A stretch of 64,000 nucleotides of DNA, taken from an uncultured virus (IMG/VR IMGVR_UViG_3300047157_000170). Lineage: Duplodnaviria; Heunggongvirae; Uroviricota; Caudoviricetes. The stretch is from IMG/VR virus record IMGVR_UViG_3300047157_000170; one strand, 5' to 3'. The translations under genes and the position numbers were made by a program. Under the pieces are notes generated by a model, which had not been told where the DNA came from, did not search any database, and was given only the letters and a program-made list of their open reading frames with translations. This document shows, one piece after another, positions 1 through 64,000 of this stretch (position 1 is its first letter; each line of letters starts with the position of its first letter).

Positions 1-2
1 AT

Positions 3-170
3 ATCGATGGTGGTGTCTTTAGTCTACCATCTGGACATCCTATGATACAACATACTGCAACATCGGATGTAAAATGGAAAGAATTTTGGCAAGAACAATA
101 TGATGCTGGTGCATTCTCATCTGAGAATGAAGCACTATATGATGCAATCAGAGTAGATATCTACTCATAA
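3..170 (+). CDS. 3' end of hypothetical protein (truncated by window start)
   Basis: Open frame IDGGVFSLPSGHP...RVDIYS ending TAA at 168-170, directly before the next ATG. Confidence 0.6.
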   Translation: MDGGVFSLPSGHPMIQHTATSDVKWKEFWQEQYDAGAFSSENEALYDAIRVDIYS

Positions 171-172
171 AA

Positions 173-602
173 ATGTCAGACAAAGAACATATCTTAAAAC
201 TTGCACGAGGAGATATTGCTCTTATCGTAAATAATGAAGATGGATGGTTTAGTAAAATGGCAATTGCGTTTGCAGATGACCATGACAATCCAGTTCAAAT
301 TAATCAAGAGTGGTTATCACTTTATAAAGCAGTCACACATCTTTCAATGATATGTGATACTTACTTAAGAAGTCGTCAAAATCTTATGCAAGAGGATGGT
401 TCAGACCTTCTACAAGAACAAGAATGGAATGCAGATATGTTAGACCCTTTTGTCTTAAAAGACTATCTATCGGACTTAGGTTATTCCACCCCCACCAGAA
501 CTTCAAAAAGAAGTTGATGCATTTGAAGAAGACCAATTAGAAAAGAAAAAATCTAAGGGAAATGTTATAGACTTATTTACTAAAAATAAACTTGATTCGT
601 AG
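173..602 (+). CDS. Hypothetical protein, probably frameshifted by an indel near 490
   Basis: ORF 173..517; after the CCACCCCCACC run another frame continues PELQKEVDAFEEDQLEKKKSKGNVIDLFTKNKLDS to TAG at 600-602. Confidence 0.6.
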
Positions 603-621
603 GTACATTATTTGGTATAAT
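592..621 (+). promoter_or_regulatory. Sigma70-type early promoter
   Basis: TTGATT-N18-TATAAT upstream of ORF 657; the spacer shares GTAGGTACATT with the promoter at 16021. Confidence 0.7.
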
Positions 622-656
622 AGTTTAAATTTATTACAATATGAAAGGAATATATT

Positions 657-1004
657 ATGGAAAAACGAAAGTCACCTTATGACATAACACCACAGGAAAT
701 GTTATATGCAGAAATTGGTAGAGAAATCTCTAAGTATGCAGAAAAACAAAAAACCACATCACTACGATTCAGTAGAAAACTATTCGAAACAGATAGAAAA
801 GGAAGTGCAGAGGATGATGTATGGAATCATATGTTATCTGCATGTGATAAACTAACTCGTATCGGTACACTTTGGGGCCCTCAAGATACTTCATGTCTCA
901 ATGAGAAAGAAAGAATTATTGTCAAGGCACAACTAAGGAAAAGAGAGAATGACAGAAAGAGAAGAGAAAGAGTTGAAAGCAGAAAATCAAGTATTAAGGA
1001 ATAA
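657..1004 (+). CDS. Hypothetical protein
   Basis: 115 aa ORF with AAGGA RBS, downstream of the promoter. Confidence 0.7.
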   Translation: MEKRKSPYDITPQEMLYAEIGREISKYAEKQKTTSLRFSRKLFETDRKGSAEDDVWNHMLSACDKLTRIGTLWGPQDTSCLNEKERIIVKAQLRKRENDRKRRERVESRKSSIKE

Positions 1005-1086
1005 TGTCAAAGATTTAGAACGACAACTCCATGATGCATATAAAAGGATTAATGAACTAAATGAAAGTAACCAATGTAGACAATAG
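949..1086 (+). CDS. Small coiled-coil hypothetical protein (45 aa)
   Basis: MTEREEKELKAENQVLRNNVKDLERQLHDAYKRINEL...; fills the gap between ORFs 657 and 1061; not in the ORF track. Confidence 0.5.
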   Translation: MTEREEKELKAENQVLRNNVKDLERQLHDAYKRINELNESNQCRQ

Positions 1087-1945
1087 TGGTAATGATATCC
1101 ATCTAATTGAAGATGTTGTATCTGATGCAGATACAGTTGGTTGGTACTATGGATTTATGTTGTGGGGCAAATGGAATAAGAGTCAAATATTCTATAACCA
1201 AAATCCACCAATAGTTGCAATGGATACTGATATTCAATATGCAACTTATACTACCCCAGATGCACAACAAAAAGTTGACCCATCGATGGTTACAGGAACT
1301 AAAGAAAAACTAAGTTGGTTCATAAATGTATCTAAAATAGAAAACTGTTATCATTATCAAACATCAAAGAATCAAAACAAAGTAGAAGGTTTGACTGCTG
1401 ACAATATCAAAATTACAGAGGATATAAGTGCAGAACCATTTAAAGTAGGTAACTATGAAGTTACTCAACAAATGATTGATGATAATCCAGATGTATTTAA
1501 AACAATAGGTCTAAATGATGAAAGGATGTCTGCTGGAGTATATTCAATGCATCCAGAGATAAGAAGACTTGCAAATGAAATATATGATGTCTACAGACCA
1601 CATTGTGAAGAGGTAATCGGAAGAAAGTTTAAGAAAGAATATACTAATGGTTATTTAAATAGAAATATGTTTGGTGACACTGTATGGACTCATGCTGACC
1701 CATTTGATTATACTTTGGTAGTTTATTTAAATCCAGAGTCATATGATTTAAGAAAATGGGGTGGTGAAACATTATTCTTTAATGATGATATAACTTTTTC
1801 TAGAGGTGCTGTTGCACCAAAAGGTAATACTGCATGTTTGTTTAAGAGTGACATCCCACATAAAGTTACTAGTGTATCATGGGAAGCAGATTTTGATAGA
1901 CTTGCAATAACTTACTACTTGGAATATGATGATACTAGAGAGTAA
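1061..1945 (+). CDS. 2OG-Fe(II) oxygenase (prolyl-hydroxylase-like)
   Basis: HAD...VYLN...WGGETLF...IPHKV...R motifs (HxD...H triad plus 2OG-binding Arg). Confidence 0.85.
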   Translation: MKVTNVDNSGNDIHLIEDVVSDADTVGWYYGFMLWGKWNKSQIFYNQNPPIVAMDTDIQYATYTTPDAQQKVDPSMVTGTKEKLSWFINVSKIENCYHYQTSKNQNKVEGLTADNIKITEDISAEPFKVGNYEVTQQMIDDNPDVFKTIGLNDERMSAGVYSMHPEIRRLANEIYDVYRPHCEEVIGRKFKKEYTNGYLNRNMFGDTVWTHADPFDYTLVVYLNPESYDLRKWGGETLFFNDDITFSRGAVAPKGNTACLFKSDIPHKVTSVSWEADFDRLAITYYLEYDDTRE

Positions 1946-2516
1946 AAAAGAAATACCAAATACTCCAATAAAGATATTTGATATACCAACTTACATTAGA
2001 ACAGAAATAGATGGTATGGTCAAAGAAAGTATTAAATGGAAAAACCATCCACTGGGTGAATTAAAAGCAAGTGAGAATGCAGCTTATAAACATCCAGAAC
2101 ATGGTAAAGAGTATAATACATTTCAATGTAGTATAAGTCCAAGATTGATTGAAGAATCATTAATGATGCCTTGGATAACAAGACTTGCACAAATTCATTT
2201 TGCACCAGAATATCATCATCGTTCAGTAAGATTTAAAAGGATGTTAGGTCATTTTGATGGATATGAAATATGGACAAACTTCTCTAACAAAGGAGATAGT
2301 AATCCAAGACATGACCATGGTGGTTGGTTATCTGGTGTAATATATTATAAGAATCATGGTCATCCTACATACTTTAATGGTCTTGATGTAGAGTATGAAG
2401 GTAAAGATAGTACTATGATATTGTTCCCATCTAATACAGTACATTCATGTAAAGAACAAACAGAGGATGAAGAAAGAATAACACTTGCATTCAATTTAAC
2501 ACTGGAAGAAATATGA
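1926..2516 (+). CDS. Putative 2OG-Fe(II) oxygenase (TIGR02466-like)
   Basis: W.N....GDSNPRHDH...LSGVIY...LFPSNTVH...ERITLAFN. Confidence 0.85.
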   Translation: MMILESKKEIPNTPIKIFDIPTYIRTEIDGMVKESIKWKNHPLGELKASENAAYKHPEHGKEYNTFQCSISPRLIEESLMMPWITRLAQIHFAPEYHHRSVRFKRMLGHFDGYEIWTNFSNKGDSNPRHDHGGWLSGVIYYKNHGHPTYFNGLDVEYEGKDSTMILFPSNTVHSCKEQTEDEERITLAFNLTLEEI

Positions 2517-3316
2517 TAATAAAAAACATAGATGCACTAGGAGAAGAAATCTTTTGGATAGATGAAGTAGTTCCAGAACCCTTAGTCCAAACTTGGTGGG
2601 GTAATGTAGTCAATTATGGTAAATGGGATAAAGGATTCCTTGCATATGGTGGTAATCCACCACATCCTAGTATGGACAAAAGTGGAGACCCTAATCTACA
2701 AAACTCAATTAGAAGTACAGGTTCTTTTAGTACAGATATAACAGGAACAAAAGAAAGACAAACATGGTACATGAATGTATCAAGAAGTCGAGAAGCATTT
2801 AAAGAAGCAGCTACTAAAGCATATAAAAAAATAGAGGATGGTAATGAACCTTATTGGGAAGACCCAGAAGTAAATGAGAAGGCAGAAGAGACTGGTTTTG
2901 GATTGCAAGAACATCAATTTAACCATCACCCAATGATTCATCAAACTGTAGATATGATATGGGCTATGTATAAAAATAGTTTTGAAGAAGCACTAGGGAA
3001 AGAAATAAAAGACTATAATAATTGTTACTTGCATTCATTCCAACATGGAGATAGTAGTTGGACACATCAAGACTACATGGACTACAGTGCAATTGTATAT
3101 TTAAATCCACCTATGATGCCTTTTTGGGATTTAAGAAAATGGGGTGGAGAAACTCTGTACTGGAATGATGATTTAGATTTTGTTCGTGCATGTACAATAC
3201 CAAAAGGTGGAGCTGCATCATTGTTCAGAGGTGATATTTTCCATAAAGTGACGATGCCAAGTTGGGAAGCTGAGTTTGGTAGAAACGCTGCAACTTTTTT
3301 CTTTGACAAAAAATGA
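2513..3316 (+). CDS. 2OG-Fe(II) oxygenase, paralogue of 1061..1945
   Basis: HQD...VYLN...DLRKWGGETL...IFHKVT..SWEA.F.R. Confidence 0.85.
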   Translation: MIIKNIDALGEEIFWIDEVVPEPLVQTWWGNVVNYGKWDKGFLAYGGNPPHPSMDKSGDPNLQNSIRSTGSFSTDITGTKERQTWYMNVSRSREAFKEAATKAYKKIEDGNEPYWEDPEVNEKAEETGFGLQEHQFNHHPMIHQTVDMIWAMYKNSFEEALGKEIKDYNNCYLHSFQHGDSSWTHQDYMDYSAIVYLNPPMMPFWDLRKWGGETLYWNDDLDFVRACTIPKGGAASLFRGDIFHKVTMPSWEAEFGRNAATFFFDKK

Positions 3317-3331
3317 TTATGAGGTTATAAT
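3303..3331 (+). promoter_or_regulatory. Consensus sigma70 promoter
   Basis: TTGACA-N17-TATAAT, 7 nt before ATG 3339. Confidence 0.8.
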
Positions 3332-3338
3332 AGATACT

Positions 3339-3902
3339 ATGAATATATTTTACTTAGACAAAGACCCAAAAACATGTGCAGAAATGCATTGTGATAAACA
3401 TGTCGTCAAGATGATTATTGAGTATGCTCAATTGATGTCTACTGCACATCGTGTTCTTGATGGTGACCAATATGAAGGTAAAACTGCAAATGGTCGAAGA
3501 ATACAAAGATGGAAACATCCAATACCAGTAATGGAAAAGACATTATACAAAGCATCACATATAAAACATCCAAGTGGATTGTGGACTAGAGACTCACAAA
3601 ACCATTATAATTGGTTATATACAATGTGGACACATCTATGTGATGAATACACATATCGATATGGTAGGGTACACATGACAGATAGTAAACTTAGAGATTT
3701 ACTAGAATCACCACCTATGCAAATACCAGTGGAAACATATGTTGACCCCTATCTTGCAATGCCAGATGATGTGAAACAAAAAGATGTAGTTCAATCATAT
3801 CAAGATTACTATGTACAATACAAAAACCATCTTGCAAAGTGGACTAATAGAAGAATACCAGAATTTATGTTAATAGAAACAAACGCAGGATATGCATCAT
3901 GA
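3339..3902 (+). CDS. Pyrimidine-dimer DNA glycosylase / endonuclease V-like protein
   Basis: MNIFYLD.DP..CA..HCDKHVVKMI.EYAQL.STAH...YK.SH..HPS..W...Y..RYGR.H signature. Confidence 0.8.
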   Translation: MNIFYLDKDPKTCAEMHCDKHVVKMIIEYAQLMSTAHRVLDGDQYEGKTANGRRIQRWKHPIPVMEKTLYKASHIKHPSGLWTRDSQNHYNWLYTMWTHLCDEYTYRYGRVHMTDSKLRDLLESPPMQIPVETYVDPYLAMPDDVKQKDVVQSYQDYYVQYKNHLAKWTNRRIPEFMLIETNAGYAS

Positions 3903-4024
3903 TGGATTTAATATGGTTATATCAATTACCATTCAACATATTTGCATTTGCATTTAATTTTGGTTTTTGGTTTGCAATGGGTTACATTGCATATAGAATG
4001 GTTAGAGACCTATTGGATAGATAA
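3899..4024 (+). CDS. Small membrane protein (41 aa)
   Basis: MMDLIWLYQLPFNIFAFAFNFGFWFAMGYIAYRMVRDLLDR; ATGA and TAATG overlaps with both neighbours. Confidence 0.6.
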   Translation: MMDLIWLYQLPFNIFAFAFNFGFWFAMGYIAYRMVRDLLDR

Positions 4025-4383
4025 TGCCAACATATACTTTAGAAGATAAAGAGACAGGTGAACAACATGATGTGTTGATGACTTGGGATGACTTACAAGA
4101 ATATAAAAAAGGTAATCCAAATCTAAAACAAGTGATAACTGGTGGCCCTGCTATTGTAGGTGGTGTTGGTAATAGAACTGGATTAGGTCAGAGTGGTGGA
4201 TTCAATGAAATGTTATCTAAGGTTGCAGATGCACATCCAAGGTCAGAACTTGGGAAGAGTGTAAGACGAAGAAGTGCAAAAGAAGTTAAGACAGACCAAA
4301 TTGTCGATAAACATGTAAAGATTCAACAACAAATGAAGAAAGAAGGGAAACCTTTAAGTGGTAAGGGAAAATTAATAAAATGA
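4024..4383 (+). CDS. Conserved T4-like hypothetical protein (FmdB-like MPTY N-terminus, no Cys)
   Basis: MPTYTLEDKETGE...GFNEMLSKVADAHPRS. Confidence 0.65.
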   Translation: MPTYTLEDKETGEQHDVLMTWDDLQEYKKGNPNLKQVITGGPAIVGGVGNRTGLGQSGGFNEMLSKVADAHPRSELGKSVRRRSAKEVKTDQIVDKHVKIQQQMKKEGKPLSGKGKLIK

Positions 4384-4685
4384 TAAAAATTATGAAAAAA
4401 CTAATATTTTGGGTAGTTGATTGTTGGAGAGTTGTCATGGACAATCGATACAATCCATTGAGACACATCAAAGACCCCTCAATACAAGGATATTTTACGA
4501 TGGCATTATTTATAATGTGGTCTGGTTATTTTGGTGTAGTTGCATTACATTACATGAATTGGATAGGATATAGTATTGTCTGGTCAATTATTATTCACAT
4601 GGCAGTCCTTATTCCAATTATGATAACTAATGCAGTATTTGAACAAGCAGAAAAAGATGGTGCAAACTGGGTGAAAAGACGATGA
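4380..4685 (+). CDS. Hypothetical membrane protein
   Basis: DNRYNPLRHI followed by two hydrophobic segments. Confidence 0.7.
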   Translation: MIKIMKKLIFWVVDCWRVVMDNRYNPLRHIKDPSIQGYFTMALFIMWSGYFGVVALHYMNWIGYSIVWSIIIHMAVLIPIMITNAVFEQAEKDGANWVKRR

Positions 4686-5270
4686 AAAAACAATTACATG
4701 ATTACGAAGGATACACTGCATTTGAAAGACATCAGATAGGTGAGAACAAAATTGAAGGTGCAGAATTCCAAGATGTGGATTTGCAAGGTTATGAAATTAA
4801 TGGTAACTCAGTACCAGCATTTTACTACATGACAAACGCAGGATGGGTTGTTGAAGATGAAGTAGGATTCTCTGGTTGGAAAGTTGTCGAAGGTGAAGGT
4901 CTTGGTACTAATGATAAAGGTAAACCTAGATTATCTACTGTATGGGAAACATCATGGTGGCATTCCATAGAACCAAATGTCCCTAGAAAATTAGTTGGTG
5001 GCCCCTTTCAGAGCTGCAATTGGTGATTATACTTTAGGTATTAATGCACTATTCTATTTACATAAGTTTTGTCCAATCATAGACTACAGAGTCACATATG
5101 ATAAAGCAGTAAAAATTGGTGAGGTTATGGAAAACCTAGTGACAGATGTATCTATACACAATGGACAAATGCAACAAGAATGTGTTCAAAGAATTTATGG
5201 GACTGATAAGATTGTAGGACATTGTTGGACTAACCATCATGTCCCAGAAGATAAGAAAGATGAAGTTTGA
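4682..5270 (+). CDS. Hypothetical protein split by a probable indel near 5001
   Basis: ORFs 4682..5026 and 4995..5270 overlap at a GGCCCC run. Confidence 0.55.
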
Positions 5271-5571
5271 TTATAGACCATTATGTACTGGACTAACTCT
5301 CAAGGAAAGTCCAATAGATGGAATAGGTCTATTTGCAACAGAGGATTTCAAAGCAGGAATCTTTTTAGGTGAAACCCATATATGGGAAGAACGAAGAAGA
5401 GATTGGATTAGAACACCATTAGGTGGATTTATAAACCATTCAGAAGACCCAAATTGTTATATTAGTACAAACATCCATTATCACAATGGAGACCAAAGAG
5501 AACTATATACAATTAGACCCATACTTGAGGGTGAAGAATTAACAGTGTATTATACACTACTACAGGAGTAA
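5260..5571 (+). CDS. SET-domain protein (putative lysine methyltransferase)
   Basis: SPIDGIGLFATEDF...FINHSEDPNC...I.EGEELTVYY. Confidence 0.85.
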   Translation: MKFDYRPLCTGLTLKESPIDGIGLFATEDFKAGIFLGETHIWEERRRDWIRTPLGGFINHSEDPNCYISTNIHYHNGDQRELYTIRPILEGEELTVYYTLLQE

Positions 5572-5574
5572 ATT

Positions 5575-6129
5575 ATGGAAGGATTACAAGGATTATTTCC
5601 CATACCAATGTTCATGGGTGATATCGAAGTACCAGATATTGAAATACCTAGTTTTGAAGAATCTGAAAACAATGTGGTACGAGCAGAATATCCAGAACTT
5701 AAAGAAAAAATACTTGAGACTACAAGTGCAATGTTACAAGGTATGGGATATGTAGACCAACCATTAAAACTAAATGATATGTGGTTTAATCGTTATGATG
5801 AGAAAAGACCATTTTTGGAATATCATTATCATCAAAATTGTGCATGGACTGGAACTTATTACCCAGAGGATGCAAATCATACTACAATATTATATAATCC
5901 ACATGCAAATGTGATGCAGGCACATTATCCACAGGTATTAGAAGGTACTGCTTTTAATCAAGAACGCTTACCAGTAACAGGTTTTACCAAAGGAGCTTTA
6001 TTAATACATCCATCATGGATGGCACATCAAGTCTTATGGAATGGTGATAAACCATCACATTCAATTTCATTTGATATTGCATATCAATTACCTATTGGTG
6101 ATAAAGAGTATGGGAGTTATTCAGAATAA
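5575..6129 (+). CDS. Putative 2OG-Fe(II) oxygenase (TIGR02466-like)
   Basis: LFPIP...WFN.Y...HYH.N..WTGTYY...PSWMAHQV...SISF. Confidence 0.8.
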   Translation: MEGLQGLFPIPMFMGDIEVPDIEIPSFEESENNVVRAEYPELKEKILETTSAMLQGMGYVDQPLKLNDMWFNRYDEKRPFLEYHYHQNCAWTGTYYPEDANHTTILYNPHANVMQAHYPQVLEGTAFNQERLPVTGFTKGALLIHPSWMAHQVLWNGDKPSHSISFDIAYQLPIGDKEYGSYSE

Positions 6130-6329
6130 TGGAAGCAATATTAAACAAAGATGATTACAGAGAGTTTACTCAAAGAGTAGACATTGCAGTTTCTAAGGGT
6201 CAAGAAGTACCTCATATTGTAGAAATGATATCTGGAAATCAATTTAGAGTTACATTACTTGCAAAAGTAGATTTAGAATTGTTAGACAATATAACAAAGG
6301 ATGTAAAACCACAAAGAATATTCCCATGA
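6129..6329 (+). CDS. Hypothetical protein
   Basis: 66 aa, stop/start overlaps on both sides. Confidence 0.6.
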   Translation: MEAILNKDDYREFTQRVDIAVSKGQEVPHIVEMISGNQFRVTLLAKVDLELLDNITKDVKPQRIFP

Positions 6330-7003
6330 AGACATTTGAACTATTAGATTATGGATTTGAATCTTTACCTACAGAGAATGTAGATGGTAAGAGGTATTAC
6401 ATAACACCAACAGGTGAAAAGTATCCATCGGTTACATCGGTTACTGGACTTTTAAGTAGAGATGGTATTAAAAAATGGAGAAAGAGAGTTGGTGCTGAAA
6501 CAGCAAACAAGATTTCAACTCAAGCTGCAAGACATGGAACATCTGCACATCAACTATTTGAAGACTACATTAAGAATGATAACTTTGAAGAGAAGTTTAA
6601 AGGTGCAATGCCCACAACACAACAAGCATTCATCTCACTAGAAAAAGAACTAAACCAGATAGGAACTGTTCATGCACTTGAAGCTCCACTATACTCTCAT
6701 GAACTACAACTAGCAGGTAGGGTAGATTGTATTGCAGAGTATTTCGGTAATGAGATTTCAATCATAGATTTCAAAACAAGTAGGAAACCCAAAGAAAGAA
6801 AATGGATACAGAATTACTTTATACAGGAAACTGCATATGCAAAGATGTTTGAAGAATTGACAGGCAAGAAAGTACATTCACTTATTACTATGATTGCAGT
6901 AAGTGATGGTTCTAGTCAGTTGTTCATAGAACAACCAAATTCTGATTATGTAGACCAGCTACAAGAACTTCGTAGTCAGTATAGAACTGAGTATGGTCTT
7001 TAG
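6326..7003 (+). CDS. PD-(D/E)XK exonuclease (T4-like cyanophage exonuclease family)
   Basis: YPSVTSV...W.KRVG...GT..H...LE..LY...AGRVDCIAEY...IIDFKTS.K...Q..AY. Confidence 0.85.
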   Translation: MKTFELLDYGFESLPTENVDGKRYYITPTGEKYPSVTSVTGLLSRDGIKKWRKRVGAETANKISTQAARHGTSAHQLFEDYIKNDNFEEKFKGAMPTTQQAFISLEKELNQIGTVHALEAPLYSHELQLAGRVDCIAEYFGNEISIIDFKTSRKPKERKWIQNYFIQETAYAKMFEELTGKKVHSLITMIAVSDGSSQLFIEQPNSDYVDQLQELRSQYRTEYGL

Positions 7004-7143
7004 TAGGAATTCATTGCAAACCACATTATTAAAAATGGTAAAGCAATGGGTGCTAACATGAAGAAAGTAAAAGAAGTGATTTCTCTTATGTTCTCACATA
7101 TCTCGCATCGGTGTTCATAGATATAGTTAATAGCACGACTCAT
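7000..7143 (-). CDS. Small membrane protein (47 aa) with CxxC
   Basis: MSRAINYIYEHRCEICENIREITSFTFFMLAPIALPFLIMWFAMNSY; AGGAG RBS and a minus-strand TATAAATA at 7223-7230. Confidence 0.6.
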   Translation of the reverse strand: MSRAINYIYEHRCEICENIREITSFTFFMLAPIALPFLIMWFAMNSY

Positions 7144-7160
7144 TTTAGGTTCGTTCTCCT

Positions 7161-7168
7161 TATAAATA
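7161..7168 (+). promoter_or_regulatory. T4-type late promoter upstream of iscU
   Basis: TATAAATA. Confidence 0.6.
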
Positions 7169-7270
7169 CAGTTATGGGTTAATAAAACGATATACTATCT
7201 AGTTATAGATTTTTATCACTTATATTTATAATAGTTATAAGTTACCTTTTAAACAAATTTAAAAATAAAT

Positions 7271-7693
7271 ATGGCATATTCAAAAAAAGTAGTCGACAGA
7301 TTCGAATCGGTTCTAAATAATCCAGAAGCACATGCAGTTGGAAGGTTCGACCCTAAAGACCCTAATGTTGCAACTGGTATGGTAGGAGCTCCTGCTTGTG
7401 GTGATGTCATGAAACTTGATATAAAAATGAAAGGGGATATCATTGAAGATGTCAAATTCAAAACTTATGGATGCGGTTCTGCTATTGCATCATCGACACT
7501 TTTTGTTGAGATGCTCAGAGGTAGAACAATTGAACAGGCAAAACTCATTAAAGATAAAGAGATTGCAGATGCTCTTGAATTACCACCAATCAAACTCCAC
7601 TGTTCAGTCCTTGCAGAAGAAAGTATCAAAAAAGCAATAGAAGACTGGGAACAAAAACTCGAAAAAAGAAAACACAACAATCCACCAGACTAA
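7271..7693 (+). CDS. iscU: Fe-S cluster scaffold IscU (auxiliary metabolic gene)
   Basis: GAPACGDVMKL, FKTYGCGSAIASS, LPPIKLHCSVLAE; all three Cys and the HscA-binding LPP(V/I)K motif are present. Confidence 0.95.
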   Translation: MAYSKKVVDRFESVLNNPEAHAVGRFDPKDPNVATGMVGAPACGDVMKLDIKMKGDIIEDVKFKTYGCGSAIASSTLFVEMLRGRTIEQAKLIKDKEIADALELPPIKLHCSVLAEESIKKAIEDWEQKLEKRKHNNPPD

Positions 7694-8206
7694 ATGAAAT
7701 TAGATTATGAAGTAAGTGAGATTAGTCTTGAGGATGCTCGACCAGTCATTCAAAACAATAACGATAAAGAAGACATATTTGGAATAGATTATGCAGATGA
7801 AGTGTCTCATCATTGTTATGGGTTATTCAATAAAACTAAAATAGTCGGTGCAGTTCAATTTGTCCATCATCAAAAATATAAACATCAAAGGGTATTTCAT
7901 AAAGAACACTATGGATGTTATACAGATACATGTGAAGGATTCTATGAGTTAGCTAGACTTGCAGTAGAACCACAGGATGAACACAATATAACATCATGGT
8001 TTGTATCTCGTGCAATCAAATTATTGAATCCAAAAGTCATAGTTACAGTTGCAGAAGAAGATAAAGGTGGGACAATCTACAAAGCTACAAACTTCGAATA
8101 CTATGGGTTAAAATATGACAGAGATTACTATGAACCAGATAAACCATTTCATGTATATCTAAAAATATATGATAAAAATATAGAATGTGAGTGGAAAAAG
8201 ACTTGA
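7694..8206 (+). CDS. Mom-like GNAT-fold protein (possible DNA adenine modification)
   Basis: YGLF....VGA..F, ELARL....N..SWFVSRAI..L...IVT.A....GTIYKATNF.Y.G. Confidence 0.65.
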   Translation: MKLDYEVSEISLEDARPVIQNNNDKEDIFGIDYADEVSHHCYGLFNKTKIVGAVQFVHHQKYKHQRVFHKEHYGCYTDTCEGFYELARLAVEPQDEHNITSWFVSRAIKLLNPKVIVTVAEEDKGGTIYKATNFEYYGLKYDRDYYEPDKPFHVYLKIYDKNIECEWKKT

Positions 8207-8230
8207 CAAATACCAGTTCGATAGTATACT
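8203..8230 (+). promoter_or_regulatory. Sigma70-type promoter for the gp33-bS21-gp59 operon
   Basis: TTGACA-N16-TATACT. Confidence 0.6.
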
Positions 8231-8259
8231 AGTATAGTAATGAAAATAAAAGTGATTAT

Positions 8260-8490
8260 ATGATTTTAACCAAAAAAAGGTTTACAGAAGCAATCGAAAC
8301 TCTAGTCTTAGAGAAAGGATTAAACTACATTGATGCAATCGTGCATTATTGTGAGACCCAACATCTTGACCCAGAATCAGTAAAGAACTTAATTACTCCA
8401 CCTCTTAAACAAAAGATAGAGAGTGATGCATTATCTTACAACTTATTAAAACCAAACGCAAAGAAAGGAAAAGGCAAATTACCAATATGA
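8260..8490 (+). CDS. 33: Late transcription coactivator gp33
   Basis: F...IE.LV.E..LNYIDAIVHYCE...D.E.V..LI...LK.KIE.DA..YN.L...LPI; position upstream of gp59/gp32. Confidence 0.9.
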   Translation: MILTKKRFTEAIETLVLEKGLNYIDAIVHYCETQHLDPESVKNLITPPLKQKIESDALSYNLLKPNAKKGKGKLPI

Positions 8491-8762
8491 AGAAATTTAA
8501 TCGTACACCACAAAGACAAAAGGAATGGGATAGAAAACCAAAGAAACCATCTGGGCCACCACCATTTGATGTCTTAATGAGACGATTCAAGAAGAAGGTT
8601 GAAAGAGATGGTATTATTGCAGAAGTTCGTGAAAGACGATACTACGAAAAACCATGTGCAAAGAGACAAAAGAAAATGAATGGTTGGAAACGAAAAATTA
8701 AGATTGATAAGATTCGTGAAGAACAAGCATTGGAAGCTTACAAAAGAACCAATAGGTATTGA
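8487..8762 (+). CDS. rpsU: Phage-encoded 30S ribosomal protein bS21
   Basis: FDVLMRRFKKKVERDGIIAEVRERRYYEKP..KR core motif. Confidence 0.85.
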   Translation: MKKFNRTPQRQKEWDRKPKKPSGPPPFDVLMRRFKKKVERDGIIAEVRERRYYEKPCAKRQKKMNGWKRKIKIDKIREEQALEAYKRTNRY

Positions 8763-8765
8763 TAG

Positions 8766-9355
8766 GTGGATGCAAGATTTGGATATGAATCATACAAATT
8801 ATACTCTAGGGATTAAACTACATTACAATTCTGATTATGATTTTAATAGATACAATGGAAAAGTTAGTGCATCATTTGAGAGTTATCTCAAAAGGAACGA
8901 TAAGTTCCAATTTGCAAAACTTAGGAAACAACACAATGGACAACTTAAGGATTTCTACATATCAAACTTCATGTACAAGGACTTTTGGGTAGGAGATTTA
9001 TTTGGTGAAGAAGCAAAACAAAACTATACAGAGTGGAAAAAATACAACCAGTCTCTTCTCTACTCTTTCGAGAAAGATATCAGACATCTTAACTCACTTG
9101 AAGGAAAACTGGACAATCTATTTAATACTAACGACTTCTAGTCATCCTATCATTGTCCAGTGTCTTTTATCCAAGTCCATATCATTTGGAACAGGAGTAT
9201 TACTTGACTCCCTTATTGGATGGAGTTCCCGCTTAAACATATCAGAACAATATGTCTGGCCAGAAGTTAAACAGAGATTGCAAAAGACTCAAGGGTTTAT
9301 CGGATACAATAACGATACATTAAAGAAAAAGGTATTAGAAATATATGACTTTTGA
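8766..9355 (+). CDS. 59: Helicase loader gp59 (two probable sequencing frameshifts, near 8805 and 9135)
   Basis: Reconstructed YESYKLYLGIKLHYNSDYDFNRYNGKV...KRNDKFQF.KL...SLLYSFEKD...HPII; position before gp32. Confidence 0.85.
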
Positions 9356-10151
9356 CACATATGAACCTACAGTAAATGAAATGATGGATATTGATAATGC
9401 AATGTCGTATTTAAACCTCTCAGAGGGTCGTACTGCATACATTATAGGTAATGGTCAGTCTAGGATAGGATTAGACCTAACGACTCTTAATGGGGATATA
9501 TGGGGGTGTAATGCACTGTATCGTGACTATGAACCAGACTATCTAACCATTATAGATGTCAGTATCATGGGTGAGTGTTGTGAATCACAATATCCAAAAT
9601 ACAACAAATGTTACTTCTCTGGGGAATGGGATGACCCATTAGGATTTGAAGAATACAATGTGATTAAAGGAACAATGGGTGTACCAGTAAGAGAGTGGAT
9701 AGACCCAAGTCATTCTAAAGTGACTATGCATGGAAAAGGTAATGGGAATGTAGGTATCCTAGAAATGCAAGCAATAGGAATAGAGGATGACTATAAGATT
9801 TCAAAGATAGGTGGCCCTCCAGAGGATTACCATCTATTTGAGAATTGGTTCGCAGGTACTACTGCAGCTGCAATGGCATCTATGAACCATGACTACGATA
9901 ATGTAGTCTTTGTCGGATTTGATTCTATTTGGAATTACGATTCGACTAAATATAATAACATCTATGCTGGAACTCGATGTTATGGGACAGAAGACGACCC
10001 AGAGAACAACAGACTTGTTGAGACTGGTGACCAAGGTTGGATATCCCAGACAGAACAACTAAAGATTTTAGTTGACAGATTCCAAAACATAGACTATTAT
10101 ATAATGAAGGATGAATTAAGTATTACTTCTTTAGAAAGATACTTAGTTTAA
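9345..10151 (+). CDS. Conserved phage protein with IIGNG.SR / GCNALYRD motifs (MptE/DUF115-like fold, uncertain)
   Basis: AYIIGNGQSR, IWGCNALYRDYEPDYL, VFVGFD, YNNIYAGT. Confidence 0.6.
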   Translation: MTFDTYEPTVNEMMDIDNAMSYLNLSEGRTAYIIGNGQSRIGLDLTTLNGDIWGCNALYRDYEPDYLTIIDVSIMGECCESQYPKYNKCYFSGEWDDPLGFEEYNVIKGTMGVPVREWIDPSHSKVTMHGKGNGNVGILEMQAIGIEDDYKISKIGGPPEDYHLFENWFAGTTAAAMASMNHDYDNVVFVGFDSIWNYDSTKYNNIYAGTRCYGTEDDPENNRLVETGDQGWISQTEQLKILVDRFQNIDYYIMKDELSITSLERYLV

Positions 10152-10195
10152 TACAATAATAAAATGCAATACAATGCTAATACGAGGATAAAATT

Positions 10196-11089
10196 ATGTC
10201 ATTTCAAGACTTAAAAAAATCACGAGGTGGATTCGACACCTTACAGAAATCACTAGAACAATCATCTAGTGGAACTGAAACTAAATCATACAATGATGAC
10301 CGATACTGGAAAATCGACTTAGATAAGACTGGTAATGGTTATGCAGTTGTAAGATTCTTACCAGCATCACAGAACGAGGATATGCCTTGGGTTCAATACT
10401 TTGACCATGGTTTCCAAGGGCCAGGTGGATGGTACATTGAGAAGTCTTTAACGACTCTTAATGAGAAAGACCCAGTATCAGAACACAATACTGAATTGTG
10501 GAACTCTGGTCTTGAGTCAAACAAGGATATAGCAAGGAAACAGAAAAGAAGGTTGCACTATGTGTCAAACATTCTTGTAGTTTCTGACCCTACACATCCA
10601 GAGAATGAAGGTAAAGTATTCCTATTTAGATATGGGAAGAAAATCTTCGAAATGTTGAAAGACAAAATGCAACCACAGTTTCAAGATGAAACACCAGTAA
10701 ATCCTTTTGATTTATGGGAAGGTGCAGACTTTAAAATCAAAGTTCGTAAAGTAGATGGATACTGGAACTATGATAAATCAGAGTTTGCAACTCCAAAACC
10801 ATTATCAGATGATGAGGCACGAATGGAAGCAGTCTGGAATAGTCAACATTCATTAAAAGATGTTATTGGTGCAGACCAGTTTAAATCTTACGATGAACTG
10901 AAACAAAAACTCGACAGAGTTTTAGGAATGACAGCATCTACATCAACTGCAGCTTCGGTTGCATCTGATATGGACGATGTTGCATATCCAAGTCCAGAAC
11001 CAACAGTTGCAGAACCTACTACTGTATCAACAGATGTAGAGGAAGATGAGACACTCTCATATTTCCAAAAACTTGCAAATGATGTGTAA
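10196..11089 (+). CDS. 32: Single-stranded DNA-binding protein gp32
   Basis: DDRYWK...DKTGNGYAVVRFLP, HGFQGPGGWYIE, FRYGKKIF, NPFDLWEGADFK; acidic tail. Confidence 0.97.
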   Translation: MSFQDLKKSRGGFDTLQKSLEQSSSGTETKSYNDDRYWKIDLDKTGNGYAVVRFLPASQNEDMPWVQYFDHGFQGPGGWYIEKSLTTLNEKDPVSEHNTELWNSGLESNKDIARKQKRRLHYVSNILVVSDPTHPENEGKVFLFRYGKKIFEMLKDKMQPQFQDETPVNPFDLWEGADFKIKVRKVDGYWNYDKSEFATPKPLSDDEARMEAVWNSQHSLKDVIGADQFKSYDELKQKLDRVLGMTASTSTAASVASDMDDVAYPSPEPTVAEPTTVSTDVEEDETLSYFQKLANDV

Positions 11090-11116
11090 GGATTGTCAAT
11101 TCTAATCTATTTGAAT

Positions 11117-11124
11117 TATAAATA
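11117..11124 (+). promoter_or_regulatory. T4-type late promoter ahead of a structured intergenic region
   Basis: TATAAATA. Confidence 0.6.
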
Positions 11125-11129
11125 TACTA

Positions 11130-11292
11130 TGCAGTAATAGAATTGACTTAGGGGGCTGAGTAACCACTTGACTCAGAGAATGTACCAAGTAGGCTGGTTG
11201 AGGTTTGGGTACATACATCGTGGTAAGATATCAAATGCGGCAGTGTGATATCGGTTAGGTAGCGGGTCTACAAAGAGGGGCTAATCTAACAA
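11130..11292 (+). ncRNA. Candidate four-hairpin ncRNA or structured leader
   Basis: Stems CTGAGT/ACTCAG, ATGTACC/GGTACAT, GATATCA/TGATATC, GTTAGGTAGC/GCTAATCTAAC; GC-richer than flanks; no long ORF. Confidence 0.5.
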
Positions 11293-11314
11293 CTTTATAT
11301 TATGGAAAATTCTT

Positions 11315-11521
11315 ATGACAAAGCAATGGCATGGTGGGAAGGGTTCAAAACAACGCCCATCAGAAGGTACAGTCTATCAAGACAATTGGGAAAAGATATT
11401 TGGTAAGAAAGAACCAAAGGTAAAGTCACATAAGAAAACACCTAAACATGGACTGACTCAAGTCCACAAAGATAAAACTAAAACTATTCCAAGAAAAGAA
11501 AAGTATTCTACCCTAGACTAG
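11315..11521 (+). CDS. Small basic hypothetical protein
   Basis: WHGGKGS..RP...Y.DNWE.IFG motif, recalled from marine phages. Confidence 0.7.
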   Translation: MTKQWHGGKGSKQRPSEGTVYQDNWEKIFGKKEPKVKSHKKTPKHGLTQVHKDKTKTIPRKEKYSTLD

Positions 11522-13467
11522 GGTAATGAAGTGCAGAATGCCTCATCATTTGTGAACCAGTTGCATTGAATCTTTTTATATTATTACTAACTCTATTACT
11601 TACTTGAGGTGCAACAACAACATTGTTATTTTGTCCTTGAGGTTGGGTAGTACTAGTTGGTGATACATCGGTTGCAGTTACATTTGCATTGAAGTTTAAA
11701 TCCACATTTTTCATGTCCTTAAGTGCTTCTGTAATTTTCTCAAGATGTTCAACTTTTTTGTCTGTTATACTACCTAGTCCTTTACCTATTTGTAGAATAC
11801 CATCACCTACCATACCTAACTTTGTACCAAGGTCAGCAGCTAACTGTAATTGAGACAGTTTTTTGAGTTCACCAGAGAAGTCTTCACCAGTCCATCCACG
11901 AATTAAATCACCACTAAAGAGACCACCTTTCTCACCATCTGGTAGTTTTGGGAATTCAAATCCTTTTAATGCAGTTTTTAGACTAGTAATATTATTGATT
12001 TTTTCAGACATGTCACCAGCATATGAACCTAGTGCAGTCTGATAATTCTGTTAGTGGATGGTCAGAAAGTGCTTGTGCTATAATACCACGACCACCACTT
12101 ATATCCATTAATTCATCTATATCTCCACTTATACTTGCAAGTTGTTGAATGTTTTGTTTGATTCTAGGGACATTCATGGTTTCAAATGGTAGAATAGAAG
12201 TTGCAAATTCACCTAGTCCTTTACCAATTACAACTAAAGTACCAATCAATGCCATAACAGCTATTGCACCAACACCCATAATCAATGCACCAACACCAGT
12301 AGTCACAATTGCACCAAGAACTCCCATTAGAGTTGCAAGACCTAACATACTACCAAGAACTTTGAGCATGTTAACTTTACCAAACTCTTTCATTCCTTCG
12401 AATGCACCCATCTTTTGACCTAATGCAAATGAACCAAAAATACCAGTAAGACCAACACCTAGTGCAAGACCACCAACTGCTAATGCACCAGAAAATTTAA
12501 ACGCTGCAGTTGCAAATGCACTCATACCAACAGCAGCTGCAGATAATCCAGCACCAGCAGCCACACCAGTTGCAGCTGCAACTCCTAAGAAAATTGATGC
12601 AGCTCTGAATGAACCACCACCTTGAGAATCTTCACCTTCTGGAGCATCGTCTGGTGCAGACGCAGCTGTTGTACCACTTTGAACCATAGTCTGTTTGACT
12701 TGGTTTCTAGCAATTTTTTCTTGTCTCTTATCATTTCTTATTGCAAGTTGCAAGTTCGTTTTGTCAATCTTATCTTGTTTTTTTCTATCAAAGATATTTC
12801 TTTTTATAGACATTGCAATTCTAATTGCTATTGCAGATGCTTGCCTACCAATGAAGTTTAAGAGTGTTCCTAATAATGGTATTTGTTGCAAGAAACCACC
12901 AACAGGCCCAAGGAATGTCAATACTTTATCAAGGTCACCAGATAAATCTTGACCTACTGATTTGAATATTTCACCTTGAGTTAATTTACCACCTTCTTCA
13001 ACAGATTTTTTCAAGTCATCAAATTTACCACCAAAGATTTTTACTGTAGCTCTTTCGAAACCAGTTAGGTTTCTACCAAACTTTTGTTGTTCTTCGAGTT
13101 GTTTCTTTTCAATAATTAATCTTTCATATTCGGTATTACGAGTGAGGTCTTGATTAGTTTCTTTTGCAGTAGACTCCATTGCTTCTATTTTTGCATTAGT
13201 AGCTGCAAGTGCATCGGTTGTCATTGCAATTTGTTTAGCTGTTTGTTTACTAAAACCAAAGTTCTGTTCTAACATACCTTGATTTTTTGCCATAGTTTTG
13301 ACAGCATCAGATAAACCTTCTTGATTATCGATGTTCTTTTCGAACGCTTCTCTTGCCTTTTCTGAACCCTTAGTAGACTCTGCACGAGACTTTCTAAGTT
13401 CAGTAATGACTTTTTGTGCTATAGAGTTTTGCTCTTTTGCACTTAATCCTTTATCTTCGTCTGCCAT
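11508..13467 (-). CDS. Tape-measure-like / gp29-like protein (frameshift near 12012)
   Basis: ORFs 12013..13467 and 11508..12011 abut; helical, Ala/Gly-rich hydrophobic segments; NNVVVAP C-terminus; lies downstream of gp26/gp51. Confidence 0.6.
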
Positions 13468-13479
13468 AATACTATTTAT

Positions 13480-13863
13480 CTATTTGTCGTTGTTAGTGGA
13501 GTGTTCTTTTGCAGCTGAGTTGACATATAGTCCAAACCAAGCAGCTCCTGCTCCAACTAGAATACTGATAAGACCAGATTGTTCCATTGTTGGTGCTTCT
13601 AATCCTATGAACCACATTACTACATAGTATATTAAGAATATGTATACACTTAAGAATGCACGAGGCCATATTCTCCAACTATCTACTGCTCTTGCAGCGA
13701 ATATCCATTTTTGCCATGGATTAGTCTTATCATCATGTGTTAACTCAAATATTTGTTGTTTGAGGTCATTGTTTTCGGTAACCATCTCCATAAACTTACT
13801 TAAGTCTATTTCAACTTCATTACGACTCATGTCACCACTGAATCTTTCTCTATTCTCAGACAT
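13480..13863 (-). CDS. Two-TM membrane protein (possibly holin-like)
   Basis: DSWRIWPRAFL..YI...WF.....PT.EQSGLIS..VGAGAAWFGLY; GGAG RBS. Confidence 0.6.
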   Translation of the reverse strand: MSENRERFSGDMSRNEVEIDLSKFMEMVTENNDLKQQIFELTHDDKTNPWQKWIFAARAVDSWRIWPRAFLSVYIFLIYYVVMWFIGLEAPTMEQSGLISILVGAGAAWFGLYVNSAAKEHSTNNDK

Positions 13864-13884
13864 TATACTCTCCTATTCTATCTG

Positions 13885-14067
13885 TTATCTGTTCTGTTGT
13901 TGTTTCATCTTCAATTCTTCATCTTCAAGATGAGACACTAGTAGAGAGACATATATCTCCCTTTCCCAAGGATGCATATCATCCAGTTCGGTCAATGACC
14001 AATTGTGGTGTTGAATTAAACCAAAGTTTGTCTGAATGTAATTTGCAAGTGTTTCATGAGAAAGGGG
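13885..14067 (-). CDS. 51: Baseplate hub assembly protein gp51-like; no start codon of its own
   Basis: LSHETLANYIQTNFGLIQHHNWSLTELDDMHPWEREIYVSLL; begins right after the gp26 TAG. Confidence 0.8.
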   Translation of the reverse strand, partial: PLSHETLANYIQTNFGLIQHHNWSLTELDDMHPWEREIYVSLLVSHLEDEELKMKQQQNR

Positions 14068-14793
14068 CTAGACGAAAAAATTCTGAATTCCTTCTAGTTT
14101 TACCTCATTATGAGTACTACATTTACTACATTCAAACTCCACATTCTTTACCAGTTTTGGTAGTTCATTAAACCATTCCATCACATTATTGAATTGTTCA
14201 GTTGACAATTCGTTCATAAAATCATCTAATTCTTTTTCAGTAAAGTCACTTCTATTTTGAACTTCATCTTCTGTAAATACAGAGTCGATGGACATTGCAA
14301 GAATAGTAAATAAATCATTTGTACTGATTGTTGCTACATCCTCTACAATACCTTGCACCTCATTGAAGTTTGGAACTTTCAAAGTGATACCTATAGTGTC
14401 AGTTAACATTACTTTGTTATCCTTAACTTCACCTTCTACTTGAATAGAATTCAAGTCTACTTTTACAGGTGTTATTCCATCACATTCTGGTTGGTCTTTA
14501 CATCCCAACTGAATAGTAGTTTCTTCACCAACAGATTTAATCCTAATTTGCATAAACAAATATTCTAAATCTGTGTTTGATAGATGTCTAACTGAATCTC
14601 CAGATTCACTTAAACCACTACAACTTTCAACTAAGTTGATAACTGTATGTGCTATCGTTTTATTTTCACCATCCTCTAGTGCTTGAAGTAGTACCTTCTG
14701 TTCACCTACAGTGAAAGGTCGGTACTTTGCTTCAATACCAGATACAGGTAGTTTACAAAAATACTCTACAGTATTTAATTTAGGTAATGCCAT
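14068..14793 (-). CDS. 26: Baseplate hub subunit gp26
   Basis: MALPKL, YRPFTV.EQKVLL, DLEYLF.QIRIKSVGE, C..C...N.V.LEGIQNFF. Confidence 0.92.
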   Translation of the reverse strand: MALPKLNTVEYFCKLPVSGIEAKYRPFTVGEQKVLLQALEDGENKTIAHTVINLVESCSGLSESGDSVRHLSNTDLEYLFMQIRIKSVGEETTIQLGCKDQPECDGITPVKVDLNSIQVEGEVKDNKVMLTDTIGITLKVPNFNEVQGIVEDVATISTNDLFTILAMSIDSVFTEDEVQNRSDFTEKELDDFMNELSTEQFNNVMEWFNELPKLVKNVEFECSKCSTHNEVKLEGIQNFFV

Positions 14794-14809
14794 AATATAC
14801 TCCTATTGA

Positions 14810-15421
14810 TTATCCGAAGATTTTGTCTTCAATTTTACCTTTAATTTTATTTGAGAATTTACTTAAATGTTTATCCATGAAACCCATAAACAGGTTAGAT
14901 GGTTTAGAATTAGTAAACTCTCCATGCCAGTATCTATATCGAAACTGTGCATTAAATTTTGTTATATCTCCATTTTCATTTCCAAGATTAACTACACCTA
15001 GTTGTACAGGAAATGCATCGGTCATGACACACCTATAGTTAACATTATCTTGTTTGTCTAATGCCTCAACCATGATAATACCAGTGTAATCATCATGAAA
15101 TCTACTATGGAAATTACCTTCTGCATTTCCATTTATAGTAGACATCCACAATTCAATTAATTCTCTATCTTCAAAACTATTATCTAGTAAGAATGAACAA
15201 TCAAATGCATCATATTGTGGTTTATGTGGTATTGCTCTCTTAGGGCCATATTCTGATTCTTCTACTGTAAAGAAACCTTTGCCAGGCAATGTTGCAGATT
15301 CACATTTAATACCTCTGATACTAAGACCACCATTCTTTGCACCAGTACCAAACATTGCAACATTGTATCTATTACCTCGTTGTAAATTATCTATTTGTGC
15401 CTTAAATCTTTCTAATTTCAT
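14810..15421 (-). CDS. Tail-tube-like protein / tube initiator (gp54/gp19 family)
   Basis: R.NRY.V, CESATLPG, YGP.R..P, DAFPV.LG.V.L, F.YRYW. Confidence 0.75.
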   Translation of the reverse strand: MKLERFKAQIDNLQRGNRYNVAMFGTGAKNGGLSIRGIKCESATLPGKGFFTVEESEYGPKRAIPHKPQYDAFDCSFLLDNSFEDRELIELWMSTINGNAEGNFHSRFHDDYTGIIMVEALDKQDNVNYRCVMTDAFPVQLGVVNLGNENGDITKFNAQFRYRYWHGEFTNSKPSNLFMGFMDKHLSKFSNKIKGKIEDKIFG

Positions 15422-16002
15422 GCCATTTTTTTCCTACTTTCTTTCCAAACTGCATCCATACTTGATTTCTTGAATGACTCTGTTGGTAAAAATATTGCAA
15501 TTTCCCAATCTGCACTATCTACCTTTGCAAATGTACTTCTTACATGTGAAGATAGATAATGTTTGTAACATGCTTTATAAAATGGTTTACCTCTTATTTG
15601 TTTAAGTAAATCATATGTCAATCTAAATCTTGTTGTCTCATCATATTTATCATTATTTGTTGTATCATATAATGCATCTAAAAACTGAGCTCGTAATGAG
15701 TGAGGTAAATAATGCAGATTCAATCCATAAAATCCACCTTTAGCAGGTTCTACTGGTATACACAAGGGAAACCTATCATAATAAGGTAAGGTTTTTTTGT
15801 GTTTTGGGTCGTACATATACATGTACATATCACCAAAGATTTGTCTTTTTCGTTGAGTTGCATCCCTCAGTAGTTCTTGTCTACTTACACCTTTAATTGT
15901 GGATACTCGTTGTTTGAACCATCTCATGGACTCTTTAGTCCTTGCTTGGATACCACCACGAAAAGCTTCTCGTTCTAATTTATCAAATAGTTTACCTGCC
16001 AT
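15418..16002 (-). CDS. 2: DNA end protector gp2
   Basis: YMYDPKHK.TLPYYDRFPL...GFYGLNLHYLP...C.KHYL...WEIAIFLP.E.F.K. Confidence 0.95.
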   Translation of the reverse strand: MAGKLFDKLEREAFRGGIQARTKESMRWFKQRVSTIKGVSRQELLRDATQRKRQIFGDMYMYMYDPKHKKTLPYYDRFPLCIPVEPAKGGFYGLNLHYLPHSLRAQFLDALYDTTNNDKYDETTRFRLTYDLLKQIRGKPFYKACYKHYLSSHVRSTFAKVDSADWEIAIFLPTESFKKSSMDAVWKESRKKMA

Positions 16003-16007
16003 ATATG

Positions 16008-16015
16008 TATTTATA
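16008..16015 (-). promoter_or_regulatory. Late promoter for gp2, 5 nt before ATG
   Basis: TATAAATA on the minus strand. Confidence 0.75.
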
Positions 16016-16020
16016 CCACA

Positions 16021-16050
16021 TTGACAAGTAGGTACATTTTTTTGTATAAT
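16021..16050 (+). promoter_or_regulatory. Sigma70-type early promoter
   Basis: TTGACA-N18-TATAAT; the spacer contains GTAGGTACATT. Confidence 0.8.
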
Positions 16051-16081
16051 ATATGTATAGAGTGAGTTAACAAAGGAGAAA

Positions 16082-16408
16082 ATGAGATACCACGAAAACT
16101 ACCAAGAAATCGAAAAGAATTTTAACAAGGTTGTTAAGACTGATAGCACTGTAGAGTTCATCTACAAAGGGTTTATCTTACATAGAAAGAGAGACGCTGG
16201 TTGGGGTTATACTTACTACGATATACACAATGAGTTCAATCCAATGTTTGCACAATCTCAAATCAAAGGCCCTAAATTGTGGGGTGATGATATGAAAGAT
16301 GCAAAAAGAGCTGTTGATGAGTTAATTCAACTTGCATGTGGTGAAAGAAGTGACTACAGTTTAATACAAGATTTTGACTTCGATGTAGTAGAAAGAATTT
16401 GGGGATAA
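16082..16408 (+). CDS. Hypothetical early protein inserted in the late region
   Basis: AAGGAG RBS, own sigma70 promoter, opposite strand to its neighbours. Confidence 0.75.
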   Translation: MRYHENYQEIEKNFNKVVKTDSTVEFIYKGFILHRKRDAGWGYTYYDIHNEFNPMFAQSQIKGPKLWGDDMKDAKRAVDELIQLACGERSDYSLIQDFDFDVVERIWG

Positions 16409-16456
16409 TATTTTAATAAGTGAGGTATGAGGAAAAATGACATAGAATAAAGTAAC

Positions 16457-16544
16457 GGCGAGTTAGTCTCTAGATGTCGAAAGAGACACGACCCCACCTT
16501 GGGTAGATATTGAAGGTTCGCAACCTTCCCCAGAGGTGGGTTTT
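16457..16544 (+). ncRNA. Structured intergenic element with a tRNA T-arm-like hairpin
   Basis: GTCTCT/AGAGAC stem; CCCACCT-TGGG/CCCA-GAGGTGGG stem enclosing GAAGGTTCGCAACCTTC. Confidence 0.35.
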
Positions 16545-16584
16545 AAAAACCCAGAATGAAACATAAGAACCCTCTGGGTTTTTT
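16545..16584. terminator. Probable bidirectional intrinsic terminator
   Basis: AAAAACCCAGA-N17-TCTGGGTTTTTT between convergent genes. Confidence 0.55.
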
Positions 16585-16585
16585 A

Positions 16586-16735
16586 TTATATAATAGACAA
16601 TACTACATATATCAATAAGGATACAGTTCCAAGAAAACTTGCACCAAGAATCAATCCAGTAATAAAGATATTCATAGGTGTAGGGTCAAAGTCTTCCTTA
16701 GTACCCAATCCCAATAATAGTTTTAATATAATCAT
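16586..16735 (-). CDS. Small membrane protein (49 aa)
   Basis: MIILKLLLGLGTKEDFDPTPMNIFITGLILGASFLGTVSLLIYVVLSII; ATGA overlap with the gp4 stop. Confidence 0.55.
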   Translation of the reverse strand: MIILKLLLGLGTKEDFDPTPMNIFITGLILGASFLGTVSLLIYVVLSII

Positions 16736-17166
16736 TTCGGTACTAAGTGGTCTTCTGTTAATATTCTAAATTTATATCCTCTATCCAGACAATACTCTCT
16801 AGCTGCATCCCATTTACATTCATTGATTGCATAAGTTCTTGCCTCACGAAGATACTTACCATAGTGTTTACCTTTCTTACTAGGTCGTTTACATTGTGAC
16901 TTAGGTTTGACCTCTATTATCTCTTGAATCATCTTACCATCATATTGTTTGTATTTAATCCAGAAGTCTGGGTAATATCGATGGACTTTATTGTCAATAG
17001 AACGATAAGGTATCACAATCTCTTCACTACTCCATTCTAGAATAGAATCATTCTTATCACAATACTTCATAAACCTCAATTCCCACATAGAACGATATAT
17101 GACTTTTGTGGGGTCACCTTTATACTTTTTATATTGTTTTGGTTTGAATCTTCCCTTGTAACTCAT
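16732..17166 (-). CDS. 4: Head completion nuclease gp4
   Basis: YKGRFKP....KYKGDP..VIYRS.WE..FM..CD....I.EWSSEE..IPY...HRYYPDF...EVKP...KW.AA...F.ILTE. Confidence 0.95.
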   Translation of the reverse strand: MSYKGRFKPKQYKKYKGDPTKVIYRSMWELRFMKYCDKNDSILEWSSEEIVIPYRSIDNKVHRYYPDFWIKYKQYDGKMIQEIIEVKPKSQCKRPSKKGKHYGKYLREARTYAINECKWDAAREYCLDRGYKFRILTEDHLVPK

Positions 17167-17209
17167 ATAAATACCTTATACATAACTAAATCTATAGAGA
17201 GTATTTATA
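17167..17209. promoter_or_regulatory. Pair of opposed late promoters for gp48 (+) and gp4 (-)
   Basis: TATAAATA at 17167-17174 (+) and TATTTATA at 17202-17209 (-). Confidence 0.7.
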
Positions 17210-18723
17210 TGAATTTTTTCAAATCATTAAAAGCAAAATTGTTGGGTTCAATCAAAGAAGACCTCAACTCAGCTTTAGGCAGTCGAAGAGTATCTTTTAA
17301 TTCAAAAATATCTGGTGCATTAGATGACCTAATTGCAATGAAGACTGGTATTAATATATCAAATGTCCCACAAAGTATATCAGAAGAAGCATTACTAAGT
17401 GCAGAAGATAGAAAATCAGCAGAAGCTGATATTGAAAACAGGGCAGCTGCTATGGGTAGAGTTACTCCAAAACAACATGAAATACTCAAATTTCCTAAGT
17501 CAGATACTAGATTTGTAGATAATTGGATTATTTTTAGAACTATTAAAAGACCCATTTCAGATTTAGGTGCAACACCATCAAGTGGTGCATTTAATAATTC
17601 AGATTATGGTGTCATTTCAACTAAATTAGGAGAGGGTGTTTCAGGCCCTCCATCACCACATAAAGGTATGTCTAAAGAATATACTATTGCAATGTATTTT
17701 CCAACTGGAGTAAGAGATAATATATCAGTAGAATATGAGGCAAAAGAAGTAGGACTTAGTGATATTGCATTAGATTCATTAATGCAAGGAGAATTTGGTA
17801 CATTATTAGATGCAGCTGGTGGTGCATTTGGTGAAACATTCCAGAAAGCAAAACAAGCTGCAATAGCTTTCTCTTCATTTGAATCTGGTTTAGTAGTAGA
17901 TAATCCTAAATTTAATACCTTTCAAGGAGTAGGATTCAGAGACCATAGTTACTCATTCACATTATATCCATATAATGAAACAGATGCAGAAGAAATTACT
18001 CAAATTGTTCATGCATTTAAGATGATGATGTTACCTATGTCATCAAGTAAGAATAGAAGAATACAAATAATGCCAGCAGAATGGAGTATTGATTTCCAAG
18101 GCCCTATCTTAGGTCATATAGAACATCCACAAAATTGTTTCTTAAAATCATGTGATGTAGACTATTCTGGTGGTAAAGATATGTCATTTATCGAAGGATT
18201 TACACAATCACAAGAGGGAACACCAGCATCAGAAGATGGTGTTTGCAGACCAGAAGATAAACTACCAGTTAAGTCTGCTGTACAACATTATCCTAATGGT
18301 ATTAATTTAAACTTAGTATTCCAAGAAATACTCAACATCGATAGACTCAGATATGTACAGAGAGTAGCTGCAAGTGCAATGGGAGCTAAACAAGATGTAC
18401 AACAAGAACTTGACCAATTTGAAAAACAAGTTAATGCAGAGGTCACTGATGAAGCAATACAAGACCAAAGCTTTGGTTCACAAGAAGCAGCTAAAGAGTA
18501 TATAGCTAAACATGGTTTAGGTAGTGAAGTTGAAGTATATTTAATAAGTGGAACAGAACTAGGGGATAAATTAGATAGTACTGGTATGAGAGTAGCAAGT
18601 TTTATTCCTGGCGTTGTTGGTGCTGCTGCTCTAGCAACATCTTCCATGGCACGAGGTACAGGTAATTCACAACAAAAATATGGTATAAGAAGAAAAAATC
18701 CACAAGGTAACGAAACAGGATAG
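17209..18723 (+). CDS. 48: Baseplate tail-tube cap gp48-like
   Basis: NP...FQGVGFR.HSYSF.LYP.NE.DA..I..IV..FK..M.P, CFLKSCDVDYS, L.FQEI. Confidence 0.8.
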   Translation: MNFFKSLKAKLLGSIKEDLNSALGSRRVSFNSKISGALDDLIAMKTGINISNVPQSISEEALLSAEDRKSAEADIENRAAAMGRVTPKQHEILKFPKSDTRFVDNWIIFRTIKRPISDLGATPSSGAFNNSDYGVISTKLGEGVSGPPSPHKGMSKEYTIAMYFPTGVRDNISVEYEAKEVGLSDIALDSLMQGEFGTLLDAAGGAFGETFQKAKQAAIAFSSFESGLVVDNPKFNTFQGVGFRDHSYSFTLYPYNETDAEEITQIVHAFKMMMLPMSSSKNRRIQIMPAEWSIDFQGPILGHIEHPQNCFLKSCDVDYSGGKDMSFIEGFTQSQEGTPASEDGVCRPEDKLPVKSAVQHYPNGINLNLVFQEILNIDRLRYVQRVAASAMGAKQDVQQELDQFEKQVNAEVTDEAIQDQSFGSQEAAKEYIAKHGLGSEVEVYLISGTELGDKLDSTGMRVASFIPGVVGAAALATSSMARGTGNSQQKYGIRRKNPQGNETG

Positions 18724-18731
18724 GAGAAAAC

Positions 18732-19461
18732 ATGGCAGAACAATATTTTAAACATTATCCAACGATTGATTTTGACCTCAAGAATGATGGTAATTTAATC
18801 GAAGCAAAGGATATATTTCGTAATATTAGAGTATCAGAGGATGTAGAAGAAGGTATCACTGGGTATGAATATTATTATGTCGATGACCAAGATAGACCAG
18901 ATGTTCTTGCAGATAAACTGTATGCAGATAGTACTTTATATTGGTTATTCTGGATGGTTAACCCTCATCTTGCAACCTATACTGATTGGCCCCAAGTCTC
19001 AGAGAGTACTAGAAAGATTCATAAAAAGAAAGTATTCTGGTAAAGCATTAGTGAGCAACCAGCAGTCGGATATAGTAGGCAGTTCGGACTCGAAATTTTT
19101 CCAAGGGGAAAAGGTAGTAGGTTCTACCAGTTCGGCCTTCGGATTCGTCACTAAGATAGACCCAACCAATAAACAGATTATTCTAAACGATATCGAAGGA
19201 ACATTCATCAATAACGAAGTAGTCACAGGGTCGAACAGCTCGAAGAGTTTCACTATTATATCGGTCAGAAATTTTTCAGACTCACCTCATCACTACGAGG
19301 ATTCAGAGGGTACGAAAACTACCATAAGTACAGGTAATACACCAGTATCTAACTTCGACTACGAACAAAAGTTTAATGACGATAAAAGAAGCATCAAGTA
19401 CATTAAACTAGAATTTATACCAGAATTACTCAGACAATTCAAGAGTATGATAAGAGAGTAG
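18732..19461 (+). CDS. 53: Baseplate wedge gp53 (frameshift near 18990)
   Basis: YFKHYP.I.FD, DIFR, RPDVLA.KLY.DS.LYW..., DWP, HHYE, VSNFDYE...ND.KR.IK. Confidence 0.85.
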
Positions 19462-19465
19462 ACAT

Positions 19466-21001
19466 ATGCCCATAATGATAGGTAAAAATACTCCTAATTC
19501 TTATAGGATTGAGAGTATCACCATAACAAACAATGAAGGTAACTCATATGAAGTGAGTAATTTAATGCAATCCTTTCAGATTACTGAGAGTATATATCAG
19601 ATGTTTCTTACAGGTAGTATGACCTTTGCAGATTCAATGAATATATTTAATAAGATTGGATTCACAGGACAGGAATATATTCGAATACATATCGGTGGTA
19701 TAAGAGGGTTTGAGACTATTGTACCACATGACCAGAGAATAGACCAAGTATTTCGTATATTTAATGTCTCTAATCATATCAGAAGTATAGAAAATCCAGC
19801 ACTCCAGATATATAGAGTGGAATTTTGTAGTCCTTTATTATATCTTGCACGAACTCAGAGAATATCTCAGGCATATAGAGGAAAGACTGGGGATATATTA
19901 AATAAAATATGTTTTGATAAATTAAAATTCCAAGAAAAACCGAAAAAGAAAACAGGTCAAGGAAATAGTTCGAAACCGCGTGTGAAGGGGGGGCAGGCAC
20001 TCGGTAACTTCTTCTCTCTATTCGAGTCTGGTGTGGGAGAGGTGAATGGAATGATTATCCCAAACTGGTCAGTGTTTAAGACTCTGAGATGGTTGAGAGA
20101 CAATACCTCAGACGATACAGAGGAGTGGGGAGACTCTTACTACTTCTATCAGACTGCTATGGATGGATTCAAGTTCCACAATGTAGATTCTATGAGAAGT
20201 ATAGAGTATATGAGTGGCAAAGTTACCTTCTCTCCTCGTATGGGTGATGGAGATGACGACTTTAATTACGATTTCAAAGAGGGTAGAGGTAATGACATGC
20301 TCTCCTACAACAAGAGTGACACTTATAATGTACTCCACAGTCATTTAAGTGGTATGTATAGTGGTAATATACAGGTATTTGACCCTAAGAATAAACTTTT
20401 GATGGATATTCCGAGTCAATTTGACCAACAATTCCCTATAGAGATAAAAAAGGGCTCTACTTTCTATAAAAATGATAAGAAACACTTCTCAGTATCCCCT
20501 TCTTTTAGATTTAATGCAGAAAATATTAAGATTCCACCAGATGGGGGCTTAGCAGGACAGGAAATGCCGCCCTTAGATGCAGATATAGAGGGAGACCCTA
20601 TCACAGAAGCCACAGGAGCCGCTATATCGTTCAATTATAACAACCCCTTCTCCTTTAGTCAAGGGATACATGAGAGTGGTCACAGTGTATCCTATGCAAC
20701 AGAGAAGAATAAGTTCAATAGAGAGAGGGCAGAGAAGTTATTAGAGTCCAATAGAATGAATATCCAGATATCTGGGAGAACTAACATCTCATGTGGTATG
20801 ACTATTAATATAGATTTAAAACAACCTACCAGTACAGCAGATGTCAGAGACGAACTTACACAGAATGGTAAGATGTTAGTAGAAGGTATTACTTGGATAG
20901 GAACTGAGGATGGCTTGGAAACACAACTCACATGTACAACAGATGGATGGCAAGTGAGTCCAGATACCTTTGTTGACCACAAAGGCTCTCCACAATACTA
21001 A
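19466..21001 (+). CDS. Baseplate hub / tail protein (gp27-like)
   Basis: I.ESIY...LTG...F.DS, TGQE.I.I, RISQAY.G, IIPNWS, YYFYQT.DGFKF; located between gp53 and gp5. Confidence 0.7.
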   Translation: MPIMIGKNTPNSYRIESITITNNEGNSYEVSNLMQSFQITESIYQMFLTGSMTFADSMNIFNKIGFTGQEYIRIHIGGIRGFETIVPHDQRIDQVFRIFNVSNHIRSIENPALQIYRVEFCSPLLYLARTQRISQAYRGKTGDILNKICFDKLKFQEKPKKKTGQGNSSKPRVKGGQALGNFFSLFESGVGEVNGMIIPNWSVFKTLRWLRDNTSDDTEEWGDSYYFYQTAMDGFKFHNVDSMRSIEYMSGKVTFSPRMGDGDDDFNYDFKEGRGNDMLSYNKSDTYNVLHSHLSGMYSGNIQVFDPKNKLLMDIPSQFDQQFPIEIKKGSTFYKNDKKHFSVSPSFRFNAENIKIPPDGGLAGQEMPPLDADIEGDPITEATGAAISFNYNNPFSFSQGIHESGHSVSYATEKNKFNRERAEKLLESNRMNIQISGRTNISCGMTINIDLKQPTSTADVRDELTQNGKMLVEGITWIGTEDGLETQLTCTTDGWQVSPDTFVDHKGSPQY

Positions 21002-21162
21002 AGGACAGTGTTTTGGGACTCCTAGACTTGTTTTGGGGCGGGCATTGCTACCCCCTATTAAAGTCTTGGGCAGTAAATGTCCTAGGAAAAGGCTATTATA
21101 TAATGATGGGACTCCTAGATATTCTTCTGGGACTCCTATAAATAACAATAAGAGGAAATAAT

Positions 21163-21303
21163 ATGATTAAGAATATAATAGACTCACATAGAAGAATGTT
21201 AATCGATTTGATGGACATTACTGGTATGGATGAATATACCTTATCATGGTTTTGTTTTATGAAAGGTGTAATCTTTACATCTATTATAGTATGGATGTTT
21301 TAA
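21163..21303 (+). CDS. Small membrane protein (46 aa)
   Basis: MIKNIIDSHRRMLIDLMDITGMDEYTLSWFCFMKGVIFTSIIVWMF; GAGG RBS; TATAAATA at 21137. Confidence 0.65.
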   Translation: MIKNIIDSHRRMLIDLMDITGMDEYTLSWFCFMKGVIFTSIIVWMF

Positions 21304-21309
21304 GATATT

Positions 21310-21472
21310 ATGACTAATTGGATATATAATAAACTAGCACCACATGCTCTAAGGTTTAGAGAGTGGTCTAAAGATAAATTATGGGTTAAAATACCACTGG
21401 GACTCCTAGTATCTATGGATGATGGGGATATTTAATCCCTATTGGTGTGTTTACCCAGTGTGTTGGATATAA
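21310..21472 (+). CDS. Small membrane protein, probable indel near 21412
   Basis: MTNWIYNKLAPHALRFREWSKDKLWVKIPLGLLV then LWMMGIFNPYWCVYPVCWI in a shifted frame. Confidence 0.45.
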
Positions 21473-21475
21473 ATT

Positions 21476-21853
21476 ATGATTAGAACTTTATTAGGTGCAA
21501 AAATACATGGTTGTATCTGCACCGATGTAGACTTAGACTACGAAGGTAGTATATTAATTGACGAAAACTGGATGGATGAGGTGGGACTCCTAGTCCATGA
21601 ACAGGTAGATGTATATAATAAAACCAATGGTAACCGACATACGACCTATGTCCTACCATTACCGAGAGGTTCAAATGAGGTATCAGTCAATGGTGCTGGT
21701 GCCCATTTAACCGATATAGGAGACGAACTGATTATTTGTTCTTATGTACAGTATGATGAGAATAATGAGACCTTACCTCTCAGACATACACCGAAAATAA
21801 AAATAATCGACCCTAAAGACCGACTTTATAGGGAACTATTGGGATTGACATGA
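21476..21853 (+). CDS. panD: Aspartate 1-decarboxylase PanD
   Basis: R.LL.AKIH....T.VDL.YEG|SI.ID (G-S self-cleavage site), NG.R..TYV, NGA.A.L...GD..II. Confidence 0.9.
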   Translation: MIRTLLGAKIHGCICTDVDLDYEGSILIDENWMDEVGLLVHEQVDVYNKTNGNRHTTYVLPLPRGSNEVSVNGAGAHLTDIGDELIICSYVQYDENNETLPLRHTPKIKIIDPKDRLYRELLGLT

Positions 21854-21940
21854 GTAATACAGTAATATTCTTTCATATGGTAGTATTAATACCTATGGTG
21901 TACTTTATATGGAAGGATGGATATAACAAAGGAATAAGAG

Positions 21941-23029
21941 ATGCCGACATTCGCAGGATTAAAGAATAATTTTTATACAGGAGTAGTCGAAGACCGATTT
22001 GACCCACTATCTTTGGGTCGTGTTCGTGTTCGTCTCTATGGTCTTCATACCGATGATAAAAAATTAATCTCTACAGGTGATTTACCTTGGAGTGATGTCC
22101 TTATGCCGACTACTTCTCCGAGTCTTTCTGGTCTTGGTCTTTCTCCTCATGGACTGGTAGATGGTTCTACTGTTATGGGATTCTTCCGAGACGAAGATGA
22201 GATGCAAGACTTTGTAGTTATTGGTAGTTTATTTGGCAGACCGACTGATAAATATAAAATCGATGGTGGTGACTCTAATAAACAAGTAGACCGAGGGCCC
22301 GATAAGGGATTTAATGACTCTCGTTATAAAGATAAAAGTGAATTTATAAGTTCTGTTGATGGTCAGAAAAATAGTGCTACTGGAAGAAACTTTAATTTTG
22401 GATTAACTCTAGACCAATCCCCAGTTAGACCGAATAAATTAGAATTTAAATTAGGTGGTGAAGGAACTATTATTGATGAGGGTAAAGAAAGTAAATTAGA
22501 AGAAAATTTCCCTAGAGAAGAATATACTAAACTCAGTTTATCCGATGTGCATAGAAGTATGCAAGGGTCACCAAATGTTTATCCGAATACTTTAATTGAA
22601 AGAACCAAAGGTGGTACAGTTAAAGAACCGACTCGTGCAAAGAATGTGGTGAATCCTACTTATCCTTTTGCACATATAATCGAATCCGAATCTGGTCATG
22701 TATTAGAAATGGATGATACCCCTGGCTCAGAAAGATTACATATGTATCATAGGTCTGGTACTCGTTTAGAAGTACTTGCAGATGGGACTCAAACCATGAA
22801 AGTCTCTAATGATTCCTATGAAATAATAATGAAGGATAAAAAAATATTAATATCTGGTAGTGCAGATATAGAACTTGCAAATGGTGATTATAATTTAATT
22901 ACTAAAAAAGGAAATACCGAAGATGGTGGTAATGTATTTATTACATGTGATAGAGATATGAATATTACAGCTAAAGGTGCAGTAAAAATAAAAGGTAAAG
23001 TATCTATTAATGGTACTAAGTTTGATTAA
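21941..23029 (+). CDS. 5: Baseplate central spike gp5 (OB-fold plus beta-helix, no recognisable lysozyme)
   Basis: GVVEDR.DPL.LGRVRVR..G.H, LPW..V.MP, YP..H...SESGH..E.DDTPG.ER.H..HRSGT. Confidence 0.92.
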   Translation: MPTFAGLKNNFYTGVVEDRFDPLSLGRVRVRLYGLHTDDKKLISTGDLPWSDVLMPTTSPSLSGLGLSPHGLVDGSTVMGFFRDEDEMQDFVVIGSLFGRPTDKYKIDGGDSNKQVDRGPDKGFNDSRYKDKSEFISSVDGQKNSATGRNFNFGLTLDQSPVRPNKLEFKLGGEGTIIDEGKESKLEENFPREEYTKLSLSDVHRSMQGSPNVYPNTLIERTKGGTVKEPTRAKNVVNPTYPFAHIIESESGHVLEMDDTPGSERLHMYHRSGTRLEVLADGTQTMKVSNDSYEIIMKDKKILISGSADIELANGDYNLITKKGNTEDGGNVFITCDRDMNITAKGAVKIKGKVSINGTKFD

Positions 23030-23034
23030 ATATA

Positions 23035-24117
23035 ATGTCCGAAACCACAGAAAATAATACTACTCCAGAACCAATCCCTTGTCCAGAGGTTTTAATTCCG
23101 AGTGCAGATGACCTCGAAGAAATAATAATATTTATTGGAAACACTTATGGATGGGAATATATTAAACCCATCGAAGAAATATTAGGTGCATTTCCATTAT
23201 CTCATACTTGGCCAGATGATTTAGATTGGCCTGAACTAGAATGGGAAGGTAAGATACAAGCAATCGTTGAGGAATTTAAATTATATCCTATAGTAAAGAT
23301 TGCAGAGTTTCTTGCAGTTCCATTAACAGTTGTTGTTCCACCATTTGGTATAGAAGTAGATTGTAAAAAATTATTTGAAGACCCTAGTTATAAATTAGAA
23401 TTACTTGACGAACTAGAAAAGAGTTTGGGTCTAGATGTCATTGAAGAACTCATGGATGACTTTAGTGCAGAGAATTGGAATGGTGAGTTTGGTATAGATA
23501 TTCCAAAAATTAAACTTGCAAAAGCATGGAAAGAAATGATTGAAGAATTAAAAAAAATCTTCATGACTGGTGGATTTAGTGCAATAGGAAAACTATTAGA
23601 TAAAGAACCATTAAAAACTCTTATAGAAACTTTACCAGACCCTATAGGTTTCTTCTTAGAATTAATTGCATCCTTTCCTAAAGGTGGATATGAATTTGAT
23701 GCAGATGCATTATTTAAGAAGTTAAGAGAACAAGCAGAGAAAGAAGGAATAGAATTAAAAGAATTATTACTACAAACAGAAATACCTTTTGTATCAGAAA
23801 TACCAGCAGAGATGTTAGGACTGGAAGATGTCTTACCAGAAACCCTAGGTGATTTAATTGATTTAGGTAAAACAGGAGAACATAAGAAAATAGATTTTCC
23901 TAGATGGGATGAACAAAAATTATTTGAAAGATTTAAAACTTTTATAAAAGACCTACCTCAAATATTGTTTGAAGCCTGTCTTGCAAAACTTACAGAACTT
24001 ATTAAGTTCTTTATACCACCAGAGATACCAATACCATTTACTCTATGTACATTCTTATCATTACTTGGTTTCCCAAAACAAATAGATGTTGTAGAACTAG
24101 TCGTTGAAGGTGCATAA
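23035..24117 (+). CDS. Acidic hypothetical protein in the baseplate cluster
   Basis: 360 aa ORF between gp5 and gp25. Confidence 0.7.
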   Translation: MSETTENNTTPEPIPCPEVLIPSADDLEEIIIFIGNTYGWEYIKPIEEILGAFPLSHTWPDDLDWPELEWEGKIQAIVEEFKLYPIVKIAEFLAVPLTVVVPPFGIEVDCKKLFEDPSYKLELLDELEKSLGLDVIEELMDDFSAENWNGEFGIDIPKIKLAKAWKEMIEELKKIFMTGGFSAIGKLLDKEPLKTLIETLPDPIGFFLELIASFPKGGYEFDADALFKKLREQAEKEGIELKELLLQTEIPFVSEIPAEMLGLEDVLPETLGDLIDLGKTGEHKKIDFPRWDEQKLFERFKTFIKDLPQILFEACLAKLTELIKFFIPPEIPIPFTLCTFLSLLGFPKQIDVVELVVEGA

Positions 24118-24125
24118 ATACTATT

Positions 24126-24545
24126 ATGAGTAATAATTATTTACAGAACCAAAACAAAATTACTGCACGAAGATGGTATACAGATATTGATTTAAATCTA
24201 CAACCCCATCCATCGTCTGGTGATTTAGTTCTTAAAAAAGATAATGATGCAGTTAAAAGGTCAATTAGAAATATCATGTTGACTAATAATTATGAGAGAC
24301 CATTTAAACCAAACTTTGGTGCAAACTTAAGAGCTCTTTTATTTGAACTTGCAGATGACATTACTAAATTTGAAATAAGAAAACAAATTACCGAGGCAAT
24401 CCAAGATTACGAACCTAGAGTTAAAATTGACCAAATATATTTGAATCAAGATAGAGGAAATCGAATGTATGTTAACTTACACTATGGAATCATTGGAGTA
24501 ACAGAACCACAAGAATTAGAAGTAATACTACAGAGAGTAAGATAA
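24126..24545 (+). CDS. 25: Baseplate wedge gp25
   Basis: DIDL....HP...D.....D..AVKRS.RN...T..YERPF.P.FG..L..LLFE, YEPRV. Confidence 0.95.
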   Translation: MSNNYLQNQNKITARRWYTDIDLNLQPHPSSGDLVLKKDNDAVKRSIRNIMLTNNYERPFKPNFGANLRALLFELADDITKFEIRKQITEAIQDYEPRVKIDQIYLNQDRGNRMYVNLHYGIIGVTEPQELEVILQRVR

Positions 24546-24546
24546 A

Positions 24547-26418
24547 ATGGCAACAGTAAAAAGTTCACAAGTCAATATTACCGATTTAGATTTCGATGAT
24601 ATTGCAGCTAATTTAAAAGAATATCTTAAGGGTCAATCTACTCTTAAAGACTACAACATGGAAGGTAGTAATATTAATATATTAATTGACCTTCTTGCAT
24701 ACAGTTCACATGTATCAGCTTTCAATGCAAACATGGTTGCATCTGAGTTGTTCTTGGATACTGCACAAATAAGAAAGAATGTAGTTTCTCGTGCAAAAGA
24801 AATTGGATATACTCCAACTAGTGCAACTGCCTCTATGGCAACAATAGATTTACAAGTAAACAATCCTTTGATTGGTGGTGAGACTCCTACATCTTTAACA
24901 ATTAATAGAGGACATAAATTTAAAACAGTGTATGATGGATTTACATATCCATATGTTTCTCTTGCTTCACAAACAATTTCTCCATTAAATGGTGTCTTTA
25001 AATTTGAAGACCTTGAAATTTATCAAGGTAAAATGAATTCAGATATCTTTGCATACAATGGACAGATTCAGAATCAAAGATTTCCATTAACAGAAGAACT
25101 TGTAGATACCTCAACAGTTACAGTTACAGTACAATCAACAGGTGGTGGTTCATCTGCATGGTCAAAGTCAGAAGATATTAGTGGTGTAGATAAAGATACT
25201 AAAGTATGGTATGTTCAAGAAAATGACCAAGGACAATTTGAAATATACTTTGGTGATGGTGTTATTAGTGCAGAACCTTTAGATGGAGACACAATAACAA
25301 TATCATACTTGGTAACAGATGACCAACATACAGAAGGTGCAAGTCAGTTTACTATGACTGATGCAATTGGTGGTAATTCAGATGTAACTTTAATTACTAA
25401 AACTGCATCATCTGGTGGTAAAGCAAAAGAAAGTATTGAATCAATTAGATTTGCAGCTTCTAAGTTTTACACCTCACAAAACAGATTAGTCACAGTAGAT
25501 GACTACAAATCAAAATTACAAACATTATATCCTGGCGCAGATTCTATATCAGTCTGGGGTGGTGAAGATAATAATCCACCACAATATGGAAAAATATTCA
25601 TTGCAATTAAACCTTCACAAAATGTAAATAAATTAACCTCATCTGAAAAAACTTTATTAAGAGACAAGATGAGAAGACTAAATATGTTAACAGTCAGACC
25701 AGAAATAATTGATGCAGATATTATAGATATCCTAGTGACAACTACATTTAAGTTCAATCCTAGAGCAACAACTAAAACTGTCTCTGAACTAGAAACACTT
25801 GTAAGAGCTGCAATCATTACACATGACAGTACTTACCTAAGTGGGTTTGATAGTATCTTTAGGCACTCAGTTCTAGCGAAAGACATAGACAGTGCAGAAT
25901 CTTCGATTCTTTCGAATATTACAACTGTCAAACTTAGAAAAACTGTGACTCCTACTTTTGGACAATCCAAAGGTTATGAAGTGGAGTTTGGAGAAGGAAA
26001 TAAATTTTATAATCCTCACAGTGGACACAACAAACTTGGTGGTGGTATTATAGAAACCACTGGATTCTTAGTATCTGGATTTACAGATACTTTCTATTTT
26101 GATGATGATGGAGAAGGAAATCTAAGACGATATTCTTTAAGTGGTTCGACAAGAGTCTACGCAGACAGTCAAGCAGGAACAGTAGACTATTCAAATGGTA
26201 AAATAACAATTAATGGTATTAATGTACTTTCAACAATTAATACAGATGACACAATTCACTTTACAGTGATTCCGAATTCATTTGATAGTGTTGCATATAG
26301 AAGTAATCTTCTAGACATCAACACATCATTGATAAAGGTAACTGGTGCAACAGACACCATTGCCTCTGGTGATACGAGTGCTGGGGTGGGATATACATCC
26401 TCATCTAGTTACTCCTAA
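24547..26418 (+). CDS. 6: Baseplate wedge gp6
   Basis: LDFD.I...LK.YL, EGSN..IL.DLLAY, E.FLDTA..R..VVS.AK.IGY.P, SQNR.VT..DY, WGGE.N.PP.YGK.FI..KP. Confidence 0.95.
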   Translation: MATVKSSQVNITDLDFDDIAANLKEYLKGQSTLKDYNMEGSNINILIDLLAYSSHVSAFNANMVASELFLDTAQIRKNVVSRAKEIGYTPTSATASMATIDLQVNNPLIGGETPTSLTINRGHKFKTVYDGFTYPYVSLASQTISPLNGVFKFEDLEIYQGKMNSDIFAYNGQIQNQRFPLTEELVDTSTVTVTVQSTGGGSSAWSKSEDISGVDKDTKVWYVQENDQGQFEIYFGDGVISAEPLDGDTITISYLVTDDQHTEGASQFTMTDAIGGNSDVTLITKTASSGGKAKESIESIRFAASKFYTSQNRLVTVDDYKSKLQTLYPGADSISVWGGEDNNPPQYGKIFIAIKPSQNVNKLTSSEKTLLRDKMRRLNMLTVRPEIIDADIIDILVTTTFKFNPRATTKTVSELETLVRAAIITHDSTYLSGFDSIFRHSVLAKDIDSAESSILSNITTVKLRKTVTPTFGQSKGYEVEFGEGNKFYNPHSGHNKLGGGIIETTGFLVSGFTDTFYFDDDGEGNLRRYSLSGSTRVYADSQAGTVDYSNGKITINGINVLSTINTDDTIHFTVIPNSFDSVAYRSNLLDINTSLIKVTGATDTIASGDTSAGVGYTSSSSYS

Positions 26419-26451
26419 ACTATGATTCGTGTATATGCACGAAGTAACATT

Positions 26452-26471
26452 CCCACATGTTGTGGGTTTTT
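26452..26471 (+). terminator. Intrinsic terminator candidate after gp6
   Basis: CCCACA-TGT-TGTGGG-TTTTT, preceded by hairpin TTCGTGTATATGCACGAA. Confidence 0.55.
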
Positions 26472-26499
26472 AACATGCTAATTTAGAGAGGAAATAAAA

Positions 26500-26967
26500 A
26501 TGGCAGATAAAAAAGTAACAGCATTGTCCGACTTAGGGACAGGCATCGCAGGTGAAGACTTGCTTCATGTTATTGACGACCCTTCTGGTACTCCAGTAAA
26601 CAAAAAGGTTACAGTCAGTAATGTTTTAAATAACCTTCCAGACTACCTTGGATTTGCACAATCAGCCGAAGCTGTAACATTCAGTTCAAACGCTGCAACT
26701 GCAACAGTAGGTAAGTTTGCACACTATGTAACTTCAAGTTCAAGTGGAACTGATATCCTAACTTTAGGAAATGGTTCAACAGGTCAAGTTAAATATTTTG
26801 CACTAGTATCCGATGGTGGTGCTAATGCAAGAATAACTCCATCTGGTACTTTTACTGGTGGTTCATATGTGCAACTTGATTCAGCTGGGGACACTGTACA
26901 AATGTTGTACACAGGTTCAACTTATGGTTGGGTTGTTTTAGGTGGTAATTCTTACACTATTGCATAA
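26500..26967 (+). CDS. Virion structural protein
   Basis: MADKKVTALSDL...EDLLHVIDDP...NKKVTV N-terminus typical of T4-like virion proteins; GAGG RBS. Confidence 0.7.
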   Translation: MADKKVTALSDLGTGIAGEDLLHVIDDPSGTPVNKKVTVSNVLNNLPDYLGFAQSAEAVTFSSNAATATVGKFAHYVTSSSSGTDILTLGNGSTGQVKYFALVSDGGANARITPSGTFTGGSYVQLDSAGDTVQMLYTGSTYGWVVLGGNSYTIA

Positions 26968-26979
26968 GGATAATTAGTA

Positions 26980-29900
26980 ATGCCAATTCTCAATGACAGG
27001 ATAGTAGACCAGATTGATGAACTCTTACCAGAGTACATTAGTGAGGAAGGACAAGGACTTAAACAGTTTTTGTCTGCATACTTTGACTTTCTTGAGAAGG
27101 GTATTCTTATCTATGAACAAGGTACAGACCTTGAAACAATAGGATTAGAAGATGGGGAAGGTGCAGTCTTACAAGAAACTGCAACCTTCTCTCCATCACC
27201 TTTAGATAAAGCAAAATTCTTGTACGAACAAAATTCTTTAGGAACTACACAAACTGGTTCTTGGGAAATAGGTGAATATGTAGTTGGGTCAATATCTGGT
27301 GCAACTGCAAGAATCGATGTTATAGGAAATACATCTAATAAACTTTATGTTGAAATGTTCACCGAATCACAATTCCTAATAGGTGAAACTATTGTTGGTC
27401 AAAATAGTAGTTACACTGCAAAGGCAAATTCATTTGAAGGTGGTGCATTGTTCGCTGCAAACAATCTATTAGATTATGCAGATGTAGACAAAACCACTGG
27501 TGACTTTTTGGAATTCTTCCGAAAAGACTTCATGCCTTCGATTGACACGAAAATAATTGCAGATAAAAGATTACTTGCAAAACACATTAATAATATCTAT
27601 CTTGCAAAAGGTAGTATGGCATCATATGATTTCTTATTTAGAGTATTATATGGTGAGGATATAGAAATTGCATATCCTAGAGATAACATTGTAAAACCAT
27701 CTGAATCCAAATGGACAGAATCAACAGTATTACATTTATTCTCAGAAAAAAATCTACTCGAATATGCAAAAGGAAAGATTGTAAAAAAACAAGAAGGTAG
27801 AGTAGTAACAAATATACAAGCAGACACAATCACCAGAGTAACTTCTGGAGAAGGAGATAATGTTTACCGAGTGGTAATCATGGAGCCTTACATAGGTTCA
27901 CTAGACATTGGTGATAAGATAGAATTACAATCAAGAGAAACAGAACTTAAGTTTCATAATGCAGTAGTAAGAGGTATAGTCTCAGACCTTGACGAAGACA
28001 ATAGTAATGTCATGGTCAGACTTGAGTCTGGAACTGGAACAGGATTCTTCTCATCTGAATCAGATGATACTGAAGCATTCCAATTAGAAACTGAAACAGA
28101 CAATGTAAATCCAGATGTCAATAATCTCCTCTTATTAGAAGAAGGAACACAGGTAGACAATAGTAATAACGAAGTCCATGGTAGAACACCAATCTTAGTT
28201 AGAGAAACAGTAAACACACCTTTAACAGAAGCTGTAATTGGTGGTGCAATGAAGTCCGAAGAAAATTCAAAAGGGTCATTGTATTCTATATCAGAAAATG
28301 TTACAGTTAATTTACCACAATCAGAAATTGGTGTAGGTCAATTTGCAAAAACACTTGTAGGTAATATTGAAGATGGTAAAGTAGAAAAGGTTTTAGTAGA
28401 CCCATCACAAAGAGGTACAGGATACGAAGATGGTGACTTAGTTGTATTTGATAATACAGGAAGTGGTGGAACACTTTCATTGGGTGAGGTTACTTCTATA
28501 TCTGGTGATATACTTTTAGAAAGTGGAACTACATTTGGTTCATTTGAATTCACTGCAACAGGTGGACAAACTACATTCTCTGGAAAAGATAATCATAATA
28601 ATCTTTTAGTTTATGATGCAGAGAAAATATTAGTAAGAGTTAAAAGAACAGATGCAACACAGAACATAACTGCACAGGGTGGTAATATTTCATTCTCAGT
28701 ATTTGAAGAAGTACGAGGAGCTGCAAACATAGGTCTCAATGGAAACTCTATTGTCTTTATAGGAACTTATGCACAGAATGGACATGCAAATTATGTTGGT
28801 AACGCAGGAACACTTATAGAAGTATTTGCAGAACCAGAAGAAACAACTTTAATTTTAGAAGATGGATTGCAGTCAACAGGAGAAAACAAAGTACTCTTTG
28901 ACCAATCTGGTGCAAACCCAACAGGTGCAATATCAAGAGTTAGAATGTTAACTAGTGGTGTAGGATATCAATCCCTTCCACAAGCATTTGTTGGTGGTGA
29001 AGTTTTCTACTCAGAAGAAACGACACCTAATTTTACTATTGGAGAAACAGTAACATCTGGAACAACAACAGGAAGATTGGTTGACCACGATAAAGGTGCA
29101 AACAAACTTGTCATTGCAAAACTACAAACTACAACCGACACTACAACATTTAGTGTAGGTAATACAGTTACAGGTTTAGCTTCTGGTGCAACTGCAACAG
29201 TCAAACAAAATAGTTTTACTACAGGTGTTGGTGCAAAACTTTTACCTTATGGTGATAAGATTGGTTCAATAGGACAACTAAGAATTATAGAAGAAGGTAA
29301 TCACTTTGATAAATCTTCTGGTATACCAGACTTTAGAAATCATTTTATTTATGGTAGAGCATCTGGTATTCCAGTAGTTGATACCACAGTTACAGGTGCA
29401 GCTTCTGGTGCAACAGGTACAATTAAGATTGTAGATGGTGATAAAAACATTGTAAGTATTGAACCTACACAAGGTATGTTTAGAAAGGGTGAAACTGTAA
29501 CTGCATCCGATAGTAAAACATTCCAGATATTAGAAGGTAACCCAGCAACAGTAGGTGCAAAAAATAATTCAATTAGTAAAGTAGATGGTAACTATACAAG
29601 TGATGTAGGTTTCCCATCTGTAACTGCACAAAGAATACAGGATTCAAAATTCTACCAAGACTTCTCATATGTAATTAAAGTTGGTCAAAGTATTAACAAC
29701 TATCGTTCAGTTGTACAACAATTATTAAACCCAGCAGGTACAATATTCTTTGGAGAAGTTGCAATTGTTAATAATCTAGATGGTAGTGCAGAAGCTTACA
29801 GAACAGGTTCTAACGATGATGGGTTCGATGGTGACAGAGTTACAAGGTCATTTGTACCAACACTTTATATTGGTTCTAAGATTGACCCAGCAAAAGTTAT

Positions 29901-31797
29901 TCTAGAAGAAGGAACAGTTGCATCTGGAGAAGAAGATGTATTCTATGCAGAAGAACAAAACATAATTTATGAAGACAACTCTGGTGTTGTAGTAACTGAA
30001 AGATTCCTTGCAGATGATAAGTTACAATTAACATTAAGTACAACTGATATGGCACCAGCTGGTTCAACTGCATTTACAGTTGGAGAAACAGTATCACAGA
30101 ATTTATTCAAAACACAAAGTGGAGACATTGCAACAATCACAGGTAGAGTCGTATCTAAATCTGGAAATACATTAATTATTGACAACATTATTCCAGACCA
30201 TACTGCAATGAAACAATTAACTTCCGAAGGTGGAAGAGCAGGTGTCTTTGGTTTGTTTAAAGAGACACATGGTGATTGGAAAACAGACCAATCAGATACA
30301 GATATAGAATTTGTCCATGGTATTGTTGGTTCATCTTCTGGTAAGAAAGCAATTGTTAATACAGTAGTAGATGCAAGTACTAAGACAGACCAAGGTTCTG
30401 GACAAGCATTTATTATAGGACAGGATATTACAGAATCAGATGTTGGATTGTATGATAGGATTATTCGTGCAAATGTAACTGCACATGGTCATGAGGTTGT
30501 AAAAGAATTAGAGATAATGCCTCACTATGCACATACCAGAATCTATTATAACACTTTAGACAATGCATTGTCAATAGGTCAAAATGTAAAAGGTGCATCT
30601 TCTGGTAAGTTAGGTCGTGTTATGGAACACGATACAGTTAATAAGTTTATTATTGTATGGGAAGGTGCAGATTTACTTGGTGCAAACTTAGGAAGTTTTA
30701 CAACTGAGGTAATCACAAACGAATCTGGTGGTACAACACACTTTACTGCAACGACAGTAGAAGAACATCATGTCCATGAGGGAATAGTTAAAGTTGATAT
30801 AGGTCATAACTCTCCAGTATCAGTTCCAAGTAGACCATCATTATCAGTTGACCCTAAAAGAGATATTGCAGTTGAATTCTATGAAGGTGCAAACAGACAA
30901 CAAAGAAAGAACATTACAATACTACAAACCTTTGCAAGTGCAAATACTAAATCTGGTAGAACATTAACTATAGTTCCAGATAGTAAAGAAGATGCAAATC
31001 AACAGGGTCTAAGAGGTAGTGGTGCAACAACTACAATTGCATATACAGGTGGATTAGATTGGGGTGAAACAATTAAGAGTGCAAATAGAGATTCTATAAT
31101 TAATAACCTTGCAACAGGAAATAGTAATCACTTAGTTCCATCCGATGCAAAACGAATTAACTCAGTTGCAAATGTCGATGAAGAGTTTATCATAACAGAA
31201 GATGGTTCATATCTAATAGAAGAGATTGACCATGGATTCTTAATGGCAGAACCAGAACCAGAAAGATATAATTCTTTAACTACAACCGATGGAAAATATT
31301 ATGTTGGAGACAAGTGGACAGTAGATGCAACAGAAGAAATAACGCTGGAAGATGATAGTAGACTTGCATTAGAAGAAGCAACACATATAGAAAAACATGA
31401 AAGATTTGTGACTGAAAGGTCATTTAACTTGGGTTCATACTTTATAATATCCGATGTACAAGATACACTTGTATATGAAGATGGTACTAGAGTAATCCAA
31501 GAAAACGCAATATCATTTGGTGAACCAGTCGAAAGACTTGGCCCAACACTAGGTGACCTTGCAAAAATAGGGTTCTCTCAATCCCTTAAATTTGAGGAAA
31601 GGATAACACAGGAAGATGGTGATAATATTCTCATGGAGAATGAGGCAGGTAGAGTACTTGTAGAAGCACCTTATGAAGGTGTTAAAATTAGTGATATAAG
31701 TACTTTATATCCAAATGAAAGTGTTTCTGATTTACAGGAACATGTAGGTAGGAAAATGATATTAAATTACCCAGCTTCTGTACAATCTGGTGTATAA
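26980..31797 (+). CDS. 7: Baseplate wedge gp7-like large protein
   Basis: LPEY..E...F.AY..FLE, K.I..IY.AKGS..SY.FLFR.LYGE, IQDS.FYQDFSYVIK...PAG...FGE; located between gp6 and gp8. Confidence 0.8.
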   Translation: MPILNDRIVDQIDELLPEYISEEGQGLKQFLSAYFDFLEKGILIYEQGTDLETIGLEDGEGAVLQETATFSPSPLDKAKFLYEQNSLGTTQTGSWEIGEYVVGSISGATARIDVIGNTSNKLYVEMFTESQFLIGETIVGQNSSYTAKANSFEGGALFAANNLLDYADVDKTTGDFLEFFRKDFMPSIDTKIIADKRLLAKHINNIYLAKGSMASYDFLFRVLYGEDIEIAYPRDNIVKPSESKWTESTVLHLFSEKNLLEYAKGKIVKKQEGRVVTNIQADTITRVTSGEGDNVYRVVIMEPYIGSLDIGDKIELQSRETELKFHNAVVRGIVSDLDEDNSNVMVRLESGTGTGFFSSESDDTEAFQLETETDNVNPDVNNLLLLEEGTQVDNSNNEVHGRTPILVRETVNTPLTEAVIGGAMKSEENSKGSLYSISENVTVNLPQSEIGVGQFAKTLVGNIEDGKVEKVLVDPSQRGTGYEDGDLVVFDNTGSGGTLSLGEVTSISGDILLESGTTFGSFEFTATGGQTTFSGKDNHNNLLVYDAEKILVRVKRTDATQNITAQGGNISFSVFEEVRGAANIGLNGNSIVFIGTYAQNGHANYVGNAGTLIEVFAEPEETTLILEDGLQSTGENKVLFDQSGANPTGAISRVRMLTSGVGYQSLPQAFVGGEVFYSEETTPNFTIGETVTSGTTTGRLVDHDKGANKLVIAKLQTTTDTTTFSVGNTVTGLASGATATVKQNSFTTGVGAKLLPYGDKIGSIGQLRIIEEGNHFDKSSGIPDFRNHFIYGRASGIPVVDTTVTGAASGATGTIKIVDGDKNIVSIEPTQGMFRKGETVTASDSKTFQILEGNPATVGAKNNSISKVDGNYTSDVGFPSVTAQRIQDSKFYQDFSYVIKVGQSINNYRSVVQQLLNPAGTIFFGEVAIVNNLDGSAEAYRTGSNDDGFDGDRVTRSFVPTLYIGSKIDPAKVILEEGTVASGEEDVFYAEEQNIIYEDNSGVVVTERFLADDKLQLTLSTTDMAPAGSTAFTVGETVSQNLFKTQSGDIATITGRVVSKSGNTLIIDNIIPDHTAMKQLTSEGGRAGVFGLFKETHGDWKTDQSDTDIEFVHGIVGSSSGKKAIVNTVVDASTKTDQGSGQAFIIGQDITESDVGLYDRIIRANVTAHGHEVVKELEIMPHYAHTRIYYNTLDNALSIGQNVKGASSGKLGRVMEHDTVNKFIIVWEGADLLGANLGSFTTEVITNESGGTTHFTATTVEEHHVHEGIVKVDIGHNSPVSVPSRPSLSVDPKRDIAVEFYEGANRQQRKNITILQTFASANTKSGRTLTIVPDSKEDANQQGLRGSGATTTIAYTGGLDWGETIKSANRDSIINNLATGNSNHLVPSDAKRINSVANVDEEFIITEDGSYLIEEIDHGFLMAEPEPERYNSLTTTDGKYYVGDKWTVDATEEITLEDDSRLALEEATHIEKHERFVTERSFNLGSYFIISDVQDTLVYEDGTRVIQENAISFGEPVERLGPTLGDLAKIGFSQSLKFEERITQEDGDNILMENEAGRVLVEAPYEGVKISDISTLYPNESVSDLQEHVGRKMILNYPASVQSGV

Positions 31798-31849
31798 ATA
31801 CATATAAATACTTACTAGTATTAATTTTTAACTTAGAGGAAAGGATAAA

Positions 31850-33286
31850 ATGGCAGCGATAATTACCGAAAAATTTCGTCTCCACAACGCAAAGGAATTC
31901 AAACAAAGTGCAACCGAAACTGGTAATGCAATGTATATGTTTATTGGAAGACCTTTATCGTGGACAGATGATTCAAACCCGCCGACTCCAGTAGACTCTC
32001 TAAATGATGAGTATGATGCATATGCAAATATGACAGCACTTAAGAAAGTTTCATCAACAGATGTAAGTCATGCCATTATCCGAAGAGACTGGACAAGTGG
32101 AACAAAATATGATGAGTATAGGCATAATTACACATCAAGTAACAAATCAACAAGTAATGCATCTACTTTATGGGCATCAACATTTCATGTTGTAACCAGT
32201 GATTACAATGTATATAAAGTAATCTCAAATAATAATGGTGCAGACTCAACAGTTATGCCAACAGGTACTTCAACAAACATCTTAACAACAGGTGATGGAT
32301 ACAAATGGAAATTTATGTTTTCTATTTCTGCATCGGATGTTATTAAATTTGTAACATCTGATTTCATACCAGTAAAAACTATTGGTGCAAAAGCAGGAGT
32401 TGAGGGTGATGTTGGTGGACTAGGAACTGCAGCTGCAGATGATAACTCTGCACAATGGGATGTAGAAAATGGTGCAACAGATGGTACTATAGAACATGCA
32501 AGAGTCACAGCAGGTGGTTCTTCATATGGTTCAGATGGTAACTTCAATGTTGCAATTAGTGGTGATGGTGCAAGTGGACAACTACAAGTAACAGTGTCTT
32601 CTGGTGCTATTACAGCAGTAACAGTAAATGCAGTGGGTAGTGGATACTCAGTTGCAAGTATAGATAATGCATTACTCAGAACTGCAACAAGTTCTTCTGG
32701 AACTGGTGCAGCTTTTGATATAATCATTAGTCCTAAAAATGGACATGGGGCAGACCCAGTAGAAGAATTAGGTGGAAACTATGTCATCGTAAACTCTCGA
32801 TTAGAATATGCAGAGGGTTCTGGTGACTTCCCAACAGATAACGACTTTAGACAAATTGGTTTAATTGTAAATCCAACCAATGCTGGTGGTAACACTTTGT
32901 CAAGTGCAACAACACTAAGTGCATTAAATAGAATTACATTACAGTCTGGTGCAACAATGCCAGCAGTTGACTCTACAATAGCAAGTGCAGCTTCCATAAC
33001 AAGTGGAACTGCAACAGGTAAAGTAGTATCAGTTGATTCAACTAATAGATATGTTTATTATCTACCAAGTGTGGATTCAGTTGGAAACTTTAATGCATTT
33101 GCAAATAGCAATGGTGTTTTTGTAGGTAGTACACAAAAAGGTACTATCAACTCAAGTAATGGTGTAAGTGCAGCGTATCCAGAAGTACAAAGAAACTCTG
33201 GTGACATTGTATACTTAGAAAATCGTGGTGCAGTAGCAAGGGCAGCTGACCAGATTGAGGATATTAAACTAATAATTGAAATGTAG
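31850..33286 (+). CDS. 8: Baseplate wedge gp8
   Basis: MAAIIT.KFR..NA, Y.FIGR...W, R.DW.SG..YD.Y, YNVYK.ISNN, DGYKWKFM, GHG.DPV.ELG, DFRQIG, EDIKLIIE. Confidence 0.93.
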   Translation: MAAIITEKFRLHNAKEFKQSATETGNAMYMFIGRPLSWTDDSNPPTPVDSLNDEYDAYANMTALKKVSSTDVSHAIIRRDWTSGTKYDEYRHNYTSSNKSTSNASTLWASTFHVVTSDYNVYKVISNNNGADSTVMPTGTSTNILTTGDGYKWKFMFSISASDVIKFVTSDFIPVKTIGAKAGVEGDVGGLGTAAADDNSAQWDVENGATDGTIEHARVTAGGSSYGSDGNFNVAISGDGASGQLQVTVSSGAITAVTVNAVGSGYSVASIDNALLRTATSSSGTGAAFDIIISPKNGHGADPVEELGGNYVIVNSRLEYAEGSGDFPTDNDFRQIGLIVNPTNAGGNTLSSATTLSALNRITLQSGATMPAVDSTIASAASITSGTATGKVVSVDSTNRYVYYLPSVDSVGNFNAFANSNGVFVGSTQKGTINSSNGVSAAYPEVQRNSGDIVYLENRGAVARAADQIEDIKLIIEM

Positions 33287-33297
33287 GATAACTAACA

Positions 33298-36200
33298 GTG
33301 GCTCAAAAAACAGACCTTAATGTTAGTCCTTATTATGATGATTTTGCAGAGGATAAGAGTTTTCATCGTATCCTCTTCAAACCATCTGCAGCCATACAGG
33401 CTAGGGAACTAACACAATTACAATCAATACTTCAAAATCAAATTGAACGATTTGGTTCTCACATGTTCAAAGAGGGTGCAATCATCCTTGGTGCAAGAAC
33501 TAATTACGATAATCAATACTTTGGAGTAAGGGTTGAAGATACTAATCCAAATGGAAGTGGTGTGTCTGCCACTGAATCTTTTCGTGCAGAATCAGTAGGT
33601 AAATTCTTTAAAGGATTAACCTCTGGTGTTGTAGGTAAGGTTGTAAACTCAAGTCAGAAGACTACAACCGATAATCTTTAACACTTACATGTTAAATATC
33701 AAGCAACAGGTAACTCTGGTTCTACATTCTTTACAGAATTTCAAGATGGTGAAATAATAGACGAAGTAACTCAAGATGCACTAATGGTCTTGGTGGTTAT
33801 TCTTCTGTATCATCAAACAATCAATTTAAGATTTTTTCAGTAGCAGGTTCTATTAATGTAGGGTCTATGGCAGGTTCAGCTGCAAGTATATCCGAAGGTA
33901 TCATTTATACTAGAGGTATGTTTGTCCAAGTTCCAGCACAAACAATTATTTTAGAAAAGTATTCTAATACTCCATCCTACAAGGTTGGTGTAGATATTGC
34001 AGAAACCTTTACAACTTATACAGAGGATACATCTTTACTAGATAATGCACAGGGTTCATCAAATGAAAATGCGCCAGGTGCTGACAGATTAAAAGTACAA
34101 TTAACTCTTGCAAAGAAATCGTTAACTGCAACAGACTCAACAGACTTTATTGAATTAATGAGATTGTCTGCTGGTGAAGTAGTTAGAAAACAAGAGATTA
34201 CAGAATATAATAGAATTCAAGAAACACTTGCAAGAAGAACATTCGATGAGTCTGGTGATTACACTTTACAACCATTTACTCTTGCATTTAGAGAACACTT
34301 AAACGACTTATCAAATAATGGTGTTTATACTTCAACATCAACTCCAATTGGAGATGAATCCAAATTTATTGCAGTAGTATCTGCTGGTAAATCTTATGTA
34401 AGAGGATTCGAAGTAGACAAACAAACTCCTTCATTTTTAACTTTCGATAAAGCAAGAACAACTGCATCAAAAGATAATGTTGCATCTGCATTTAGAATAG
34501 GTAACTTCTTAAAGATTAATAATGTATATGGTCTACCAGATATTGGTGATACTGGAGATTTATCTGCATTCTCAACAGTCACACTTATGGACACTGCAAA
34601 GGGTTCAGTTGCAAGTGATGATGGTGGTGGAAGTGAAATAGGTTTTGCAAGAGTAAGAGCATACGAAAACTTTGATACATCAAGTGATGCATTACATTTA
34701 TTTGATGTTCAGCTGTTTACAAAATTAACAACTGCATCAGTATCATTTTCTAAAGGACAAAAAATTATTGGTTCTGTTTCTGGTGCAACAGGTATTGTTG
34801 CAAAAGCAGTATCAAGTGGAACAACAGTATTAGTACATAGTGTTGTAGGACAATTTAATACTAGTGATGTAGTAAGAAAAATACAAAATGCATCTGGTGG
34901 TGTAGCCGTCAGTGCAACAAGAATTTTTGATATTGGTAGAATAAGAAGAGTACATCAAGATAGAGGAACAGGTGTCTTCCAAGAATTTGGTGGAGATGTA
35001 GTATTAGAAGATAACTTCACATTAACAGGTAGTGCATTTGGTACTGCTGATGGTGATTCTGCAAACGATACCATAACAGGTGTTGCATCTAAGTTCACTT
35101 CTGAATTAATCGAAGGGGATAAACTATTATTCCCAGATGGTAGTAACTCAACTGTAATTTCTGTTACAGATAATGACACAGCAATAGTAACTGATTTATC
35201 TGCATCATTCAATGGTTCAGTAGTAAGACAAAGAGCAAAATTTTATAAACCAGACCAAACAGTTGCAATATCTGGATTACCTAACTCTGGTATCAAAGAC
35301 ATTTCAATCGAAACAGAAGTAGTACGAAGAGAAGTAATAGTACAATCAAGTGGTACAGGAATATGCACAGTAACATCCTCAGATGGTACATTCGTTGCAT
35401 TTAATGAAGATGATTACCATGCATCAAGAAGTGATAATGGTGCTAAGATATCATTAGCTTCTAGTGATGTATCAATTAGTAATGGTTCAAATACTGGTAC
35501 AGTAAACATCGATGTAGGTGTTAACAGTGTAAATTGTAAAGTTATCGTAACAGTACAAAGAGGTTCAGTATCAGAATCAACTAAAACATTAGTCAAAGGT
35601 GGTGTATTATCAGTAGACACTGCAAACTCAACATCAAGTTATGGTCAGTCATATCAACATAATGATATTACTTTAGGTATGTCAGATGTATATGCAGTAA
35701 GAGGAGTTTTTGAGGGTGGTAATGCAATATCGTCTGGTGGTGCAACTGCATCTACAGACCCAGTACCACCATCGTTTACATATACAGCAGATGCTGGAAG
35801 TAATGCATTATCTAATGGTGGTGTTGAAGTTACAGGTAGTGTTTCAAATGCAAGAGGTATTCTAATTGAGAATGACTCTAACACTTGTTTCTTCTATTAC
35901 AAACAGGGTTCTGGAAAATTCCAAAATGGAGAAGGAATAACCTTTATAGATGGTTCAGAAAAATCTGGAACAATTAGTAACTTATCAAATGGTTCAAAAG
36001 AAATTACAGATAGTTTCATGTTTGATGATGGTCAAAGAGATGGATACTATGGTATATCTAAATTAACTAGAAAGAAAGGAAGACCAGCACCTAGTAATAA
36101 GTTAATGATTGTTATTGACTTCTTTACTCACTCTGGTGGTGGTAATGTATTTACTGGTAATTCATATGGTACTCTTGCATTTGACGAAGTACCAAGTTAT

Positions 36201-39200
36201 GTTGCAGATAGATTTGACCCAAGTGCATCCTTTGATGCAGATGGTGAATTCCATCTTGCAGACTCAATTGACTATAGACCAGTTGCAGCTAGACTACTAG
36301 GAACACAACCATCAAATGATATATCATCTCCACAAAATATTTCTGGTATAAGTTCTTTACCAATGTCATATAGTGCAACTACATTTGAAGGGAATGGTTC
36401 TTTCAATCCAGACCTTGCAAAAATAGGTTCAAATATTACAGTAGACTATGACCACTATCTTGCAAGACTTGATAGAATATTCTTAACTGCATTAGGAGAG
36501 TTTGTTGTAGTAAGTGGTGAACCTTCTGATGTACCTAAGAAAGGTGCAAAGGTTGATAATGCAATTGAAGTTGCAGAAGTATTCATACCAGCATTTACTC
36601 CAGATGTAGGAGATATAGAAACACAATTAGTACAACATAGACGATATACCATGAGAGATATTGATGGTATGCAAAGGAGACTTACTCAATTAGAAACAGC
36701 AGTCTCACTTTCTATGTTGGAAGAAAAAACAGAAACATTACAAGTTTTAGATGACGATGGATTTGATAAATTTAAATCTGGTTTTGTTGTCGACCCATTT
36801 AAAGGTCATGGAGTTGGAGATGTATTCCACCCAGACTATGGTATTGCAGTAGACCAAAAAGAAGGTATTGCAAGACCATCACATAGAACAAATTATTTTG
36901 ACCTAGAATACAATACAGGTATCTCTTCTAATATTACTAAAAGTGGTGACTTACTTACATTACCATTTACAGAAGAAGCTCATATCACTTCTAACAAAGC
37001 ATCACAACAAGTCAATGTTAACCCATATGATGTTGCAAACTTTGTAGGAAGAATGGAACTAAGTCCAGACAAGGATGTTTGGCATGACATGGAACAACTA
37101 CCAAGTATTACTTCATCTCAAGAAGGAAACTTTGATGCAGTATTAGCTGGTGTTGAAGTAGGTACAGTATGGAATGATTGGCAACAAACATGGGCAGGTA
37201 TTCCAACTGTAACCCAACAAGTAGGTAACTTCTTAGAAAATAATATGTTAGGTGACGAACCAGAAGAGTTCGAATTACTTAGAGGTAGAAGATTTAGAAG
37301 AAGAAGAAGAGTCATTAATAGGGGTAGAGGTAGAGTTGCAGTTACAACTACACAGGTTAGAACTATACCAACAAGAGAAAGAAGAAGTGGTATTATAACT
37401 AATGTAGTAGAAGATATTTCAACAACAAGAAATGATAGAGTTGTTGGTGTATCTGCAATCAACTTCATGAGAACAATAGACATTACCTTAACTGGTGAAT
37501 TGTTAAAACCAAATACTGCATTAAATGTATTCTTTGATAACATCAATGTAAATGCACATTGTACTCCAGCATCTGGAACTTATGGTGTAAGTGGTGGAAC
37601 TTCAAAGGGAACAAAACTTAAAACAGATAATCAAGGTAAACTTAATGCAACCTTTACAGTACCAAACGATGACACCTTAAGATTTGAAACTGGTGTTAGA
37701 ACTTTAAAAGTTACTGATACTGATACAGTCGATAGTGCATTGTCAACCACTTCTGCATTTTCAAACTTCATGGCAAATGGTTCATTAACTTCTACACAAA
37801 CAGAAGTTATTTCTACAAGAAATGGTAGAGTAGTAAATGAAACAGTAAACGAAGGTAGAGCAAATCAACTTGTTGATATAACTACTACAACAAGATGGGT
37901 TGACCCACTTGCACAATCATTCTTAGTAGAAAGAGAAGAGGGTGTATTCATAAACTCTATTGAAGTATTCTTTAGTGCAAAAGATGGTGGTGGATTACCA
38001 GTAACATGTTCTATTAGACAGATGTTAAATGGTTCACCAACTCAGAAGGTATTACCTTTTGCAGAGAAAACATTATATCCAAGTGAGATTACAACAAGTG
38101 CAAATGCACAAACAGCTACTAAGTTTACTTTCCCAGCACCAGTATACTTGAATCCAAATACAGAATATTGTTTTGTACTTGAATCAAATTCAAATGCATA
38201 CTTAGCTTGGGTTGGGCAGATGGGTGATTTCGATGTTCATACAAAAGAACCAATCGATAGACAACCATATGCTGGTGTATTATTTAAATCACAAAACAGT
38301 TCAACTTGGACTCCAGAACAATTACAAGACTTGAAATTTAATATCAATAGATGTAAGTTTAGTTCAACATCTGGTAAGGTAGTTCTAGAGAATAAAGCAA
38401 TACCAAATAAGAAATTAAAAAGAAATGCAATCGAAATTGTTGGAACAAGTGATAGAGATAGAGTAAGAGTATTGCATCAATCACATGGTATGTATGATGG
38501 TGATTCAAATGTAATCATATCTGGTGTTGAGGGAGATAAGGATAATGGTATCCTAACTGCAACTAGTAATGTAACTGGAACAGGTGCATCTGCTACTTAT
38601 ACAGGAATAAGTGGAGTTTCCAGTGGAAATGGTTCTGGTGCAACTTTTGATGTAATCCTTAATACAAACACAAATATAAGTTCACTTAAAATTAATAATC
38701 CTGGCTTTAACTATGCAGTAAACGAAACAATTACAATTAGACAAGATGCAGTTGGTGGTTCTGGTGCAACAACATTTGCAACATTTACAGTTGCATCTGT
38801 AGAAGACACTTTAGGTGGAATACCAATTAGTAAGATTAATACAACTCACACTGCAATACAATCATTTGATTTAGACTCATATGAAATAAATGTAACTCTA
38901 GGAGACCACTTAGGTGGTACAGACAATGTTACAGGTGGTGGTGTAAATATATTTGCAACAGAGAATATGTACTTTGATGTTGTTCATACTTTAGTACCTA
39001 ATGTAATTTATCCTAAGACATCTTTAGGTTCAGAACTATTTAAAACAAGTACAAATCAACCACAGGGAACTGGAAATAGTTATTCATTTGCAAATGCAAG
39101 TCAGACGATTGTCTTAAACGATAATAACTTTATGACAACATCTGGTATTATTGCATCACAAATTAATGAAACTAATGAAATGGGTTCTGCAAAATCATTC

Positions 39201-39713
39201 AAGTTAGAACTTGACATGACAACAACTTCTGATTTCGTATCACCAATTGTTGATGTAGGTTCTATTGGTGCAAATACTATTATGAATAGAATTGATTCAA
39301 TAAGTTCTTCTAATGATATTGCAACAAACTCAACTTTTGTTGAATCAACAGAACCAGAAGGAGATAATAACTCTGCAATCTACTGTACAAGATTAATACA
39401 ATTAGAAAACCCAGCAACACAATTGAAAGTCATCTTTGATGGGTTCAAACCAGCTGGAACTGCATTAGGTGAGATTAGAACATACTTTAAATTATTGAAA
39501 GCAGATAATACTTTACCAACAGAAGAACTTGGTTGGACTGAATTTGCAACAGACAATGTACCAGATGCAGACTCAAGTAAGTTTAGGTCATATGAGTATG
39601 ATGCAGATAACTTAGAAGAGTTCTTAGGATTCTCAGTTAAGATTGTAATGAAGTCAAAAGATACAACACAACCATGTGCTATAAGAGCATTTAGAGGATT
39701 AGCACTTGCCTAA
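33298..39713 (+). CDS. VrlC-like / DUF4815 large virion protein (probable indels near 33680 and 33780)
   Basis: LNVSPYYDDF...LFKP..A.QARELTQLQSILQNQIE, N.NAPGADR.K, LARRTFDESG.Y, RRYTMRDI, DPLAQSF. Confidence 0.88.
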
Positions 39714-39918
39714 GATTAAAGGAAAAGACCATCTTATAAAAGATGAATTCTCTCAAGCTGTTATAAATACAGATAGAGATGCATATACATTGTATAAAAA
39801 AAGAAAAATAATTATGCAATCTAAGAACAACGAAATAGAAACTTTAAAAGTAGAAATGTCAGAATTAAAAGTAATGATGACACAAATTTTGGATAAATGT
39901 AATGGCAAAGAATGTTAA
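39706..39918 (+). CDS. Small conserved T4-like protein following VrlC
   Basis: K..G...L.KD..S.AVINTD...Y..Y plus coiled-coil C-terminus. Confidence 0.75.
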   Translation: MPKIKGKDHLIKDEFSQAVINTDRDAYTLYKKRKIIMQSKNNEIETLKVEMSELKVMMTQILDKCNGKEC

Positions 39919-42403
39919 TAACAATGATACACTAGAAGTCTTAAGAACTTCCTATAACGACCTTGTAGATGAGGTTGGTGGATTAGGTACACTTAGAACA
40001 AGTCAAAAGGGTTCATTAGTAGATGCAGTCAATAGTATTATTGACCAGTATTTCTTTTTCCAAGATTTTGAGTTTGATGGTTCAGATGGTGCTAGTTCAA
40101 ATAGAACATTTAGTGGTACAGACAACTTAGGAGAAACTCTTAAATATTCAACTAATAGAGTTTTAGTATTTAAGAATGGTTTACTACTTAGAAATGGTAC
40201 AGACTATTCTGCAACAAATGGTACAAGTATTACTCTTGTTGCTTCTGCAGCTAACTCAGATGTTATAAGAATTACATCCTTTACAGGTTCATACGAAGGT
40301 GTTGCTGGTGCAACACAACAAGCAACAACACAATGGACTAAAACTGGTGGTGGTGCTATATACAACCATGATACTAGTGGTGGTGTTGTTATAAATGCAG
40401 ATGATACTGGTGTTGTTACAACTCCCGCTGCTGGATATGGAATTCAATTAGAATCAGATGGTGATGATATCTATTTAAATGTTGGTGGAACTTCAAACGA
40501 AGTTTACATCAATGGTAATTTAGATTTAGTCTCTGGTTCACAGATTAAAATTAATGGTTCTCAAATTACTGCAGCTGATTTATCTGGATTTACTTCAAGT
40601 GTCAGAACACAACTTAGTGCAGCTGGAGATATATCATATAATAGTTCAACTGGTGTAATTTCATTCAGTCAAGCAGGAGCTCCAGTAACAAGTGTATTTG
40701 GTAGAACAGGTGCAGTCACATTAACAACAGCAGATGTTACAGGAGTTGTTAATACCTCAAACTTAACAGAAAATACAAATTTATTTTATACAAACGAAAG
40801 AGTAGACGATAGAGTAAATGCATTAATCCAAGCTGGTACTAACATAACAACATCATATGATGATGCAGCTGGTACTTTAACAATTAATACATCTGGTAAA
40901 ACTCAAGAAGAGATTGAAGACATTGTTGGTGCAATGTTCTCTGGTAATACCGAAAGTGGTCTTAGTGTAGTATATCAAGACTCAGATGGTACTATGGATT
41001 TAGATGTAGATGACTTCTCAATTACTTTGACAGGAGATGTCACAGGAACAGGAACAGTCACAAACCTAGGTAATGTATCTTTTGCAACTACAGTTGCAGC
41101 TAACTCAGTTGCACTTGGAACAGACACAACAGGAAACTATGTTGGTACATTAGTAGCAGGAACTGCTTTAACATCAACTGGTGCAACTTCTGGTGAAGGT
41201 ATTGCACATACTATAAATCTAGACAACACTGCTGTAACAGCAGATACATATGGTTCTGCAAGTGCAATCCCAACATTCACAGTTGATGCACAGGGAAGAT
41301 TAACTGCAGCTAGTGAAGTATCAGTAGACACATATTCTGGATTTGAATTTGGTACAGCTTCAAATGATAAAGGACATGTTGCAGAAACAGAAAATGTTTT
41401 TATTACTGCAGCTGGAGCTTTAAATGCTTCACATTCAGAGTCAAGTGGAACACATACATTAGCACTTTCAGTAGACGATGCATCTACAACTGCAAAGGGT
41501 GTTGCCTCATTTAATGCAGTAGACTTCTCAGTAACAAGTGGTGCAGTAAGTCTAGTCCATGAACATATCGAAGATATAGTTGGTGGAATGTTATCTGGTG
41601 GTGGTGCAACTTCTGTATCATACAATGATGCAACAGGTTCAGTAACAATTAGTTCAACCGATACTAATACTGATACTAATACACAAAGAAGTGATGAAGA
41701 GATTAGAGATGTTGTTGGTGCAATGATATCTGGTTCTGGTGCAACATCTGTAACATACAATGATTCAGCTAACACTTTAGTTATTAGTTCAACTGATACT
41801 GATACCAATACTAACACTACTAACTTTAACATTAATGCAAATGGAGCTGCAAACGAAAACATATCTGCTGGTGAAACAATAAGATTTAATGGTGGTGGTG
41901 CAACTTCTGTATCTAGAAGTGGAAACACAATTACTATAACTTCAACCGATACTGATACCAATACCAATACGACTTATAGTGCTGGTACAGGTATATCATT
42001 ATCTGGAACTACATTCTCTATTGGTCAAGCAGTTGCAACAAACTCTACAGTGACTTTTGGAGAAGTTAGGTCAACTGGTGATATTACTGCATACTATAGT
42101 TCAGATTATGCATTAAAAGAAAACATAAATCCAATATCAAATGCACTAGACAAAGTAAGTCAACTAGGTGGTTATAATTTTGATTGGAAAGACAGTCATC
42201 TTGAATCAAGAGGTGGTGTTGATGATATGTTTGTCAAGAAATCCGATGTAGGTATTATTGCTCAAGAAGTCCAAAAAGTACTTCCAGAAGCAGTTGGTAA
42301 AAGAGAAGATGGTACATTGGGTGTAAGATATGAATTACTAGTACCATTACTCGTAGAATCTATCAAAGAACTCAAAGAAGAAATCCAAAGTTTAAAGTCT
42401 TAA
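39902..42403 (+). CDS. Tail fibre with C-terminal intramolecular chaperone (peptidase S74-like)
   Basis: T/G/S-rich repeats; GDITAYYSSD..LKENI.PI.NAL.KV..L.G..FDW...GIIAQEV..VLPEAV...V.YE.LVPLL.E.IKEL. Confidence 0.88.
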   Translation: MAKNVNNNDTLEVLRTSYNDLVDEVGGLGTLRTSQKGSLVDAVNSIIDQYFFFQDFEFDGSDGASSNRTFSGTDNLGETLKYSTNRVLVFKNGLLLRNGTDYSATNGTSITLVASAANSDVIRITSFTGSYEGVAGATQQATTQWTKTGGGAIYNHDTSGGVVINADDTGVVTTPAAGYGIQLESDGDDIYLNVGGTSNEVYINGNLDLVSGSQIKINGSQITAADLSGFTSSVRTQLSAAGDISYNSSTGVISFSQAGAPVTSVFGRTGAVTLTTADVTGVVNTSNLTENTNLFYTNERVDDRVNALIQAGTNITTSYDDAAGTLTINTSGKTQEEIEDIVGAMFSGNTESGLSVVYQDSDGTMDLDVDDFSITLTGDVTGTGTVTNLGNVSFATTVAANSVALGTDTTGNYVGTLVAGTALTSTGATSGEGIAHTINLDNTAVTADTYGSASAIPTFTVDAQGRLTAASEVSVDTYSGFEFGTASNDKGHVAETENVFITAAGALNASHSESSGTHTLALSVDDASTTAKGVASFNAVDFSVTSGAVSLVHEHIEDIVGGMLSGGGATSVSYNDATGSVTISSTDTNTDTNTQRSDEEIRDVVGAMISGSGATSVTYNDSANTLVISSTDTDTNTNTTNFNINANGAANENISAGETIRFNGGGATSVSRSGNTITITSTDTDTNTNTTYSAGTGISLSGTTFSIGQAVATNSTVTFGEVRSTGDITAYYSSDYALKENINPISNALDKVSQLGGYNFDWKDSHLESRGGVDDMFVKKSDVGIIAQEVQKVLPEAVGKREDGTLGVRYELLVPLLVESIKELKEEIQSLKS

Positions 42404-42448
42404 ATCGTATAAATACTACTTAGATAACATCAAAAGGTAGTATTGTAT

Positions 42449-42785
42449 ATGGCAAGTATTAGTAATTTATTCGTAGACCAAGGGAGTGATTTTAATATTA
42501 CTGTCTCCTTGACTGATGCCACCGATTCGGCTTTAAATCTTGCAAGTACGACTTTTCTTGGTCAAGTAAGAAAGTCTCATGGTTCAAATACAGTCAAAGC
42601 TACATTTAATACCTCAAATGATGGAGTGGGTGGGAATTTAACTTTAAATCTCACTGATACTCAAACAGGCCGCACTAGAAAGTGGAAGATATGTGTACGA
42701 TGTCATTCAAACTGCTAGTGATGGAATAAAAACAAGATTGATAGAGGGACAGTTGATTGTAACCCCAAGTGTAAGTAGGAGTTAA
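42449..42785 (+). CDS. Virion structural protein (frameshift near 42670)
   Basis: NL.VDQGSDF...L.LT.TQT then, in a shifted frame, ALESGRYVYDV...TRLIEG...VTPSV. Confidence 0.7.
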
Positions 42786-42791
42786 TAAACA

Positions 42792-43004
42792 ATGTCAACT
42801 ATAAAAGTAAAGGTTGCAAGTCCACTTAACAAACAAGTAAAACAAGTTACTGTTGGTAAAGTAGATGCATCCTCAATTAATATGAATGATTTGGCCAATG
42901 TGGATACAACCACAGCGACCCTACAAAGTGGTACTACCCTTATATTTGATGCAAGTACAGGAAAGTTCGAAGCCGCAAACACTATTGATGGTGGAACTTA
43001 CTAA
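42792..43004 (+). CDS. Small fibre-associated protein
   Basis: DL..VD......G..L.FDA.TGKF, IDGGTY C-terminus. Confidence 0.7.
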   Translation: MSTIKVKVASPLNKQVKQVTVGKVDASSINMNDLANVDTTTATLQSGTTLIFDASTGKFEAANTIDGGTY

Positions 43005-43032
43005 TACTAAAGGATATAATTAGGAGAAAATA

Positions 43033-44484
43033 ATGTCAACAGTAATTCAGATTAAAAGAAGCACAGGTGTTTCTGCCCCTACTACATCTGACTTAAATCA
43101 AGGAGAACTAGCCTATTCAATGGATGCTTCCAATAGTGGAGCAGGTGCTATCCTTTATGTAGAGTCACAGAACAGTGGTGGAGCCGCAGTAATACAAAAA
43201 TTAGGTGGTAAATATTATACAGATATTTTAGATGGTGCAACACCAACCCCAGCAGACTTCAAAGTAGGGAATGGAAGTTCTACAGGTGGTAGTGTAAAAC
43301 TATACGAAGATACAGATAATGGTACAAACTTTGTAGCACTTAAAGCTCCAAATGCAGTAACCTCAGATACTACTTTTACATTACCAGATGGTGATGGTAC
43401 AAGTGGACAGTTCGTTAGAACAAATGGTTCTGGTCAACTAGAATTTGCAACAGTAGTTTCAAGTTTATCATTAGCTGCAGATAGTGGGTCAAACGATTCA
43501 TTCTCAACTGGTGAGACCTTAACTTTCACAGGTGGAGAAGGTATTGATACAACAGTATCAGATAATACAATTACCATAGCTGGTGAAGATGCAAGTACAT
43601 CAAATAAAGGTCTTGCATCATTTAACAGTTCACAATTTACTGTATCAAGTGGTGCAGTAAGTTTAAACAATTCTTTCTTAGTAATAGAAAGTGAAGGAAT
43701 TGGTTCAAATGATAATGATACAACGATTCCAACATCAGCTGCAGTTAAAGACTATGTAGATACAAATGTAACTGCACAGGATTTAGATACTGCTGGTGAC
43801 AGTGGAACAGGTGCAATCGATTTAGATTCACAATCATTAACCATTGCTGGAACAGCAAACGAAATTGAAACAGCTGCCAGTGGTCAAACAATTACAATAG
43901 GATTACCTAATAATGTAACTGTAGGAAATAACCTTACAGTTGATGGTAACCTAACAGTTAATGGTACACAAACTACTGTTAACAGTACTACAGTAACAGT
44001 CGATGACCCAATCTTTGTCGTGGGTGGAGATTCAGCTCCTGGCTCAGACGATAACAAAGATAGAGGTATGGAATTCAGATGGCATAATGGTTCATCTGCA
44101 AAATTAGGTTTCTTTGGATTCGATGATAGTACAGGTAAATTTACTTTTATTCCAGATGCAACTGATAACAGTGCAATAGTTTCTGGTACAAAAGGTAATT
44201 TAGATATTGGTGGATTAGACTTAGCAGGTTCAATTACAAGTGTAGATGGTTCTGCACCGACTAATGGACAGATTCTAATGGGTCATACTTCAAATGGAGA
44301 TATGCAATTAGGAACTCTTACTGCTGGAGAAGGTCTTGATGTAACCAATGGTGCTGGTAGTATAACTTTATCAGCCGAAGATGCAACTTCAAGTAATAAA
44401 GGTATTGCATCTTTTAACTCAAATGAGTTTACAGTATCGTCTGGTGCAGTTTCAATCACTGCAATAGATGGTGGTAGTTATTAA
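43033..44484 (+). CDS. Tail fibre protein
   Basis: IQIKRS....P....L..GELAY N-terminus; [11 protein letters not shown] repeats; [20 protein letters not shown] end. Confidence 0.8.
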
Positions 44485-44500
44485 AAATAGAGGATAAATT

Positions 44501-44908
44501 ATGAGTTACAATGGGAAAGTCTTTAATGTAGATACTAAAATTAGTGATGTAACTGTAGAACAAAGACTAATTGATTTTGAAATACCTAAAGAAGTAATGA
44601 AAGAACTTTATATTCCTATTGATGGTAAAGTTTATATAAGTGATAATGGTAATCTTACTGCTAAGTTGAAGTTAGATAACTCAGAAGGTGGTAGAGAATT
44701 ATCATTAGGACTTAGGATTAATGGTCAAGAACCCCCAATAGATTGGTGGGATTCTGGGTCGGATAACTTACAAAGAGTTATTAGAAAAGTTCCTTATGAC
44801 TGTTTAGGTTATGTAGGATTAGGTTATGCAGATGACCAGATTAGAATCAAATATACTGTAGACACTTCAACATGGAGTGCAACATTAGAAAAAATATCTG
44901 TTATATAA
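44501..44908 (+). CDS. Hypothetical protein between fibre genes
   Basis: 135 aa with GAGGA RBS. Confidence 0.65.
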   Translation: MSYNGKVFNVDTKISDVTVEQRLIDFEIPKEVMKELYIPIDGKVYISDNGNLTAKLKLDNSEGGRELSLGLRINGQEPPIDWWDSGSDNLQRVIRKVPYDCLGYVGLGYADDQIRIKYTVDTSTWSATLEKISVI

Positions 44909-44936
44909 CAGATTAAAGTATAGGGTATATACCCTA
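44896..44936. repeat. Two adjacent perfect palindromes
   Basis: ATCTGTTATATAACAGAT (44896-44913) and TAGGGTATATACCCTA (44921-44936). Confidence 0.85.
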
Positions 44937-44955
44937 ATGACAAAGTGAGTGACAT

Positions 44956-46266
44956 ATGACACAGACAGTCCAATTAAAAAGGTCTGCTACTGCTGGTGCA
45001 ATTCCAAGTACATCTGATTTATCGTTAGGTGAATTGGCATTGAACACCTATGATGGTAAGGCATACATTAAAAAAAGTGTAGGTGGAACTGAATCTATCG
45101 TTGAGGTAGGTGCAGATACTTCTACTGATATCACTGCAATGAAGCATTATCTTTATAACTGTAGTGCAAACCAAACATCTTTTTCAGGCACCGATGCAAA
45201 TGGTGATTCCTTGTCGTATACTACTGGTCAAATTGCAGTATTCCTTAATGGAGTATTCTTAGACCCAGATGATTATACTTCAACAAATGGTTCAACAATT
45301 GTATTAGATGATGGTACAAAATCTTCCGACTACTTAGAAGTAGTTGCATGGACAGCTGGAGTCACTTCTGGATTAATTACAGGTATATCAAACTATGAAT
45401 TTACTGCAACAGCAGGACAAACAGTATTAACTGGTTCAGATGAAAATAGTGTTACTCTATCATATACGCCAGGCAAAGTATTAGTATTCTTAAATGGTGT
45501 TCTTATGGACAACAGGTCTGGTGCAGATTATGTCGAAACAAGTGCAACAACAATAACTTTTAATGCTGGATTACAAGTAAATGATACAGTTATAATAAAA
45601 AGTTATACTGGTTCTGCACCATTTACAAGATTCCAATATGATGTAACTGCAGCTACTACTACACAGATAAGTGGAACAGATGCAAACAGTAGAACATTAA
45701 GTATCATTCCCAAATATACAGAAGTATTTGTGAATGGTGTCTTAGTTAAAAAAGGACAATGGAATTCTGGTAGTGGTACTCAAATTAATTTTGAAGAAGC
45801 ACTTACAGACCCAAATTATGTTATAGATGTAATTGATTATGGGTTTGTTACACCAGAAGTAAACTTGTTCTTAGATACAGTACCTTTTCTTGGTGGTAAT
45901 TTAGATACTAATGGAAAGGAAATAATTTCAAGTGGGACTGATTCAGTCGTACTTAAACCATCTACTTATGTAGATGTACAGGATGGGCCAGTGCATTTAG
46001 AAGTACTTGCATCCGACCCATCTGGAGTCACTAATCGTGCATCTTTGTATTCAAAAGATGTAAGTGGTAGTGCAGAGTTGTTTGCAAGAGATGAAGCAGG
46101 TAATGTTACCCAAATCTCTCCTCACAACAATCAAGGTGAATGGATTTACTATTCAGAAAATGTGAAAACTGGTAAAAGGTTTAAAGTTAATATGGAAAAA
46201 ATGATTCGTAAATTAGAACAAATTACAGGACAGAACTTCATCGAAATAGATGATTTACATAAATAA
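44956..46266 (+). CDS. Tail fibre / baseplate-associated protein
   Basis: VQLKRS...G.IP...L.LGELALNTYDGK; three A.QT.F.G.D.N..L.Y...VFLNG repeats; LGGNLDTNG. Confidence 0.78.
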   Translation: MTQTVQLKRSATAGAIPSTSDLSLGELALNTYDGKAYIKKSVGGTESIVEVGADTSTDITAMKHYLYNCSANQTSFSGTDANGDSLSYTTGQIAVFLNGVFLDPDDYTSTNGSTIVLDDGTKSSDYLEVVAWTAGVTSGLITGISNYEFTATAGQTVLTGSDENSVTLSYTPGKVLVFLNGVLMDNRSGADYVETSATTITFNAGLQVNDTVIIKSYTGSAPFTRFQYDVTAATTTQISGTDANSRTLSIIPKYTEVFVNGVLVKKGQWNSGSGTQINFEEALTDPNYVIDVIDYGFVTPEVNLFLDTVPFLGGNLDTNGKEIISSGTDSVVLKPSTYVDVQDGPVHLEVLASDPSGVTNRASLYSKDVSGSAELFARDEAGNVTQISPHNNQGEWIYYSENVKTGKRFKVNMEKMIRKLEQITGQNFIEIDDLHK

Positions 46267-46297
46267 CTATAAAGGATTTAATTAGGAGAACTTTAAA

Positions 46298-49200
46298 ATG
46301 CCAACAAAAGCAAGATATCTTGCAGACCTTTTAAATGCATCTGGAGAACTAGACTCCACAGGTGCAGTTGAAGCTATACAAGACCAGATTTCAACTCTGT
46401 TTGCAGCTGGTTCACATACAGGTATATCATTCAGTTATAATGACAGTAGTGCAACCTTTAGTGCAACAGTAGGAACAGAATTCATAGAAGATACAGTAGG
46501 AGCTATGTTTAGTTCTAATACTGAAACTAATATTACTGCAGCTTATGACGATAGTGATGGAACTATCGACCTTGCAGTAGAACAACAAGTTAATGGAACA
46601 AATCCATATTACTACAAAATACCAGTCACAGTGGCTAGTGGTAAATTTGTAATTGATAACGAATCACAATATATCCTTAAGTTGGCAAAGGGTGTAGTAT
46701 ATAGATTCGACCAATCAGACAATTCAAACTCAAATCATCCTTTAAGATTCTCCATAACAAGTGATGGTACACATGGTGGTGGTTCAGAACTTGCTTCTAC
46801 ACATTATGATATTTACAATAAAGTAGGAACAGCTGGTTCAGCAGGTGCATATGTAGAAATTTCATTTAAGATGGGGTCTGCAACTGCAAATAACCCAGCA
46901 TACTACTATTGTGCAAACCATAGTGGAATGGGTTCAGCTGCAATCGTAGGTACACCATCCAGTACAACATTTGTACCAGAAGGAACAAATCAATATCACA
47001 CGACTGAAAGGGTTCAAGATGTAGTTGGTGCAATGGTATCATCTAATACAGAAAGTGGTATAGCAGTGTCCTATGACGACTCAGATGGTACTCTGGACTT
47101 TAATGTGAACGACCCTACCATTTCCTTGACTGGAGATGTAACTGGTTCTGCAACAATGACAGATTTAGGAAACACATCTATATCTACAACAATCGCAGCT
47201 AATAGTGTTGCATTAGGAACAGACACAACAGGAAACTATGTTGCAACTGTAACTGGAACTACAAACGAAATTGAAGTATCTGGTTCTGGTTCAGAAACAG
47301 CTGGTGTAACAGTAGGATTACCAGACGATGTAACAGTCGCAGGTGATTTAACAGTTACAGGTGCTGGTTCAACAGGTGGTAACTTTACAGTAGGTGGAAA
47401 CCTAACTGTAAGTGGTAGTACAACTACAGTATCATCTACATCACTTTCAGTAGCAGATAGTACTGTTAAAGTTGCAAAAGATAACGCTGCTAATTCAGTA
47501 GACTTTGGTTACTATGGTCAGTATGTTGATGGTTCAACTACAAAATACGCAGGACTTTTATGGGATGCATCTGAATCAAATAAATTTAGATTATTCCATG
47601 GAAACCAAACAGAACCTACAACTGTAGTCGATACATCTGGAACAGGTCATGCAACAGGTACTTTAATTTCAAATGTTGAAGGTGCATTAACAGGTAATGC
47701 TTCAACAGCAACTGCACTTGCAAATGCAAGAACTATTGCAGTAGCTGGAGATGTAGTTGGTTCTGCATCTTTTGATGGAACTGGAAACATATCCCTTAAT
47801 ACAACAATTCAAGCTGACTCAGTTGCATTAGGAACAGATACAACAGGTAATTATGTAGGAACAGTAACAGCAGGAACAGGTCTTACTTCTACAGGTGCAA
47901 CTTCTGGTGAAGGTATTGCACATTCATTATCAGTAGACGCTGCACAAAGTGGAATAACAAGTCTTGGTACTCTTACTTCATTAACAGTAGATGATATTAC
48001 TATTAATGGTTCAACCATTACTGATGCTGGAGATTTAGACTTCGATATCGGTGGAGATATGACTGTTGATATTGATGGTGGTGACATTATCTTAAAAGAT
48101 GGTGGAACACAATTTGGTAAGTTTACCCAGATGATTGGTGGTCTTGCTATTGGTGCTGGTTCTGGTACTGATATTCCTATTTTAGTTTCATCAAACAAAA
48201 CTTTATTCTTTACAGATATTGCACTAGGTGACGATGAAAAGATTGTTCTTGGAGATGGTGCAACTGGTAACTTGCAAATATTCCATGATGGAACAGACAG
48301 TTTCCTTGATGATGTATCAGACGGCAATCTAATACTCAGAACAAATGGCACAAGTGTCAAGATGATGACTGGTTCTGAGGATATGGTTGTTGCAACCAAA
48401 GATGGCTCAGTAGATTTATACCACGATAATTCTAAAAAATTAGAAACAACTGCAAATGGTGTAACAGTAACAGGTGGTGTTACAGCAACATCATTTACAG
48501 GTGCATTAAGTGGTAATGCAACAACAGCTACAGCATTAGCAACTCCAAGAACAATTCATGGTGTATCATTTGATGGTAGTGCAAATATTGACCTTACAGA
48601 AGTAGTTCAAGATACAATAGGTGCAATGTTTAGTTCAAATACTGAAACAGGTATTACTGCATCATATGAAGATGGTGATGGAACAATAGATTTAGTAATA
48701 AACACAACTGCATCAACTATTTCAGATTTCACAGAATCAGTAGAAGATGTTGTTGGTGGAATGGTAACAACTAACACAGAAAGTGGTATTACAGTTACAT
48801 ATGATGACTCAGATGGTACTTTAGACTTTAATGTTGATGACGCAGTACTTAGTTTCACAGGAGATGTAACTGGTTCAGCAACAATGACCAACCTAGGTAA
48901 TACTTCAACTGCATTAACAATTGCAGCTGGTTCTGTAGAAAACAGTATGTTAGCAGGTTCTATTTCAAATAGTAATCTTGCAAACTCAAGTATAACAGTT
49001 GCTACATCTGGTAGTTCAACTGCAACTGCATTGGGTGGAACAATAACATTTGCTGGAACATCAAACGAAGTAGATGTATCAGAAAGTTCTGGAACAATTA
49101 CATATGGATTACCAGCCGATGTTACAGTATCAAATGACTTAACAGTTAGTGGTAACTTAGTAGTTTCTGGTACAACAACACAAACAGGTGCAATTGTATC

Positions 49201-50563
49201 AGATTCAAACTTTACAGGTTTAACAAATGCAAACACTGGAAATTCAACAGACTTTGGTTTCTATGGTAAGTATGTAGAATCAACAACAACAAAATATGCT
49301 GGTTTATTCTTTGATGCATCAACAGATAATACATTTAGATTATTTGCAGATACACAAACAGTACCTTCAACAACAGTTAATACATCTGCAACAGGATATG
49401 GAGTTGGAACTCTAGTTGCAAATATTACAGGTAATGTGAGTGGTACTTCTGGAAGTACAACAGGAAACGCTGCAACTGCAACTGCACTTGCATCGTCAAG
49501 AAACTTTACAGTAAGTGGAGATGCAACTACAGATTCATCACAATCATTTGATGGAACAGGTAATGTTGCATTACCAATTACACTTGCAAATACTGGTGTA
49601 TCAGCTGCAACTTATGGTGATGCAAATAGTGTTGCTCAAGTAGCAGTAGATTCAAAAGGTAGAATAACAAGTGCATCTAGTGTAGACATTAGTATGCCTT
49701 CATCTCAAGTATCAGACTTTGCAGAAGCAGTATCCGACACAGTAGGTGCAATGTTCAGTTCAAATACTGAAACAGGTATTACTGTAACATATCAAGATGC
49801 AGACAATACAATTGACCTAGCAGTAGGTACAGTTGCATTAGGTTCTGGAACATCTGGAAACTATGTTGACAATGTTACTGGTGGAACTGGTGTTACTGTA
49901 ACAGGTAGTGCTGGTGAAGGATGGGAGCCTGCAATTAGTATTGGACAGGCAGTATCAACAACCTCAGATGTAACCTTTGCAGATATAGCTGCAACAGATA
50001 TAACTGCTGGTGGTAATGTTGTAATTACTGGTAACCTAACAGTTAATGGTTCATCTGTAACAAACAGTTCAACAAACACAACAATTGAAGATGCATTAAT
50101 AGAACTTGGTTCTGGTAATACTGGTTCAAACAGTAATGACTTAGGTCTTATACTTGAAAGAGGTTCAACAGGTAACAATGCATTTATGGGTTGGGACGAG
50201 AGTGCAGATAAGTTTGTTATGGGAACAACTACTGCAACAGGTTCTTCAACAGGTGGTTTAACAGTAACTACTGGAACATTAGTTGCAAACATAGAAGGTA
50301 ATGTTACAGGCAATGTCTCTGGAAGTGCAGCTACAGTTACAGGTGCAGCTCAATCTGCAATTACAAGTGTTGGAACATTGAGTTCACTTGCAGTTAGTGG
50401 TAACCAAACAGTAGGTGGAACACTAGGAGTTACAGGAGCTGCAACAACAAGTTATACAACAATAGGTGCTAGTGCAAAGGCATTCAGAAATACATTTATA
50501 CATTCTTCTGCACCTAGTGGTTCAGATGGAGCAGTAGGTGATATCTGGATAACATACTCATAG
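46298..50563 (+). CDS. Long tail fibre protein
   Basis: 1421 aa; repeated D.VGAMFSSNTE.GI, SVALGTDTTGNYV and GNA.TATALA..R modules; SAPSGSDGAVGDIWI end. Confidence 0.85.
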   Translation: MPTKARYLADLLNASGELDSTGAVEAIQDQISTLFAAGSHTGISFSYNDSSATFSATVGTEFIEDTVGAMFSSNTETNITAAYDDSDGTIDLAVEQQVNGTNPYYYKIPVTVASGKFVIDNESQYILKLAKGVVYRFDQSDNSNSNHPLRFSITSDGTHGGGSELASTHYDIYNKVGTAGSAGAYVEISFKMGSATANNPAYYYCANHSGMGSAAIVGTPSSTTFVPEGTNQYHTTERVQDVVGAMVSSNTESGIAVSYDDSDGTLDFNVNDPTISLTGDVTGSATMTDLGNTSISTTIAANSVALGTDTTGNYVATVTGTTNEIEVSGSGSETAGVTVGLPDDVTVAGDLTVTGAGSTGGNFTVGGNLTVSGSTTTVSSTSLSVADSTVKVAKDNAANSVDFGYYGQYVDGSTTKYAGLLWDASESNKFRLFHGNQTEPTTVVDTSGTGHATGTLISNVEGALTGNASTATALANARTIAVAGDVVGSASFDGTGNISLNTTIQADSVALGTDTTGNYVGTVTAGTGLTSTGATSGEGIAHSLSVDAAQSGITSLGTLTSLTVDDITINGSTITDAGDLDFDIGGDMTVDIDGGDIILKDGGTQFGKFTQMIGGLAIGAGSGTDIPILVSSNKTLFFTDIALGDDEKIVLGDGATGNLQIFHDGTDSFLDDVSDGNLILRTNGTSVKMMTGSEDMVVATKDGSVDLYHDNSKKLETTANGVTVTGGVTATSFTGALSGNATTATALATPRTIHGVSFDGSANIDLTEVVQDTIGAMFSSNTETGITASYEDGDGTIDLVINTTASTISDFTESVEDVVGGMVTTNTESGITVTYDDSDGTLDFNVDDAVLSFTGDVTGSATMTNLGNTSTALTIAAGSVENSMLAGSISNSNLANSSITVATSGSSTATALGGTITFAGTSNEVDVSESSGTITYGLPADVTVSNDLTVSGNLVVSGTTTQTGAIVSDSNFTGLTNANTGNSTDFGFYGKYVESTTTKYAGLFFDASTDNTFRLFADTQTVPSTTVNTSATGYGVGTLVANITGNVSGTSGSTTGNAATATALASSRNFTVSGDATTDSSQSFDGTGNVALPITLANTGVSAATYGDANSVAQVAVDSKGRITSASSVDISMPSSQVSDFAEAVSDTVGAMFSSNTETGITVTYQDADNTIDLAVGTVALGSGTSGNYVDNVTGGTGVTVTGSAGEGWEPAISIGQAVSTTSDVTFADIAATDITAGGNVVITGNLTVNGSSVTNSSTNTTIEDALIELGSGNTGSNSNDLGLILERGSTGNNAFMGWDESADKFVMGTTTATGSSTGGLTVTTGTLVANIEGNVTGNVSGSAATVTGAAQSAITSVGTLSSLAVSGNQTVGGTLGVTGAATTSYTTIGASAKAFRNTFIHSSAPSGSDGAVGDIWITYS

Positions 50564-50595
50564 TAACCATATATAATGAATGAGGAAATTGATTA

Positions 50596-52275
50596 ATGAG
50601 TTCAAAAGTAAAAACCCCAGCTGGGTGGAATGAAACCAATGGATGGAGAGTTAAGACTCCAGCTGGCTGGAAGAAAGTAGTTGATGTAAAAAGAAAGACT
50701 CCATCTGGATGGGAATTCCAGACTGGAACTATACAGGTGCAACAACCTTTTACACAAACATATCAACAACCTTTTCAACAACCTTTTCAACAGGGATATC
50801 AACAACCCTATGAACAAACTATTAGTAGACCTACAACTTATGAGGTAACTATACCTAGACCTACTACTTTTCAAACTCCAAGACCTGCTAACTATGAGGT
50901 GACTATACCTAGACCCACTTCTTATGAAGTAACTATTCCAAGACCTACACAGGTACAGAATAGTAGACCAGCAAATTATCAGACTCCAAGACCTGCTAAC
51001 TATGAGGTGACTATACCTAGACCAACTTCTTATGAAGTGACTATACCTAGACCCACTTCTTACGAGGTAACTATTCCGAGACCAACACAGGTACAGAATA
51101 GTAGACCTACAAGTTATGAGGTGACTATACCTAGACCTACAAGTTATGAGGTGACTATACCTAGACCTACAAGTTATGAGGTAACTATACCTAGACCTAC
51201 AACTTATGAACAGACTATACCAAGACCTACAACTTATCAGATTCAAAATCATAGACCTCAACAGTATAATTATCAGATTCAAAATCATAGACCTCAACAG
51301 TATAATTATCAGATTCAAAATCATAGACCTGGCCAGTATAATTATCAGATTCAGAATGCTAGACCAACAACTTATCAGACTCAAGGACACTCTCATAGAC
51401 CAGTATCTAACCAACAAACATACCAAGTGAATTTACATACTGCGGCAAACCCTAAGTTTGGGGCAGGAGCCACTAATGCTCAGTTTCCTAATGCACAAAT
51501 GAATTGGGGTGGTACTGCATTACCTCAGTTTCAACCAGCTGGGCCTTGGGCACCAAATAATATTACTAGTCAACAACCTTATAATTATCAGATACAAAAT
51601 CATAGACCTGCTAATTACCAAACTCAAGGTCATGCTACTAGACCTACTAATTATCAGACACAAGGTCATTCAACTAGACCACAGAATTATCAGACACAAG
51701 GTCATTCAACTAGACCACAGAATTATCAGACACAAGGTCACAGACCTGCTAGTTATGAGGTGACTATACCTAGACCTGCTAGTTATGAACAGACTATTAA
51801 TAGACCAGCAAACTACGAACAAACGATTAATAGACCAGCAAACTACGAGCAAACGATTCCCAGACCTGCTAACTATCAAACTAGTAGACCTGCCAACTAT
51901 GAACAAACAATTAATAGACCTGCTAACTATGAACAGACTATTAATAGACCTGCTAGTTATGAACAAACAATACCTAGACCTACTCAGTTACAAAATAGTA
52001 GACCTACTAACTATCAAACTAGTAGACCAAGTACATTTGAACAAACTATTAATAGACCTTCAACATTTGAACAAACTATTCCTAGACCAACTCAGTTGCA
52101 AAACAATAGACCTGCTAACTTTGAACAGACTATCAGTAGACCTGCCAACTATGAAGTGACATTGACTAGACCAGCAAATAGGCCTAGTACTAGACCATCG
52201 ACTCGACCTTCAACAAGACCATCGACTCGACCAGTATCTACTTGGGATGGTGACTTGAATAAACCTTGGCCTTAA
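50596..52275 (+). CDS. Mirror-symmetric RP-repeat protein, probable fibre tip/needle
   Basis: N-terminal (V/R)KTPxGW x3; about 40 RP-initiated repeats of 4, 8, 10 or 12 aa arranged symmetrically around a unique central loop. Confidence 0.8.
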   Translation: MSSKVKTPAGWNETNGWRVKTPAGWKKVVDVKRKTPSGWEFQTGTIQVQQPFTQTYQQPFQQPFQQGYQQPYEQTISRPTTYEVTIPRPTTFQTPRPANYEVTIPRPTSYEVTIPRPTQVQNSRPANYQTPRPANYEVTIPRPTSYEVTIPRPTSYEVTIPRPTQVQNSRPTSYEVTIPRPTSYEVTIPRPTSYEVTIPRPTTYEQTIPRPTTYQIQNHRPQQYNYQIQNHRPQQYNYQIQNHRPGQYNYQIQNARPTTYQTQGHSHRPVSNQQTYQVNLHTAANPKFGAGATNAQFPNAQMNWGGTALPQFQPAGPWAPNNITSQQPYNYQIQNHRPANYQTQGHATRPTNYQTQGHSTRPQNYQTQGHSTRPQNYQTQGHRPASYEVTIPRPASYEQTINRPANYEQTINRPANYEQTIPRPANYQTSRPANYEQTINRPANYEQTINRPASYEQTIPRPTQLQNSRPTNYQTSRPSTFEQTINRPSTFEQTIPRPTQLQNNRPANFEQTISRPANYEVTLTRPANRPSTRPSTRPSTRPSTRPVSTWDGDLNKPWP

Positions 52276-52316
52276 ACCTTACTATATACTAGTACAGATT
52301 ATATTATGGAGTTATT

Positions 52317-52955
52317 ATGTTATTAATTTATGACCACGACAATGTTTTGCACATTACCAATGAAAAAGGACTTCGTTGGAATTATGACAAAGCAGACAAA
52401 CCACAATTTTCATTTGACTATGATTTTTTATTCTATATAGAACAAGATGAGTTATTTGAAATAGAATTAGGTGAAGAAACTTCTATAATAACAGATGAAC
52501 AACAATCTGAAATTTTAGAATATATAAACCTTTTAGAACCACCACTAAGTTTAACTCTTGCAAATCAGTATATAAAAGATTTAAGAAATGAAACAATTGA
52601 TAAAATCAATTATGTTCATGAAGAATTTACAAGAGGAATATGTGGATTTGACAGTACAGTAGATGTTGTTATTGCTGGTAGAGAAGGTTCTCAAGACCCT
52701 AGACGACAAGTTGCAAGAAGAATTATGGAATGGTGTGATTTTGCACATGGTTTATGTGAAAGAATGGTTGAAGAACTAGGAAAAACTTTAGATGAAGATT
52801 TAAAAGACTTTGGTCATTATATGCATAGTCTAGCAGAAATTCCTAGAGTAGGACACTTTATGGATGACTCACCAATCGATGAAAGATTTAACACCGATAC
52901 ACTAGATGTTAATGGTGGTGAGGATAAACTAGGTGAAGACAAAAAAGCAGTCTAA
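52317..52955 (+). CDS. Acidic hypothetical protein, possible fibre assembly chaperone
   Basis: 212 aa directly downstream of the repeat protein; GGAG RBS; function inferred from position only. Confidence 0.55.
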   Translation: MLLIYDHDNVLHITNEKGLRWNYDKADKPQFSFDYDFLFYIEQDELFEIELGEETSIITDEQQSEILEYINLLEPPLSLTLANQYIKDLRNETIDKINYVHEEFTRGICGFDSTVDVVIAGREGSQDPRRQVARRIMEWCDFAHGLCERMVEELGKTLDEDLKDFGHYMHSLAEIPRVGHFMDDSPIDERFNTDTLDVNGGEDKLGEDKKAV

Positions 52956-53838
52956 TAAACCAAAAAAACTTTCTGGTATAGGACATCATAATTATGATGA
53001 ATATCTTGATAATTATGCATGGTTAGATAAACCACTTAATATTGAATATCTAAACAAACCTAAACCGATAGAATCTCTTCCTTTTAAACAAGTATGGGTA
53101 ATTGATAATTATCTATCACCAGCTATATGGAGTTCGTGGAGAGAACATAGAGATGCATCAAAAAATTGGGGAAGACAAAATAAAGTTTTTAGGAATAATG
53201 AAACTCAACATTTGTATTGGGGTGAAGCTGTATACATAAATGTTGGTGAAAGTGGTAGAAGTCATGATGGGAATGCATTAAAAGATACCTATGGTAATGG
53301 TAAGATGGTTAGTTATGCATTGTATAACTATAATAATCCTAGATTTTTAACATCTTCTTGGAAGGAAAATGTTCTTGCAAGAGAACATGAAGGATATAGA
53401 CATTCTCATATTGATTGGTTTATTCATAAACTAAGACAAGATTTTAGATTTAATTGGGAGTACTTTCAATATTGTGGTTTCAATGGACAAACTATTGGAC
53501 AAGATGGTACAGTACATGAAGATACACATTTAAACGATTCTGCTCTTACTAATTTATCATTCTTATATTATGACCAAGAATATTGGGAAGATGACTGGGG
53601 TGGTGATTTAATTTTTTACAATAGAGAATATCATGACCATAGTGTCACAGGTATTCCAGAAGATGAAGACCAATACGAAATAGGTAGATTACAATATAAA
53701 CCTAATCGATTGGTAGTAATGAATGGTGCAATAACACATAGACATCCAGCACCATCAGCCGAATATACTAAGGAAAATGGATTTCCTTTTAGAACAAGTA
53801 TGGTTGTTCGTGGAGACAGATGTAGTCTTTTTGAGTAA
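52933..53838 (+). CDS. 2OG-Fe(II) oxygenase (prolyl-4-hydroxylase-like)
   Basis: VIDNYL, NGQT.GQDGTVHED, W..DWGG.L.F, YKPNRLV...G.I.HR...P...FRTS. Confidence 0.85.
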   Translation: MKTKKQSNKPKKLSGIGHHNYDEYLDNYAWLDKPLNIEYLNKPKPIESLPFKQVWVIDNYLSPAIWSSWREHRDASKNWGRQNKVFRNNETQHLYWGEAVYINVGESGRSHDGNALKDTYGNGKMVSYALYNYNNPRFLTSSWKENVLAREHEGYRHSHIDWFIHKLRQDFRFNWEYFQYCGFNGQTIGQDGTVHEDTHLNDSALTNLSFLYYDQEYWEDDWGGDLIFYNREYHDHSVTGIPEDEDQYEIGRLQYKPNRLVVMNGAITHRHPAPSAEYTKENGFPFRTSMVVRGDRCSLFE

Positions 53839-53852
53839 CCATAAGTAATAGT

Positions 53853-54641
53853 ATGAAAACAAAAACAATTTTAATTATGGGACTGCCTGGCAGTGGAAAA
53901 ACTTACATCTCAAAATGTCTACTTGAACATTTAGATGCAGACCATTTTAATGCAGATGCAGTCCGAGCCCAACACAATGATTGGGATTTCTCAGAAGAAG
54001 GTAGAATGAGACAAGTACATAGGATGAAAGACCTATGTAGAGAATCCGAAAAACCATATGCAATTATGGATTTCGTATGTCCATTTACTCAAGGTCGACA
54101 AATTTTAAATCCAGATTATATAATCTTTATGGATACAATCGATAAAGGTAGATATGCAGATACTAATAAAGCATTTCAAAGACCTTTAAAAAATGAAATA
54201 GATTATCTGGTAGAAGACCAGAATGGTGAACTTCATTCAGAAGTTATTGCAAGAGAAATACTTGCAGAAAATAAAAGGTTTGATGAAAATAAACCTACTA
54301 CACAAATGTTAGGTAGATTTCAACCTTTTCATGATGGTCATCATGCACTGTTTAAAAGATGTTTTGATAAAACAGGACAAGTAGTAATTATGGTTCGTGC
54401 AATGGAAAACACTGCAAAGAATCCATTTGACTTCAAGACAGTAAAACAAAATATTAAAATGTTTTTACTAGGAGAAGGATACGAAGAAAATATACACTAT
54501 ATTATACAGAAAGTACCAAACATTGTCAACATAACATATGGAAGAGATGTGGGGTACAAGATAGAAGAAGAGTCTTTTGATAAAGAGACAGAATCAATCT
54601 CTGCAACAGAGATTCGGAGACAACTTGGATACTCACAGTAA
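53853..54641 (+). CDS. Adenylylsulfate-kinase-like P-loop kinase fused to a HIGH-type nucleotidyltransferase domain
   Basis: MGLPGSGKT, NAD.VR...DWDFS.EGR.RQ, DFVCP; second domain LGRFQPFHDGH...ISATEIR. Confidence 0.8.
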   Translation: MKTKTILIMGLPGSGKTYISKCLLEHLDADHFNADAVRAQHNDWDFSEEGRMRQVHRMKDLCRESEKPYAIMDFVCPFTQGRQILNPDYIIFMDTIDKGRYADTNKAFQRPLKNEIDYLVEDQNGELHSEVIAREILAENKRFDENKPTTQMLGRFQPFHDGHHALFKRCFDKTGQVVIMVRAMENTAKNPFDFKTVKQNIKMFLLGEGYEENIHYIIQKVPNIVNITYGRDVGYKIEEESFDKETESISATEIRRQLGYSQ

Positions 54642-54813
54642 GTCAATTGCAAAAGCATTTTCATGGAGAATTATTGCAACAGTTACTACTGGATTAATTA
54701 GTTATTTTCTTACAGGTTCAGTTGAGGTTGCAGCTGGTATTATGACTTTTGACTTCTTCTTAAAATTATTATTATATTATTTACATGAGCGAATATGGAC
54801 AAATGCCCAATAA
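54625..54813 (+). CDS. DUF2061-like small membrane protein
   Basis: TH.KSIAKA.SWRIIAT..T..I.Y..TG...A......K..LYY.HERIW. Confidence 0.8.
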   Translation: MDTHSKSIAKAFSWRIIATVTTGLISYFLTGSVEVAAGIMTFDFFLKLLLYYLHERIWTNAQ

Positions 54814-55690
54814 AAGAAATGGAAATACTATTTGAATGTGTCCAAGACACAGAGAATAGTTTATTTGAACCCATTCCAGCAAAGAAAGTTAGACCAGAGT
54901 GGTTCAAGAAACTACCTTTGTATATAGATAATTTTAATGAAACATCTGAAACTATAAAGAAATGTCCAGCTATGCAAGATTGGATGAACATGGGTTATCT
55001 AATTAGAAATAGACATACTGTTCTTGTTGCATTGCAGTACAGGTGATAAGGACAAATGAACCAATATCACTTGCACTTGCACTAAGAGATGATATTCCAA
55101 AAGATAAGTTTAAAAAACTTAGAGAACTGGTTAGGGAATTTAATAAAACTGGTAGTTTAGATGAGACTGATAGAATACATGAGTATTGTATGACACAGAA
55201 ACTTCTTGTAGAGGAACTAACAGGTAATTATGTTATGGGTGGTCATCCAGCTGCTCAAACAAGAGGTAGTGGTTTTGATGATAAGATGGCATTTAAATTT
55301 AAGTTGGATTTTTTAATAACAACACCTAAAGGAACTTCTACATATTGGTTAGACCCATTTTTATTTAATAATCCATTCTTTCATGCATGGCAAGGAATAA
55401 TAGATACCGACTCATTTAATCAAATAACAACTAATAATATGTGTATTTTTTATCCCAAAGCAGATAATAGTTTTATTATACCAAAAGGTACACCAATCGT
55501 ACAAGTTGTACCTTTTGTAAGATATCCATGGAAACACAAAATTGAATATCGTACAAGAGAAGAACTTTTAGAAAAAATGAATGACCCAATTGTAGATTTA
55601 CTTGAAAAACGAGGTCGTGGTAAAAATAAAATTAAAGACCATGAACATTTTTATAGAAAAAAACTTGCATCTAAAAAGGAGTGGAACTAA
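54795..55690 (+). CDS. Conserved marine-phage protein (DUF6065-like), split by a probable indel near 55040
   Basis: P.PAKK..PEWFK.L, TIKKCP...D....GY; TPKG.S, GIIDTD, IPKGTP.VQ..PF. Confidence 0.65.
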
Positions 55691-56400
55691 TGTTTTTACC
55701 AATGTTTTCATGGAATGTTTTCAGAACAAATCTTGTAGATGAGGGATACATTACTCATGAACAACTTAATGCAATGAAGAAAGAGTCCTATACCATGAGG
55801 AAAGAAAATCCAGTTGGTAGGAATCGTTCTAATAATGCATCTGGTTGGCAGTCCGATGATGGTGTAAACAATAGACCTATATTCCAGTCTTTGTTGAATG
55901 GTGTTGAATCTGTTTTTAATAATGAAGTTTTTCCCTATTATATGGGAGAATATAAGAATGATTATGAATTAGAACATGGTAACTATTGGGTAAATATTAA
56001 TTACAATACTTCATACAATAATCCTCATACACATCCTGGCTGCTGGTATAGTGGTGCATTCTATGTACAGATACCAGAAGAAACTAAAAATGATGGATGG
56101 GTACAATTCTTGAGAGGTCAAACACATCATATGTCAGACTTTTCACATATGTCTCGAAGAGATGCAGATAATTTTGGGTTTATACCAAGAGAAGGTGACT
56201 TATTACTATTCCCTTCTGCAATGATACATTATGTAGAACCACATAGTAGTGACTTCGAAAGGATATCTATTGCATTTAATAATAGTTTTAGAAATATTCA
56301 CACTGGTGATTTAAACCAAGCAATGAATGGAAAACCAACATTTAACGATGTCTTAGAGTTTAATGTCTTACCAGATGGAAATCTTGAATTCCCTAAATAA
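55681..56400 (+). CDS. Putative 2OG-Fe(II) oxygenase (TIGR02466-like)
   Basis: SN..GWQS, WVNIN...SYN.PHTHP....SG.FYV, P.EGDLLLFPS...HYVEP....ERISIAFN. Confidence 0.88.
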   Translation: MELMFLPMFSWNVFRTNLVDEGYITHEQLNAMKKESYTMRKENPVGRNRSNNASGWQSDDGVNNRPIFQSLLNGVESVFNNEVFPYYMGEYKNDYELEHGNYWVNINYNTSYNNPHTHPGCWYSGAFYVQIPEETKNDGWVQFLRGQTHHMSDFSHMSRRDADNFGFIPREGDLLLFPSAMIHYVEPHSSDFERISIAFNNSFRNIHTGDLNQAMNGKPTFNDVLEFNVLPDGNLEFPK

Positions 56401-56439
56401 CCTTATACAATCAACCTTTTTAGGCATCTTAGGAGAATC

Positions 56440-56691
56440 ATGGAATTGGAATCAATACATTTACTTTGGAATTTAGTTCTAACTGGAATCGTAGCCCCAT
56501 TTGTGTGGTTCATAATGCAGTTACACAACGAGACAAAACGACTAGAAATATTACTGAATCGTACAAGAGAAGAAATGAATCGTGATTTTGTTTCTAAAGA
56601 AGACTTAAAGAGAGACATGGAAAGAATGATGGACTCTTTAGACAACATCAATAAAAAAATAGACGATTTTTTACTTTCAAATCAAAAATAA
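56440..56691 (+). CDS. Small single-TM coiled-coil protein
   Basis: LWN..LT...AP..W......E.KR..ILLNRTREE....V.K.D; AGGAG RBS. Confidence 0.7.
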   Translation: MELESIHLLWNLVLTGIVAPFVWFIMQLHNETKRLEILLNRTREEMNRDFVSKEDLKRDMERMMDSLDNINKKIDDFLLSNQK

Positions 56692-56735
56692 CATAAATAG
56701 TATTAGAGAAAATAAATTTCTAATAGGATTATGTT

Positions 56736-57551
56736 ATGGCAGCTCCAAACAGCAAAGCAACACTTAAAGAATATGCATTAAGACAACTGGGTAAACCAGT
56801 GTTAGATATCAATGTAGATGATGACCAGATTGATGATATCATCGATGATGCATTACAATATTTTGCAGAGTACCACTATGATGGTACTATTCGTACATTT
56901 TTAAAACATAAAATTAATGATAACGACCTTGCAAACCAAAAATCAAATGCAAGTATAGGTCAATCAACTACTGGTTCACATATATCAACTAATATGACAT
57001 ATGAAGAAGGACAAGGATATGTTGTTCTTCCAGAATCAGTATTATCAGTATTAAGAATATTTCCATTTGTAGATAAGTCTGGACTTAATATGTTTGACTT
57101 AAGATATCAATTAAGACTAAACGACCTTTACGATATCTCTTCTACATCTATCATACAATATGAAATGGTACAAAACCATATTCAATTATTGGACGAAATT
57201 CTAATCGGACAAGTTCCAATTAGATTTAATAAAGCACAAAACAGATTATACTTAGATATGGATTGGACAGCTGCAGTTACAGCTGGTGAATATATTTTGA
57301 TAGATTGTTATAGAAAAATAGACCCAACACAATTTACAGACATATACAACGATGTTTGGTTAAAAAAATATGTCACTGCATTAATTAAAAAACAATGGGG
57401 TCAGAACTTATCTAAGTTCGAAGGAATTCAATTGCCTGGCGGAGTTACTCTACAGGGTAGACAAATCCTAGAAGATGCAAACACAGAAATTGAAAAGCTA
57501 GAAGAACAAAGTAATTTATTACAAACCGAATCTGCTCTAATGATGGGTTAA
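56736..57551 (+). CDS. 13: Neck protein gp13
   Basis: LK.YALR.LG.PV..INVDDDQ, HYDG, WLKKY.TALIK.QWG.NL.KF.G.QLPGGVT. Confidence 0.96.
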   Translation: MAAPNSKATLKEYALRQLGKPVLDINVDDDQIDDIIDDALQYFAEYHYDGTIRTFLKHKINDNDLANQKSNASIGQSTTGSHISTNMTYEEGQGYVVLPESVLSVLRIFPFVDKSGLNMFDLRYQLRLNDLYDISSTSIIQYEMVQNHIQLLDEILIGQVPIRFNKAQNRLYLDMDWTAAVTAGEYILIDCYRKIDPTQFTDIYNDVWLKKYVTALIKKQWGQNLSKFEGIQLPGGVTLQGRQILEDANTEIEKLEEQSNLLQTESALMMG

Positions 57552-57555
57552 TATT

Positions 57556-58473
57556 ATGCCTACAAATGTATATTTTAATCATGCAGTTCAATCAGAACAA
57601 AATTTGCATGAAGACTTGGTAGTAGAATCTCTTAGATTCTATGGACATGAGTGTTATTACTTACCACGAACAATCGTGGATGAGGATGAACTCTTTGGTG
57701 AAGATACAGCATCTAAGTATGGTGATGCATATCAAGTAGAAATGTACATAGAAAATACCGAAGGATTTGATGGTGAGGGAGACCTACTATCTAAATTTGG
57801 TGTAGAGGTAAGAGACCAAGCAACTTTTGTTCTATCAAGAAGAACATGGGATAGATTTGTATCATTAGATTCTAACCTTGCAGTAACAACAAGACCCAAC
57901 GAAGGTGATTTAATTTACTTTCCTCTGGGAAACCAAGTATTTGAAATAAGATTTGTAGAACATGAGAACCCATTCTACCAGTTGGGTAAACTTAATGTAT
58001 TCAAACTACAATGTGAAACCTTCGAATACTCACATGAAGAGATTGATGTCGGTATTGCAGAACTAGATAATATCGAAGACCAATTCTCATATCAAGTATC
58101 AATGACACTTGGTGCTGGTTCTGGAGACTTTGTAGTAGGTGAAACTGTAACACAAACAGTTGCAACTGGTAAAACTGTATCTGGTAATGTAGTAGATTAC
58201 TCATCTCAAGGTGCAACTTCTAAAACACTTAAAGTTAATAATATTACATTTAGTGATACAGATGTACCAACTGGTAGTACTATGTTTGTATTATCTGCAC
58301 AAGCAGGTGCTGGTAATATTGTAGGTGCAACTTCTAATGCTACCAGAGCAATTACAACTGCACCAGACCAATATGCAATGCCTAATGACCCACTTGCAGA
58401 TAATAAAGACTTTGAAACAGCAGGTTCTAATATCATAGACTTTAGTGAAAGCAACCCATTTGGAAACCTATAA
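57556..58473 (+). CDS. 14: Neck protein gp14
   Basis: EQ.L.EDLV.ES...YG...YYLPR, SKFG.E.RD, RP.EGDLIYFP, FYQLGK, DFSE.NPFG. Confidence 0.96.
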   Translation: MPTNVYFNHAVQSEQNLHEDLVVESLRFYGHECYYLPRTIVDEDELFGEDTASKYGDAYQVEMYIENTEGFDGEGDLLSKFGVEVRDQATFVLSRRTWDRFVSLDSNLAVTTRPNEGDLIYFPLGNQVFEIRFVEHENPFYQLGKLNVFKLQCETFEYSHEEIDVGIAELDNIEDQFSYQVSMTLGAGSGDFVVGETVTQTVATGKTVSGNVVDYSSQGATSKTLKVNNITFSDTDVPTGSTMFVLSAQAGAGNIVGATSNATRAITTAPDQYAMPNDPLADNKDFETAGSNIIDFSESNPFGNL

Positions 58474-58481
58474 ATATAATT

Positions 58482-58730
58482 ATGGCAATATGGTATTTGA
58501 ATATGTTACAAGAAGATGAAAAAAGAATGAAAGATTTTGACCAAAAGTATCACGATTATTGGCAAAGTAATCGAAGAGCAGAAGTATATAAAAGTGTTCA
58601 AGGACATTGGGGTGTTCGATTCTTCGAAGACAAGATGTGGGTAACAGATGAAATATATAAAGGACATAGTGAAGTATATGCAGAATCAGCTGCAGAGAAT
58701 TATGTATTAGGAATCAAAAATGTTAGGTAA
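58482..58730 (+). CDS. Hypothetical protein
   Basis: S..YAE.AAENYVLG motif; late promoter TATAAATA at 58469. Confidence 0.7.
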   Translation: MAIWYLNMLQEDEKRMKDFDQKYHDYWQSNRRAEVYKSVQGHWGVRFFEDKMWVTDEIYKGHSEVYAESAAENYVLGIKNVR

Positions 58731-59544
58731 AGCACATTTCTATCATGAAGCAATCAAAAGAGCAGTATCAGTATTTGGTACTATGTTCAATGAGATTGAT
58801 ATTCAAAGAGATGTTGATGGGTCAGCAACTCAGAATGTAAGAGTTCCTTTATCTTATGGCCCTAAACAAAAGTTTATTGCAAGATTAGATTCTGCCGCAG
58901 ACCTTATGGACAATACAAAGTCAAGGGTTGCAATGACTTTACCAAGAATTGCATTTGATATTACAGGATTAACATACGATGCAGAAAGAAAACTTGGTAA
59001 ATTAAAACAGTACAAACTGCATGATAGTAGTGATAATTCAGTTTTAAGAACACAGTTTGCACCAGTTCCTTATAATATAAACTTTGGTTTATATGTTCTA
59101 TCAAAGAATACCGAAGATGCATTACAGATTGTAGAACAAATTCTACCATTCTTTACACCAGACTTTACAGTTACAATGACTACAGTGCCAGGCACTAATG
59201 AGAAAAGGGATGTACCTATTATATTATCAGATGTATCTTATACAGACGAATACGAAGGAGACTTCCAATCTCGTAGAGTTATTACATGGAATCTAAATTT
59301 TGAAATGAAAACATACCTATATGGTTCTATATCATCTTCTGAAATTATTAGAGATGTTCGTGCAAGAACCTATATATCAGACGATGGTCAAGTAGACTCG
59401 ACTGCTGGGAGACAAAGTGAGATTAAACAAGTACCTAATCCAACTGGTGCAAGTCCAGAAACAAGTCCACTAAATATAACTGAAACAATAAACTTTTTTG
59501 ATGGGAATGACTCAGACTATAATACTGATAAAACCAATATTTAA
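58720..59544 (+). CDS. 15: Tail sheath stabiliser/terminator gp15
   Basis: FYHE.I...V..FGT.FN.I, VPL.YGPKQKF.AR, LPR..F, PVPYN, QI.EQILP.F.P. Confidence 0.96.
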   Translation: MLGKAHFYHEAIKRAVSVFGTMFNEIDIQRDVDGSATQNVRVPLSYGPKQKFIARLDSAADLMDNTKSRVAMTLPRIAFDITGLTYDAERKLGKLKQYKLHDSSDNSVLRTQFAPVPYNINFGLYVLSKNTEDALQIVEQILPFFTPDFTVTMTTVPGTNEKRDVPIILSDVSYTDEYEGDFQSRRVITWNLNFEMKTYLYGSISSSEIIRDVRARTYISDDGQVDSTAGRQSEIKQVPNPTGASPETSPLNITETINFFDGNDSDYNTDKTNI

Positions 59545-59546
59545 TT

Positions 59547-59987
59547 ATGAAAAAATCTATAGATGAAAAACTAGATGAACTTCTAGACATCAACAACGAA
59601 GCAGAAGAAGTCGTTAAAGAAACCAATAAACAACTCATTCCTAGGGACTCTGGTGGTCGTTTTGCAGAAAGGAAGGGTGAACAACAGGTTGACTATAAAT
59701 ACACCAGAAACACGCTGTATGGACTTGTAGAGAGGGGTCAAGATGCTATTGAAGGAATCCTAGACCTTGCAAAAGAAAGTGAACATCCGCGAACCTATGA
59801 GGTCGCAGGACAATTAATTAAAACAGTATCCGAAACATCTGAAAAGTTATTACAAATACAAAAGATGATGGACGATTTAGAAGATGATAAACCCAAACAC
59901 CAAACAACAAATCAAAACTTGTTTGTAGGGTCTACTGCTGAATTGCAGAAACTATTGAAGAAACAGAATGCCGAAACCGAAGAATGA
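59547..59987 (+). CDS. 16: Terminase small subunit gp16
   Basis: DY.Y.R..LY.L.E.G..AI.G...A.E..HPR.YEV.GQLIK, FVGSTAELQK. Confidence 0.95.
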   Translation: MKKSIDEKLDELLDINNEAEEVVKETNKQLIPRDSGGRFAERKGEQQVDYKYTRNTLYGLVERGQDAIEGILDLAKESEHPRTYEVAGQLIKTVSETSEKLLQIQKMMDDLEDDKPKHQTTNQNLFVGSTAELQKLLKKQNAETEE

Positions 59988-61569
59988 AGGATATCTAGGT
60001 AATTCCCAAGTAAAAAGAAGTGGGGTTGCCGAAGAATGGGATGACCAAAAGGTTCAAGAGTATTTAAGATGTACTCGTGACCCAGCTTATTTCATATCAA
60101 AATACATAAAAATCATATCACTAGATGAGGGGTTAGTACCATTCAAACTCTATGAATATCAAGAAAATCTTATTAATCACTTTAATGATAACAGGTTTAA
60201 CATTGTCCTTGCCTGTAGACAATCTGGAAAGTCAATCACAGTATGTGCCTACCTTCTTTGGTATCTCTTGTTCCACCCAGAACAAACAGTGGCCATACTT
60301 GCAAACAAAGGTGCTACAGCAAGAGAGATGTTATCTCGTATAACAACCATGTTGGAAAATGTACCATTCTTTTTACAGCCAGGCACTAAAGCACTAAACA
60401 AAGGAAGTATTGATTTTGAAAACAATTCTAGAATCCTTGCATCAGCAACTACTACATCATCGATTCGTGGTTTATCTGTTAACCTTCTTTATCTTGATGA
60501 GTTTGCCTTTGTAGAAAATGCAGAACCATTTTATACTGGTACATATCCAGTAATTACATCTGGTAAAAACTCGAAGGTTATTATTACATCTACTGCAAAT
60601 GGAGTGGGTAATATGTTCCATCGTATCTGGGAATCCTCAGTTACAGGGTCAAATGAGTTTGCAAACTACCAAGTTAACTGGAATGATGTGCCAGGCAGAG
60701 ATGAAAGGTGGAAGGAAACTACCATTGCAAATACATCTGAGTTACAGTTTGAACAAGAATTTGGTAATTCGTTCTTAGGAACAGGGAGAACATTAATACC
60801 ATCTAATGTAATTTTAGGACTAATGTCTGAAAATCCTCAAGAATTATATGGTCAATGTAGGGTTTATAAAAAACCTAAACCCCATCATGAGTATATAATG
60901 ACTGTTGATGTTGCAGAAGGTAAAGGATTAGACTACTCAACATTTACTATATTTGATATACATGATGGTAATATGTTTGAACAAGTATGTACATTTAGAG
61001 ATAATATGATATCTCCTATGTTATTACCAGATATATGTGCAAAATATGGTAAGTTATATAACGATGCACTTATTATCGTAGAGAATAATAATCAAGGTAC
61101 AATGGTATGTAGAGAGTTATATTACGAACTAGAATATGAAAATATGTTCATGACTAGTTCTGTAAAAGCAGATGGAATAGGAGTTAGAATGACCAAGAAG
61201 GTCAAAGCACAGGGATGTGCAGCTCTTAGAGAGATAATGGAAGAGAATAAACTCTATATAAGAGACTCAGACACTATCCAAGAGTTTGCAACCTTTGTAT
61301 CAAAAGGACAATCTTGGCAAGCAGATGGTGGTTGTCATGACGATATGGTGATGAATTGTGTTATGTTTGCATGGTTTGTTAGTACACCATTGTTTAAAGA
61401 TATGTCAAGTGCAGACTTAAAATCTATGTTATATGCAGAAAAACAAAAAGAAATTGAAGACGATATAGTCCCAATAGGTATTATAGGTACTGGTCATGAT
61501 AAGTTATTCAAAGAAGGTGGAGATGTTTGGACAGTTGTGGATAATGATGACACTTATGGGACTTTTTAA
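59968..61569 (+). CDS. 17: Terminase large subunit gp17
   Basis: YLGN...K, RQSGKS (Walker A), LYLDEFAF (Walker B), F.QEF...FLG, DVAEG.G.DYS, HDD.VM. Confidence 0.98.
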   Translation: MPKPKNEGYLGNSQVKRSGVAEEWDDQKVQEYLRCTRDPAYFISKYIKIISLDEGLVPFKLYEYQENLINHFNDNRFNIVLACRQSGKSITVCAYLLWYLLFHPEQTVAILANKGATAREMLSRITTMLENVPFFLQPGTKALNKGSIDFENNSRILASATTTSSIRGLSVNLLYLDEFAFVENAEPFYTGTYPVITSGKNSKVIITSTANGVGNMFHRIWESSVTGSNEFANYQVNWNDVPGRDERWKETTIANTSELQFEQEFGNSFLGTGRTLIPSNVILGLMSENPQELYGQCRVYKKPKPHHEYIMTVDVAEGKGLDYSTFTIFDIHDGNMFEQVCTFRDNMISPMLLPDICAKYGKLYNDALIIVENNNQGTMVCRELYYELEYENMFMTSSVKADGIGVRMTKKVKAQGCAALREIMEENKLYIRDSDTIQEFATFVSKGQSWQADGGCHDDMVMNCVMFAWFVSTPLFKDMSSADLKSMLYAEKQKEIEDDIVPIGIIGTGHDKLFKEGGDVWTVVDNDDTYGTF

Positions 61570-61658
61570 AATCAAAGAAATACTAAATACTATGGACGAA
61601 CAACAATTAATGTGGTTCTGTCAGAATAGAAATAAACTTTTTATGGGAGAAAACTAAA

Positions 61659-63690
61659 ATGGCATTTCAAGTATCACCTGGCGTACAAGTCAGAGAAATC
61701 GATGTTACAAATGTAGTTCCAGCTATTTCATCAAGTATTGGTGCATTCGCTGGTGAATTTAGTTGGGGCCCAGTTGATGAAGTTAGAACTATATCATCCG
61801 AGAAGGAATTGGTAGGAGTGTTTGGAGAACCTAAAGACGCAGGTAGCGATGGTTACAATACTGTACTTGGGAAGAAAGAACACTTTTATTCAGCTGCAAA
61901 CTTTTTAAAATATGGAAATAATTTAAAAATAGTTCGTGGGCATAATGGTATTGCCGCAGGTCAAACTGGGCAAATGCTTAATGCAACAACAGGTTCAGCT
62001 GGAATACTAATTAAAAACCCTACACATTACTATGAGTCAAACTACCATTCTGGTAGTGCAGCTGGTAGTGCTGGATTATTTTCAGCAAGATGTGTTGGTT
62101 CTCTTGGTAATAGTTTAAAAATATCTATGTGTACAAGTGCTAATGCATTTCAACAAGCTTCTGTTACTACTGTTTCCGATAGTAGTATTTCAGTAGGTCA
62201 TACACAAATTACTGTCGCAGATGGTACTAAATTTGTAGTTGGTGACTTAATTGCTTTTGCTAATTCAGCAGATGTATACAAAATATCAGCAATATCATCA
62301 AATGATATAACATTCCACTTAATCTCAGATAGTTCTCAAGGACTACAAGTTGTACCAACTAATGGTTCAAACATTTCTAGAGGGTGGGAATTTGCAAGTA
62401 ACTTTACTAAAGCTCCTGGCTCTAGTCCAGATGCAATTGCAAATAGTTCATCTTTAGATGAAGTACATGTCATTGTTATTGATGAAGATGGTAAGATTAC
62501 AGGTATACCTGGCGAAATCTTAGAAGTATTTGAAGGTCTTTCACAAGCATCAGATGCTAAAGATGCAGAAGGTAACTCTAATTACTATGTTGATAAAATA
62601 AGATATAACTCTAATTACATTTTCTGGACAAACCACGATTCAACTACATCAGAAGCAGGAAACACATTTGCAGTTGCTGGAGCAGCTTTTGTACAACATA
62701 CCTTACCTTTAGGTGGGTCTTTGTCACATGGAGTAGATGGATATCCTTTATCTTCTGGAGCAAAAAACACAGCAAACACCACATTTTTTGGTGATGCTGA
62801 AACTCAAGATGTTGACTTTATAATTGCAGGGCCCACTAGATGGGTATGCATCTGGTAGTGTAGTATCTACACTTGCAGAAGCAACAACTCAAGCAAATAA
62901 TTTAATCGCATTATGTGAAGCACGAAAAGATTGCATGGCAGTCATTTCACCTCGTAAAGCTGATTGTGTAAACAACAGTGGAAGTGAGTCAACAAGTGTT
63001 ATTGCATTTGCAGAAACATTAACTTCAAGTTCATATGCAGTAATGGATAGTGCATGGTGTTATCAGTACGATAAGTACACTGATAATTACTGTTACATAC
63101 CTTCTTGTTCACATACAGCAGGTGTAATGGCAAGAACTGATTCCGATAGGGATGCATGGTTCTCACCAGCAGGATTTAGTAGAGGACAAATTTTAGGTAT
63201 TACTAAATTATCCTTTAATCCTAATCAATCAGAAAGAGATGCACTATATAAGAAGAGAGTAAATCCATTAGTAACATTCCCTGGCCAAGGGACTGTATTG
63301 TTTGGAGATAAAACTTTACTTTCGAGTGCAAGTGCATTTGATAGAATTAATGTTAGAAGATTATTCATTGTCATGGAGAAAGCAATCGCAACTGCAGCTA
63401 AATTCCAATTATTCGAATTTAACGATGCATTTACAAGAGCTCAATTTAGAGCAACGATTGAACCTTTCCTAAGACAAGTAAAAGGAAGACGAGGAATAGT
63501 AGATTTCCAAGTTGTTTGTGATGACACAAATAACTCACAAGCAATTGTGGATGCAAATCAATTCCAAGCGTCTATTTTCGTTAAACCTAATAGAAGTATC
63601 AACTTCATCACACTAAACTTCGTTGCAGCTAGGTCTGGTGTAGAATTCGAAGAAGTATATGGTGCAACTAATACCCAGTATGGAAACTAA
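61659..63690 (+). CDS. 18: Tail sheath gp18 (frameshift near 62830)
   Basis: FQVSPGV..REID.T, F.WGP, AANFL.YG; WFSPAG..RG, GDKT, FDRINVRRLF, KP.RSINFI.LNF. Confidence 0.95.
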
Positions 63691-63700
63691 GGAGTAAGAC

Positions 63701-64000
63701 ATGGCAACTATAGATGAATTTAAGTCGCAGTTGATAGCTGGTGGAGTTCGTTCCAACAGATTTAAAGTCTTTGTACCTAGAATGGGTGAGAACATAGAAT
63801 TTATGTGCAAAACTGCCGCAATTCCTGGCTCAACCCTTCCAGTAGTCGAAGTACCTTTTAGAGGTCATAGACTTAAAATTGCTGGGGATAGGACTTTCGA
63901 AGATTGGACAATTACAGTAATCAACGATGTAAACTTTACTGCTAGAACAGCAGTAGAACAATGGATGGAAAGCATACAAGAATTAGATAGTGGTGTTGGT
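63701..64000 (+). CDS. 19: Tail tube gp19 (truncated by window end)
   Basis: I.EFKS.L..GG.R.NRF.V, FMCK.A.IPGS, VPFRG..LKIAGDRTFEDWTITV.ND. Confidence 0.93.
   Translation, partial: MATIDEFKSQLIAGGVRSNRFKVFVPRMGENIEFMCKTAAIPGSTLPVVEVPFRGHRLKIAGDRTFEDWTITVINDVNFTARTAVEQWMESIQELDSGVG

Follow-up and report, generated by a model that had tools for sequence, protein, structure and literature searches.

Why should a short word change strand at one point of a phage genome, in the middle of a gene? The question is raised by a stretch of 64,000 nucleotides, here called the window, in which CCGA and its complement TCGG exchange strands near 20 kb. The window belongs to a T4-like myophage that is abundant, uncultured and marine. 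The plus-strand CCGA:TCGG counts change from 3:29 in 1-20200 to 76:7 in 20201-64000 (Fisher p 2.4e-17), which are also the counts of the left polarity domain (1..20001; early plus-strand, minus-strand late and late plus-strand genes) and of the right polarity domain (20411..64000, plus strand). The sole plus-strand CCGA left of 20.2 kb are at 10300, 14814 and 19940, and the sole TCGG to its right are at 32333, 42527, 44759, 48048, 54614, 57205 and 58049. A preliminary description had placed the switch near 20-20.4 kb, and our recount matches the positions it listed almost one for one. The last left-type TCGG is at 20001 and the first right-type CCGA at 20411, leaving a switch interval of 20002..20410 with one CCGA (19940) just to its left.

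The flip is indifferent to gene strand and gene class. Plus-strand CCGA:TCGG is 1:13 in the plus-strand genes of 1-11100, 1:7 both in the minus-strand genes of 11500-16700 and in the plus-strand genes of 17100-20200, and 76:7 in the plus-strand genes of 20201-64000. The minus-strand late cluster (11508..17166, minus strand; baseplate hub, tail tube-like, gp2 end protector and gp4 head closure) has CCGA on its sense strand, that is, TCGG on the plus strand. The flip itself falls within one plus-strand gene (19466..21001), whose 511-aa product is a tail/baseplate hub protein (phrog_350); we call it gp27-like because it precedes gp5. The coding strand thus does not explain the switch, as the preliminary description also held, with the flip inside a plus-strand gene and minus-strand genes following the DNA strand rule. 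The flip is not an assembly joint either, because 33 of 39 distinct related contigs are collinear across it and it is bridged by one contig per run in 4 runs from 4 studies.

An unbiased change-point scan on a 250-bp grid, which called a reversal when the sign changed with p<1e-3 on both sides, puts the CCGA/TCGG change point at 19750 (2:28 to the left, 77:8 to the right). Only the overlapping ACCG/CGGT also reverses among 116 4-mer pairs, only CCG/CGG among 32 3-mer pairs and only two superstrings among 401 5-mer pairs. Among 298 oriented sites the base at -1 is A or T in 91%; the word has a fifth position and is therefore written WCCGA below.

The signal is written into synonymous codons, as the preliminary description had proposed. 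At the codon junctions of right-hand genes, NCC stands before GAN in 50/376 cases (13%) and before other codons in 136/3077 (4%), while NTC stands before GGN in 3/269 (1%) against 13%. The skew survives synonymous within-gene shuffling in the right-hand plus-strand genes (CCGA 76 vs 35.9 +/- 5.2, TCGG 6 vs 36.0 +/- 4.8), where the observed difference is reached in 0/500 shuffles, and in the minus-strand late genes (sense CCGA 7 vs 3.6, TCGG 1 vs 7.0; P 0.002). However, it is not significant in the left-hand plus-strand genes (CCGA 1 vs 4.2; TCGG 15 vs 16.4). When window-wide codon usage, by gene class, is taken as a second null, each class of gene left of the flip falls short of the plus-strand CCGA predicted: 1 vs 6.7 expected in early plus-strand genes, 1 vs 6.4 in the minus-strand cluster and 0 vs 1.8 in the late plus-strand genes at 16-19.5 kb. 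Right of the flip CCGA is 76 vs 30.0 expected and TCGG 6 vs 43.6. All this is set against a severe loss of CpG in the window (589 vs 1940 expected, 0.30 of expectation), and the disfavoured orientation of CCGA/TCGG matches the remaining purged CpG words in level.

Density peaks do flank the switch, as had been noted earlier. The left dense array (19066..20004, minus strand) consists of 7 plus-strand TCGG, i.e., CCGA on the minus strand, at 19066, 19084, 19132, 19139, 19261, 19692 and 20001, five of them within 19066-19261. It falls within the gp53-like gene (5 TCGG vs 1.1 expected from window-wide codon usage) and the gp27-like gene's 5' third. Across loci, the left peak is found at -2000..-1500 relative to the repeats described below, with 3.55 per locus per 500 bp. 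The right dense array (21522..23101, plus strand) holds 23 CCGA and 0 TCGG, and in 21476-23110 CCGA makes up 23/39 CpG. In the PanD-like (aspartate decarboxylase) gene (21476..21853, plus strand; PF02261, E 1.9e-34) there are 6 CCGA vs 0.2 expected, and in the gp5-like baseplate hub/tail lysozyme gene (21941..23029, plus strand) there are 15 against 1.1 from codon usage and 5.2 in within-gene shuffles (P<0.001). The right domain also contains a CCGA desert (33893-40949), where CCGA numbers 1 vs 4.8 expected, and TCGG 0 vs 5.3, in a 1948-aa gene.

The inverted arrays are centred on a cluster of iterons (21015..21592, plus strand), with exact GGGACTCCTA at 21015, 21108, 21129, 21399 and 21583. 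These five plus-strand copies are the only ones in the window, and the flip lies ~1 kb to their left. With at most one mismatch there are 7 matches vs 1.76 expected, a number reached in 0/100 shuffles. The third copy adjoins a TATAAATA box, which we take to be the T4 late promoter consensus, and the fifth is contained in the PanD-like gene. Between the iterons are two small ORFs (21163..21435, plus strand) of 46 aa, with a hydrophobic C-terminus, and 41 aa, both kept in relatives.

The switch architecture was found in 39 distinct IMG/VR contigs, whose gp27-like orthologues are 40-100% identical. Right flanks are strongly CCGA in 31 of the 32 contigs with at least 3 kb (pooled CCGA:TCGG 674:16) and left flanks have TCGG above CCGA in all 25 with at least 2 kb (pooled 45:272), although shared ancestry means that pooling overstates independence. 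The exception in the clade is contig L147, with 8:9 in its right flank. Left-domain ratios are 4:62, 3:25, 4:32 and 5:26 in G004, G008, G010 and G012, and right-domain ratios 40:4, 43:4 and 80:5 in G008, G012 and G002.

In the complete 146-kb relative G003, 4 iteron copies lie directly 3' of the same gene and nowhere else. A sharp extremum with an opposite one elsewhere had been expected, and a free two-boundary circular fit on G003 does place one boundary at 104 kb, which is the switch; however, the second is diffuse, 36-60 kb clockwise and short of the antipode at 73 kb. The left domain of G003 is weak (29:71), none of its 3-mer and 4-mer pairs passes p<1e-3 on both sides, CCGA/TCGG is outside the top 7 pairs of its free scan, and a GC3 or AT3 skew step sought at its switch was not found. 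Two contigs of the window's own lineage, with sense CCGA:TCGG of 12:4 and 13:6, map to G003 at 72-78 kb and at 10-27 kb, positions within the expected TCGG domain or close to it. Phage C48C1, the nearest named relative, is without the inserted iteron/PanD segment, its gp27-like gene overlapping gp5 directly, and shows neither CpG purge nor polarity (392:387).

The position of the switch is that of a T4 origin. In the T4 record, oriE has position 79355, within gene 5 and adjacent to the divergence of genes 4 and 53. The window has gp2 and gp4 on the minus strand, then gp48, gp53-like, gp27-like, the iterons and gp5, and the flip is at the same map position, past the divergence of the gp2/gp4 minus-strand cluster from the baseplate genes, at gene 5. 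Both sites have direct repeats and a coinciding strand-composition shift; according to the available part of PMC3016281, such shifts coincide with oriE, oriF and oriG, and the oriE iterons are also present in syntenic regions of close relatives. By the same account no link has been established that would tie the T4 iterons to the activity of oriE (PMC3016281); unlike in the window, no polar tetranucleotide is described for T4 in the passages available. In T4 the repeats are coding, recur every 24 nt and belong to the gp5 beta-helix, whereas that of the window is an intergenic 10-mer, and the window region is without RepEA/RepEB homologues, the 46-aa and 41-aa ORFs showing no similarity to either. 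A sigma-70-like promoter candidate (20634..20662, minus strand; TTGACT-17-TATAAT with TG, 11/12), leftward and antisense within the gp27-like gene, is reminiscent of the primer RNA given for oriE in the T4 record. It is a weak lead, as only 9/27 relatives have a comparable element in the same place, and the promoter-like count around the switch does not exceed that of shuffles (6 vs 9.0).

On either side of iterons at an oriE-equivalent site CCGA points outward, so it probably marks an origin. We tentatively suggest that the switch is a putative replication origin with an oriented WCCGA signal that is read by the replisome, possibly as a primase start site, and kept against the CpG purge. The gp27-like/gp5 junction (about 20.0-21.6 kb) would then be a principal origin of this T4-like clade, the positional counterpart of T4 oriE, with the five GGGACTCCTA iterons as its core. 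Forks would start here, and WCCGA would be held on the lagging-strand template of the outgoing forks, i.e., on the plus strand rightward and the minus strand leftward, at highest density in the first 1-2 kb on each side. The preliminary description had allowed for a primase, a helicase-loading or a Chi/KOPS-like reader; the likeliest would be the clade's gp61-type primase (PDB 8dvf chain H, E 1.7e-45), moving with the gp41 helicase. Under so severe a purge CpG words would persist only under selection, and WCCGA would therefore be kept in the useful orientation and purged to baseline in the other. Circularly permuted linear molecules with a single origin would be expected to show one sharp boundary, here, and another that is diffuse. 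The bidirectional origin of the preliminary description thus gains circumstantially from oriE synteny, the central iterons and the G003 fit, but loses from the diffuse second boundary and the lack of a GC3/AT3 flip. Alternatively, the switch could be a replication terminus rather than an origin.

Chi, KOPS/FtsK and SRS/SpoIIIE are skewed oriented oligomers of bacterial replichores, words of 5-8 nt read in cells by RecBCD/AddAB or FtsK-type translocases. Like them, WCCGA is short, changes its preferred strand at the presumed origin whatever the orientation of the genes, and is counter-represented in the wrong orientation. Unlike them it has 4-5 nt, is found in a phage, has a diffuse second boundary and is densest at the presumed origin, while KOPS density increases toward the terminus. 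Primase words, such as GTC for T7 and GTT/GCT for T4 gp61, are short, oriented and read on the lagging-strand template by a helicase-bound primase, as WCCGA would be. However, we know of no primase using CCGA, and if the 3' base of 5'-CCGA-3' is cryptic, the primer copied from this template would be expected to start with a pyrimidine, which is unusual. DnaG-type primases begin at short oriented template words, CTG in E. coli and CTA/TTA in Firmicutes (PMC2978363, in the part available). The 7-kb desert, with its one CCGA, is also unlike such words and ill suits a motif needed for each Okazaki fragment.

An origin-linked, context-specific mutational asymmetry is an unlikely alternative. Here, the C in TCGG would be marked by a phage cytosine-C5 transferase and deaminate mainly in the single-stranded lagging-strand template; TCGG would therefore decay on that strand only, with CCGA left over. 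An enzyme with the C5 cytosine methylase fold (PF00145, E 2.9e-49) is indeed encoded by relatives, and both the CpG purge and the purged level of the disfavoured orientation fit. The closest solved relative of the enzyme is the phage carboxymethyltransferase SpCmoX (8yf3, E 2.8e-68), but its target is GC, not CG, in the available part of PMC12783734. Furthermore, decay cannot yield the 16-fold excess of CCGA over expectation in PanD/gp5 (21 vs 1.3) or lift NCC to 13% before GAN when it is 4% before other codons, and third-position skew in general shows no flip at the switch.

It is decidedly improbable that the iterons instead serve a DNA-binding regulator as operator/enhancer, or form a centromere-like loading site, with the WCCGA arrays serving an outward-spreading or tracking protein and no replication start. 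Paired GGGACTCCTA 10-mers also occur in 39 distinct unrelated viral contigs (GC 30-64%), within AT-rich, promoter-like intergenic DNA and without polarity (CCGA:TCGG 337:332 and 471:411), and the repeats could therefore be regulator rather than initiator sites. The third copy abutting the TATAAATA box fits this as well. However, the missing polarity of those contigs also speaks against it, the polarity in the window clade reaches tens of kilobases, far past any local operator, and we know of no tracking system with a polar 4-5 nt word.

A slim chance is left for strand-specific nicks, in which a putative phage nickase would cut the CCGA-bearing strand and the gp45 clamp would be loaded at the nicks, so oriented as to activate late promoters; nearby sites of opposite orientation would be avoided because two nicks make a break. 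In T4 the activating nick has to lie on the strand that is not transcribed, and a strand switch is a polarity switch (PMC2988020, in the part available). In the right-hand late genes and in the minus-strand late cluster the sense strand does carry CCGA, but the orientation is opposite in the late plus-strand genes at 17134-20200 (1:7), the lineage's major capsid gene has 3 sense TCGG and 0 CCGA, and early genes are polarised as well in G004, G008 and G010.

We give very little credence to the idea that the phage escapes an orientation-dependent Type III or Type ISP restriction enzyme with WCCGA as its recognition site and a need for inversely oriented copies. The word is asymmetric with a fifth position, and phage T7 offers a precedent for strand-biased short sites in its uniformly oriented EcoP15I sites (Type III restriction evasion). 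However, T7 has one orientation throughout, as evasion predicts for the whole genome, while the window clade has two domains with a conserved flip and top density there, a layout that already argues against evasion, and the permuted genome contains both head-to-head and tail-to-tail pairs. Finally, that the polarity arises as a by-product from protein composition and the codon pairs that translation prefers, without any function at the level of DNA, is scarcely credible: NCC-GAN junctions do make up 50/75 coding CCGA on the right, and within-gene shuffles reproduce the TCGG excess of left-hand plus-strand genes, but the preferred junction reverses between plus-strand genes across 20.2 kb and within one gene, the minus-strand genes obey the DNA strand rule, no right-hand shuffle reaches the observed difference, and the reversal among co-oriented late genes already contradicts it.

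If, as we prefer to think, WCCGA is kept as an oriented replisome signal around an origin, the retained orientation would make the direction of replication readable in the sequence.

The preliminary description had reported that the plus strand of the window carries TCGG on the left and CCGA on the right, with a switch near 20-20.4 kb, and an exact recount agrees with it nearly site for site. CCGA:TCGG is 3:29 up to 20200 and 76:7 from 20201 to 64000 (Fisher p 2.4e-17). The switch is bracketed by the last left-type site, at 20001, and the first right-type one, at 20411, and both fall within the gene of a 511-aa hub protein (19466..21001, phrog_350), which we call gp27-like from its position before gp5. 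The coding strand is not the explanation, as had been claimed; the ratio is 1:13 for the early plus-strand genes, 1:7 both for the minus-strand genes and for the late plus-strand genes of 17.1-20.2 kb, and 76:7 for the right-hand plus-strand genes. The density peaks described on either side of the switch are also found, in inverted orientation, with 7 TCGG at 19066-20001 and 23 CCGA at 21522-23101, the latter making up 23 of the 39 CpG there. CCGA occurs 6 times in the PanD-like gene against 0.2 expected and 15 times in gp5 against 1.1 expected. A single CCGA is found in 33893-40949. Most of this stretch is one 5.8-kb structural gene (33867-39713; 1948 aa, phrog_358) with 1 CCGA and 0 TCGG against 4.8 and 5.3 expected, and the same gene (bin 120001) is bare or nearly so in three related genomes, G002, G008 and G003.

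The polarity is specific to this word. In a change-point scan of all words, where a sign reversal with p<1e-3 on both sides was required, CCGA/TCGG and its sub- and superstrings alone reverse in the window (116 4-mer, 32 3-mer and 401 5-mer pairs). A fifth position can be added, giving WCCGA: among 298 oriented sites CCGA is preceded by A or T in 91% and by C in 1%.

The polarity also exceeds codon effects. In the right-hand genes CCGA is seen 76 times against 35.9 +/- 5.2 after within-gene synonymous shuffling and TCGG 6 times against 36.0 +/- 4.8, and none of the 500 shuffles reaches the observed difference. The same shuffle is not significant in the left-hand plus-strand genes. The signal had been described as written into synonymous codons, and it is indeed visible at codon junctions; in the right-hand genes NCC stands before 50 of 376 GAN codons (13%) against 136 of 3077 other codons (4%), while NTC precedes GGN in 3 of 269 cases (1%) and other codons in 13%. 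On their own sense strand the minus-strand late genes have NCC before 5 of 33 GAN codons and before 3% of codons elsewhere, and the plus-strand genes left of the flip have 0 of 81 and 0 of 20. With window-wide codon usage as a second null for each gene class, the disfavoured orientation is depleted in all classes (left 1 vs 6.7, 1 vs 6.4 and 0 vs 1.8; right 6 vs 43.6), and the favoured one is enriched 2.3-2.5-fold in late genes but only 1.3-1.4-fold in the left-hand plus-strand genes. Site by site, a modest excess of conservation is seen, as 16 of 31 NCC|GA junctions are retained compared with 25 of 76 NCC before other codons, minus-strand rows being omitted from this count.

The background is a strong purge of CpG, with 589 in the window against 1940 expected (0.30 of expectation). 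Those that survive are almost wholly ACGA/TCGT (170/109), TCGA (118) and CCGA/TCGG; ACGT and CCGG do not occur in the window, and there are 2 ACGG, 1 CCGT and 2 GCGC. The disfavoured orientation of the motif sits at the level of the purged words and the favoured one near its mononucleotide expectation, about 76 by our arithmetic from base frequencies. We read this as one orientation retained above the purged baseline. The purge extends across the window, the 146-kb relative G003, two other relatives (G004 and G008) and the DNA-polymerase loci L040-L085, and sister groups whose DNA polymerase is as little as about 70% identical share it. In the group at 70-71% identity the purge is present and the TCGG skew is absent upstream of the polymerase gene. 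The nearest named phage, C48C1, has no CpG purge and no CCGA/TCGG polarity, and lacks the inserted segment with the repeats and PanD. Cellular contigs of the bin that contains phage pieces have 48-62% GC and no purge. Candidate causes are restriction avoidance, self-avoidance of a phage nuclease and decay of a modified cytosine. Outside the window, G003 encodes a C5 cytosine methylase-fold protein (L122:15589-16851, minus strand, PF00145) whose closest solved relative is SpCmoX (8yf3, E 2.8e-68), which PMC12783734 describes as a cytosine C5-carboxymethyltransferase of Synechococcus phage S-B43.

PHROG scans of the window name a T4-like myophage. Early genes on the plus strand (1-11 kb: dsbA-like, exonuclease genes, the gp59 loader at 8680-9141 and gp32 at 10196-11089) are followed by a minus-strand late cluster at 11.5-17.2 kb (baseplate hub, tail tube-like, gp2 end protector at 15418-16002 and gp4 at 16732-17166). 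From 17.1 kb the plus strand carries the late genes gp48, gp53-like, gp27-like, gp5 (21941-23029), gp25, gp6, gp7 and gp8, and then gp13-15-like genes, terS, terL and the sheath. TerL is 62% identical to that of C48C1 (Kyanoviridae) and 44-45% to those of cyanomyophages; megablast of 19-24 kb finds no match to named phages, and Rfam gives nothing at E <= 1 in 18.5-23.5 kb. The phage is common in marine metagenomes, as at least 93% of sampled words from 18-24 kb are present in 20 runs from 13 studies (24 runs found), all 20 with marine or seawater metagenome labels. All 24 runs are in the form of contigs, whose flat depth is uninformative about an origin.

Some other features of the gene map should be mentioned. 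The tail sheath is encoded by two overlapping ORFs (61659-62858 and 62824-63690; 399 and 288 aa) that correspond to the two successive halves of phrog_23, where G003 has a single 668-aa gene. A frameshift, an error in sequencing or a genuine split of the gene could account for it. A 559-aa ORF at 50596-52275, without a family match, consists of tandem coding repeats with a period of about 30 nt and sits where the GC skew goes negative, and a similar array is found in G003 at 135-136.5 kb. Seven genes (1061-1945, 1926-2516, 2513-3316, 5575-6129, 7694-8206, 52933-53838 and 55681-56400) may together serve DNA modification or repair. Three are paralogues matching the PHROG endonuclease V family over their C-terminal parts, two of which match Pfam 2OG-Fe(II) oxygenase over the same part, and they neighbour three more 2OG-Fe(II) oxygenase genes and a Mom-family gene.

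Just beyond the gp27-like stop, on its right, five exact copies of GGGACTCCTA (here called iterons) are found on the plus strand at 21015, 21108, 21129, 21399 and 21583, with no further exact copy in the 64 kb. The order to the right of gp27-like is iterons, two small ORFs, the PanD-like gene and gp5. Small indels cluster, and contigs tend to break, in the region of the first iteron (21035-21100). The PanD-like gene (21476-21853; aspartate 1-decarboxylase, PF02261, E 1.9e-34) is inserted between gp27-like and gp5, also in those relatives whose sequence extends to this point, and its product contains a YEGS stretch that we take to resemble the self-cleavage site of E. coli PanD.

The iterons are found at the same place, in 3-7 copies, in all 15 distinct related stretches that reach it, and the word occurs in 18 of 144 loci, one of these a lone chance copy. 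Searching IMG/VR for two such 10-mers 8-14 nt apart gave 80 fetched loci. Half of them (40, of which 39 distinct) share the gene neighbourhood, their gp27-like proteins being 40-100% identical, and 33 of the 39 span gp27-like to gp5. With a right flank of at least 3 kb, 31 of 32 are strongly CCGA, and with a left flank of at least 2 kb TCGG exceeds CCGA in 25 of 25; the pooled CCGA:TCGG counts, 674:16 on the right and 45:272 on the left, are not independent trials since these contigs share ancestry. The exception is L147 (8:9 on the right), where different DNA follows the repeats. On average TCGG peaks 1.5-2.0 kb left and CCGA 0.5-2.0 kb right of the paired iterons, so that the midpoint of the peak bins lies about 250 bp left of the pair (our arithmetic) and the repeats are near the centre of symmetry. 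The 39 other distinct loci, from unrelated contigs, show no polarity (337:332 and 471:411).

These unrelated viral contigs (39 distinct, GC 30-64%; for example L148, L150, L152, L156, L160, L162, L175, L183, L186 and L194) carry clusters of 2-6 copies of GGGACTCCTA. Most of 13 inspected loci have the word in AT-rich DNA between genes, often a short way upstream of TATA-rich boxes, while in L170 and L199 it is apparently inside coding repeats. Across 12 loci no gene is common to the neighbourhoods of the 10-mer pairs, and a literature search for the 10-mer returned unrelated primer matches only. GGGACTCCTA looks like a putative binding site for some factor that many marine phages or their hosts share.

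The flip is not an assembly artefact. The preliminary description had raised a chimera or an inversion junction, and besides the 33 related contigs that span it, 20001-20411 is bridged by one contig in each of four runs from four studies, with no inversion joint seen. The change-point scan picks the same word pair in the related genomes G008 (1 of 114) and G012 (1 of 111), in both with the change point 1.0 kb left of the first iteron. In all, the CCGA/TCGG observation is confirmed as strong, specific and conserved.

On the scale of the genome, the reference is G003 (146136 bases), which begins at the sheath gene and ends in terL. It is rated linear and 81% complete, yet its ends overlap by about 170 bases when two related sequences (G002 and contig C4 of G001) are aligned to it, so it can serve as a full circular map that is collinear with the window, and the genome is probably complete at about 146 kb. 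Alternative oxidase, cytochrome c and ferrochelatase-like genes are found in its early region. One sharp extremum of cumulative CCGA minus TCGG had been expected near the switch and an opposite one elsewhere; G003 does have one sharp minimum, at the gp27-like gene, but the opposite boundary is diffuse. Left of the flip CCGA:TCGG is 4:62 over about 52 kb in G004, 3:25 in G008, 4:32 in G010 and 5:26 in G012, and right of it 40:4 in G008, 43:4 in G012 and 80:5 in G002. G003 is weaker (29:71 left, 55:17 right), none of its 3-mer or 4-mer pairs reverses with p<1e-3 on both sides, and in a gene-wise test its strong signal is restricted to about 96-144 kb.

When 644 mapped sites from six lineages are pooled on the G003 map and two domains are fitted with both boundaries free, one boundary falls at 104 kb, which is the flip. 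The second is only loosely placed, anywhere from 140 kb to 18 kb (+36 to +60 kb clockwise), and the antipode of the flip is at 31 kb (+73 kb of 146 kb). A zone of parity extends from about 140 kb to 28 kb, with TCGG dominance beginning near 24-28 kb. Several results speak against a simple two-arm picture. Two contigs of the window lineage, mapping at 72-78 kb and 10-27 kb, give sense CCGA:TCGG counts of 12:4 and 13:6, the capsid gene region has 3-4 TCGG and 0 CCGA, neither GC nor AT skew at third positions steps at the flip, and the strong signal of G003 is restricted as stated above. The motif is second densest in a patch (13 TCGG, 0 CCGA; dense in four lineages) that is a gene for a CHASE2 sensor with an adenylate/guanylate cyclase (349-2184 of G001 C143, L031; 39932-41785 of G003rc). 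No repeats of note are found beside it, so a second origin is not called there. In G007, a more distant T4-like genome (DNA polymerase 46% identical), no word reverses at the gp27-like gene, and its top change points, at 106-110 kb, are suspected to be a change in gene orientation.

The best supported reading of the flip, from sequence comparison, is that it marks a candidate replication origin. In the T4 record, oriE is a rep_origin at 79355 inside gene 5, just past the divergence of 2(-), 4(-) and 53, 5, and the record notes a primer RNA complementary to the transcript of gene 5, and repEB and repEA on the antisense strand. In the window the flip likewise lies in the gp5 region past a divergence that follows gp2(-) and gp4(-), with gp48, gp53-like and gp27-like in between, and a direct-repeat cluster is present at the site and conserved in the relatives. 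The T4 oriE repeats are coding repeats of the gp5 beta-helix with a period of 24 nt and thus unlike the window 10-mers. Also unlike T4, the two small ORFs are not RepEA or RepEB, BLASTP giving no alignment with E <= 100. A leftward sigma-70-like promoter candidate at 20662-20634 (11/12 match, overlapping conserved codons) would mimic the oriE primer promoter; no more than 9 of 27 relatives have a similar element. According to PMC3016281, T4 oriE has iterons that also occur in syntenic regions of close relatives, T4 oriE, oriF and oriG are positioned at strand-composition shifts, the role of the T4 oriE iterons is not established, and the question of what oriE-type iterons do dates from the 1990s.

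As in Chi/KOPS-class oligomers, which are read by a translocase or nuclease such as FtsK or RecBCD/AddAB, the strand preference flips irrespective of gene orientation, and we infer that the switch is itself an origin; the diffuse second boundary falls short of the antipode. The clade encodes a T4 gp61-type primase (G003rc 71585-72577) and a gp41 homologue (G003rc 48491-49732), and primases of this DnaG-type class start at short oriented template words (PMC2978363). The annotated primase of C48C1 is unrelated, so nothing can be inferred from comparing the two. If forks leave the iterons, WCCGA would by geometry be on the lagging-strand template. For a primase recognition site the word is too sparse to prime Okazaki fragments everywhere, as the one CCGA in 33893-40949 illustrates.

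Whatever the direction of transcription, the word changes its favoured strand at a single point. The simplest account is a process that begins at that point and proceeds along the DNA in both directions, and we take it to be replication, with a putative origin at the iterons. This account rests on the one-point flip, the peak density beside unique repeats at the oriE position and the diffuse second boundary. An origin at the iterons would put the favoured word on the lagging-strand template in both arms, the strand that would be tracked by the gp41 helicase and its primase. The words packed beside the origin may speed the first priming on the displaced strand and so set up the opposite fork, a step we derive from the T4 R-loop model in PMC3016281. 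The CpG purge would then make the retained orientation conspicuous.

We put forward, tentatively and well short of an even chance, that WCCGA is the template start word of the gp61-type primase or of another part of the replisome, kept against the purge only on the lagging-strand template. Its arrows would draw the replication programme, with one dominant oriE-position origin, forks running to the ends of permuted molecules and origin-adjacent priming sites setting up the second fork. The weak points of this account are the 7-kb desert and the expectation that a primer would start with a pyrimidine. We know of no primase with CCGA as its recognition word.

Strand-specific decay of a marked cytosine, which would still be linked to an origin, is an unlikely alternative. 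It is quite unlikely that the iterons are a regulator or loading site used by an outward-tracking protein. Nick sites for clamp loading have a slim chance. Evasion of an orientation-dependent restriction enzyme of the Type III/ISP kind predicts a single orientation, while two opposed domains are seen in the window, G004, G008, G010 and G012, and we consider it improbable. A translational codon-pair effect, despite the signal at codon junctions, is very improbable, as the preferred junction reverses between plus-strand genes on the two sides of the flip.

In the literature on skewed oligomers, primase recognition and the origins of T4-like phages and cyanophages, no report of such a phage motif was found. 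To our knowledge, replication origins of T4-like phages are known experimentally from T4 alone, and for their huge uncultured marine relatives we know of no present way to tell where or how replication starts. The case shows that a genome-wide CpG purge is able to unmask weak selected signals. If a word of 4-5 nt does mark fork direction, origins and fork programmes would be readable from metagenomic contigs, the specificity of a phage primase would be predictable from sequence, and a second system would be available for testing what oriE-type iterons do. If the primase or replisome reading is true, the replication programme of a globally abundant, uncultured marine T4-like phage would be drawn in its sequence.
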